Origin: Squalus acanthias
Lineage: Eukaryota
Length of the DNA: 64,000 nucleotides
Direction of reading: 5' to 3'
NCBI GenBank assembly: GCA_030390025.1
Contig: CM059431.1
Location: 157,730,001-157,794,000, forward strand
Notes under the pieces: generated by a model
Databases searched by the model: none
What the model saw: only the letters and a program-made list of their open reading frames with translations
Told to the model about the DNA's origin: nothing
Made by a program: the position numbers and the translations under genes
Shown: positions 1 to 64,000 of the stretch, piece by piece
How the letters are laid out: every line of letters starts with the position of its first letter
Position numbering within the stretch: position 1 is the first letter of the stretch

Positions 1-200
1 ACGTTTATATAGCGCCTTTAATGTACTAAAATGACTCAGGGTGCTTCACAGGAGTATTATCAATCAAAATTTGACGCCGAGTCACATAAGGAGATATTAG
101 GACAGGTGAGCAAGAGCTTACTCAAAGAGGTAAGGTTTAAGGAACGTCTGAAAGGAGGAGAGCGAGAGAGAGAGAGGCGGAGAGGTTTCGAACAAAAGGG
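1..200 (-). mobile_element. L2-type LINE 3' end fragment
   Basis: tttatatagcgcctttaa...aaaatttgacgccgagtcacataaggagatattagga...gaggtaaggtttaagga; the same family recurs at ~63300-63600. Confidence 0.55.
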
Positions 201-799
201 TGTTCCAGGGAGCTTTGCTAAGATGGAATCCACATTTACACAGTTCAGCAATAGGAAGGTAAATAGCACAATTCTCAGTTGGTTTTCCAGGCAATCAAGC
301 AGTGAAGGTGAGATAGAGGTGGGACTGAGGTATCTAGTTGTGGAGGATGCAATTTTTGGGGAGATACAAAATATTTCCTTTACTTTCTAAAAATGATGGT
401 GGAAGTGAGAATGTTGATGTACTAGAGGAGGATGTGGGTTCACAGTTTGAGATCACTGTAGAGAAGGATTTGGATCTGAGTAATATAGCCGAGGTGGAGA
501 ACTCACTGGGCTGCAAAATAATGTACCCCAGACTGTTAAAGGAAGTTAGAGAGGCGATAGGACGGACTGACCACAGCATTTCAACCCACGTTTAATATCC
601 AAAATATACAGGTGGACTGAGCCCAAACAATGTTTCTGTTATAATGTGGAGAGTGGATTAAACTCGTTACCAGAGACTATTGTGTAGAAACTCCTCAAAT
701 CTGTTAATCCTGGTCGAATTAGTGAGCATTTAGCGATAAAGAGGATGATGAGGGGAGCTGGAACGGATTAGCTGTGGAAAAGTTGCATATGATAATTTT

Positions 800-1640
800 A
801 CGAACAAGGACGAACAGGTAAATACCCTTTGGTCCATCCAGACTTTCCCAGGCAATTGCGATACTTTGTCGATACTTTGTTCTAGCTATCCCAAGCTAAA
901 CCATGTGATCGCCTGAGTGAGGTGGAAAAAAACAGGTAAAAACAGGCCAATTTGGGGGATTAAAATACGGGAAATTCCTCTCCGACCCATCTAGGCGATT
1001 GAAACTAGTCCAACAGATAAATCTTGCACTGAATTCACGGAAGTGCCTTCCTGTTGTAAGAGGTGATGTCTGCCCCAAATACGACCAGGTTCAGCTCTCG
1101 CTTGAAGGAATTCAGCGAGTCAGCGTCCACCGCAAGAGAAGGTATACTGTTCCAGAGGTCCACTATTCTCTGGGAAAAGAACCACCTCCTGACATCTAAC
1201 TTAAATCTGGCTTTTCACAACTTAAAATTGTGACCCCTGGCCCTCCCTAACCTATTGAATTGGAAGAAACTTTCAACTGGAACACAATCGATTCCCTGCA
1301 TCATCTTATAAACCTCAAACAGATCACCTCTAAGTCTTTGCTTCTCTAATGTGTAGAGACCAAGTTCTTATGCTATCTTGATAACTAAGTTGCTTTATAC
1401 TTTGAATTAGTCTAATGTCCCTCCTCTGCAACAGTTTCAAAGCCTCAATAAGAAGACCAAAACTGGACACAGTATTCCAAGTGAAGCCTTTACCAAGGTC
1501 TTGTACTAGGACAAAATAGGTCGTCTTATGAATGCACCCCAATACCCTCTTTGTTCTAGCTAACGCTTCACGCCATTGCTCCTGTACCTTTAGAGATGTA
1601 TGCACTAGAAAGCCCGGAACTTCTTTACTTCCCCTTATTT
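800..1640 (-). mobile_element. Old CR1 LINE 3' fragment
   Basis: Degenerate RT C-terminal motifs on the minus strand (matching 'LEYCVQFW', 'RGDL.EVYK', 'RGH.FKL'). Confidence 0.7.
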
Positions 1641-1944
1641 AATGCCATGAAGGGTGTATGAATGTTGAGCATTCGCACTGCCCACAGGCATAACACGGCA
1701 CTTATCCAAGCTAAACATGATTTGCCAGTCATGAGCCCAATCTCCCAACACATTAAATGCAGTTTTGTTGAGACGGGACTACAGAGGTTTTGGAATTTTG
1801 TACATGCCCTGTATATGTGGCTTATCAGAAGGTTTTTGATAATGTGGCTCACAGCAAGCTTTAGCCGTTTGGTATACGATAAAATGTGAGCCGCCTGGGT
1901 AGAAAGTGGATAATGTGTTTAGTTTTTTCCATTTGTGTTCACAG

Positions 1945-2111
1945 ATCCGAACTCTATAATCACTGAGTTCTTGACAAAGTGCGACGATTACCAACTGTTC
2001 CAGTTCACGAAATTCTACCGGGACAGACTGGAACAGGCGATTGAAGGAGGGGTGGACGGAGTCAGCTCGTTGTTAACATACGAGAGGCATTTCAGTGGAC
2101 AAGAACATCGG
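1945..2111 (+). CDS. NLR gene, first visible coding exon (N-terminal half of CARD-like death-fold domain)
   Basis: Acceptor tttgtgttcacag|AT, donor CGG|gtgagt; encodes (D)PNSIITEFLTKCDDYQLFQFTKFYRDRLEQAIEGGVDGVSSLLTYERHFSGQEHR; phase 1 in, phase 0 out, matching the next exon. The ATG exon was not found. Confidence 0.85.
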
Positions 2112-2869
2112 GTGAGTGGGAGGGACACAGAATTAGTTTGGATTACTTAAACATCACAGAACTGACAGGATATCAGATCTTAGAATCACAGAATGTTACA
2201 GAAGAGAGACACGTCAAATAGGAAAGAAATAGATAAAACTGAAAATATTGTGAATCTGAAATAATGATACGAAGAGGTGAAAATACCCAGCGGATCCATC
2301 CGTATCTGTGCAAAGGACAGGGGAACGGTTCGGGTATAACTCTTGTGTGGACTGAAAACAAAGGGAAAAAGTTTTAGCAGGACTGGGAAAAGGAGAGACC
2401 AGAGGCAACAGACAGGGATTACAGGGAAAGTCATGAGTTTACTGACCTGGAAACTACTTAACGTAAATTAAGAAACCGAGAGATCACAAAAATCATCTGT
2501 GGAGTAAATGAGAGTCATTTCAAGACCAAAAACAAAGTGGTAAAACGGTTAAAATGTATGAGACACGAACAAGAAATCTAACCCCCAAAAAAATGAGAAT
2601 TGAAAACCCGACGCTGTGCAGGTTTTTCCTCCACCTGTATCACCGGAAGTCAATTCCAACTTCGGCAGAGACGCAATGTGGGCGGTAGAACCTGCAGTCG
2701 AGCGTCACTCCCCGGAAGAGCACTTCAGGAAATTGCGGTAAGCAGCCTGTACTGTCTGTCAGTTACCTTTAATGGAATAGAACTAAGTGGAAATGATAAT
2801 CGGGCAGGGTGTGTAATGGACGGTCGATCTGCTGCCAACACTCCAATTTGATAATCTAGGAAACTTACT

Positions 2870-5545
2870 CTCATCCCAAACTTCAGCTCATTACCCATTA
2901 TTGTTAATATCCCAACTAGTCTAATCCCAACCTCCTGCTCACTGCCCCTTACCGTTTATATACCACCTAGTCTAATCCCAAACTCCTATTCACTACCCAT
3001 TACTGTTAATATCCCACCTAGTCTAATCCCAAGTTCCTGCTCACCACCCATTACTGGTAATATCCCACCAATTTAATCGCAACCTCCTACTCACTACCCG
3101 TCACCGTTAATATCCCAACTAGTCTAATCCCAAACACCTGCTCACTACCCCTTACCGTTTATATCCCACCTAGTCTAATCCCAACCTCCTGTTAACTACC
3201 CATTGCTGTTAATATCGCACTTAGTCTATTCCCAACCTCCTGTTCACCACCCATTACAGTTAATATCCCACCAATCTAATTCCAACCACCTACTCAATAC
3301 CCATCACCGTAAATATCTCAACTAGTGTGATCCCAACATCCTGCTCACTACTCATTACCTTTAATATCATACCAGTCTAATCACAACCTGCTGTTCACTA
3401 CCCGTTACTGTTAATATCCCACCTAGTCTAAACCCAATCTCCTGCTCATTAATCATTACTGTTAATATCCCACCTAGTCTACTCCCAACCTCCTGCTCAC
3501 TACCCATTACCGTTAATATCCCATCAAATCTAATCCCAACCTCCTGCTCACTACACTTTATGTTTATATCCCACTTATTCTAATCGCAACCTCCTGCTCA
3601 CTACCCATTACCGTTAATATCCTACCAAGTCTATTCCCAACCTCCTGCTCACTACCCATTACTGTTAATATCCCAACTAGTCTAATCCCAACCTCCTGCT
3701 CACTACCCATTACCGTTAATATCCCACCTAGTCTAATCCCAACCTCCTGCTCACTAACCATTACTGTTAATATCCCACCAGGTCTAATCCCAACCTCCTG
3801 CTCACTACCAATTACCGTTAATATCCCACTTAGTCTAATCCCAACCTCCTGATCACTGCCCATTACTGTTAATATCCCACCTAGTCTAATCCCAACCTCC
3901 TGCTCATGACGCATTACTGTTAATATCCCACCTGGTCTAATCTCAACCTCCTGCTCACTACCCATTAATGTTAATATCCCACCTAGTCTAATCCCAACCT
4001 CCTGCTCACTACCCATTACCGTTAATATCCCATCTAGTCAAATCCCAATTTCCTGCTCAATACCCATTACCGTTAATATCCCACCTAGTCTATTCCCAAC
4101 CTCCTGCTCACTACCCATTACCATTAATATCCCACCTAGTCTAATCCCAACCTCCTGCTCACTAACCATTACTGTTAATATCCCACCTGGTCTAATCACA
4201 ACCTCCTGTTCACTACCCATTACTGTTAATATCCCACCTAGTCGAATCCCAAACTCCTGCTCAATATCCATTACCGTTAACATCCCACCTAGTCTAAACC
4301 CAATCTCCTGCTCACTACCCATTACCGTTAATATCCCACCAAATCTAATCCCAACCTCCTGCTCACTACGCATTATGTTTATATCCCACTCTGTCTAATC
4401 GCAATCTCCTGCTCACTACCTATTACTTAATATCCCACTTATTCTAATCGCAATATACTGCTCACGACGCATTACCGTTAATATCCCACCTAGTCTAATC
4501 CCAACCTCCTGCCCACTACCCATTACTGTTAATATCCCACCTAGTCTAATCCCAACCTCCTGCTCACTACCCATTACCGTTAATATCCCACCTAGTCTAA
4601 TCCCAACCTCCTGCTCACTAACCATTACTGTTAATATCCCACCTGGTCTAATCCCAACCTCCTGTTCACTACCCATTACCGTTTATATCCCACCTAGTCT
4701 AATCCCAACCTCCTGCTCACTGCCCATTACTGTTAATATCCCACCTAGTCTAATCCCAACCTCCTGCTCACTACCCATTAATGTTAATATCCCACCTAGT
4801 CTAATCCCAACCTCCTGCTCACTACCCATTACCGTTAATATCCCACCTAGTCTAATCCCAACCTCTTGCTCACTACCCATTACCGTTAATATCCCACTTA
4901 GTCTAATCCCAACCTCCTGCTCACTACCCATTACCGGTAATATCCCACTTAGTCTAATTCAAACATCCTGCTCACGACCCATTACCGTTAATATCCCATC
5001 TAGTCAAATCCCAATTTCCTGCTCACTACCCATTACCGTTAATATCCCACCTAGTCTAATCCCAACCTCCTGCTCACTACCCATTACCGTTAATATCCCA
5101 CCTAGTCTAATCCCAACCTCCTGCTCACTAACCATTACTGTTAATATCCCACCAGGTCTAATCCCAACCTCCTGCTCACTACCAATTACCGTTAATATCC
5201 CACTTAGTCTAATCCCAACCTCCTGCTCACTACCCATTACCGGTAATATCCCACTTAGTCTAATTCAAACATCCTGCTCACGACCCATTACCGTTAATAT
5301 CCCATCTAGTCAAATCCCAATTTCCTGCTCACTACCCATTACCGTTAATATCCCACCTAGTCTAATCCCAACCTCCTGCTCACTACCCATTACCGTTAAT
5401 ATCCCACCTAGTCTAATCCCAACCTCCTGCTCACTACCCATTACTGTTAATATCCCACCTAGTAAAATCACAACCTCCTGCTCACTACCCATTACCGGTA
5501 ATATCCCACTTTGTTTAATTCCAACCTCCTGCTGACCGCATTATG
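2870..5545. repeat. 51-bp minisatellite, about 52 copies (NLR intron)
   Basis: Unit aatatcccacctagtctaatcccaacctcctgctcactacccattaccgtt; produces spurious 17-aa repeat ORFs (MGSEQEVGIRLGGILTV). Confidence 0.97.
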
Positions 5546-6246
5546 GTTAGTATCCTAATTAATTCGGGTGTAATCTTCTGTTCTCTCCCCATACTCCAGC
5601 ATTCCTTTCTATCCACGCAGCAATATCAATAGATTTTATCAAAAAAATGTCGACTTGCTTCCACAATAGCCTGTGCGATTGAAGTATGCTTTCTAACCAC
5701 CTCGTGTATAAATAAATGTATCAACGTTCACCACAATTGTTCGAATTAGCAATCAGTGGAAACTATCAGTAACTATTTATTTGATCATAACTCTTCAGAT
5801 TCTGAAGACTTGCAGCAAATCCTCAGTTCATCTGCTCACCTCCAGTGGAATGAGCCCAACGTTCTGAAATCGCATTCTCTAACAGTAACTCCACAAACCT
5901 GGTAGCATCCCAGTGCAATTGCACGCCAGTTCATTGCTTTTACATTGTATAAATGTAATGTCCAAACCTGTACACAACTGGGTAAACGACCAGCCCCTGA
6001 GCTCTTGTTGTGGAACGTCACTCCCCACGAGAATATCATGAAATTGAGCTCAAAAATTTAGTCTGTAATTACCTGCCCCTGTGCTCTTGGTGCGGAACGT
6101 CACTCCCTAGGCGGGAATATGAGGAAATTGAGATTATTCAGTCTGTCCTTTTCCAACCGCTCCCTTTAATGGTTTGGTTTCTGCACCATTTTGTTGACGG
6201 AATGAGTGACTGGGGATGAAATAGTGGTCGTTTCATATTTTTGTAA

Positions 6247-7320
6247 TAGGCCAGATTTTGCGGTAGAAATAACGGTGGGGCTAACAGCGCTCACTGTTAT
6301 TAAAGTGTAAATTGGACAGTAACTTCCAGCGACCGCACATGCGGAGTTAAACACGAAAATCAGGGAGGTCGTGTCCGAGTTGCCCTGCTGCTCCCAAAAC
6401 TGCGCGAGAATGGGATCTCGCTGAGAGACTCGCCATTGAAATGCATGGAAACGCTAAACATTTCTGTACTTACCTGATAAATACATAGGAAACTCGCCAG
6501 GAAAAGTCAGGGCTTGCCTATTCCAGTGTAATTATTTCAGTCTTAACTGATGCCAAACAACCTCTCTGGCACAGAACATTTACTTTTACAAGTGTGGAGT
6601 CTCATCTTTCGGATTTTAATTATTATTGGAGCTGTACAATCAAAAGTTCAATAATGTTTGTACCTGTTTTTTCTGTCTTTTTCTTCGCTCCCTCTAAATA
6701 TAAGAAGATAAGACATAACAGCAGCAGTAGGACATTTATCCATTCGAGCCTGCTCCGCCATTCAATAAGACCATGGCTGATGTTCTACCTCATCTCCCCT
6801 TTCCTGCAATATCACCATATCCCGTGATTCCCTTAAGATTCAAAAATCTATCCATCCCTGTCTTGAATGTCCACCCCAGTCCAACGCCGGCATCTCCACA
6901 TCATTGAATATACTCAACAACTGAGCCTCCACAGCCCTCTGGGGGAGAGAATTCCAAAGATTCACCACCCTCTAAGTGAATAAATTTCTCCTTATCTCAG
7001 TCCTAAATGGCCGACCCCTTTTTCTAAGACTGTGACCCCTGGTTGCAGACACCCCAGCCAGGGGAAGCATCCTCCCTGCATCTACCCTGTCGAGCCCTGT
7101 AAGACTTTTGTATGTTTCAGTGAGATGCATTCCGAATTCAAACTTTCTTTCCCTCTCTTTATTTCACTTTCTGCATGTGATTTGACATTACATTCTACAT
7201 AATAACAAAAACATCCTGTTTCAGACTTTGCGTAAGGATTCTTCAAGTTGATTGGTTAAGGAAACATACAGTCGCTTCTCCTTTTCCCACTGTAGAGGGC
7301 GCTGGGCGGTTTGGCTCTAA
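6247..7320. mobile_element. Non-coding interspersed repeat (possible non-autonomous DNA transposon), interrupted by a CR1 3' fragment at ~6705-7130 (minus)
   Basis: Starts ggccagattttgcggt. Its internal part (7140-7320) resembles 45880-46045 plus 47290-47360, and that copy ends in the complementary accgcaaaatccaggcc (~47488), suggesting a TIR. Confidence 0.5.
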
Positions 7321-7329
7321 ATTAAACTG

Positions 7330-9180
7330 ACGGAGAAGGAACAACGATATATGTTCAAGTCAGGATCGTATGTTACTTGAAGTGAAACTTGGAGGTGGTG
7401 GTGTTTCCATTCGGATGCTGCTCTTGTCCTTCTAGGTGGCAGAGGCCGCAGGTTTGAGTGGTGCTGTCAAAGAAGCCTTGGCGAACTGCTGCAGTTCTTT
7501 CTGTAAATAGCACGCACTGCAGCGATGGTGCACCGTTGGTGGAGGGATTGGATGTTTAAGGTGGTGGGTGTGCTGCCGATGAAGCGTATTTCTCTGTCCT
7601 GGATTGCGTGGAGCTTCTTGAGTGTTGTTGCAGCTGCACCTATCCAGGCAAGAGGAGAGTTTTCCATCACACGCCGCAGTTGTACCTTAGATGTGTCGGA
7701 GAGTCTCCTGGATGGCCAGGAGTTGAGCCACTCGCCACAGAATACCCAGCATCTTACCTGCTCTAGCAGCCATGAGTTTTTTTGTGATTAGTCAATGATA
7801 GGGATTTGACGATGGCAATGCCAGTGAATGACACAGGGACATGGTTGGACTCTCTTGTGGTGGATGGGCATTGCCTGAAACTTTTGGGCGCGAATGCTAC
7901 TTTCCCCTTGTCCGCCCAAGCCTAGATTTTGTTCAGGACTTGCTGCATGCGAGCATGGACCGCTTCATTATCTGACGAATTGAAAATGGAGCTGAACACT
8001 GCAATCGTCAGAGAACATCCCCACTCCTAGCTTTATGATGGAGGGAAGGTAATTGACGAAGCAGCTGAAATGGTTAGTCCGAAGACTCTGCCCCGAGGAA
8101 CTCCTGCAGTGATGTCCTGGTGCTGAGACGATTCGCCTCCAACAACCACACTCCATGATGCCACACACGTCGAACACTGCCTTGATGTCGAGCACAGTCA
8201 CTGTCACCTCACAGCTGGAATTCAATTCTTTGGTCCTTGTTTGGAGTCGATTGGTCCTGGTGGAACTCAAATTGAGCCTCAGTGAGCAGCTTATTTGTGA
8301 TTAAGTGCTGCTTGATAGCAGTGTTGATACTCCTTCCAACACTTTGATGATGATTGAGAGTAGCCTGTTAGGGCGGTAATTGATCGGGTTGGATTTGTCC
8401 TGCTCTGTGTGGACAGGTCATACCTGGACAAGTCTCTACATTGTCGGGTCGAAGCCAGTGTTGTGGATGTAATGGAACAACTTGACTAGAGATGTGTTTA
8501 GTTCCAGAGCACAGATCTTGAACACTACAGCCAGAATGTTGTCGGGACCTGTAGCATTTGCTGTGCCCAGTGCATTCATTTGTTTCTTGATATCAAATTA
8601 GATGGGAACTAGGCATTAAATCTCCCGCCTACTGAACATTCTGGACCTTTTGGTGGTTCAAAATGGAGGTTATTGATTAATCGGCTGAGGGAGGGTGGTA
8701 GGTGGTAATCAGCAGGAAGTATCCTTGCCCATATTTGACCTGAAGGCATGAGATTTCGTTGGCTCCGGAGTCATTGTTAATGATTTCCAGGGCACTTGCA
8801 TCTGAGAGTATATCACTGTGCCCCACCACTGGTGGGTCTGTCTTGCCGGTGGTACAGGAAATACCGATCAATATTAATGATTCCCAGGGCACCTGCACGA
8901 TAGTGTCTATCACCGTGCCCCACCAATGGTGGTTCAGTCCTGCCGATGGGACAGGAAATACCGATGAATGCTGATGGAGGTGCCTGAGACGTTGGCTAAC
9001 AAATATGATTTTATAAGTATAACTACGTCAAAACGTTGCTTGAGTAATTTGTGGCCCACTTCTCCCCACTTTGACACCAGTCCCCAGGTGTTAGTGAGGA
9101 GGGCTTTGCAGTGTTGACTGGGCTGGGTGTTCCTTTGTCGTTTCCGAATCCAATGCCGAAGCCGAGCGGTCCGCCCGATT
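7330..9180 (-). mobile_element. Degenerate CR1/L2-group LINE (APE + RT remnants)
   Basis: Minus-strand remnants 'LDIKAVFD', 'NYLPSIIK..GMFSDD', 'NYRP..LLSII.KV', 'LLITTYHPPSAD'; same family as 44670-45840. Confidence 0.75.
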
Positions 9181-9214
9181 TTATTCTTCTACATCTTTCT
9201 TGAGGCTTTCTCCG

Positions 9215-9425
9215 CCATTTCAGAGGCCACCACATTGGTGAAGGACTGGAGTCGTGTATAGACAAGACGTAAAGGACATTACTTTTACGACAATCTTTAC
9301 TAATATCAGCTATTTATTTAGAAACATTTCAAATTTGAATATAAATTCAAATTCAGGAAACGACCACGAATTGATTTGAACCGTTATCTCTGGATTACTC
9401 GTCCAGTAATATAACGAACACGCAA
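9215..9425 (-). mobile_element. SacSINE1/DeuSINE-like tRNA-derived SINE (degenerate)
   Basis: Reverse complement of gttatattactggacgagtaatccagag and gactccagtcc...caccaatgtgg, matching the copy at 29298. Confidence 0.6.
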
Positions 9426-10208
9426 TCGTTCTCGACGCCTCGCCGTCTCTGTGTACATTGTTTGATTGCACCTCTGTGAAGTGCCTTTCGCCGATTTATT
9501 TTCTGCTTTAAAGGCGTTATATAAATCTAAGCTTTGATGAAGAAAGTCCTGACTATACCAACCCCATTGCTGGATATATGTTCCCGGTTACCAAGGTTTC
9601 ATACCGGCAGCGGATGTGTCAAATAATGGGTGCCAGACATTTCAATTACCGAGGGAACAAATGATTCGATTCCTTATCGTAATTTTAATTGGTCCGTTTT
9701 CCGGCCCTAAACATCAACAATGATTGTATCAATTAGTCAGCGATAATTTCTCAGGCAATTTTCTATCTGCTTCTCTCACTTCAGATTCGTTCATTCCCTG
9801 TAACTGGAGTTCTGTCTCGCTACTGCTTTATTTCTAATTAAATCACAAAGCGTGGCAGAAGGAAAAAATGTGAGACACGAGTGTATCATATCGTCAATCT
9901 GTAATCTGATGTTATGTTGTACACGAAAGGAGAGATAAAACTAATCACATTAAAACTGCTGCAGATTCTCAGTGATTCCTTTCTCTCCTAGAACTATAAT
10001 TCATCACATTTCTTTGCCGTTAATGGTGAACCAAGATGTTTATCGAATATTCCGCCCATGTTCAGAATGGGTCACTACCCTGCCCAGTGATTGCTTTCTC
10101 TGCTCAAAATAACTGGGAGATCCTATCACTGAGCAGATCCTATCCTTCTCATTCCCAGTGTTTATCTTTCACATCGCTCCTCAATATATTCATTATTATA
10201 CTTTACAG

Positions 10209-10380
10209 AAAGTCACTGATCTCGTGGAGAAGGGAAACCGGGCGGACAGTTCCAAACTTCTCCTAAATCTGGTGATGGAGAAAGGCTCTCGGGCCCGAAG
10301 AGTGATGTGGGAATCCTTTGTGAAAATGCGCCATGGGGTGCCAAAGCTGAACAAAATACTGAAAGAAATACAGGAAATTG
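10209..10380 (+). CDS. NLR gene exon (C-terminal half of CARD-like domain)
   Basis: ctttacag|AAA ... ATTG|gtaggg; KVTDLVEKGNRADSSKLLLNLVMEKGSRARRVMWESFVKMRHGVPKLNKILKEIQEI; CARD-like 'LLL.LV..KG..A' pattern; 172 bp, phase 0 to 1. Confidence 0.9.
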
Positions 10381-10485
10381 GTAGGGTAAAAACACACACT
10401 GAATTCAAATATTAATTTAAACACTGAAGACTTTACTATAATATTACACAGATCAAATTTCATGAAAGATAATTGATTTAAGCAG

Positions 10486-10551
10486 GTTCTGGTCCATTTG
10501 ATTACATGAACATCGCACGAGGTTTATCCGAAATACCCAGTCAACTGAAAG
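10486..10551 (+). CDS. NLR gene linker exon
   Basis: aagcag|GT ... AAAG|gtaagt; 66 bp, phase 1 to 1; GSGPFDYMNIARGLSEIPSQLK; not visible in the ORF track. Confidence 0.8.
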
Positions 10552-10829
10552 GTAAGTGAGGAAATTATGATTTAAAAACTTTTATTTCACATCTGAGAAT
10601 CAGAATGCTTGACAGTGGCCCTATGTTTAGAGGATGTCAGAATCTGGGAATCAAGTTCAAACCTGGAACAATGAGATTGAACGTAATTTAGATTTGTCAT
10701 CAATCCAAAACTATTCTGTATAGGTTCAAATTACAATTCAGACCTTTTCTGACGTTTCCTGTAAAAATGCGGAAGTGGCATCTTTTCACTAATCCAGCTG
10801 TTGATCTCTATCTCTTGTGAAGTCTTATA

Positions 10830-11890
10830 AACACCTGGCAGGATCATGGTACACTGTGAAATGCCGTAAACAACTGGCAGGATTATGATACACTGTGAAA
10901 CGCCATAAACACCTGGTAGGATCCCGATGCACTGTGAAACCCCATAGACACCTGGCAGGATCCTGATACACTGTGAAACCCCATACGCACCTGGCAGGAT
11001 CCATATACACTGTGAAACCACAGGCACACCTGGCAGGATCCTGATACACTGAAACCCCGTACACACCTGACAGGATCCTGACACACTGTGAAACCCCATA
11101 CTCACCTGGCAGGATCCTGATAAACTGTCAAACCCGATACACACCTGGCAGAATCCTGATATACTGTGAAATCCCATACACACCAGGCTGGATCCTTATC
11201 AACCTTGAAATCCCAAACACATCAGGTTTAAACTAATAAACTATGAACCCCCATTATAACCTGCCAGGATCCTGTTACACTGTGAAACCCCATACACACC
11301 TGGCAAGATCCTGATACACTGTGAAACCACATACATACCTGGCAGGATCCTGATACACTGTGAAAACCGAACACACCTGACAGGATCCTGATACACTGAA
11401 ATCCAATACGCACCTGGCAGGATCCCGATACACTGTGAAACCCCGTCACATCTGGCAGGATCCTGATACACTGTGAAACCCCAAACACCAGGCAGGTTCC
11501 TAACACACTGTGAAACCCCATACGCACCTGGAAGGATCCTGATATACTGTGAAACCCTATACACACCTGGCAGGATCCTGGTATACTGTGAAACCCCATA
11601 CACACCTGATAGGATCCTGATACACTGAAACCCAGTACACACATGGCAGGATCCTGATACATTGTTAAACCCCATACACACCTGGCAGAATCCCGATAAA
11701 CTGTGAAACCCCATACACACCTGACAGGATCCTGACACACTGTGAAACCCCATACACACCTGGCAGGATTCTGATACACTGACACCCCATACACACCTGG
11801 CAGGATCCTTATACACTGTGAAAACATATATATACCTGGCAGGATCCTGATACACTGTGAAACCCCATACACTCCTGGCATGATCATTAT
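10830..11890. repeat. 39-bp minisatellite, about 27 copies (NLR intron)
   Basis: Unit acacacctggcaggatcctgatacactgtgaaaccccat. Confidence 0.96.
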
Positions 11891-12959
11891 AGACTGTAAC
11901 GAATGTCCCTGAACCTGATATGGAAGATACCTGTGCCACTGGGCTTCTTATCCAGCACAAACTGTAGGAACAGTGGTCGAGAATTGCGAAAAAGTTAAGT
12001 ACTGCAATTGTACATCACGTCATGAACCGTCCGATCGTTTTCGATCTAATTTGAAGATGTACATATATTCCTACAATCAAACATTAAACAAGGAGGGACA
12101 TGAGGTAAAGGCCATGATATGGGTGATTAGAAATTGATTGGACCGATTGCCCTTGGCAGTGAAACAGACAAACTAGAAACAGAGAATCTTTTTGTACTGA
12201 AAGAAGCGTCCTTTCATTCAGCAGGATTTTGAATCACAATTTACTGATTATCAGAAACATATTTGTAATTTACAAAACTACATTATAGGAAACTCGTATC
12301 CACATGAAACAATGGAGTGCAATTATTCTATCAGTTGAAATGAACTCTCAATCTTTTCTTCCCTAACGTAATACTATTTGTAGTGGGCGGCCGTTCTCTT
12401 TCTGATTCTAATCGGTTACATGATGAGACTGTTATATGAAGAAAATAATGTAAGTGTAAAATCACAGCAAAACTATTCTCATTTTCTGAAACAAAACAGG
12501 AGGATGTTTAGGGGAACAAAAGATCACTTTGATCCAAACAATCCTGTCCCTGTTAGAGATGAACTCACCTGCCCCTCCTCTCAGTGTATCCACAGAAACA
12601 CAACCATTGTCTCTTGTCCCCACTTACACTGCCCCTTAGTGTCCTCCCTGGTAACTGGTCTCCCGCTCTATTACCCTTTGGTGAAAAAGATTACCTTGAT
12701 TTCCATTCTTACTCCTGGTTTCGTAGTGTATGTTTTCTCAGTTAACTAATTGTGCTCATTGTAATTTACTTTCCTGCATTAATTTTGTGAATTCTTTAAG
12801 AAGTTCTGATCAATATTTCAATATTCGAAGTCTCTTCCAAACAAAACAAATCTAACTCTTAACTCTGACTTAATTCCTGACGCACATAATCATCATATAT
12901 CTCTCTGCATCTTCACCATTTCAATAACATTCTTCCTGTGATTAGGTGGTTAGAAGAGC

Positions 12960-15900
12960 ACACAATACCTGCCCTGGACCTGACACACTTACAGTGGACG
13001 TCCTGTAGATTTACAATCTCTTTCTCTCCAAGAGCTCACAGTACCCCAGATAACCTGACCAGGACCTGACACATTAACGATGGAACTTCTGTCCATTCAC
13101 AGTCTGTCCCTCTCCCAGTACGCACACTACCCCAGATAACCTGCCCAAGGACCTGAAACACTAACTGTGGAACTTCTGTCCATTCACAGTCTGTCTCTCT
13201 CCAAGAGCCCACACTACCCCAGATAACCTGACCAGGACCTGACACATTAACGATGGAACTTCTGTCCATTTAAAGTCTGTCCCTCTCCCAGTACGCACAC
13301 TAACCCAGATAACCTGTCCAAGGACCTGAAACACTAACTGTGGAAGTTCTGTCCATTCACAGTCTATCCCTCTCCCAGTGCCCACACTAACACAGATTAT
13401 ATGCCCAAAGTCTGACACACTGAAGCTGGAACTTCTGCTCATTCGCAGTCTGTCCCGCTCCCAGAGCCCACACTACCCCAGATAACCTGCCAAGACCTGA
13501 CACAATAACGGTGGAACTTCTGTACAGTCAGCCTGTCCCTCTCCCAGTGAACACACTACCCCAGATAACCTGCCCAAGACCTGAAACATTAACGGTGGAA
13601 CTTCTGTCCATTTACAGTCTGTCCCTCTCCCAGTACGCACACTACCCCAGATAAACTGCACAAGGACCTGAAACACTTACTGTGGAACTTCTGTCCATTC
13701 ACAGTCTGTCCCTCTCCCAGTGCCCACACTAACCCAAATAATATGCCCAAAGTCTGACACACTAAAGGTGGAACTTCTGTCCATTCGCAGTCTGTCCCTC
13801 TCCCAGTGCCCACACAACCCCAGATAACCTGCCAAGACCTGACACAGTAACGGTGGAACTTCTGTACAGTCAGTCTGTCCGTCTCCCAGTGAACACACTA
13901 CCCCAGATAACCTGCCTAAGACTTGACACATTAACGGTGGAACTTAACATAGAACATAGAACATAGAACAGTACAGCACAGTACAGGCCCTTCGGCCCTC
14001 GATGTTGTGCCGAGCATTGTCCGAGACCAAGATCAAGCTATCACACTCCCTATCACTCTGGTGTGCTCCATGTGCTTATCCAATAACCGCTTGAAAGTTC
14101 CTAAAGTGTCCGACTCCACTATTACAGCAGGCAGTCCATTCCACACCCCAACCACTCTCTGAGTAAAGAATCTACCTCGGACATCCCTTCTATATCTCCC
14201 CCCATGCACCTTATAGTTATGCCCCCTTGTAACAGCTGCCTCTACCCGAGGAAATAGTCTCTGAACATCCACTCTATCTATCCCCCTCATCATCTTATAA
14301 ACCTCTATTAAGTCGCCTCTCATCCTCCTCCGCTCTAAAGAGAAAAGCCACAACTCCCTCAATCTTTCCTCATAAGACCTCCCCCTCAAACCAGGCAGCA
14401 TCCTGGTAAATCTCCTTTGCACTCTTTCCAATGCTTCTACGTCCTTCCTATAGTGAGGTGACCAGAACTGCACACAATATTCCAAATGTGGTCTCACCAA
14501 GGTCCTGTACAGTTGCAGCATAACCTCACGGTTCTTAAACTGAAACCCTCTGTTAATAAACGCCAACACACCATAGGCCTTCTTTACTGCTCTATCCACT
14601 TGAGTGGCAACCTTCAGAGATCTGTGGATATGAACCCCCAGATCCCTCTGCTCCTCCACGTTCCTCAGAACCCTGCCGTTGACCCTGTAATCCTTATTCA
14701 AATTTGCCCTACCAAAATGAATCACCTCGCACTTATCAGGGTTAAATTCCATCTGCCATTTTTCGGCCCAGCTCTGCATCCTATCAATGTCTCTTTGCAG
14801 CCTACAACTGCCCTCCACCTCATCCACTACTCCACCAATCTTGGTGTCATCAGCAAATTTACTGATCCACCCTTCAGTCCCCTCCTTCAAGTCATTGATA
14901 AAAATCACAAACAGCAGAGGACCCAGCACCGACCCCTGTGGCACACCGCTGGTAACTGGTCTCCAGTCCGAAAATGTTCCATCCACCACCACCCTCTGCC
15001 TTCTATGAGATAGCCAGTTACTTATCCAATCGGCCAAATTCCCCTCTATCCCACAACTCCTTACTTTCTTCATGAGACGCCATGGGGAACCTTATCAAAC
15101 GCCTTACTAAAATCCATGTATACGACATCAACTGCTCTACCTTCATCTAGACACTTAGTTACCTCCTCAAAGAATTCAATCAAATTTGTTAGGCAAGACT
15201 TACCCTTCACGAATCCGTGTTGACTATCCCTGATTAAGTTGCCCCTTTCCAAATGGTCATAAATCCTATCCCTCAGGACCTTTTCCATTATCTGTCCATT
15301 TACAGTCTGTCCCTCTCCCAGTGCCCACACTAACCCAGATAATATGCCCAAAGTCTGACACACTGAAGGTGGAACTTCTGTCCATTCGCAGTCTGTCCCT
15401 CTCCCAGTGCCCACACTACCCCAGATAACCTGCCATGACCTGACACAGTAACGCTGGAACTTCTGTCCATTTACAGTCTGTCCCTCTCCCAGTACGCACA
15501 CTACCCCAGATAACCTGCCCAAGGACCTGAAACACTAACTGTGGAACTTCTGTCCATTTACAGTCTGTCCCTCTCCCAGTGCCCACACTAACCCAGATAA
15601 TATGCCCAAAGTCTTACACACTAAAGGTGGAACTTGTGTCCATTCGCAGTCTGTCCCTCTCCCAGTGCCCACACTACCCCAGATAACCTGCCAAGACCTG
15701 ACACAGTAACGGTGGAACTACTGTCCATTTACAGTCTGTCCCTCTCCCAGTACGCACACTACCCCAGATAACCTGCCCAAGGACCTGAAACACTAACTGT
15801 GGAACTTCTGTCCATTCACAGTCTGTCACTCTCCCAGTGCCCACACTACCCCAGATAACCTGCCAAGAATCTGACACAGTAGCGGTGGAACTTCTGTACA

Positions 15901-16405
15901 GTCAGTCTGTCCCTCTCCAAGTGAACACACTACCTCGGATAACCTGCCCAAGGCCTGACACATTAAAGGTGGAACTTCTTTCCATTTAGAGTGTGTCCCT
16001 CTCCCAGTACGCACACTACCCCAGATAACTTGCACAAGGACATGAAACACTAACTGTGGAACTTCTGTCCATTCACAATCTGTCCCTCTCCCAGTGCCCA
16101 CACTAATCCAGATAATATGCCCAAAGTCTGACACACTAAAGGTGGAACTTCTGTCCATTCGCAGTCTGTCCCTCTCCCAGTGCTCACATTACCCCAGATA
16201 AACTACCCAAGGACCTGAAACACTAACTGTGGAACTTCTGTCCATTCACAATCTGTCCCTCTCCCAGTGCCCACACTACCCCAGATAACCTGCCCAGGAC
16301 CTGACACACTAGCGGTGGAACTTCTGTACATTCACAGTCTGTCCCTCTCCCAGTGCCCACACTACCCCAGATAACCTGCCCAGGACCTAACACACTAACG
16401 GTGGC
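12960..16405. repeat. ~85-87-bp minisatellite with higher-order variants, split by a CR1 insertion
   Basis: Unit cacactaccccagataacctgcccaaggacctgaaacactaactgtggaacttctgtccattcacagtctgtccctctcccagtgcc; arrays at 12960-13945 and 15291-16405. Confidence 0.95.
13946..15290 (-). mobile_element. Young 5'-truncated CR1 LINE (RT C-terminal half)
   Basis: ORF 14033-15073 with VPQGSVLGP, FADDTK and LVRPHLEYCVQFW; one frameshift near 15075; (ttctatg)n tail at 13946-13970. Confidence 0.96.
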
Positions 16406-16409
16406 TTCA

Positions 16410-19400
16410 CGTTGCATGGATGACTACATGCGCATTAAGTGTCACCAGCTGCAATGCCTCGAGCGACGGTTTACGAAGCTTGAGCGGCTACTGTAGTAAC
16501 TGTGCCGCATTCGCGAGGCTGTTAGCTACGTGGACAGCACGTTTAATGAGGTGGTCACCCCGCAGCCTAAGGGAGAGCAAATGGGTCACCACCAGACTGT
16601 AGAAGACCAGGCAGGCAGTGCAGGAGGCCCCGGAGGGCATCTCGCTCTCCAACCGGTATTCTATTCTGTGTACTGGTGGGGGCGATGGTCCCTATGAGGA
16701 GTGCAGTGAGAGCCAAGTCCTCGGCACCACGGGTGGCTCCGCTGCACAGCGGGGGAGGGGAGGAAAAATAGTGGAACAGTAATTGTGGTAGGGCATTCAA
16801 TAGTGAGGGGAGCAGACAGGTTTTCTGCGGCCGCAGGCGTGAAGGCTGTATGGTATGTTGCCTCACTGGTGCCAGGGTCAATGATGTCACCGAACGGCTG
16901 CAGAGCATTCTGGGGGGAGGGGGTGAACAGACAGATGCCTTGCTCCATATCGAAACAATGACATAGTTAGAAAGAGGGTTGAGGTTCTGCAGGCAGAGTT
17001 TTGGGAGCTATGAGACAGATTAAAAAACAAGACCTCAAAGGTAGTAATCTCCGGATTACTCCCGGTGCCACGTGCTAGTGAGTCCAGAAATAGGAGGATA
17101 GAGCAGATGAATGCATGGCTGGAAGGATGGTGCAGGAGGGAGGGCTTTAGATTCCTGAAGCATTGGGACCGTTTCTGGGGGAGGTGGGACCTGTACAAGC
17201 CGGATGGGTTGCTCCTCGGCAGGGCTGGGACCATTATCCTCGCGGGGGGCGCGGGGAGCTTGCTAATGCTGTTGGGGAGGGATTAAACTAGCTTGGCAGG
17301 GGGATGGGAACCTAAGAATAGAGTCAGTACGAGGGAAGAAAAACTGTAATTGGAAAACAAAAACGTAGAAATTAAATTGGAAGGAAAGAGGAATCAAGGG
17401 CTAGATAGTAGTCAACAAGGAGGTGTGCCTGTACTAAATGGTATATTCTTCAAGGCAAGGAATATAGCGGTCAAGGCAGATGAGCTGAGGGCACAGGTAG
17501 ATAATTGGGACTATGATATTATAGCTAATACAGAGACGTGGCTGAAAGACGGGCAGGTAAGGCAGTTCAACATTCTTGGTTACTGGATTTTCAGTCGGGA
17601 TATAGAGAGAGGTAAAAAGAGAGAGGGGGTCGCGGTATTGATTAAATAAACTATTACAACTGTGAGGAGGGTTGATATGTTGAACGGATCATCAAACGAG
17701 GCTATATGGGTTAGAAACAAAAAAGGGGCGATCAAACTGCTGGGAGTGTATTGTAGACCCCCAAACAGTAAGAGGGAGATAGAAGAGCAAATATGTAGAC
17801 ACATTTCTGCGAAGTGCACAAACTGTAGGTAAGTAATAGTAGGGGATTTAAACTACCCCAATATTAAATGGGATAAAATTAGTGTGAAGGCTATAGAGGG
17901 TGCGGAATTCCTAAAATGCATCCAGGTGAACTTTTTTAGCCAGTATGTAGCAAGCCCAACAAGGGAGGGGGCAGTTCTGGACTTAGTTTTAGGGAATGAA
18001 GCTGGGAAGGTCGAAGGCGTATCAGTGGGGAAGCATTTTGGTGCTAGTTACCAAAGTTCAGTTAGATTTAAGGTAATTATGGAAAAAGGACATGGATAGA
18101 CCAGGAATAAAAATTCTAAATTGGGGGAAAAGCAAATTTTGCTAAGCTCAGAGGGGATTTAGCCATAGTGGACTGGAAACAGCTACTTGAAGGTAAATCC
18201 GTGTCAGAGCAGTGGGAGGCATTCAAGGAGGAGATCTGGAGGGTTCAGAGCAAACATGTGCACTTAAAGAAAAAAGGTGGGAATAACAAATCTAGATGTC
18301 TAGGGACATACAGGGTAGGATAAAGAAAGAAAGGGAGGCGCTTGACAGATACCAAGGGCTAAATACTGCAGAATCTTTAGAGGTGTGCAGACAATATAGG
18401 GGTGCAATTAAAAAGGAAATTAGGAAAGTAAAGAGAGAGCATGAAAAATTCTTGGCAAGTAAAATCCAGGATAACCCAAAGATGTTTTATAAATATATTA
18501 AGAGTAAACGGTTAACTAAAGAAAGAGTGGGGCCTATTAGAGATCATGAGTGTAATGTGTGTGTGGAGGCCGGAGATGTCTGTAAGGTGCTTAATGAATA
18601 CTTTGCGTCTGTTTCCACAAAGGAGAGGGGCGAAGCAGACATTGCTATCAGGGAGGAGGAGTGTGAAATATTAAATGAAATAAACATAGTGATAGAGGAA
18701 GTATTAAGGGGTTTAGCATCTCTAAAAGTGGATAAATCCCCAGGCCCGGATGAAATGTATCACAGGCTGTTGAGCGAAGAAAAAGAGGAAATAGCAGAGG
18801 CCCTGACCATCATTTTCCAATCCTCTCTGGCTTCAGCTGTGGTGCCGGAGGAATGGGGGACTGCTAACGTGGTACCGTTGTTTATAAAGGGAGAAAAGGA
18901 TAGACCGAGTAATTAGAGGGCAGTCAGCATAACCTCGGTAGTGGGAATATTATTGGAAATAATTCTGAAGGACAGGATAAATCTTCATTCAGAATGACAC
19001 GGTTTCATCAAGGATAGTCAGCACGGATTTGTTAAGGGAAGGTCGTGCCTGACGATAATAACAGAAAATGCTGGAAACACTCAGCAGGCCAGGCAGCATC
19101 CGTGGAGAGAGAAACAGAGTTAACGTTTTAGTTCTGGGACCCTTCATCAGAACTGGAAAAAGCTGGAGATGTAACAGATATTAAGCAGGTGCAGAGACCT
19201 GAAACGTTAACTCTGTTTCTCTCTCCACGGATGCTGACTGGCCTGCTGAGTATTTCCAGCATTTTCTGTTGTTATTTCAGATTTCCAGCATCCGTAGTTT
19301 TTTGCTATTGTGTCCTGTCTGACGAACTTGATTGCATTTTTTGCGGAGGTAACAAGGAGGGTAGATGAGGGTAGTTCGTTTGATGTAGTGTATATGGACT

Positions 19401-20556
19401 TTAGCAAGGCTTTTGATAAGGTTCCACATGGCAGAATGGTCACGAGGTTAAAAGCCCAAGGGATCCATGGCAAACTGTCAAGTTGGATTCAAAACTGGCT
19501 TGGAGGCAGGAAGCAGAAGGTGATGTTTGATGGGTGTTTTTGGGACTGGAAGGTTGTTTCCAGTGGGGTTCTGCAGGGCTCACTATTAGGTCCCTTTCTT
19601 TTTGTGGTATATATCAATGATCTAGACTTGTATATAGGTGGTATGTTTAAGAAGCTTGCAGATGATACTAAAATCGGCTGTGTGGTTGATACTGAAGAAG
19701 GAAGCTGTAGACTGCAGGTAGATATAAATACATTGATCAGGTGGGCAGAACAACGGCAAATGGAATTCAATCCGGAGAAGTGTGAGGTAATGCATTTGGG
19801 GAGGGCTAACAAGGAAAGGGAATACACATTAAATTGTAGGACACTGAGTACTGTAGAGGAATAAAGGGACCTTGGAGTGCATGTCCACAGATCCCTGAAG
19901 GTAGCAGGCCAGGTAGATAAGGTGGTTAAGAAGGCATACTGAATGCTTGCCTTTATTAGCCGTGGCATAGAATACAAGAGCAGGGAGGTTATGCTTCAAC
20001 TGTATAAAGCAATAGTTAGGCCTCAGCTAGAGTCACGACATTACAGGAAAGATGTGATTGCACTAGAGGGTACAGAGGAGATTTACAAGGATGTTGCCGG
20101 GAGTAGAGAATCTTAGCTATGAGGAAAGACTGGATAGGCTGGGTTTGTTTTCCTTGGAACAGAGGAGGCTGAGGGGAGACCTTATTCAGTTGTATAAAAT
20201 TATGAGAGACCATGATAAAGTGGATAGAAAAGACATATTTCCCTTAGCAGAGGGGTCAAAAACCAGGGGGCACAGATTTAAAGTAATTGGTGGAAGATTT
20301 AGAGGGGATTAGAGAGGAAATTTCATCACCCAGAGGGTTGTGGGAGTTTGGAACACACTGCCTGAAAGTGTGGTAGAGACAGAAACCCTAACCACATTTA
20401 AAAAGTACTTGGATGTGCACTTGGAATGCTGTAACCTGCACGGCTACGGACCAAGAGCTGGGAAGTAGGATTAGGGTGAACAGCTCTTTGTTGGCCAGCA
20501 CAGACACGATGGGCCGAAATGGCCTCCTTCCGTGCTGTAACTTTCTATGATTCTAA
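16410..20556 (+). mobile_element. Near full-length decayed CR1 LINE (ORF1 SGNH esterase + ORF2 APE/RT)
   Basis: ORF1 remnant RIEQMNAWLEGWCRREGFRFLKHWDRFWGRWDLYKPDGL; APE 'YDIIANTETWL'; RT '[13 protein letters not shown]' and 'ADDTK'; multiple stops and frameshifts; tail ttctatgattct. Confidence 0.93.
19056..19315. mobile_element. Penelope-derived palindromic (inverted pLTR) mini-element nested in CR1
   Basis: Inverted arms aaaatgctggaaacactcagcagg.../...cctgctgagtatttccagcatttt; flanked by tgcctgacga (19046-19055) and tgtctgacga (19316-19325), a 10-bp TSD with 1 mismatch. Confidence 0.85.
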
Positions 20557-23055
20557 GAACATAGTCATAAAAACATAGAAAGATAGGAGCAGGAATAGGC
20601 CATTCGGCCCTTCGAGCCTGCTCCGCCATTCAATATGTCCATGGCTGATCCTTTATCTCAATACCATATTCCCGCTCTCTCCCCACACCCCTTGATGCCT
20701 TTTGTTTCTAGAAAACTATCTATCTCCTTCTTAAATATATTCAGTGACTTGGCCTCCACAGACATCTGTGTTAGCGAATTACACAGGTCCTCCACCCTCT
20801 GAGTGAAGACATTTCTCCTAATCTCAGTCCTAAATGTCCTACGCCGTATCCTGAGATTGTTTCCCCTCGTTCTAGACCCCCCAGCAAGGGGAAACATCCA
20901 CCCTGCATCCAGTCTGTCTAGTCCTGTCAGAATTTTAGACGTTTCAATGAAATCCCCTCTCATTCTTCTAAACTCTAGTGAATACAGGCCTTGTCGACCC
21001 AATCTCTCCTCATACGACAGTCCTTCCATCCCAGGAATCAGCCTGGTGAACCTTCGCTGCACTCCCTCTATGGCAAGTATAGCCTTTCTTAGGTAAGGAG
21101 ACCAAAACTGCACACAGTTATCCAGGTGTGATCTTACCAAAGCCCTGCACAACTGCAGTAAGACATCCTTGATCCTGTACTCAAATCCTCTTGCAATGAA
21201 GGCCAACATACCATTTGCCTTCCTAACTGCTTGCTGCATGTGCATGTTTGCTTACAATGACTGGTGTACAAGGACACGCAAGTCCCTTTTGTACATCAGC
21301 ATTTACCAATCTATCACCATTTAAATAGTACTCTACCTTTCTGTTTTTCCTACCAAAGTGGATAACTTCCCATTTATCCACGTAATACTGCATCTGTCAT
21401 GTATTTGCCCACTCACTAGACTTGTCTATTCGCCTTGAAGCCTCTTTGCATCCTCCTCACAACTCACAATCCCACCTAGTTTCGTGTCGTCTGCAAACTT
21501 GGAAATATTACATTTGGTTCCCTCATCCAAATCATTGATATATATTGTGAATAGTTGGGGCCAAAGCACTGATCCCTGCGGTACCCCACTTGCCACCGCC
21601 TGCCACCCCGAAAAAGACCCATTTATTCCTACTCTCTGTTTCCTGCCTGTTAACAAATTTTCAATCCATGGCATATCACTCCCAATCCCATGTGCTTTAA
21701 TTTTTCACACTAATCTCTTATATGGGACTTTATCAAAGGCCTTCTGAAAATCCAAATACCGCACATCCACTGGTTCTCCCTTATCTATTCTACCAGCTCA
21801 AAAAAACTCCAGTAGGTTTGTGAAAGACGATTTCCCTTTCATAAATCCATGTTGACTTTCTCTAATCATGTTGCTATTTTATAAGTGTCCTGTTATGACA
21901 TCCTTTATAATAGACTCTAGCATTTTCCCTACTACTGATGTTAGGCTAACCGGTCTGTTGTTCCCTGTTTTCTCTCTCCCTCCTTTTTTAAGTAGTGGGG
22001 TTACATTTGCCACCCTCCAATCTGCATGAACTGTTCCATAATCTATAGAATTTTGGAAGATGACAACCGATGCATCCACTATTTCCATTTATTACTCTGG
22101 GATGCAGATTATCAGGTCTTGGGGATTTATCAGCCTTCAGTCCCATTAATTTTTCCAGCACAATTTTTTTACTAATACTAATTTCCTTTAATTCCTCCTT
22201 CTCACTAGACCCTTGGTTCCGTAGCATTTCTGGGAAGTTATTTGTGTCCTCTTCCGTGAAGACAGAACCAAAGTATTTGTGTAATTGCTCTGCCATTTCC
22301 TTGTCCCTCATTATAAATTCTCCCGTTTCTGACTGTAAGGGACCTACATTTGACTTCACGAATCTTTTTCTTTTTACATATTTGTAGAACCTTTTACAAT
22401 CCGCTTTAATGTTCCTTGCAAGTTTAGTCTCATACTCTATTTTTCCCCTCTTAATCAATCTCTTGGTCCTTTTTTGCTGAACTCTAAACTGCTCCCAATC
22501 CTCAGGCTTGCTACTTTAACTGGCAACTTTATATGACTCCTCTTTGGATCTAATACTATACTTAATTTATTTTGTCAGCCATGATTGGGCCGCTTTTCCT
22601 TTTGTTTTTTTGCGCCAAAAAGGAATGTATAACTGTTGCAATTCATGCATTCGTTCCTTAAACGTTAGCCATTGCCAACCACCGTCATGCCTTTTAATGA
22701 AGCTCCCCAATCTATCATAGCCAACTCACTCCTCATACCATCATAGATTCCTTTGTTTAATTTTAGGACCGTAGTTTCGGATTGGACTTCTTCACTTTCC
22801 ATTTTAATGAAGAATTCTATCATGTTATGTTCACTCTTCCCTAAAGGACTCTTCAGAACAAGATAATTAATTAACATCTTCTCATTGCACAATATCCAAT
22901 CTAGGATAGCCTATTCCCGAGTTGTTCCTCTAAGTACTTGTCTAAAAAACCATCTCGTACACACTCCAGCAATTCATCCTCCACAGTATTATTGCTAATT
23001 TGGTTTGGCCAGTCTACATGTAGATTAAAGTCACCCATGATTACTGTAGTACAGG
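20557..23055 (-). mobile_element. Decayed CR1 LINE ORF2, tail-to-tail with the preceding CR1
   Basis: Minus-strand ORFs 20658-21245, 21426-21674, 21988-22458 and 22665-22892 carry CR1 RT/APE motifs; catagaa tail at ~20560-20580. Confidence 0.93.
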
Positions 23056-23335
23056 TTAAGGCTGTATAGTATTAGCCATAGGAGAAAATATCACCTTCAT
23101 AGAAATCTCCATGTTCAGTAAATATTAGAATCAAATGAGGATTAGAACGTTTTCTGGGCCATTGCTCACTTTCAAGTGAGGTTTCCATTAACTGAGTTTA
23201 ATTTCTCACGCATATCTATTGAAGCTGTGAATTAAATCTTGCAATATTTCAATGAATAGTGAAATGGTATTGAGAAGTTGTTTTATGTCAATTCAACTAA
23301 CATTGAGAACCACTTCTTCTCTGTTCTAATTGCAG

Positions 23336-25073
23336 ATGTTCAACAGAAACACAAGGATACACTTCGGGTACAAACTGAAACACTGAGAGTGAACACTATC
23401 CTAATAAAGGAGAAGGTTAAGGTTTTCCAGCTGGTTGATCGATACGCTGAGCTAACGGTCATTTCTACTGTTCGAGATCGGACACTTGTAGAACATGAAC
23501 TGCTGGCAAGAGGCCGAGACCATGAAGAGTGGAGAGAGAAACATCTCCGGAGAGAACTGGAAAAAATCCGAACTGATCAATTATTCCACAGCAGTTTTTC
23601 CCATAGAAAATCCAAATCTGGGAGTTCAGGAGCAGTGAGTGGAGTCCCGGGGATTGGAAAAACAACAATGGTACAAAAGATTGTTCATGACTGGGCCACT
23701 GGGAAAATATACCCAGACTTTCAATTTGTTTTCAGTTTTAAATTCCGGGATTTGAACGCTATTAACTGTAGAATAAACCTGAGGAATCTGATACTGGATC
23801 TGTATCCTTACTTTGGGAATATTCTGAGAGAGCTCTGGAAGAACCCAGAGAGATTGCTGTTTATATTCGATGGTTTGGATGAATTCAATGACCGGATCGA
23901 TTTTGCTGACAATCGGAGAAATACAGAACCTCAGCACATTTGCACAGATCCCGAAGACTGGTGTGAAGTGTCTGACATTGTATGCAGTTTAATACAGCAC
24001 AAGCTGCTCCCAGGATGTTCCGTGCTAGTGACCAGCCGCCCCACATCATTACATTTATTGGAAAAGGCTGAGATCAGTGTCTGGGCTGAAATCCTGGGAT
24101 TTGTTGGTGAAGAAAGGAAGGAATATTTCAACAAGTTTTTTGAAGATCAGACGGTGGCAGCAGCTGTTTTCAAACATGTGGAGGAGAACGAGATCCTGTA
24201 CACCATGTGCTACAACCCTTCCTACTGCTGGATCCTCGGTCTGTCACTGGGTCCCTTCTTTATACAAAGAGACAGGAATCAGCAGCGAATCCCCAAGACC
24301 ATCACCCAACTATATTCCTACTATATTTACAACATTCTGAAAAACCATGGCCGAGAGATTGAAAGCCCCCGTGATGTGTTACTGAAGATTGGGGAGATGG
24401 CCTTCACAGGAGTCTCCGAGAAGAAGATTGTGTTCAGAAATGGAGATTTGATCAAATACAATCTGCAACCTTCACAGTTCCTGTCTGGGTTCATGATGGA
24501 ACTTTTGGAGAGAGATGATTCTGCCCAGAGCATGGTGTACACATTCCCGCACCTCACTATCCAAGAGTTTGTAGCCGCACTCGCACAATTCCTGACTCCA
24601 GATCCCGGTGACATCCAGAAGCTCCTCAGAGAATCCCACAGCAAGGAAGATGGACGATTTGAGATATTTCTCCGTTTTGTTGCTGGTCTCTCCTCCCCAC
24701 AGTCAGCTCGGCCCCTGGAGGAGTTTCTGGGTCAATTTATTCATCAAACCACCTGCCGAGTGATTGACTGGGTGAAGGAGAAGGTTGAAGGTCAGATTGG
24801 AAACACAGGGAGTGAAACTGGTAAAAGGAACCTCCTGAACACATTCCACTACCTGTTTGAGTCTCAGAATAAAGCACTGGCTCGGAACACAGTGGGATCT
24901 GTGGAAACACTTGGATTTAGTGGATTGAGGTTGACCCCGATTGACTGTGCGGTTCTGTCTCATGTTATTGGACTCTGTGATACAATAAAACACCTCAATC
25001 TAATGAACTGCTACATTGAGTGTGAAGGTCTCCAGCGGCTGGGACCCGTACTGCACAAATGCCGGGTGTTGAG
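23336..25073 (+). CDS. NLR gene large exon: FISNA-like segment + NACHT NTPase + HD1/WHD/HD2 + first LRR
   Basis: ttgcag|AT ... TTGAG|gtaact. Walker A GVPGIGKT, Walker B LLFIFDGLDE, sensor-1 VLVTSRP, WHD motif FPHLTIQEFVAA, HD2 FLRFVAGL. Open over 1738 bp (inside ORF 23278-25077). Confidence 0.97.
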
Positions 25074-25958
25074 GTAACTGTTTTTTTAACTGTAACTATT
25101 TGGAGAATTGTAGAACAGACACGGATTGTGTTGTTGCTCAGCAACGAAGGGAAACAAACAGTTAAGTTAAACCAGAGAGAAGCAGATTCAACACAAATAT
25201 GACCAATAATAAGAGGATCGGTTAGTAACTCCCTAAGGACTGGAGAATCTGGAAATGACCCTTGTGAACAAGTAGGGATTTTACAATCTCTATCGGATCA
25301 GCAAATAGAGATGACTGAGAGTCTGATAATTTAATTGCAATAAATCATATTTATTTCTGTTTTTCTCACTGCCTGAGATATGTCCATTGAAGAGGCTCCT
25401 TCTCACTGTTACTCACGTAGGCCGAGACTGACTGTAGCAGTCCGTGTGTATGAGCATCCCGCACTCTTCCCGAGGTGTAGAGGCAAGCGACAGTTACCGG
25501 ACTGTCAGCGGGTGTAGGAAAGGGAATGATTAATATAATGTAAGCAGTATAAAGAACAGGAAATCACTGCGTTATCATTTAATTCTGGAAAAATCGCCCC
25601 TTTATCTTAATATCCGGGATTTAAGGAGCAGCAGAAATGGGACAAATTTCCCCAAACATGACGGGGATCGGTCATTGAGCTCCAGGAGGGTAATTCTGAT
25701 CATCAGGGAATGAGACCTGACTCAGGAACATTTAAAGGCTTCACACAGACAACACTGTAGTTAATAAATTTATTTACTGACTGTCCCTGAATTTATGGGG
25801 CGTTGGAAAGAGTGGCATTCATTGTCAGTGACAGGAAAACCGGGTTATTAATTACCAAAAGGATTTTCAGTGTTTCCTGTAATATCCGAGAGAAAAAATT
25901 GTATCAGATCAGGTGTTTGATTGAATTTGTTTCTCACTCTCTGTCGGTTTATGTTTAG

Positions 25959-26045
25959 ACTGAGGGGCAATAAACTAGGAGATTCAGGAGTGAAAGTACT
26001 GTCTGCGGCTCTGAGGATCCCGGACTGTACAATAGAGGAACTGGA
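25959..26045 (+). CDS. NLR gene LRR exon (87 bp)
   Basis: gtttag|A ... CTGGA|gtaagt; LRGNKLGDSGVKVLSAALRIPDCTIEEL; RI-type LRR, phase 2 to 2. Confidence 0.93.
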
Positions 26046-26099
26046 GTAAGTATCAGATTGTGTGAGATTGTGTTTATAATAACTGGATGCCTGCCTCTG

Positions 26100-27020
26100 T
26101 ACATTATCATTAGTGCCAGTAATAGTTTTATTAATAAACTCAGTACGTTATTATTAGTATCAGTAAAAGTGTTATTAATAAACACTGAACAATATTATTA
26201 GTATCAGTAAAAGTGTATTAATAAACACTGAACATTATTATTAGTATCGGTAATTGTGTTATTAATAAATTCTGCAAATTATTATTAGAATCAGTAATAG
26301 TGTTATTAATAAACTCTGAACACTAGTTTAACTGTCAATAATAGTGTTTTTAATAAACCCTGAACACCATTATTACTGTCAGAAATTGTGTTATTAATAA
26401 ACTCTGAACACTATTATTAATATCAGTAATAGTGGTATTAATAAACTCTGAGCACTATTTTTACTGTCAATAATAGTATTATTAATAAACAGCGAACATT
26501 ATTATTAGTATCAGTAATAGTGTTATTAATACAATCAGCACATTATTATTCGTATCAGTAATAGTGTTATTAATAAACACTGTAGATTATTATTAATATC
26601 AGTAATAGTGTTACTAATAAACACTGAAAATTATTATTAGTATCAGTAACAGTTTTATTGATAAAGGCTGAACATTATTATTAGTGTCAGTAGCAGTGTT
26701 ATTAATAAACGCTGAACATTATTAGTTTCAGTAACAGTGTTATTAACAAACACTGTACATTATTATCAGTATCAGTAACAGAATTATTGATAAACACTGT
26801 ACATTATTATTAGTATCAGTAACAGTGTTATTAATAAACGCTGAACATTATTATTGGTATCAGTAACTGTGATATTATAAAACGCTGAACATTATTATTA
26901 GTTTCAGTAACAGTGTTATTAATAAACACTGTACATTATTATTAGTCTCAGTAACAGTATTATTAAAACACACTGTACATTATTATTAGTGTCAGTAATA
27001 GTGTTATTAATAAACACTGG
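26100..27020. repeat. AT-rich ~44-bp minisatellite, about 21 copies, in an LRR intron
   Basis: Unit taataaacactgaacattattattagtatcagtaatagtgttat. Confidence 0.93.
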
Positions 27021-27062
27021 ATATTTACACTGATTCCTGTTATTTCTCTTGCTGATCGCCAG

Positions 27063-27233
27063 TCTATGGGATGTCGGTCTCACAGATTCGTGTACCGGGA
27101 ATCTCGCCTCTGCTCTCAGTATAAACAGGTCACTGACGGTTCTGTACCTGGGGAACAATAAACTGAGAGATTCAGGAGCAAAACTGCTGTCTGCGTCTCT
27201 GAGGAAACCGGAGTGTAAGCTGCAGGAACTGTG
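27063..27233 (+). CDS. NLR gene LRR exon (171 bp)
   Basis: cgccag|T ... CTGTG|gtaagt; LWDVGLTDSCTGNLASALSINRSLTVLYLGNNKLRDSGAKLLSASLRKPECKLQEL; canonical 171-nt RI-type LRR exon. Confidence 0.95.
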
Positions 27234-27375
27234 GTAAGTACGAGACTGTGTGAGATTGTGTTTATAATAACTGGATGTCTGACTCTGTACATTATTATTA
27301 GTATTAGTAATAGTGTTATTAATAATCTCTGGGGATTAACACTAATTACTGTTATTTCTCATCTCCGATCCCCAG

Positions 27376-27543
27376 GCTATGGGGTGTCGGTCTCACAGAT
27401 TCTTGTGCCGAGGATCTCGCCTCCGCTCTCAGTACAAACCGGTCACTGACGGTTCTGAACCTGGGATCAAACTCCTTCACAGACCGATCTGTCCCCGCTC
27501 TCTGCCGCCTCATACTGAACTGCAGGAGTCTGGAGCGTGTCGC
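27376..27543 (+). CDS. NLR gene LRR exon (168 bp)
   Basis: ccccag|G ... GTCGC|gtgagt; LWGVGLTDSCAEDLASALSTNRSLTVLNLGSNSFTDRSVPALCRLILNCRSLERV; phase 2 to 2. Confidence 0.93.
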
Positions 27544-27716
27544 GTGAGTGCTTGTGAAAATGTTTAATGTAATAAACAAAATATAAATGGGATTCAGTCA
27601 CTTTTATCGGTAATATTTGTCTGGAATTATTGTTTCGAATATTAATCCCAGTCTTCCTGTTATTTAAACTGTTGTTCAATCTGTTTATTTCCTGTTTCAT
27701 CTTTATTTTTTTTCAG

Positions 27717-27813
27717 GCTGAGGGAGAATCAGTTCAGTTCTACTGGAACGAGACACCTGGAGGCATTGCGGGAATCCAGACTCGGACTGACAGTGGAAGT
27801 GTCAACATTTTAA
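27717..27813 (+). CDS. NLR gene terminal coding exon (last LRR + C-cap, TAA stop)
   Basis: Polypyrimidine tract ttttttttcag|G; LRENQFSSTGTRHLEALRESRLGLTVEVSTF*; stop at 27811-27813. Confidence 0.88.
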
Positions 27814-29297
27814 TTTATAAACATTACTGCTGTCATTGTGTGACCATTTTCGGCCGATTCTCTGCCCCTCCCCTTTCAGCGGCCCTTTCAGGGTTTCCAG
27901 CTCGAGCTGAGCGAGCGTCATCTCCAATTGTGACGTCAGAGGCCAAGCCACAGGGTCACGAGACTCAGCCGCCCGGCCCCTAGCGCTGCTTCTGCAGGAT
28001 ATACGGGGCTCCAAGTTCCCCAATGGGGCAGTGGGGAAATGCACGGATAGGAATGGCCCAGGGTGGGGCTCCGTCTGTGCTGCAGTGGGACACTGACAAT
28101 TGCACTCAGTATTCCTGGGATTGGGGTTAACAATTCCCAGGGTTCCCGCTCAGTGCCAGCGCTCAGTTGCCCTGCAGGGAATTGAACCTGTGTGGGTTAA
28201 GGATGGGAACAGTGTCTTTTTAGCTCGGATGGGTCCGACCATCCAATAGCGATCAGTACCCAGTGGCTGAAGTCACCCAGAAAGTTTATCCTGTTGGGGA
28301 GATTCCTGTGGCCGGTGCACCCGTGGAATTGGACTGAAATTATCAATGTTTTTCTGCCTCCCCAAAATAAGGAAACAATTGCTGAAACAATGTCATTTGT
28401 GCAGAATCTCTTCCATTGCTATTCCTGTTAATTGCACACTGAAGGTGAATTTCTAAACAGCTGGAATTACACATAGGTACTGGAGAGTGTCAAATTAGGA
28501 AGTTGAAGTGGCAAATTTACCCACCCATCAAAGAGTAACAAGTTGTGAATGTTCAGTGAGCCAGTGGGATCTACAATGCAGTAAATGGACAGGGCCCATG
28601 TAAATGCCCACAATCTGAACCACTCTGGGCCTAAAAACAGACAGTGATCTAAATACAGAGCAAGATCATCAAAAGTTGAACGGAGAGAAAATAAGTTGAT
28701 GTTGCGTTTCATGTTACTTGTGAAGTAACTATTTTGTATTGAAACGATTTTACAGATACTGATGGACCTGCTGTATATTATAATTTACTCTGCTTTATTT
28801 TACATTTCCCCAACAGGTGCAGTTTGTTTCGTTCTCTCCGCACGCAGGTATAATAAATAGCGAAGTTTAACTGTATTCATCAGACGTCAAAGTTCAAGTG
28901 ATGTGAACCAATAATCCATTGGAATCGGCAATGACCTGATTCGATGAGCAAACACATACACGATAATGGCGCGGTGTTAGATATTACCTGGGGCACAGAC
29001 TGATAGATTGAGGGGCCGAGGGACCTGACTGTATGGTTTAATGTAAATATCACAAGTCAGAAATGTTAAATTAATCATCATACAGTAATTATGGAATTAA
29101 ACATATATAGTGGGAGGAACAGGTAATCGGAGGAGGAAAAACACTTGCATCTTATAACACAATTCACGTACTTTTGAGGTATTGTCATTTTTGCAATGTA
29201 GGTAAATCCAGCAACAAATTAGCGCTCATAGCCCACACATTGCAATGATATAAATATAAATGTCTATTCAATGGAGTAGATTTCAACTGTCAGGGTA

Positions 29298-29720
29298 GGG
29301 TATTGTGGTGGTTATATTACTGGACTGGTAATCCAGAGGCCGGTCTCATAACCTAGAGAACATGAGTTCAGATGGCAGTTTGAGAATTTAAAATCAGTTT
29401 AAAAAAAACTGCAATTTAAAAAAAAATGTCAGTGTCAATTAATTTCTCCGAGTTTCATTTAGAACGCAGTTCACTAATGTTTTTTGGAAAGAAAACCTGC
29501 CGCCCCTACATGCTCTTGCCTGAATATGACCCCAGTCCCTCACCAATGTGGTTGACTGTTCTATTACCTGTCTCTGAAGTGCCCCAGTGAACCACTCAAT
29601 TGTAGCAAACAGCTAGATCAACGTTTCAGGAAGACTGCCCACCAGCACCTTCTCAGGGCAATTGGAGTGGGTATTTAATGGGGCCATACCAGGGACACCC
29701 ACAGCTCGAGAATGGATGGG
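29298..29720 (+). mobile_element. SacSINE1/DeuSINE-like SINE
   Basis: tRNA-like head (gttatattactggactggtaatccagagg...gagttca), Deu-like core gttcactaatg...accaatgtggttgact, tail caccttctcagggcaatt shared with a LINE. Confidence 0.75.
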
Positions 29721-32700
29721 AATGACTTAACAATCTGAAGTAAAACTGGTGTTTTGGATCATTGAAATGGAAATTGAACGTTTTCTTTGAAGCGCTCGAT
29801 TTCTGACGCCAGTTTCACATTCGAGCAGCAAGTTGAGGTTTAAATGTCCTCGCGGACACCGGGGAGCTCCCTATGCCTTGTATCAGCGCTGTTGGATCTG
29901 ATAGGTTCACTTGAACATTCAAAGGAGGCCCTGGATTAAAATCTCATCGATGAAAATAACAGTCAATGAGAAAGAAAACCAGGCCGAGTGCACAATAACC
30001 CGCCAATACGGTGAAAGCAACAGTCAATGGGAAAGAGAATCGGGCCGAGCGCACAATGCGCCGCCGATTCGCTATCGCCCGTTTTGCTCTAACGCCCAAG
30101 GTGTATTTCTCCTCCAATCTATTGCGCAGTCTGGCGATCTAATGCTGTTAATTCATCAGATCCTCAAATAGTCAATCCGAAATTAATCTACCCAACCTGC
30201 AGTCATCTCACACACTGATGTCAACTAGAATTTGATAATCAGCGACCCAGCTAATGCAGAATTACGGAGATGCACGGAGCTGATAATAAAATATATCTTA
30301 TTCATTGTGTTAATTGTCTGCCTATTAATTGTGTGTTATTAAAACTGCTAGGCGACCCATCTACATCTTTTTTATTCACTAATTATTGGTATACTCAATG
30401 CTTAATTTATGATGGTTATGATTTTGATGTCAATAAACGATTATCAGTTGACGATTTACTGTCTGCCTTCTTTGAAAAATTGGAAAGAAAGCGTTAATTA
30501 ATTCACTCAGCTTCTTGTGGGGATCCTGTTGAAGGTCGGTGAGGTGAACTCATATTCAATCGGAACTGGGAAATAAAGACAGTTCAGCGAGCAATATTAG
30601 GCATCATTCACTTCTAGACATAGGCTGGGAGGTAAAACCCAGACGGTTCCTCAGTGAGGAGGTAAGATAAAAGGGTTAAAGGTTAATCTGCTCCCTTGTC
30701 ATGTATCTCTTGAGACAATGAATACCAGCGTCTAACAGGGGCTTCTAACACACAGTTCAGAAGTGATTGTGCTGACACTGAGCCACAGCTAATACTGGTA
30801 TGGAATTAAATCTCAAGCCATCTGTATGAATAAGCCGTTCTAAAGATGTCAAGTCATGAATAAGATTGTGGGGACAATGTACATTAGCAGTTCAGTGACA
30901 GTATGCGATCTCGGGGAAGATCCCAGTTTCAGTGCTCGGAACTAAACCAGTGCATAGTGACAGTAATGACAGGTTAGGAAAAGCGGAACTGCAGGTGTAC
31001 AGGTAAAAACACAGTGGTCAGTCCGCCCAGTGACGAGGGGTCACAGCTGGACATCTCGAATTAGCCAGTCCGCCATCGGCATCAGCATCGTGTTGGAGCA
31101 ATTGCTAAAAATGGTTTCTCGTTGGTTATCTGCCAAAAATGGAAACCGAAAGAATTAGTGTGTGGCTGGTTCTATGCTGAGATGCACTCTCCCACACCCC
31201 TATTATGCTCCTTATTTAAAGGAAAAGAGGGACCTTGGAGTGCATGTCCACAGATCCCGGAAGGGAGCAGGACAGGTAGATAAGGTGGTTAAGAAGGCAT
31301 AAGGGATACTATCCTAACTGAGCACTTTGAGCCGCACTGATGCCACGATAGAAACAGCCTGTAATTTCTAGAAAGCCGAAATGGGGAAGGAGAAAAATCT
31401 GGCTATTACTATTTCTCTCTGTGTCGGCTGCCATCTCTCCTGTCACCTCTCTCCTCAATCGCTCTGCCTACTTCTCCCTCTCTATCTATTTCACTCTTTT
31501 GGATTTTTTTGCTCCCTTTTCCCGATCTACCAGCTCTCTCAGTGACACTGATATTCTATCCGTCTGTCCCTCTCTAACTTTCCTCCATTCTCTCTATCAT
31601 CTTTCCTGACAGGCTCCCTCCCTCTCTAATGCCACCATACAAAGCCACAGTCCCTGGGGAAGGCAATGTTAGGTCGGTGAGGGAATACTACTCAAAATAG
31701 ACAAAAACAGATCTTTTGAAAAAAACAGCACCCAGCAGCAATCGCAGCCGTCTAGATCAGGGTGTAACTGCCCTCCATTCTGGTTTGTAACGATTCACAT
31801 TAAGGTCACAGATGAGTTACGAACAAGGCACTGTAGTGTGTTTTGTACCACATGATAATGTCAGAGCCCTGGAGAGTTTGGAGGGAACTTGATGAATCGT
31901 CTGTGAAAAATGGTGCTGTGGCAGGAGGTTAAGTTGACCAGTGGAAATACGTCCCACTCTTACAGCTGTGCGAGGCAGAGGAAACAGACAGAAGGGCGGA
32001 TATAGAATTACAGACTTTCCAATCTGATGTCCATTCCATTATAACCACATACCGCGACGGCTGCTGCAGACCAGGGGATCACAGGATGGTGAAAATAACA
32101 ACCATCGCAAAGAAATGAAGAGAAACCTGATCAGTGAACTCCCGGTAAGCTAGGGGAGTGAGTAGGAGCTAGAAATCTAAATAGAGAAATACTACTGATT
32201 AAAAAGGATTAGATTCCTGAAATTACTCTTCATAGAGTTAAAAATATAGGGCTAAGGGCACAGGAGTAAAACTATGAGTTAGGCCTCGATGGTTGTGACT
32301 GCTCCCGTGAGACGGGGCACTGGATCCCAGCAGCAGATCGGGCTGTAGATCCCACAGACCATGTAGGGAGTGCAAGGTACTGAAGGATACTTTCCCGGCT
32401 CTTTAAAGAGTGAAAACATTCTCGACAAATCATTATGCACAAAGGGTTATTCCCAGATATTCAGGACATAGGTGCACAGCTCCTGGATTCTGAATGGGGC
32501 CTTGAGGTCCAGTGTCGATTGATGAAATTCAGTGACAGGATCAATTGGTCTCAGACTCTCGTCGCCGAATTCAATGATCTCCGCCCACTCTGAGCAAAGC
32601 CGAGCCGCTCCCCGCCAACGTAAAAGAGGATCTGCAGTGGAAAAAACACCACTTTGCATTTCTCCGATACCAAGACAAACATGGGATAGCACCGTTTACA

Positions 32701-33611
32701 ACCTTCTCAATCAATTTTGATTCGGAAATGATTAGTCCGCCCTTACATGTTTTCTTAACAATGCTAATAGTAATTTTAGGAAAAAAAGCACTGAGAAAAT
32801 ATCTGTCACTTGCAATAAAAAAAGTTCATGAATATTTGTGGAGAAAATGTGACAAACTACTCGCTGAAAAGTCGCTGACTGCAAAGCTGTTTGAATTGAT
32901 TTGATGGAGATAACAGAGGACAATAATCTCGTTCATCCAGTGAGGTGTCTGTGTGATGAATGAAGCTTTTTAGAACAAAGAACCCAGCACACAGACGGTT
33001 AGACGCATTGAGGCTGATTTATTAATAGCAGATCTACATTGTGCAGGTTTAGGTGGAGGAGACGTTTTTTCGTCGACCGAGTTTCATTTGAATTACTTGG
33101 GAAGTTGAATAAGAAAGTTAAATAAAGTGAACATCTGTCAGATTTCAGAGACCAATTCTGTCCTTTCAACTCAAAAATGAACAACATAACAACCAATATA
33201 ATGCATCCATAAACAAGGAAAATAGTTGTTGCTATTACCTCTATAAATGATATATTTTAATCCTGAAAATTAACATTGAATATATGGCTGGGAATCTCTT
33301 TCTGACGTTCAGCCACATTACTTGTAGGAGGTATAAAACATAGTTAGTCCTTAAGTGAGCATCAAAACAGGAAGTTGTAAACATAGGGACTAATAAATTG
33401 TGAGTTTGATGAAAAAAACCAAATGCTGATCTTTGAAATAAGTCCAAGTATCAGTTTAATTAGAAGGTTTTAAACGGCTTCGGGTTTCCCAATATTTAGT
33501 TGGAGGAAATTTCTGTTCATCCAGTACTGGATGTCGGACAAGCTGTCTGACAATTTAGAGACCGTGCTTATTTGGTACAAATAATTAATCATACAAGGAC
33601 AGCATTTCTAT

Positions 33612-34090
33612 TGTAGCTCTTTTGGTGGAAACAATAAACAGATAAATTGTAACTTAAAAAAAATAAAGGAAACTTAACAACTGAAATTAAAATGTTGTTG
33701 CTGGGGGTGATGATGCACTCCAGTCCCTCCGGTGTCCACCGGTCGCGGGAGGCCTCGAGCGTGTCGGCGGACACCGCGTGCTCCATCTCCAGGGCCAGCC
33801 GGGCGAGAATGTGGCCGCGGAAGAGAGGCAGGCAGTCTGGCCGAACGACCCCCTCGACCGCCCGCTGCCTGGACCAGTTAATAGCCACTTTGGTCAGGCC
33901 CAGGAGCAGTCCTTTAGGGAGATTCCCCGACCTGCCCGCTCTCCTCCGCACCGGGTGACCAAAAATCAGGAGCGTGGGACTGAAGTGCAGTAAAAAATCG
34001 AGGAGCAGCCCTTTCAAATAATGGAAGAGGCACTGCAAAATCTCACACTCCACAAAAACATGGAACACGGACTCCTCCAGCCAGCATTTC
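33612..34090 (-). mobile_element. L1/Tx1-clade LINE 3' fragment (ORF2 C-terminus)
   Basis: EESVFHVFVEC (zinc-knuckle tail)...LLLDFLLHFSPTLLIFG...LLLGLTKVAINWSR..RLALE, typical of the Tx1 ORF2 end. Confidence 0.8.
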
Positions 34091-34356
34091 GATTGTACTG
34101 AGAATAGTGTGAAAAACTAATTGAAAAGCACCTCGTTAAAAAAACAAATTCACAATCTTCTGCTGTATTTACAATCATTTTGGCCCAGATAGTTCCTCCA
34201 CTCACCATGAACACAAGTATTACAGTTCTGCTGAGTCACTTTACAGTGAAATTAAAGCTAACAACTTTCCTAGATCAAGTTATTGTGCAAGCGCTGACTA
34301 ACTCTCACTAACTCCGAATGCAAAGCACACAGTTTATGCGCTCAATGCTAATCGCA

Positions 34357-34471
34357 TCACTGGAGCGCTCCTTCAGTCTGGAACCAGACGAACACGGCCA
34401 GCCCGGGACTGGATTCAGGCAGCGATCTCAGATCTTTCTTTGCATCTCCGCTGAATGGATTCCAACTCAAC
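34357..34471 (-). pseudogene. Orphan NLR terminal-exon paralog (last LRR + C-cap)
   Basis: tttatcaag|G TTG AGT TGG AAT...; LSWNPFSGDAKKDLRSLPESSPGLAVFVWFQTEGALQ*; same phase-2 start and pattern as 27717-27813. Confidence 0.6.
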
Positions 34472-34792
34472 CTTGATAAACTCTTGCTAAATAAACACAA
34501 TGTAAACGGTCGGAAAGCATTTCAAATCCCAGAATACTGCAATTTCACTTGAATAATTCATCACCGAGGCAGTCTGCAGCGATAGAACTGGAATCATCCG
34601 TTATTATACAGTCAATAGCGTCTCGTCTCGAAGTCCAGTTAAATTCTTTCTAAATGAGTTCATAACTGGGCCTGAATCTACAACAGGTCATCCGTGTACT
34701 TGGGACTCCAGGCGGTGCAAGCTCGGTTGCTACCGGTCTCTCACACGAATCACCTCCCTCGGGTGGGGAGCGGATTCTTCCACTATTCTGAT

Positions 34793-35502
34793 ACAAAAGC
34801 AAAACACTGCGGATGCTGGAAATCTGAAATATAAACATAAAATGCTGGAAACACTCAGCAGGTCAGGCAGCATCTGTAGAAAGAGAAGCAGTATTAACGT
34901 TTCAGGTCGATGAAACTTTTTCCGAACAGGAAAAAGTTAGAGATATAACAGATTTTTAATAAAGTGTAGGGGGAGGGAAAGGGAGGAGGGGAGGAAAGAA
35001 CAAAAGGGAAGGTCTGTGATAGGATGGAAGGCAGGAGAGATTAAAAAAAACAAATGGGATGATGTTACAAGGCAAGATGAGATGTAATGGGACAGGTTAA
35101 GAAACGGAAGATGAATTTAGATGAGGTGTCAATGGCAATGGCAGAATCACAAACAGCGACCTTGTGAGAGAAAGAAAATAGGGGCCGAGGTTATGATCTG
35201 AAATTGTTGAACTCGATGTTGAGTCCAGAAGGCTGTAAAGCGCCTAATCGAAAGATGAGGTGCTGTTCCTCGAGCTTACGCTGAGCTTTGTTGGAACAGT
35301 GTAAGAGGCCGAGGACGGAGAGATCAGAGTGGGAGTGGAGCGGAGAATTAAAGTAATAGGCGACCGGAAACTTGCGGTCACACTTACAGACTGAACGGAG
35401 GTGTTGCACAAAGCAGTCACTCAATCTGCGTTTGGCCTCCCCAGTGTAGAGGAGACCGCATCCTGAGCAGCGAATACAGTACACTAAATTGCAAAAGTAC
35501 AA
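34793..35502 (-). mobile_element. Penelope-like element 3' fragment (GIY-YIG endonuclease + pLTR)
   Basis: NLVYCIRCSGCGLLYTGEAKRRLSDCFVQHLRSV...RKLEEQHLIFRLGALQPSGLNIEF*, followed by the same terminal repeat seen in the palindromic mini-elements, with a decayed hammerhead-like motif (~34890-34930). Confidence 0.9.
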
Positions 35503-35529
35503 CCTCGAGTGGGAGAGGGCCCGGCTGCT

Positions 35530-38500
35530 GGGTGACATTGGCCTTGGCTGCTCTGTGATTGGCTCCTGGCTCATTTGTGATGTCACCTGGAGACAGGTTT
35601 TCAGCCCTGGTTAAACAGCATCAGTGGGATATTATTGTGGGCGGAGCTGGAGCTGGCAACGTACATTGTGAGTGAGTTCAGTTCTCAAAAAGTACTTCTA
35701 GCAAATGTAACTAATTGTAAATAGGTTCAAATTAAAATTATTCATACTCGCAAAATTATTCCCATTCCTTTCGACTAACAGATTCTGGAATTAATATGAT
35801 TCCTTTTATATTAAAAGATTCTTGGAGTGAGCATTATCTCAGGAAGGTGGCGAAAGCAGAATCGAATCAGCACCACACTAACTGGGACTGGAGAAAGGCA
35901 TCTGGTTTCACAGAGCAGATCTGGTGGGACCAACACACCCATTGGACAGGACGGGATAAAACAGTGAGTTTCAGCAATGATTGGAAAGGCTGAGAATCCC
36001 ATCAGTACAGGATTTTTTCAAGTGAGAGTCTAACAAGCTATTGTTTGCCGTTTAATTTCTCGCAAAAGGCACGGCCTTTGATGCGATTATTTGACTGGGG
36101 ATTTACTGGGATGTAAAGCTATTCCATACCTCACCTGGGAGTGCGTGATGCTTACATGTACAGTGATTTCTGTCCTGTATGCATACCATGCTGTACGCGA
36201 GATGGTGTGCTTCATTGGGTAGTGTAAGTGGAGCTGTACGCTTCATTGGCCACATGCTGTATCTGAGTTCACTGTGCTTGCTGAACGATAATAAAGTGAG
36301 ATTTACACTGTATGTAACGCCTGTCTACCTGCCCTCGGAGGATTTGACGGGCCAGTGTTGAGGGAGTTTTACTCTGTTTCTAACCCGTGATGTACCTGCC
36401 CTGGGGTGTATGATGGGACTTTGTAGAGGGCCCTTACTCTGTAATTAACTATTTCGGTGTCTAACCTGGGTATGTTTGATGGGATCGTGTGGAGGGAGCT
36501 TCACACAGTATCTACCCCGTGCTGAAGCTGATCTGATATTGTCTGATGGGCAGTTTAAATATGCTTAACACTGTATCTAACCCATGCTTCACTTGACCTG
36601 GGATAGTTTGATGGGACAATGTAGAAGAAGCTCTAAGTATTATTGCCCATGTTTTCCAGTCCAATTATGGCTCCAATTGCCCCACCCATTAATAGCCCTA
36701 GTGATCCCTTCAATGTGGCTCTGCCGCCCCTTCCTGTTACAGGGAATAGACTGGTTTTAGAACACCGAGGTGTTTGTTACATCATCATCCAAGCACCATT
36801 ACCACGAACTGCCTTTCACTGCCAAGGCAGGAGGAGACAAACTGCCTGATATTATGTGAGGGAAGCTTTAGGTTGTATAAACAAAAAGGTGGAGATTTGG
36901 GCCATGGAACAGTGAGTCCTCATATTTGGAGGCTGGGAGGGAGATTTCGTAAGGGGCAATTTTGCGTGGTTGTTCTCCATGCCTATTATTTTTCCGTTCA
37001 TGGGATGTGGGCGTCGCTGGCAAGGTCGGCATTATTGCCCATCCCTAATGGACCCTGAGAAGGTGTTGGTGAACCGCTGCAGTCCTTGTGGTGAAGGTGC
37101 TCTGTGGTACAGGAGAACGGGGTCGGAGACAGGACTGAATATACAACATGTGTTCATCCCCAGTGAGACTGCGCACCAGGAGCAGAGCATGGTCATGTGA
37201 CCCTGTGAAACCTCATTGTTACTGGCTGATGTGTGATTGGCTCCTGGCACCATTGTTATATCACCTGGAGATAGGTTACCACCCCTGGTTACGCCCCATC
37301 AGTGGTGAGTTACTGTGGGCGGAGCTGGAGTTGGCAGCAGACATTGTGAGTGAGTAAAGCCCCTATAAATAGGCGTAAGGAAGTATAAGAACAATTTAAT
37401 ATTAAAATGAGTAATTCAACCAAATGACATTAATGATAAATATATTCAAATTAAATATATTGATAGTCGCATTATTAGTCCCATTGTTTTATGAGTCACA
37501 GATTCCAGAATTAACGAGGCGTTTTGATATTAAAAGTTTCTCGGAGTGACTATTATCTCAGGAAGGTGGAGAGAGCAATGTCGAATCAGCAACACACTAA
37601 CTGCGACTCGAGAAAGGTCGCTGGTTTCACAGAGTAGATCTGATGGGACCAACACTCTCATTGAACAAGACAGGATTAATCAGGAAGCATCATGAATGAT
37701 TGAAAAGGCGAGGTGCTCCACTGAGAATCAATCCCATCAGTACAGGATTTTTTCCAAGGTGAGAGTCTAACACGCTGTTGGATGCCTTTTAATTTCTGGC
37801 AAAAGGCTCGGCATTTGATTCGGCAATTTCACTGGAGATTCACTGGTATGCAAAGCTCGCCCATACCTGAGCTGGGAGTGCGTGATACTTACATGTACAG
37901 AGATTTCTGTCCTGTATTCATAACATGCTGTTCATGAGATGGTGCGCCTCATTGCGTAGAGTCAGAGGAGCTGTACGGTGCATTGGCCAGATGCTGTATC
38001 TGAGGTTACTGTGCATAATGAACGATAATACGGTGAGCTTTATTAGTGAGAGTATCTGACCTCTGTTTGCCTGCCCTGGGAGTGTTTGATGGGACAGTTT
38101 AGAGGGAGATTTACTCTATAGATAACCCGTGCTGTACCAGCCCTGGGAGTGTTTGATGGGACAGTGTAGAGGGAGCTTTACTCTATATATAACCCGTGCT
38201 GTATCTGCCCTGGGACTGTTTGATGGGACAGTATAGAAAGAGCTTTACTCTGTATCTAACCCGTGCTGTACCAGCCCTGGGAGTGTTTGATTGGACTGTG
38301 TAGAGGAGCTTTACATTATATCTAACCCGTGCTGTACCTGCCCTGGGAGTTTTTGATGGGGCAGTGTAGAATGAGCTTTACTCTGTATCTAGCCCGTCCT
38401 GTACCTGCCATTGGACTGCTTGAGGGGAGACTGTAGTTGGTGCTTTTCTCAGTATCTAACCCATGCTGTACCCGCCCATGGATGTTCTGATTGCACGGTG

Positions 38501-39590
38501 TATATGGTGCTTTACTCTGTATCTAACCCATGCCGTACTTGTGAGTGTTTGATGCTACAGTGTTGATTGAATGTTGCCCTATAACTTACCCGTGCTGTTC
38601 CTAACCAGATGATTCAACCACTTGATACCACTGATGATCCCTCCACTTATTGCCACTGATGCTCCTTCTTGTTAAAGCAAATAAACTATTTTTAGTAGCG
38701 AGAGGTGGTTGTAATATCCCTGCCTCATCTCAGCACTGTTAATCCTCAGAGTGCCTGTCACTGCCAAAGCTGGAGGGAGAAACTTTGCCTGATATATAGA
38801 GAAGGGGTACTTTAGAATTAATAAACAAGTGGTGGACATGGGGTCCATTAAATAGTGGGTCCTCGCATTTGGATGATGCGAGGGGAAATGCGTAAGGGGT
38901 AATTTAGCGAGCCTGTGCTCCCTCTCTCGAGTCTCAGTCAATGGGGGCGGGGTCGGAGACAGGACTGATTGTACAAACTGCGCTCATGCTCAGTGAGACT
39001 GCGCATCAGGAGCAGAGCACGGTCATGTTACCCAGGAACACATCGAAGGGACGGAGCTCCGGTTGCTTTGTGACATTGAGTGAGTACAGTCCCTATATAT
39101 AGGGGCAAGGAAAGAAAAGAACAATTTAATATTAAAGTAAGTAATTCAAACAAATTGTAAATATTTTCATATTATATATATTAATCGTCACAAAAATAGT
39201 CCTATTGTTTTCCTGTAACATATTCTTTAATAAAGATAAATCATGGTTATATAAAAAAATTATTGTAAAAACATTATTTGCGTAAGCATTATCCCAGGAA
39301 GGTGGAGAGAGAGAAGTCGAATCTTCACTACACTAATTGGGACTGGAGAAAGATCGCTAAGTTCATAGAGAAGATCTGTTGTGACCAAGACCCCCAGTGT
39401 CGAAGTCCGGAAATGCGAAGCTTCAATAATGATTGGAAATTTGAGGAGGTTTACTGAGAACCTCTGCAGTCAATGATTTTGCCGAGGTGAGAGTCCAACA
39501 AGCTATTGGGAGAAGTTTAGCATCTGGCATAAAACTCGGCCTTTGATGCGGCAAATTGACTGCAGATTCACTGGTAGCTAATATCTCGAG
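35530..39590 (+). repeat. Three diverged tandem copies of a promoter/5'-exon-like cassette (~35530-36300, ~37117-38050, ~38944-39590)
   Basis: Shared blocks: gtgattggctcctggc, gtgggcggagctggag, acattg(tg)agtgagt, attatctcaggaaggtgg, cacactaactgggactggagaaagg, gtgagagtctaaca. Confidence 0.85.
38060..38600. repeat. 67-bp minisatellite (more degenerate array at ~36300-36640)
   Basis: Unit ctgtatctaacccgtgctgtacctgccctgggagtgtttgatgggacagtgtagagggagctttact; period 67 (38073 to 38140). Confidence 0.92.
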
Positions 39591-41260
39591 TTCTTGAACA
39601 CTCGCCAGAGGGAATAGTTTTTCTCTGTCTACTCTATCAAACCTCACATCATCCTGAAAACCTCTATTAGGCCTCCTCTTAACTTCTCTGTTCAAAGGAG
39701 AGCAATCCTAACTTTTCCAACTACTCATAACTGAAGTCCCTCATCCCTGGTAACATCCTGGTAAACCTCCTCTGTTCCCTTTCTAAGGCCTTTACATCTT
39801 CCCTGAAGTCTGGTGCTCAGAATTGTCAACAATACTCCAGCTGAGGATTTACCAGTGATTTATAAAGTTCTAACTGATCTCTTCTCTTTTATAATCTATT
39901 CCTCTATTTAAAAACCAAGTAAACCAGGTTATTTTGTAACCAACTTATAAACTTGCCCTGTCACCTTTAAGGATTTGTTGTTTGGACACCTAGGTTCCTC
40001 TGATTATTTAAACGTTTCAAAATTGTGCCATTTATAGCACACTGTCTTTCCATTTTAGTCCTCCCAATGTGCATCAACTACACTTATCAACACTTCTCTG
40101 CCATGCTTCTTCCCATCTCACCATCCTTGCTATGTCATCCTGAAGCCTATAACGAACCTCATCATTATCTACTACTTTTCCAAGTGTCGTGGCATCTGCA
40201 AACTTTGTAATGCTGCTCCCTAGGTTGTTTATAAAAAAAAATGAAAAGAGTAATGGACCCAAAATGACCCTTGGGGAACAACAAGCAAACTACCTCCCAG
40301 TCTGCAAAACAGCCATCCACTATTACCTTTTGCTTCCTATCACTGAGCCAATTTTGTAGCCATACGCCACTTTCCACTTTCCAAAAAGCCGCATATCCAA
40401 ACCAAATATCCAATTTTGCCGATATATGCGGCATTGTAAGCAATGTAGATGGAAACATAACATTTCAAAGAAATATTAATAGATTAAGTGACTGGACAAA
40501 ACTGTGGCACATGGATTTTAACGTACGCAAATGTGAGATCATCGACTTTGGACCTAAAAAGGATAGATCAGAATACTTTCTAAATGGTGAAAAGCTAGAA
40601 ACAGTGGAGGTCCAAATAAACCTATGGGTCCGTGTACATAGATCATTAAAATATCCTGGACAGGTACAGAAAATAATCAAAAAGGCTAACGGAATGCTGG
40701 GATTTATATCTAGCCGACTAGATTATAAGAGGTAGAAGTTTTGCTACGGCTATACAAAGCCCTGGTTAAACCATACCTGGAATACTGTGTTCAGTCCTGG
40801 GCATCACACCTTAGGAAGGATATGTTGGCCTTGGAGGGAGTGCAGCGTAGGTTTACAGAATTATACATAGACTCCAAGGGTTATATTACGTGAAGAGATT
40901 ACACAAACTAGGGCTGGATGTCTGGAATTTGGAAGGTTATGGGGTGATTTCAACGAAGTTTTCAAGATATTAAGGTGAACTGGTGGGGTAGATAGAGAGA
41001 AACATTTCCGATGGTTGGGGAGTCTAGGTTTGGGGATCACTTCTATATGCAAAGGGTGGTTGTCATTTGGAACTCTGTTCCACAAACGGCAGTTGATGCT
41101 AGGTCAATTGTTAATTTAAAATCTGAAGTTGATGAATTTTTATTAACTAATGAATTCTGGGGGCAAAGGCTGTTATATTGAGCTCGGTCACAGTTCAGCC
41201 ATGATCTCAATGAATGGCAGAACAGGCCCGAGGTGTTAAATGACCTACTCCTGTTTTATG
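39590..41260. mobile_element. Two decayed CR1 fragments head-to-head (minus ~39590-40380, plus ~40400-41260)
   Basis: Minus 'ITKFADATTLG'; plus 'ISNFAD...FNVRKCEII.FG...KKANGMLGFI'. Confidence 0.8.
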
Positions 41261-41302
41261 TCACTGCACGAATCTGGAGATTACAATTATGATATAAATG
41301 AA

Positions 41303-41376
41303 CACCTGACCACGGACCTGAACCCTGGACCTTGAGATTATAATGTCTGATGCTTTACTGACAGAGCAATCCACGC
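41303..41376 (-). pseudogene. tRNA-Lys(UUU)-derived pseudogene
   Basis: The reverse complement aligns along its length to the vertebrate tRNA-Lys(UUU) sequence (gcatcagac..aatct...gtccagggttca.gtcc), but has an anticodon-loop insertion/substitution and a broken acceptor stem. Confidence 0.8.
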
Positions 41377-41390
41377 TCTGAATCTTAGGC

Positions 41391-42758
41391 TCACAAAGCG
41401 ACCTTCACTGGCTGACGTGTATCATTACACCCTCTATATTTTCCATTTGCTTCTCCATTGATCCACTCTGTACAGCACATTTCTCTCACACACCTAGACT
41501 GACTGCCTCACACAGGCTACACTTGAGGAATATTCTCCCTCCCACAAACGACACGCTCTTTAGCAGCGGCGTCAGATGTGAGAAGTGCTGTTCCCCAGCT
41601 ATCTGTATTGGATCTTCAACTTTTCACCATGTTTATTATTGACTTAGACGGAGCAACAGAGTGTTATAGATCCATGTTTGAAGATCGCAGTAAGTTAGGA
41701 AGCACGGTAGTAGTGCAAATGGAAGCAGGACTTAACCAAAGGGACAGAGACAGATAAAGTGAGTGGGCAAAACAAGACAACTTGAATTCATTGTGCGCAA
41801 GTGTGACCTCATCCAATTTGGATCGAAGTAAGATAATCAGTTTATTTTCTAAATGATTGAGGAGAAAAGAGGTGTGTGAGTGCCAGTTCCCAAATCATTA
41901 AACACTAGTAGACATGTACAGACATCAGTCAGAAGTCTAATGTAATCCTGCCCTTTATCTCAAGTGGGCTGGACATGGAGGAGGAGTTTAAGCGTCAGTT
42001 GTATGGACCCTTGTTCAGTGTCATCAGAATTACTGCATTCAGATACTGCCTGACCTGCTGAATATTTCCAGCATTTTCAGTTTTTATTTCAGATTTCCAG
42101 CATCCGCAGTATTTTGCTTTTGCAATAGAAATCTGGAACCCTGTTCTCAAAGAGGCTGTGGATTTTCGGTAAAGTGGTGGTTTCAAGACTGATAAAAAAA
42201 TCCGGCTTCCATGCGAATTTTCGAATTGTATCAATCAGTTTTGCTAACGTTCACACAGAGACCTTCACTGGCTGGCGTGCTTCAATACACCCTCTACATT
42301 GTGCATTTCCTTCTCCAGTAATCTCGCCTGTACAGCGCATTTCTATCACACACCCAGACTGACTGCCTCTCACAGGCTTCACTTCAGAAATATTCTCCCT
42401 CCCACAAGCGAGACGCTCCTTAGCAGCGGCGTCAGATGTGAGAAGTGCTGTTCCCCAGATATCTTTATTGGATCGTCATCCTTTCACCATATTTATTAAT
42501 GACTTCGATGGAGCAACAGTGTGCGGCAGCTCCAAGTTCGCACTAAGTTTGGAGGCACTGCAGTAGTAAGCGACAGAGACAGATGAAGAGACTGGGCAAA
42601 ATTAATGCAAATCGAGTTAATTGTACAAAAGATCATCCACTTTGGAACCAAGTAAGATAACTCGGAGTATTTTCTAAAGGATGGGAAGCTATTAACTCTT
42701 GCGGAGCAAAGAGGTTTGTGAGTCCCAGTTCACAAATTATTAAAAACTACTATACATG
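41391..42758 (+). repeat. Local direct duplication (41391-41916 vs 42251-42758) containing decayed CR1 RT
   Basis: Shared accttcactggctg...tagcagcggcgtcagatgtgagaagtgctgttccccag; offset ~860 bp. Confidence 0.85.
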
Positions 42759-43242
42759 GGTAAAAATGCATTCGATAAATTCACTCATAAGAGACTCTTA
42801 GCTAAAGTTGAACATCGTGGAAGTGAAGGCAAATTATTGTCCTGGTTAGGAAATGGGTTGAGCGACAGGAAACACAGTATTTGGATAATGGGCAGGTACT
42901 TCATTTGGAAGAATATGACTAGTGGTGGCCCGAGGGTTCTGTGTTGGGGCCTCACCTATTCACCATATTTATTAATGAATTAGATGATGAAATTGAGAGC
43001 CACGTATCCAAGTTGGACGATGAAACAGATAGGCAGCATTGTAAGAAGCGTAGATGGAAGCAAAGCATTACATGGTGATATTAATAGATTGTGAATGAGC
43101 AAGATTGTGGCAATTGGATTTAACTTTGGCATATGTGAGGTCATCCACTTAGGAACAAAAAAGAATAGGTCAGAATACGTTCTACATGGTGAAAAGCTAG
43201 AAAAAGTGGCGGTCCAAAAAGACTAGGGGTTCCGTGTACCTA

Positions 43243-44310
43243 TGGGTACAGTAGCATAGCGGTTATGTTATTTGACTAGTTGGTCATCCCGAGAGATGGG
43301 TTCAAATTCCCCCTACGGCAGCTCAGGAACTTAAATTCAATTACATTCTTCTTCTTAGGCAGTCCCTCGGAACAGAGGATGACTAGCTTCCACGCTAAAA
43401 ATGAATTCACATGTGACTAATGTGTCTAATGCGGGACCTACAGTCTCTGTCACAGGTGGGACAGACGGTGCTTAAAGCTTCGATGCCGGGGATGTTGGCC
43501 TGAGCGAGAACACTGACGTTGGTGCGCCTATCCTGCCAACGGATTTGCAGGATCTTGCGGAGGCATCGTTGGTGTTACCTCTCCAGTGCTTTGAGGTGCC
43601 TGCTGTACATGGTCCATGTCTCTGAGGCATACAGGAGGGCAGGTATCAATACTGCTCTGCAGACCATGAGCTTGTTGCTGTATTTGAGGTCCCGGTCTTC
43701 AAACAATCTCTTCCTCAGGCGACCGAAGGCTGCACTGGCACACAAAAGGCTGTGTTGGAATTCGTCATCAGCGTCTGACCGTGTTGGCAGCAGGCACCCG
43801 AGTTATGGAAAGTGGTCCACGTTGTCCAAGGCCTCGTCCTGGATTTTGATAATCGTGGAGCACTACTGTCTGGCTGGGGCAGGCTGGTAGAGGATCTTGT
43901 ATTACGGATGTTTAGTGTAAGGCCCATGCTCTCGTACGCTTCGGTGAAGGTGTTGACGAGGGTTTGGAGATTGACCTCCGAGTGTGCGCAGACTATGAAT
44001 TATTTAAATATATATATATATACATATAAATATAAATTGACATTAAATATAAATATAAATGTCAATTAAATAATAAATCAGTAATGGCAAAACGACCACA
44101 TTGTCGCAAAAATGCATCTGGTTCACCAATAGAAGCAAATCTGTCGTTCTGGTCTATATGTGATTCCAGACCCACAACAATGTGGTTAACTCTTAACTGC
44201 CCTCTGACATGGTCTATCCAGCCACTCAGTTGTATTCAAGAATGCGGCTCACGACCATCAATAAATGCTGTCCTTCCTGGCGACGTCCACACGTCCAATG
44301 AATAAAAAAA
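43243..44310 (+). mobile_element. SacSINE1/DeuSINE-like SINE split by an RTE LINE and an (AT)n tract
   Basis: Head at 43243-43345 (gggttcaaattccc), body resumes at ~44060 (catctggttcacc...ccagacccacaacaatgtgg...aataaaaaaa). Confidence 0.7.
43346..43995 (-). mobile_element. RTE-clade LINE 3' fragment
   Basis: (gaa)n tail; minus-strand 'MGLTLNIRNT', 'LDNVDHF', 'AFGRLRKRLF', 'LLYASETWTMY' remnants. Confidence 0.8.
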
Positions 44311-44669
44311 TCATTAAAAGATCATCGGCAGGTACGAAAACAATCAACAAGTTTAATGAAAAGCTGGGGTTTATATCTAGAAGACAACAATATAGGGGTG
44401 TGCTGCTGAAGCGATTCAAAGCCCTGGTTAGAACACAGCTGGAGGTCTGGGTTCAGTTCTGGGCACTTTAGGAAGGATTTATTAGGTTTGGAGATATTAA
44501 GGCAAACTAATAAGGCAGATAGAAATAAACAATTTCCGATGTATGGGAAGTCTACGACTAGTGGACAAAGCCTAAAAAATAGAGCCAGGAGTGAAGTTAG
44601 GAAACCATTTGACGTGCAAAGGCTGGCAGAAATTTGGAATTCCCTTGCTCAAATGGCAGTTTTTCAGAG

Positions 44670-45845
44670 GTGAGGTGAGAGTGTCTGCGCTTGACATCAA
44701 GACAGCATAAAGTCGAGTGTGTCATCAAGGAGCACTAGTAAAATTGAAGTCAATGGGAATGGGGGTAAAATTCTCCACTTGCTGCAGTCATACTTAGCAC
44801 AAAAGAAAATGTTTGTTGCTGTTGGAGGCCAACCATTTGAGCCCCAGGACATCGCCTCAAGAGTTCCTCAGGGCAATGTCCAGGGCCCAACCATCTTCAG
44901 CAGCTTCAGCAATGACCTTCCCTTCATCATAAGGTCAAAAGTGGGAATGATCGCTGATGATTGCTCAGTGTTCAGTTCCACTCGCAAATCCTCAGAGAAT
45001 GAAGCAGTCCATATCCACATGCTGAAATACCTGGACGACATAAGTGACAGGTATCATTCGCGCCACGCAAGTGCCAGGCAATGACTATCTCCAACAATAG
45101 AGTGTCTAACCACCTCCCCTTGAAATTAAACGTGATTACCATCACCGAATCACCCACAATCAATATCCTGGGGTGTCACTATTGATCAGAAACGAAACTG
45201 GACCAGCCACATAGCTACTGCGGCTACAAGAGCAGGTCAGAGGCTGGGTATTCTGCGACGTGTGTCTCACCTCCTGACTCCTCAATGCCTTTCCATCATC
45301 TATCTACAAGGCACAAGTAAGGAGTGTGATGGGATACTCTCCACTTGCCTGGATAGGTTCCCCTCCAACAACACTCACGAAGCTCGATACCATCCAAGAG
45401 AAAGCAGCTCGCTTGATTGGCAATCCATACACCACCTGAAACGTTCACTCCCTCCACCACCAGTGTACCGTGGCTGCCGTGTGTACCATCTACAATATAC
45501 AATGCAGCAAATTGCCAAGGCTTCTTCGATAGCACCTCCCAAACCTGGAACCTCTACCACCTAGAAGGTTAAGGGCAGCAGATGCATGGGTACACCATCA
45601 CCTCCAAATTGCCGTCCAAGGCACATATGATACTGACTTGGAAATATATCACCGTTCCGTCATCGTTGCTGGGACAAAGTCCTGGAACTGCATTCCTAAG
45701 AGCACTATGGGAGTACTTTCACCAAACGGACTGCAGTGGTTCAAGAAGGTGGCTCACCACGACCTTCTCAAGGGCCATTAGCAATAGTGAGTAAATTCTA
45801 GCCTTGCCAGCGACGCCCACATTAGAAGAATGACAAAAAAAATTG
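44670..45845 (+). mobile_element. CR1/L2-group LINE 3' part (probable partner of the DeuSINE-like SINE)
   Basis: RVPQGNVQGPTIFS..NDLP..MIADD; 3' end gctcaccacgaccttctcaaggg...gccagcgacgcccaca shared with the SINE tails; another 3' end on minus at ~36985-37100. Confidence 0.8.
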
Positions 45846-46043
45846 TTGAAGATTAAAAAATAAATATATAAATAAATATTTTTTAACTTTTCCTTTTGTC
45901 TCTTGTATCTCTCACTCTCTTAATCACATCTTTGTTTCCTCTCTTCATTTCGCTCTCTGTACATGATTTGTCACTGAATTAACTATTCTAATTTACAGTT
46001 CCTGGTTCAGACGCTGAGAGCCTCAGTAAGGATTATTTAATCT

Positions 46044-47290
46044 GATAGAAACATAGAAACATAGAAGATAGGAGCAGGAGTAGGCCATTCGGCACCTCGA
46101 GCTTGCTCCGCCATTCGATGAGATCATGGCTGATCATCCAAACTCAGTACCCTGTCCCTGCCTTCTCCCCATATCCCTTGATACCTTTAGCCTTAAGAAA
46201 TATATCTAACTCATTCTTGAATATATTTACTGTTTTGGCCTCAACTGCCTTCTGTGGTAGAGAATTCCACAGGTTCACCACTCTCTTGGTGAAGAAATTC
46301 CTCCTCATCTCTGTCCTAAATGGCTTACCCCTTATCTTTAGACTGTGACCTCTTGTTCTGGACTTCCCCGCCATCGGGAACATCTTTCCTGCATCCAGTC
46401 TGTCTAGCCCTGTTAGAATTTCATAAGTTTCAATGAGATCTCCTCTCATTCTTCTAAACTCCAGCGAGTATAAGCCCAATCGACCCAATCTCTCCTCGTA
46501 CGTCATTCCTGCCATCCCAGGTATCAGTCTGGTGAATCTTCGCAGCACTCCCTCCATGGCAAGAACATCCTTCCTCAGATAAGGCGACCAAAACTGCACA
46601 CAATACTCAAGGTGTGGTCTCACCAAGGCCCTGTACAGCTGCAGCAAGACATCTTTGTTCCTGTACTCAAACCCTCTCGCTTCGAAGGCCAACATACAAT
46701 TTGCCTTCTTAACCGCCTGCTGCACCTGCATGCTTACCTTCAGCGACTGGTGCACAAGGACACCCAGGTCTCGTTGCATTTCTCATTCTCCCAATCTATT
46801 GCCGTTCAGATAACAATCTGCCTTCCTGTTTTTGCCACCAAAGTGGATAACCTCGCATTTATCCACATTATACTGCATCTGCCATGCTTCTGCCCAATCA
46901 CCCAACCTGTCCAAATCATACTGGGGTTTCTCGGCATCCTCCTCGCAGCATCCAGCTTTTTTCATCTGCAAACTTGGAGATATTACATCTAGTTCCCTCG
47001 TCTAGATAATTAATATATATATTGAATATCTGGGGTCCTAGGATCGATCCCTGCGGAACCCCACTAGTCACTGCCTGCCACTCGGAAAAAGACCCGTTTA
47101 TTCCACCTCTTTGTTTCCTGTCTGCCAACCAGTTCTCTATCCAAGTCAGTACCTTGCCCCCAATCCCATGTGCCTGAACTTTACACGCTAATCTCTTATG
47201 CGGGACCTTATCGAAAGCCTTCTGAAAGTCCAAATACTCCACATCCACTGGTTCTTCCTTATCTATTCTATCAGTTACATCCTCAAACAA
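46044..47290 (-). mobile_element. 5'-truncated CR1 LINE
   Basis: ORFs 46144-46779 and 46916-47290 with RT motifs; (tttctatg)n tail. Confidence 0.94.
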
Positions 47291-47489
47291 TTCCAGATTG
47301 GTTGAGGAGATGCACAGTTGCTTGTCCTGTTCACCCGGGTCCCAGATCCCCAGTACAGGGTGCCGCGCTGTTTTGGATTTCTATTCACCGCAATCCCTGA
47401 GCAAAAGCCCAGAGAAAATCTGTGGGTAAGGGGAAGTGTAATGAACAGCAAGCGATGTTAATGCACTGCTGACCGCAAAATCCAGGCCA

Positions 47490-48140
47490 CAATTTAGGAC
47501 AGATGACCAAACCTTGATCAAACCGGTAGGTTTTAAGGAGCGTCTTAAAGCAGGAGAGAGGTGGAGAGATTTAGGGATTTAATGCCAGATTTTAAGGACC
47601 GGAGAGCTGAAGGCACGGCCACCAATGGAGGGCTGAAGAATGTGGGCGATTCACAAGAGGCCGGAGTAGGAGCAACGCAGATTTCTCGGAGACATTAAAA
47701 AGCAAACCTCGCCATCAATGCTCTTGTAAGGCAGTAACTACACATGGTATGTCTTGCAGAGCTGGGGGAGTTTACAGAGTTAGGAAGGGGCGAGGCAATG
47801 ATAGAGAATTTTCAATTCGGGGCGTTTCTGGAACGGCAGCCAGTGTAGATCAGCGAGCGCAGGATTGAGCTGTGATTCGGAGTTAGTGCGAGTTAGGTAA
47901 CAGGCAGCAGAGTTTTGGATCAGCTCTTGTTTATGGAGAGCGGAAGGTGTGAGGCAGTTCAGGAGAGCTTAGAAATGTCTGGATGAGACAAAGATATGGA
48001 TGAGGATTTTGTGCCAGATGGAGCGGAGCTGATCGATGTCACACAGTCTTTGTGATGGACAGGATCTGGGGTCAGAAGCTCAACTCAGGGTCAAGCAGGA
48101 CAGCGCGGTGGACAGCAGTCCTGTTCAACCTGAGACACAG
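47490..48140 (-). mobile_element. L2-type LINE fragment
   Basis: gtaggttttaaggagcgtcttaaa...gctgaaggcacggcc...ggcagcagagttttggat; similar to 1-200 and 63300-63600. Confidence 0.55.
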
Positions 48141-48401
48141 GCCAGGGAGGGGAATACGCAGTATCTGATATTCAGTTCCATTGACTGCAATAGAACAGAA
48201 TATCAGGTGCTGCGTACAAAGAGAATATAGAACATTCAGAGGGGAAATTAAAAAGGAAGTACCAGGGGTAAAGGAATATGAGAATAGACTGGCAGCTAAC
48301 ATAAAATGGAATCCAAACGTCTTATATAGGCATATAAATAATAAAAGGGTAGTAAGAGGAGGGGTGGGGCCGATTTGGGACCAACATGGAGAACTACACA
48401 T

Positions 48402-48708
48402 GGGCAACACGGTGGCATAGTGGTTAGCACTGTTGCCTCACAGTGCCAGGGACCCGGGTTCAAATCCACAGTCTGTGTGGAGTTTGCACGTTCTCCCCGT
48501 GTCTGCGTGGGTTACCTCCGGGTGCTCCGGTTTCCTCCCACAGTCCAAAGATGTGCGGGTTAGGTTGATTTGGCTATGATAAATTGACCCTTAGTGTTAG
48601 GGGGATTAAATACGTGGGGTTACGGGGATAGGGTGGGATATGTGTCGGTGCAGGCTCGATTAAGCCTCTATCTGCACTGTGGGGATTCTGGGATTCTGTG
48701 ATTCTGTG
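48402..48708 (+). mobile_element. HE1-like V-SINE (tRNA-derived)
   Basis: A box tggcatagtgg, B box gggttcaaatcc, V-domain gtgtggagtttgcacgttctccccgtgtctgcgtgggtt...ggtttcctcccacagtccaaaga, short-repeat tail gattctgtg. Confidence 0.92.
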
Positions 48709-49201
48709 AGGCAGAGGGCATGGCAGAGATATTAAATTATTACTTTGCATCTGTCTTTACCAAGGAAGAAATGCTGCCAAAGACATAGTGAAAGAGGAGG
48801 TAGAGGAGATAATGGATGGGATAAAAATTGATAAAGAGGAGGTAGTACAATGGCTGGCAGTACTTAAAGTAGATAAGTCACCAGGACTGGATGGGATGCA
48901 TCCTAGGATACTGAGGGAGGTAATGGTGGAAATTGCGGAGGTACTGGCCATAATCTTCCAATCCTCTTTAGATACGGGGTGGTGCCAGAGGGAAGGAGAA
49001 TTACAAATGTTACACCCTGGTTCAAAAAAAGGCTGTAAGGATAAACCCAGCAACTACAGACCAGCCAGTTTAACCTCGACAGTGGGGAAGCTTTTAGAAA
49101 CGATAATCCGGGACATAAGTAGCAGTCAGTTGGACAAGTGTGGATTAACTGAGGAAAGCCAGCACGGATTTCTCAAAGGCAAATCGAATATAACTAACTT
49201 G

Positions 49202-50023
49202 TGTAAGACGTGCGGAATTACCCCTCGCCCCGTCCAACAGGTTCTAGAGTTCGGATTTTAGACTTATGAGAAATTACACCAGACACACAGGTTCTGTCTT
49301 TAACATTTTATTGTTTCTAAGACAGATTCAAAACCCCAACCACTTTTCGAGCAGTTCACCAATAATATTACAGGAAATCGTACATACAACGTGCCGCCGA
49401 TGATCCGTCCAGTGTTGATTGTAAGTCCTCGTACACGGAAAGACTGGCCAGGCCCCTCCTTCCTCTGACGGCAGCTTGATCCTCACAGGCAAGATGACTG
49501 GCCAAGCTACCTTCTTCTGACTGCATTGCTGATTTTCTTTAGCGACTGTGTTTTAAACAGCTTTCCTTGTCTTTAGCATTAAATCATTCATTCAGAGATG
49601 GTGAAATCTTCCTTTAAAGTTGATCTGAGCTGTTTGAGCTGTGAAACGTTTACACTCACACATCCTGTGTGGCTATTATTCAGTTTGTCCTTATCACAGC
49701 CCAAAATTGTTCATTCACTCCTAAAATTTACTTACAAAGTTGGCAGAGAAACACTTGGTTCGGTTCATGAGTTACGTCGTATTCTGCATTTCAAAACTTC
49801 CAAGGTTTGAGTTCTCACGTCAGAAAGATCACCAGACACACCATGTCTACAATCTGAGAGGGTATGTTTATCTCTGTTGACTACCACTACACCCTGCAGT
49901 CACAAACATGTTTCCTGCCTTATCAGTGAAAGACTGCTTGTTACATTTACGAACTTTATTTCACTATGTAAAAGCTTTTTGCCTGGCAAAGCATTTCAAG
50001 AAATATTAAAATTAAGGGTCTGT
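49202..50023. mobile_element. ~820-bp non-coding insertion, possible solo LTR
   Basis: Cleanly splits CR1 'aactaacttg|attgag'; begins TGTAAG; AATAAA on minus at ~49307; no clear CA end or TSD. Confidence 0.45.
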
Positions 50024-51279
50024 ATTGAGGTTTTTGATGAGGTAACAGAGAGGGTTGATGAGGGCAATGCGGTTTATGTGGTGTACATGGGCTTGCAAAA
50101 GGCGTTTGATAAAGTACCACATAATAGGATTGCCAGAAAAGTTGAATCCCATGGAATAAAAGGGAAAGTGATAGCATGGATGCGAAATTGGCTAAATGAC
50201 AGGAAACAGAGAGTAGTGGTGAATGGTTGTTTTTCGGACGTGAGGAAATTATGCAGTGGTGCTCTCCAGGCAACGGCACCTGGCCCACAGCTTTACTTGA
50301 TATATATGAATGATTTGGATTTGGGTGTACAGGGCCTAATTTCAAAGTTTGCAGATAACACAGAATTTGGAAGTATAGTGAACAGTGAGGAGGATAGTGA
50401 CAGACTTCAAGAGGACATAGACAGGCTGAGGGAAGGGGCGAACACGTGGCAGATGAAATTTAATGCAGAAACGTGCGAAGTGATACATTCTGGTGGGAAA
50501 AATGAGAAGAGACAATATAAGCTAAAGGGTACAATACTAAAGGGGGTGCATGAACAGAGAGAGACCTGGGGGTAGATGTGCACAAATCGTTGAAGGTGAC
50601 AGGGCAGGTTGAGAAAGCTGTTAAAAAAAACATACGTGATCCTTGGCTTAATAAGTGGAGGCATAGATTAGAACAGCGTGGAAGTTATGATGAACCTTTA
50701 TAAAATATTGGTTTGGCCTCAACTGCGGTATTGTATCCAATTCATGGCACCAGAATTTAGGAAGGATGTGAAGGCCTTAGAGAGAGCGCAGAAAAGATTT
50801 ACAAGAATGGTTCCAGGAATGAGGGACTTCAGTTACATGGATAGGCTGGAGAAGCTGGGGTTGTTCTCCTTAGAGCAGAGAAGTTTGAGAGTAGATTTGA
50901 TAGAGGTGTTCCAAATCATGAGGTGTGAAGACAGAGTAGATAGAGATAAACTGTTCCCATTGGCGTAAGGGTCGAGAACCAGAAGACACAGCTTTAAGGT
51001 GATTGGCAGAAGAACCAAAGGAGACTGGAGGAAAAACTTTTTTACGCAGCGAGTGGTTAAGCTCTGGAATGCACAGCCTGAAAGTGTGGAGGAGGCAGAT
51101 TCATTCGGGGCTTTCAAAATGGAATTCGATAAGTACGTGAAGGGAAAAAAAAAACAGGGCTACAGGAAAGGGCAGGAGACTGGGACGAGCTAAAGTGCTC
51201 TTGCAGAAAGCCGGAACGGGCTCGACGGGCCGAATGGCCCTCTTCTGTGCGTTAAATTTCTATGATTGTACAATTGTCC

Positions 51280-51790
51280 TATTAATAGCACTTTGCAATA
51301 TAATAGTATGTTGCAATGGAATAGAAATTTGCAATACAATAGAACTTTGCAATGGAATAACATTTTGCAATATAATAGTCCTTTGCAATGAAATAGCATT
51401 TTGCAATATAATAGTCCTTTGCAATGGAATATCACTTTGCAATATAATAGTCCTTTGTAATGGAATATCACTTCGCAATATAATTGCACTTTGCAACGAA
51501 ATAGTGCATTGCAATGGAATATTGCTTTGCAATGGATTAGCACTTTGCAATGGAATAGTCCTGTGTAATGGAATAGCATTTTGCAATATAATAATTCTTT
51601 GCAAGGGAGTAGTATTTTGAAATATAATAGTCCTTTGCAATGGAATATCACTTTGCAATATAATAGCCCTTTACCAATGGAATATCACTTTGCAATGGAA
51701 TATCACTTTGCAATATAATAGCCCATCCCAATGGAACATCATTCTGCAATGGAATATCACTTTGCAATATAATTACGTGTTGCAGTGGAC
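51280..51790. repeat. 18-bp minisatellite with 36-bp dimeric structure
   Basis: Alternating ctttgcaatataatagtc / ctttgcaatggaatatca. Confidence 0.93.
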
Positions 51791-54700
51791 TGTCACTTTA
51801 AATGGCCACGTAGCTTGTGTTGCACAGAGCGGGGTCCCGCCCTGCCCGCCCGGCTGCTGTGTGTGGACATTGTTTGGAGCCGCTCACAGGCTGTACTGCT
51901 GCTCACAAACACATCCAAGCAGGCAGCACATGGTGAGGAAGCAAGGAAGGAATGGCGGCTGCAGCTCGCCAGCTCGTCTCCTCTGTGAGTGAGTGAGTGA
52001 GTGAGTGTGAAGCTCAGGACCACAAGGGGCTGGGGTAGTGGCCTGGGGTTTGAAGGGGGTGAACAGCCATGAAGGGGGTGATTGGCGCCCCAGGAGATGG
52101 GCACGGAGGGAGGGTGAAAAGAAGAAAATATAATCAAGAATCTAATAATAACATATATACTTTGCTTCTGTAAACAAAATGTCTGTCTGAGATTTGAGTG
52201 GAGTGGAATAAAATGAATAGAAATATCCCACAGCAGCTTTTGCTCTGAAAACATTCCACAAATATTACCCAATAAAGCTCAGTGCAGAAAAAATCAAGTG
52301 GATTTATTATTCTGAAAGTAATAAAAAAGTAAATATAATATATATATACTTTGCTTTTAGAAAAGTCTTGTCTTGTATTGGTTGGGTTGGTAATGAAAGG
52401 GAGAGTAAGATCCCACAGCAGGATATGCTCTGACACACCCCACAAACATTCCCCTATAAAGGCCAGTCCTGAAAAAAAATCACATGGCTTGATGTATATA
52501 TGTAGCTTTAATTTTTACAAAAGTCTTGAAAGAAAGGCAAAGTAAGATCCCACACAAGCAGGGTCCGGAATGAAATAGTATGATCTAATGGTGTATACTT
52601 TCTGTTTTTTTCAGCCATGAGATGCAGAACCAATGCACATGGCAGGTAACTTGAAATCAGACAAGCCCTGCATACACACTAGCGTTTGCTGTCTGTCTGT
52701 CTCTCTCACTCACACACATACACACACACAGGCCAGCCTGCTAATTGCTACACAACACTGTCAGCAATGAAAGAAAGTTGATTTACATCATTGCTCTGCT
52801 GTGTTTGGCAGTTTAAAAGCTGAAACACTTTTCAGTATCTTCTCTTTCCATCTTGCGGCCTACAGAAAAAGGCTCTATATTCTACATCAAAAGCAAAATA
52901 TTGTGGAAGCGGGAAATCGGAAATAAAATTAGAAAATGCTCGAAGTACTCAGTAGTTCAAGAAGCAACTGTTATGAGAGAAAAACATAGTTAATGTTTCA
53001 GCTGAATGACCTTTCATCAGAACCTTGCCAGAATCTGATGAAAGGTCATCGAGCTGAAACATTAACTCGGTTTCTCTCTCTCTCCACAGTTGCTGCCTGA
53101 CCTGCTGAGTATTTCCAACATTTTCCACTATGATTTCTGTTCTGCATATTGTCTTGATTTCATGTGTCTCTCTCACTGCCTGCCTGGTCTCAATTTGAGT
53201 GGAGTGGAATATAAAGAATGCAAAGATCCCACAGTAGCTTTTACTATCTGATGCTCCACAAAATATTTTTCAGTTTCTTAACGTTTTACTTTGCGGCCTA
53301 CAGCAACAGCCTTTCTATTCTGCATCTTGGCTTTTGATTTCATGTCTTTCTCTCTCACTGACTGTCTGTGTGTCTCTCTCACACTCACACACTCTCCTTC
53401 CCATCCACATTGAGCTAAAATTTACAGTGACATGACACACAGACTCACACAGACTCTGCAATTTGCAAAAACTAACACTCACACACACTGATCCATTTTG
53501 AAAGTGGTGTAGCCTGGGAGTGTCAATTTTTGATGAGAAATCGGGCCCCCGAGAGGAAATGAAAGCCCGAGAGAGTGAAAAGAAGTAAATACAATCAGGA
53601 ATAAATAATATATATATACTTTACTTTTGTTAATTAATGGCTGCATGCCTGTGATAGGCATGGAGTGGAATAAAATGAATGGAAAGATCCCTGAGCAGCT
53701 TTTGCTCTGAAAACATCCCAAGCACATTCCCCAATAAAGCCCAGTCCAGAAAAAATTAAAATGGATTATTCTGAAAATAATTTTAAAATATAATATATAC
53801 TCTTTTTATTACAAAAGTCTTGTTTTGTTTGTGTTGGGCTGAAGGGGAGAGTACGATCCCACAACAGGAAATGCCATGAAACACTCCACAAAACATTCCC
53901 CTATAAAGTCCAGTCCAGAAAAATAACAAATGGCTTGATGTATATATGTAGCCTTGCTTTTCACAAAATTCTTGAGAGAAAGGCAAAGTAAGATCCCACA
54001 GCAGTGCAGAATGGGATGCAATCAGTATGATCTAATGGTATATACTTTCTGTTTTTGTCAGGCATGAGATGCAGTACCAAAGCCCATGGCAGGTAACTTG
54101 AACAGAGACAAGCCCTGAATACACACCAGCTTTTGCTGTCTGTCTGTCTGTCTCTCTCTATCTCACTCACCCACACACATACACACACACACAGGCCTTC
54201 CTGCAAAATTGCCCCACAACACTGTCAGCAATGAAAGAAAGTTTATTTATATCATTCCTCTGCTGTGTTCAGCAGTTTAAAAGCAAACAGACACTTTTCA
54301 GTATCTTATCTTTACATTTTGCGGCCTACAGACACAGACTTTCCATTCTGCATCAAAAGCAAATGCTGTGTATGTGGGAAATCTCAAATAAAAACAGAAA
54401 ATGCTGGAAATCCTCCGCAGGTCAGGCAGCATCTGTGGAGAGACAGACAAACAGAGTTGATATTTCAGCTCGATGACCTTTCGTCAGATTCTGGCAAGGT
54501 TCTGACGAAAGGTCACGCCACAGATGCTGCCTAACCTACTGAGTATTTCCAGCATTTTCTGTTGTATTTCTATTCTGTATGTTGTCTTGATTTCGTGTGT
54601 CTCTCTCACTGCCTGCCTGCCTTGTCTTGATTTGAGTGGAGTGGAATAAAAAGAATGCAAAGATGCCACAGCAGCTTTTACTGTAAGACAGCCCACAAAG

Positions 54701-55528
54701 ATTCTTTTCAATATCTCAGTGACTGGCTGTCTGTCTTGAAGTGAAGTGAAATAAAGTGCGATGAAGTGATACACAACACCATTACATGTGGATCAGTCCA
54801 GAATGAAATAAATCGGGTTTAATACAACAACAGCAGCTAATAAGACACTAGACCACATCTCACACAAACACTTGCTTTTGCCCTCTCTCTCTCACACACA
54901 CACACCATGGCCAGCGTACAGAAGGATGACTGCTGTGTTGGAAGACTAATACCAAAAGGACACTTTTCAGTACCTTATTCTTCCACTTTGTGGCAGACAG
55001 AAACAGGCTTTCTATTCTGCAACTTGCCTTTTGATTTCATGTCTCTCTCTCTCACTGACTGTCTCTCTGTCTGTCACTCACACAGTCTCCCTCCCACCCA
55101 TATTGAACTAAAGTTTACATTAACATGACACACACACTGAAACAGACACTGAAATTTGCAGAAACACAGAAACTGACGCTCATACAGACACATACACACA
55201 GAGTCTGCAATTTGTAGAAACACAGACACCCACGCACATACAGACACACTCACACAGACTCTGCAATTTGCAGAAACACAGACACCCACGCACACACCGA
55301 CACACTGACACAGACTCTGCAATTTGCAGAAACACAGACACCCACGCACACACCGACACACTGACACAGACTCTGCAATTTGCAGACACCCACTCACATA
55401 CAGACACACTCACACAGACTCCGCAGTTTTCAGAAACTCACACACACATTTATTTTGAAAGATGTGCAGCCTGGGAGTGTCAATTTTTGATGATGTCCCT
55501 TCCTGGCCTTGCGGGCATGTTTAATGAG

Positions 55529-55654
55529 TGAGAAGTCGAACATCACCAGGTTATAGTCCAACAGTTTTATTTGAAATCACAAGCTTTCGGAGCTGCTGCC
55601 CCTTCGTCAGGTGAAGTTTTTGTTCACCCCAGTCCAACACCGGCATCTCCGCAT
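55529..55654 (-). mobile_element. 126-bp Penelope-type mini retroelement with 13-bp TSD
   Basis: catgtttaatgag duplicated at 55516-55528 and 55655-55667; single copy (catgtttgatgag, 57578-57590) in the paralogous unit. Confidence 0.9.
55577..55614 (-). ncRNA. Minimal type-I hammerhead ribozyme motif
   Basis: Minus strand reads ucac-CUGACGA-a-ggggc-agca-gcucc-GAAA-GC-UU-guga: intact core, stem I ucac/guga, stem II ggggc/gcucc, palindromic stem III AGCU. Confidence 0.72.
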
Positions 55655-56291
55655 CATGTTTAATGAGGACAAGCAAACAGGAAGAAGTGAAGCCGAGGCC
55701 CAAGAAATCCGGGTCCCCGAGAGGAAATGAAACCCGGGAGAATAAAAAGAAGTAAATACAATCAGGAATAGATAATAATATATATACTTTACTTTTGTTA
55801 ACTAAATGTCTGCCTATCAGTGGTTTGCCTGGAATGTAATAAAATAAATGGAACGATCCCACGGCAGCCTTTGCACTGAAAACATCCCAAGCACATTCCA
55901 AAATAATGCCCAGTCCAGAAAAAAATCTAACAGTTATTCTGAAAATATTAAAAAATATATAATATATACATTGTCTTGTTTGGGTTCGGCTGAAGGGGAG
56001 AGTAAGATCCCACAGCAGGATATGACATGAAACACTTCACAAACATGCCCCTATAAAGTCCAGTCCAGAAAAATATCAAATGGGTTGATGTATATATGTA
56101 GCGTTGCTTTTTAAAACATTCTTAAAAGAAAGGCAAGGTAAGATCCACAGCAGCGCAGTCTGGAATGAAATCAGTATGATCTAATGGTGTATACTTTCTG
56201 CTTTTTTCAGACATGAGATGTTGTACCAATGCACACAGCAGATAACTTGAACACAGACAAGCCCTGCATACACAATCGCTTTTGCTGTATG

Positions 56292-56345
<54 letters not shown>

Positions 56346-57593
56346 GCCTTCCTGCAAAACTGTCACAAAACACTGTCAGCAAAGAAAGAACGTTGATTTC
56401 TATCATTCCTCTGCTGTGTTCGGCAGTTTAAAATGAAACAGAGAGTTTTAGTATCTTATCTTTTCATTTTGCGGCTTACAGAAACAGGCTTTCTATTCTG
56501 CATCAAAAGCAAAAGTTGTGGATGTGGAAAATCTGAAATAAATACAGAAAATGCTGGAAATACTCAGCAGGTCAGGCAAAATCTGCGGAGAGAGAGAGAA
56601 AGAGAGTTAACATTTCAGCTCGTTGACCTTTCGTCAGATTCTGGCAAAGTTCTGACGAAAGGTCATCGAGCTGAAAAGTTAACTCTGATTCTCTCTCTCT
56701 CACCACAGATGCTAACTGACCTGCTGAGTATTTCCAGCACTATCTGTTTTTAGTTCTATTCTGCATGTTGTCCTGATTTCATGTGTCTCTCTCACTGCCT
56801 GCCTGCTTTCTCTTGATTTGAGTGGAGTGGAATAAAAAAGAATGCAAAGATTCCACAGCAGCTACTACTGTCAGACAGTCCACAAAAACATTTTTCAGTA
56901 TCTCACTGACTGACTGTCTGTCTTGTAGTGAAGTGAAATGAAATAAAGTGCAATAAAGTGATACACAACAGCATTACATGTGGACCAGGCCAGAATGAAA
57001 TCAATGTTTTTTATACAACAACAGCAGGTCATAAGACAGCAGACAACATCTCACACAAACTCTAGCATTTGCTCTCTCCCTCTCTCTCTCTCTCACACAC
57101 ACACACACTCACAGCCAGGCCAGACTGCAAAGGGATGACTGACGTGTTGGAAGATTAAAACCAAAAAGACACTTTTCAGTATCTTATCTTTTCACTTTGT
57201 GGCCTACAGAAACAGGCTTTCTATTCTGCAACTTGCCTTTTGATTTCATGTCTCTCTCACTCTCACTGACTTTCTGTCTGTCTGTCTGTCACTCACACAG
57301 TCTCCCTCCCACCCACATTGAACTAAAATGGACAGCGGCATGACACACAGTGTGAGTCACAGCCTCTGCAATTTGCAGACACACCGACACCCACGCACAT
57401 ACAGACACACTCACACGGACTGCAATTTGCAGAAACACAGACACCCTTGCACATACAGACACACTCACACAGACTCTGCAATTTTCAGAAACTAACTCTC
57501 TCACGCAAACATCCATTTTGAAAGGGGTGCAGCCTGACAGTGTCTATTTTTGATGATGTCCTTTCCTGCCTGTTAGCCATGTTTGATGAGGAC

Positions 57594-60500
57594 TTCACTT
57601 GGCCAGTGCTGGGACTAGTGTCCTGGCGAATCGAATAACTAGGGCTGTGGAGAGGGCTTTAAACTAATTAGTGGGGGGGAGGTTTCAAGAGAGCAAAAAA
57701 TAAAAATGACAACAGAGAGGGTCATAGACATAGGTAGCAGTAGGGGAATCACAAATCAGAGCGTGGCAGGAAGGGACAGAGTGTGTGGAGTAAAAGGTAA
57801 ACTGGTAAAAAGTGAAAAAGCAGGAACTAAGTGCCACAAAGCATATTTGAAAGTTCTCTATCTGAATGCACGTAGCATTCGTAACAAAATAGACGAGTTA
57901 ATGGCACAAATAACTACATATGGTTATGATATTGTGGCCATTACAGAAACATGGCTGCAGGGTGACAATGCCTGGGAATTAAACATACCAGGTTATTTAA
58001 CGATCAGGAAGGACAGGCAGGAAGGAAGGGGAGGTGGGGTGGCTATGTTAATAAAGGAAGGAATCACTGTAATCCAGAGTAATGATATTGGGTCAAAAAT
58101 CATGATAATGAAACAGTTTGGGTGGAGATAAGGAATAATAAGGGGAAAAAAACATTAGTGGGCGTAGTCTATAGGCCTCCGAACAGTTGCAACTCTATTG
58201 GACGGAGTATCAATCAGGAAATAGTTGAGGCATGTAATAAGGGAACATCTATAATTATGGGGGATTTTAACTATCATATTAATTGGACAAATCAAATGGG
58301 GCAGGGCTGCCTTGAGGATGAGTTCATTGAGTGTATTAGGGATGGGTTTCTTGAGCAGTATGTAACTGAACCGACCAGGGGGCAAGCAACCTTAGATCTG
58401 GTCCTGTGTAACGAGACAGGATTAATTAAAAATGTCCTAGTAAAGGATCCCCTTGGAATGAGTGACCATAACATGGTTGAATTCCATATTCAATTAGAGG
58501 GTGAGAAGGTTGGATCTCAAACAAGCGTGCTAAGCTTGAATAAAGGAGACTATGAAGGTATGCGAGCGGAATTGAGTAGAGTGGATTGGGAAAATAGATT
58601 AAAGGGTAAGACGACACATGATCAGTGGTGTACATTCAAGGAGTTATTTTACAACTTCCAAAAAATATATATTCCACTGAAAAGAAAAGGGTGTAAAAGA
58701 AAGGACAGTCATCCGTGGCTAAGTAAAGAAATTAAGGATAGTATTCGACTAAAAACAAGGGCATATAAGGTAGCGAAATCTAGTGGGAGGACAGAGGATT
58801 GGGAAAACTTTAAAAGGCAGCAAAAAATAACAAAAAGATTGATTAAGAAAGGGAAGATAGATTATGAAAGTAAATTAGCAAAAAATATAAAAACAGATAG
58901 TAAGAGTTTTTATAGTTATATAAAAAGAAAAAGGGTGGCTAAAGTAAATGTTGGTCCCTTAGAGGATGAGACCGGGAAATTAATGGTGGGAAATATGGAG
59001 ATGGCAAAAACACTGAATGAATATTTTGTATCAGTCTTTACAGTAGAGGACACTAAGAATATCCCAACACTGGACAAACAGGGGGCTATAGGGGGAGAGG
59101 AGCTAAACACGATCAAAATCACTAAGGAAGTGGTACTCGGTAAAATAATGGGACTCAAGGCGGATAAATCACCTGGACCTGATGGCTTACATCCTAGAGT
59201 CTTGAAGGAAGTGGCGGTAGGGATTGTAGATGCATTGGTAATAATTTTTCAAAACTCCCTGGATTCCGCTAAGGTCCCGGCAGACTGGAAAACTGCTAAT
59301 GTAACACCCTTATTTAAAAAGGGCAGTAGACAGAAGGCTGGTAACTATAGACCGGTTAGCCTAACATCTGTGGTAGGTAAAATTTTGGAGTCCATTATTA
59401 AGGAAACAGTAACAGGACATTTGGATAATCATAATTTAATAGGACAAAGTCAGCATGGTTTTACGAAGGGGAAGTCATGTTTGACAAATTTGCTGGAGTT
59501 CTTTGAGGAAGTAACATATAGAGTGGATAAAGGGGAACCAGTGGACGTAGTGTATTTAGACTTCCAAAAGGCATTTGACAAGGTGCCACACAAAAGATTA
59601 TTGCTTAAGGTAAAAAATCACGGGATTGGGGGCAATATTCTGGCATGGATAGAGGATTGGCTATCTAACAGAAAGCAAAGAGTTGGGATAAATGGTTCAT
59701 TCTCAGACTGGCAATCAGTAACTAGTGGTGTTCCACAGGGGTCAGTGCTGGGTCCCCAACTCTTCACAATCTATATTAACGATTTGGAGGAAGGGACCAA
59801 GTGTAACATATCAAAATTTGCAGATGATACAAAGATGGGAGGGAAAGTAGTGAGTGAGGAGGACATAAAAAACCTGCAAGGGGACATAGACAGGCTAAGT
59901 AAGTGGGCAGAGATTTGGCAGATGGAATACAACACTGGAAAGTGTGAGGTGATGCACTTTGGCAGGAAAAATCCTAGAGCAATTTATTATCTTAATGGCA
60001 AGAAACTGGAGAGTACTGAAGTGCAAAGGGATCTGGGGGTCCTGGTGCACGAAACTCAAAAGGTTAGTATGCAGGTGCAGCAAGTGATTAAGAAGGCAAA
60101 TGGAATGTTGGCTTTCATTGCTAGGGGGATAGAATATAAAAATAGGGAGGTATTGCTTCAGTTGTACAAGGTATTGGTGAGACCGCACCTGGAATACTGC
60201 ATACAGTTTTGGTGTCCTTACTTAAGGAAAGACATCCTTGCTCTCGAGGCAGTGCAAAAAAGGTTCACTCGGTTAATCCCGGGGATGAGGGGGTGGTCAT
60301 ATGAGGAGAGGTTGGGTAGATTGGGACTCTACTCATTGGAGTTCAGAAGAATGAGAGGCGATCTTATTGAAACATATAAGATTGTGAAGGGGTTGGATCG
60401 GGTGGATGCGGGGAGGATGTTCCCGATGACGGGTGAGACGAGAACTAGGGGACATAGTCTTAGAATAAGGGGCTGCTCTTTCAAAACTGAGATGAGGAGG

Positions 60501-60888
60501 AACTACTTCACTCAGAGGGTGGTAGGTCCATGGAATATGCTGCCACAAAAAGCTGTAGAAGCTACAACATTAATTAAATTTAAAACAGAAATAGACAGTT
60601 TCCTAGAAGTAAAGGGCATTAAGGGTTACGGGGAGCGGGCAGCAATTTGGACATGAGTCTAGGTTCGGATCGGTCATGGCCCTGTGGGTAGTGGAGCGGG
60701 CCCAGGGACTGTGTAGCCTGATTCTGCTCCTATTTCGTGTGTGCAATTCTGTTAGATGCAGGAGATGGTTCTGTGATGGATAGTAGATTGGCGGTTAGGA
60801 TCAGATCAGCCATGATCTTATTGAATGGCGGAGCAGGCTCGAGGGGCCGATTGGCCTACTCCTGCTCCTATTTCTTATGTTCTTATGT
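57594..60888 (+). mobile_element. Young CR1 LINE: ORF1 C-terminus + almost intact ORF2 (APE + RT)
   Basis: ORF1 end LHLASAGTSVLANRITRAVERALN*; APE 'YLNARSIRNK..YDIVAITETWL' (57706-58131); one frameshift at ~58100; 844-aa continuation with [22 protein letters not shown]; (ttcttatg)n tail. Confidence 0.97.
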
Positions 60889-62001
60889 AATCCAACAGGG
60901 AGAGGTGAAGCCAAGGCCACAGAAATCCGGGTCCCCACGAGGAATTGAATGACTGGGAGGGTGAAAAGATGCAAATGCAACCATGGATAAATACTAATAT
61001 ATCTACTTTACTTTTGTTAACTAAATATCTGCCTGTCTGCGATTAGCGTGGAATGAAATAAAATGAATGGAGAGATTGCACAGCAGCTTTTGCTTGGAAA
61101 ACAGCCCAAGCACATTCCCCAATAAAGCTCAGTCCCGAAAAACATCAAATGGATTATTCCGAAAATATTTTTTAAATATATAATAATAATACGTTGTTTT
61201 TACAAAAGTCTTGACTTGGTTTGGTTGGGTTGGGCTTAATGGTAGGCTAAGATCCCACCGCATGATATGCTCTGAAACACCCCACAAAAATTCCTCGATA
61301 AAGTCCAGTCCAGAAAAAATCAATTGAGTTGATGTATATATGTAGCTTTGCTTTTTACAAAAGTCTTTAAAGAAAGGAAAGGTATGATCTCACAGTATTT
61401 CAGTCTGGTATTAAATCAGTATGATCTAATGGTGTATATTTTCTGTTTTTTTCAAGACATGAGATGCAGTAGCAATGCACACAGCAGGTAACTTGAACTT
61501 AGTCAAACCCTGCATACACATCAGCGTTTGCTGTCTCTCTCTCTCACACACACAAACACACACACACAGGCCAGCCTGCAAAATTGCCAAGCAACATTCT
61601 CAGCAAAGAAAGAATCTTTATTTCTCTCATTGCTCTGCTGTGTTTGGCAGTTTAAAAGCAAAAATACACTTTTCAGTATCTTATATTTTCATTTTGCGGC
61701 CTGCAGATACAGGCTTTCTATTCTGAATCAAAAGTAAAATAAAGCGGAAGATTGAAATGGGAATTAAAACAGAAACTGTTGGAAATACTCAGCAGTTCAG
61801 GCAGCATCTGTGGAGAGAGAGAGAAACAGAGTTAACGTTTCAGCTCGATGACCTTTTGTCAGATTCTGTCAAGGTCCTGACGAAAGTTCATCGACCTGAA
61901 ACATGAAATCTGTTCCTCTCTCCACAGATGCTGCCTGACCTGCTGAGTATTTCCAGCATTTTCTGTTTTGATTTCTATTCTGCATGTTGTCTTGATTCCA
62001 T

Positions 62002-63006
62002 CTGTTCACAATTTACATTAATGACCTGGATCAGGGAGTCGGATGCAGCATTTCCAAATTTGCAGACGACACTAAACTAGGAGGGGGGGTGGGCTCAGAG
62101 GAGGAGACCAGGAAGCTCCAGAGCGATTTGGACAGGCTGGGTGATTGGGCGGATAAATGGCAGATGCACTATAATGTGGACAAGTGCGAAGTTATCCACC
62201 TTGGGTGCAGGAACGGGAGGGCAAATTATTATTTAAATGGCAATAAATTGGGAGAGGGGGAAGTACAGAGAGACCTGGGTGTTCTTGTACACCAGTCACT
62301 GAAGGCGAGCATGCAGGTGCAACAGGCGGTCAAGAAGGCAAACGGTATGCTGGCCTTCATAGCAAAAGGGTTGGAATACAGGAACAGGGATACCTTGCTG
62401 CAGCTGTACAGGGCACTGGTGAGACCACACCTCGAGTACTGTGTACAGTTTTGGTCGCCCCATCTGAGGAAAGATGTTCTTGCCATGGAGGGGGTGCAGC
62501 GGCGATTCACCAGGCTGATACCAGGAATGGCGGGATTGACCTATGAGGAGAGACTATGTAGTTTAGGGATGTACACACTGGAGTTTAGAAGATTGAGAGG
62601 GGACCTCATAGAAGTGTATAAAATTCTGACAGGTCTAGACAGACTAGATGCAGAAGGAATGTTTCCCTTGGCGGGTGAGAACAGAACTAGAGGACATAAT
62701 TTAAGGATAAGGGCTAAACCATTTAGGACAGAAATGAGGGGGAATTTCTTCACTCAGAGGGTGGTGAACCTGTGGAACTCATTGCCACAGAGGGCAGTGT
62801 ACGCCAGCTCATTAAATATATTTAAGAGGGAATTAGATATATTTCTACAGGCAAGAGGGGTTAAGGGTTACGGAGAGAAGACAGGGACGGGATACTGAAT
62901 TGGAGGATCAGCCATGATCTCATTAAATGGCGGAGCAGGCTCGAAGGGCCGGATGGCCTACTCCTGCTCCTATCTTCTATGTATCTATGTATCTATGTAT
63001 CTATGT
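62002..63006 (+). mobile_element. Young 5'-truncated CR1 LINE
   Basis: Uninterrupted RT C-terminus (FADDTKLGG...stop at 62898); (tatctatg)n tail; splits macro-repeat copy 4. Confidence 0.95.
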
Positions 63007-63294
63007 CTCTCTTACTGCCCGCCTGCCTGTCTTGGCGTGATTTGAGTGGAGGGGAATTAGAAGAATGCAAAGTTCCCACAGCAGCTTTTACTGTCAGAGC
63101 TCCTCCAGAGGGGACCGACTGAGGCCTCCTGCAGAGGGGACTGACCGAGGCCTCCCCCAGAGGTGCAGAAGGTAATGTGTTTTGAGGAATCTTTATTTAA
63201 TATATTAAAACAATGAAGCAAGTTATTGAAAATGTCGAGGAGACCAGGCGTGAGCTGAACTAAGCGGTGGAGTTTTATTAACACAACACAGGGA

Positions 63295-63600
63295 CAACAG
63301 CAATAATATGCATTTATACAGCGGCTTTAATATAATGAAACGACACAAGGCAATTCTCAGGCAAAATTCGACACTGAGCCACATGAAGATTTTAGGAGAG
63401 ATGGCCGAAAGCTCGGTGAAAGAGGTAGGTTTTAAGAAGCGTTTAATGGAGGAGGGGGGAATGGTAGAGCTGTGACGAGATTTGGGGAGGGATGTCCAGA
63501 GTTTAGGGCTTTCGCAGCTGAAGTCATGGCGCCAATGTGGATCAACAAAAGTCAAGGATGTGCATCAGGTCAGAGGAGTGGAGAGATATCCGAGGGTTGT
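63295..63600 (-). mobile_element. L2-type LINE 3' end
   Basis: gcatttatacagcggctttaa...gaggtaggttttaagaagcg; same family as 1-200. Confidence 0.55.
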
Positions 63601-63604
63601 ACGG

Positions 63605-64000
63605 ACACGTGTTTCAGAGTCTGACTCCTCACTGGGAGAGACACACACTGTACACAGGAACATTTCTTTCATAGTCGGACTATTCACTCGGAGAGAAGCA
63701 CGCTGTACACAGGGACACTTGTTACAGAGTCCGACTCCTCACTGGGAGAGACACACACTGTACACAGGGACACTTGTTACAGGGTCTGGCTCCTCACTGG
63801 GAGAGACACACACTGTACACAGGGACACTTGTTACAGGGTCTGACTCCTCACTGGCAGAGACACACACTGTACAAAGGGACACTTGTTACAGAGTCTGTC
63901 TCCTCACTGGGAGAGACACACATTGTACATAGGGACACTTGTTACAGGGTCTGACTCCTCACTGGCAGAGACACACACTGTACAAAGGGACACTTGTTAC
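63605..64000. repeat. 55-bp minisatellite running off the window end
   Basis: Unit cacttgttacagggtctgactcctcactgggagagacacacactgtacacaggga; period 55 (63771 to 63826). Confidence 0.95.

Follow-up and report, generated by a model that had tools for sequence, protein, structure and literature searches.

A 126-bp insert at positions 55529-55654 of the analysed window (the whole 64-kb stretch of DNA) lies between two copies of the 13-mer catgtttaatgag and carries a candidate hammerhead ribozyme on its minus strand, raising the question whether it is a mobile element in its own right or a remnant of a longer one. The original prediction regarded it as a non-coding, retrozyme-like parasite mobilised in trans by a Penelope-like element (PLE). 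Our analysis indicates that it is very probably a high-copy repeat's 3′ end, likely the pseudo-LTR (pLTR) and tail of an endonuclease-positive (EN+) PLE, copied in truncated form as two pieces, with the hammerhead piece inverted relative to the tail.

The two flanks of the insert, 55516-55528 and 55655-55667, were identical at 13/13 positions, and the 13-mer has no further exact copy in the window; shuffling the 2 kb around the locus 200 times never produced a 13-mer pair spaced like this. The perfect 13-bp target-site duplication (TSD) proposed earlier was therefore found, but the duplication itself measures 9-13 bp with microhomology, because the family itself also ends in the first 3-4 letters of the right copy (55655-55658); likewise, the last 1-2 letters of the left copy agree with what the family natively has at the tail boundary. 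The host locus is a degenerate macro-repeat with units of ~2 kb, spanning 52.1-62.0 kb. In the next unit, the predicted empty site (57578-57590, plus strand) does hold the motif once, but with a 12/13 rather than an exact match, and a CR1 LINE interrupts this unit 3 bp downstream for ~3.3 kb, so that the right flank picks up again near 60889; in a third unit the target site is gone through a deletion near 53536. The paralogous flanks of the insert were only 105/123 and 834/999 identical between units, versus the perfect TSD, and since the flanks had diverged while the TSD had not, the insertion is younger than the macro-repeat amplification, just as originally proposed. The interruption, at 57594-60888, comprises a long CR1 LINE, whose 856-aa open frame (ORF 58086-60656) encodes RVT_1 and endonuclease domains, together with a second CR1 3′ piece, and the same macro-repeat spot was struck by two unrelated retroelements, namely the insert at 55529 and the CR1 located 3 bp from the paralogous site.

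To see how the family is organized elsewhere, contigs from four of the 20 listed public runs (X1, X4, X6 and X8) were aligned to 55516-55667, giving 4,854, 9,419, 922 and 904 records, respectively. X1 and X4 are guessed to be DNA and X6 and X8 only guessed to be RNA; all are contigs, and X15-X20, with small word shares, were left out. Summed contig depth is not a copy number and was used as a contrast only, and palindromic copies assemble poorly, so that longer direct arms are under-counted. Read in this way, both halves of the insert reached a summed depth of 10^5-10^6 in the DNA-guess runs, with ~6-24 for the unique flanks. Depth at 55613/55624 was 246,444/403,468 (X1), 356,753/919,547 (X4), 1,913/52,478 (X6) and 5,149/164,179 (X8), and that at the junction 55617/55618 was 647/585, 517/400, 73/73 and 0/0, i.e. 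a ~26- to 2,300-fold drop across the junction, down to zero in one run.

The loose ends of the contigs revealed what the halves are joined to instead. Among the records listed, those ending before 55617/55618 continued into the insert's left end, reverse-complemented, with an agreement of 0.74-0.98 (8 records in X1, 33 and 17 in X4, and 8 in X8), while ahead of 55529 some letters matched the right piece in reverse complement (X1, X8) and others were unrelated (X6, agreement 0.45); one contig each in X4 and X8 directly carried the joint 55528->55618 on opposite strands. From these loose ends and this joint, the native order of the family is the reverse complement of 55528-55617, followed directly by 55618-55658, and the insert junction splits this order without loss or duplication except for one ambiguous letter. 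Past 55617, records from each of the four runs extend into sequence that begins alike, so on the 5′ side of the hammerhead the family reaches beyond the insert, with only ~16 of its letters visible there in the contigs; in the 64-kb window this upstream extension had one match with 3 mismatches, with 1.02 expected by chance. Behind 55657/55658, the flanks were unrelated to one another (agreement 0.37-0.51), which places the true 3′ end of the family there.

The insert is thus composed of an inverted, 5′-truncated element-end piece of ~89 nt (55529-55617, minus strand), which contains the hammerhead motif, an AAUAAA and the 5′ arm of a predicted hairpin, beginning at the tail boundary and ending 7 nt upstream of the hammerhead core, and of a terminal A/C-rich tail of ~41 nt (55618-55658, plus strand), whose end overlaps the right TSD. 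The ribozyme motif and the tail sit on opposite strands, and so no single transcript of the insert has both in sense. The 126-bp insert as first described is real and TSD-flanked, but instead of one colinear element it consists of two pieces in opposite orientation.

A second insertion of the same family, comprising the tail only (35 bp, 6869-6903, plus strand; 33/36 identical over the aligned stretch), was found within a CR1 3′ end, flanked by the 6-bp TSD ttgaat (6863-6868 and 6904-6909). Two other CR1 copies in the window (near 20.7 kb and 46.2 kb) are without exactly the 41 bp at 6869-6909. This copy ends at the same place as the tail at 55618-55658 and confirms the anatomy. Many contigs also stop at the tail boundary. 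Examined by eye, this boundary in native order (55606-55658, around 55528/55618) resembles a 3′ splice site, with a CTCAC branch-like motif, a pyrimidine run, a CAG at 55630-55632 and an ATG at 55656-55658 with an A at -3, and it may represent the end of a 5′-UTR intron ahead of an ORF start.

The candidate minimal type-I hammerhead occupies 55577-55614 of the minus strand. Its 4-bp stem I pairs 55614-55611 with 55580-55577 and is followed by core C3 at 55610; its 5-bp stem II pairs 55602-55598 with 55593-55589 and includes one G.U; the GAAA lies at 55588-55585, accompanied by the AGCU palindrome, the CUU triplet and one extra A, and the predicted cut falls between 55581 and 55580. The invariant core, the extra nucleotide before 10.1, the G10.1-C11.1 pair and the palindromic stem III are all present. 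A descriptor requiring core, stem II, palindromic stem III, UH and stem I, which was written with this motif already known, gave a single match when both strands of the 64 kb were scanned and none in 500 dinucleotide shuffles. The complete minus-strand core with stems I and II, AGCU stem III and CUU, and its assignment to the Penelope-type minimal class, were therefore borne out. The Rfam scan that had been proposed as a check was run as well and gave no match to any hammerhead model either window-wide (E<=1) or locally (E<=10), a miss that would be expected for minimal variants; weak Rfam miRNA and snoRNA matches to palindromes were treated as chance. Just 3′ of the motif lies an AAUAAA hexamer (55566-55571, minus strand), a putative polyadenylation signal.

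Family variants in the contigs of the four runs placed 7 of 13 variable sites within 55577-55614, namely two loop-II sites, N7, N17 (a U-to-C change), the stem II G.U, which most of the X1 and X6 depth shows as A-U, and the two members of one stem-I pair. The 11 core positions held none of the seven (chance 0.07; 0.04 when 10.1/11.1 are counted), in a contig sample biased to look-alikes and with variants unlinkable within molecules, and this sparing of the core points to conservation of the hammerhead in a suggestive manner rather than as proof. Changes at the stem-I partners 55613 and 55578 would be compensatory, but they are not linkable to one molecule; a variant among the loose ends has a stem II of five Watson-Crick pairs with a 3-nt loop. 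The minimum-energy fold of the native order holds stems I and II of the hammerhead plus a 9-bp + 5-bp hairpin, in which tail positions 55624-55639 pair with the upstream arm 55543-55563, and that of the inserted order has no stem I. Folding energies were not beyond those of shuffles in either order (z -0.36 for the native order and z -1.31 for the tail hairpin), and folding energy was dropped as evidence for or against the motif. The lower depth over the hammerhead in the RNA-guess runs X6 and X8 was not used either, because the stem-II loop variant breaks alignments at 55593 and contigs cannot show RNA ends.

What kind of element does this end belong to? The layout closely resembles that of truncated EN+ PLE insertions as described in the accessible text of PMC3846280 and PMC8557442, which are 5′-truncated, often with an adjacent inverted copy without tail, and have a 30-40 bp tail at one end only, example TSDs of 8-10 bp and a hammerhead in the terminal repeat. 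Correspondingly, the insert has a minimal hammerhead in its terminal repeat, a 41-nt tail at one end, an adjacent inverted 5′-truncated piece and a short, variable TSD (9-13 bp, and 6 bp at 6869-6903) with empty paralogs. It differs in that its direct copy is reduced to the tail alone, leaving no inverted-repeat overlap, and would represent an extreme case. The hammerhead agrees with the minimal metazoan PLE hammerheads reported by Cervera and de la Pena in 2014 (PMC4209133) in its full core, extra nucleotide between 9 and 10.1, G10.1-C11.1, palindromic 15.2-16.2 and short helix I, whereas its helix II has 5 bp versus 7-8 bp in the Schistosoma families; most of those motifs are single and probably derive from truncated PLEs, and the minimal monomer did not cleave in vitro. 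A similar order is found in the Poseidon element PAc of Anolis carolinensis (PMC11167929), in which the hammerhead is followed, after <100 nt, by a tail within an A/C-rich predicted stem-loop; the AT-rich target is shared as well, and so, presumably, is copying through an uncleaved hammerhead.

The PLE assignment is therefore likely, resting on hammerhead type, tail, inversion and TSD. Such ends presumably follow a GIY-YIG ORF in shark genomes, which we also take as part of its basis. No RT or GIY-YIG ORF linked to the family was found in the window, and exact-pattern scans for the family in metagenome, viral and prokaryote collections gave 0 loci. A short, SINE-like parent of >126 bp, derived from a PLE, non-autonomous and dependent on mobilisation in trans, of which the insert would be a truncated inverted copy, would agree with this and with the mere ~16 letters visible upstream of the hammerhead, and such PLE derivatives and solo pLTRs have been described (PMC8557442, PMC3846280, bioRxiv 10.64898/2026.07.22.740005); but nothing observed limits the length of the family, and we consider such a parent unlikely. 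Elsewhere in the window, a GIY-YIG-like ORF end (35191-35610 within 34770-35610, minus strand) is followed by decayed end sequence of a second, different end family; the 34770-35610 region had 37 homologs at E<=0.001, among them one protein from a skate that gave Pfam matches to RT and, weakly, to GIY-YIG.

Whether the 126 bp could still form a discrete, non-coding retrozyme-like family that transposes as a unit was judged against the metazoan non-LTR retrozymes. These tandem repeats carry type-I hammerheads and are expressed as circles (Cervera and de la Pena 2020, PMC7229834), and according to the Li et al. 2026 preprint (10.64898/2026.07.22.740005) a retrozyme needs two consecutive units and retrozymes derive from PLE pLTRs. 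The insert shares with them the type-I hammerhead, the lack of coding capacity, a TSD of >4 bp and the kinship with PLEs, and its perfect TSD, its intact hammerhead motif and the few contigs that cross this junction or one almost identical to it (1 gap in X1 record 7 and no gap in X6 record 24; summed depth 400-650 in X1 and X4) would suit such a unit. Unlike them, it has a single minimal, non-canonical ribozyme motif, no uniform unit and an internal inversion that sets hammerhead and tail on opposite strands, and no tandem array was present over 55516-55667, with one hammerhead descriptor match in 64 kb. Moreover, the junction is far rarer than either half, the native order differs, and at least six other same-strand joins of the inverted piece to the tail were seen, in one contig per run where seen (55558->55617, 55567->55639, 55577->55639, 55578->55625, 55582->55640 and 55594->55641). 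With the rare junction, these other joins and the extension of the family past the hammerhead, no recurring unit with fixed ends emerged. The original prediction had held that variable ends would mark ordinary truncated copies rather than a distinct family, and because variable ends and truncated copies, including the tail-only insertion, are what was found, the retrozyme-like unit is largely refuted and now very improbable. The ribozyme motif has no nearby partner and is antisense to the tail needed for re-mobilisation, and the insert is accordingly read as a dead passenger, an ordinary dead insertion.

How the two pieces came to lie head to head is less certain. Twin-priming 5′ inversions of L1 were reportedly described by Ostertag and Kazazian in 2001. 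In L1 twin priming, priming on both target strands yields a forward 3′ piece and an inverted upstream piece between TSDs (PMC9148063, PMC2246262), the same arrangement as in the insert, except that the second priming point here is a fixed, recurrent tail edge instead of a chance internal match and that poly(A) is lacking. For PLEs, the purified Anolis protein introduces nicks in both strands and extends them, favours AT-rich DNA, uses mainly uncleaved RNA and has two RT start sites that bracket the tail within the AC-rich stem-loop (Frangieh et al. 2024, PMC11167929). Based on these parallels, the GIY-YIG endonuclease of the element would nick the two strands of the AT-rich target with an offset of 9-13 nt. 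On the bottom strand, the 3′ end, able to pair 3-4 nt with the RNA end, would prime RT at the distal start site and copy the ~41-nt tail only, while the top-strand 3′ end would prime at the proximal start site, i.e. the 5′ boundary of the tail, with 1-2 nt of microhomology, and copy ~89 nt upstream through the hammerhead before halting 7 nt ahead of its core. Since this synthesis would have run across the scissile bond, the template was presumably uncleaved or re-ligated. Joining of the two cDNAs head to head and gap filling would then leave the inverted piece and the tail between the TSDs.

That each target strand used a different start site on one RNA appears to us about evenly balanced, and the assignment of one strand per site remains our inference, because Frangieh et al. 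found no start-site difference between the two strands in vitro. We give a similarly even chance to the broader proposal that Penelope elements twin-prime by design, with the nicked strands starting at the 3′ end and the 5′ edge of the tail on the same uncleaved RNA, so that tail and inverted copy would be products of one reaction and this insertion its minimal footprint. The main rival, possible but clearly less probable, starts from the same PLE end and supposes an ordinary fold-back copy (inverted arm, direct arm and tail, made by self-priming or template switching) that later lost its ~90-bp direct arm through a hairpin-driven deletion. A second PLE family commonly occurs in the window as fold-back insertions (52920-53137, 56535-56756 and 61761-61975), and Arkhipova et al. 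(2013, PMC3846280) suggest that head-to-head palindromes form by self-priming. Such a deletion, however, would have to stop at the tail boundary within 1 nt, and the other joins and the tail-only copy also begin in or at the tail, which argues for a stop of synthesis there rather than random later loss.

The layout of an inverted copy plus tail has already been described for PLEs, and the insert would be one further instance. It offers a clean example for the question how PLE tails and inverted copies arise, and if two-site twin priming is true, the many such stumps in the genome would reveal where the two start sites and the stops lie in vivo. The origin of these tails and inverted copies was called undefined by Craig et al. 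in 2021 (PMC8557442) and explained in part by Frangieh et al. (PMC11167929). Our literature search, with subscription papers and Repbase/Dfam outside its scope, brought up no description of the insert's family, no shark PLE paper and no application of twin priming to PLEs. The case also warns against taking a short insert for a retrozyme because it has a TSD and a hammerhead; the strand order needs comparing with that of the family.

Several other features of the window were recorded. A second hammerhead-like PLE end family forms a fold-back insertion at the same place in four macro-repeat units (52920-53137, 54386-54570, 56535-56756 and 61761-61975) and, being shared at the same place by these four, is older than the amplification; it shows a 13-bp direct repeat at 56491/56754 and has further pieces at 19055-19314 and 42040-42138. 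A 604-aa open frame at 23263-25077 (plus strand), with NACHT, NOD2_WH and NLRC4_HD2 domains, is an exon of an NLR-type immune gene. Minisatellite arrays lie at 2869-5533, 10827-11897, 12967-16404, 26097-27019 and 51284-51773, with units of 51, 39, 86, 44 and 18/36 bp, respectively, and a CR1 fragment interrupts the 86-bp array at ~14.0-15.1 kb.
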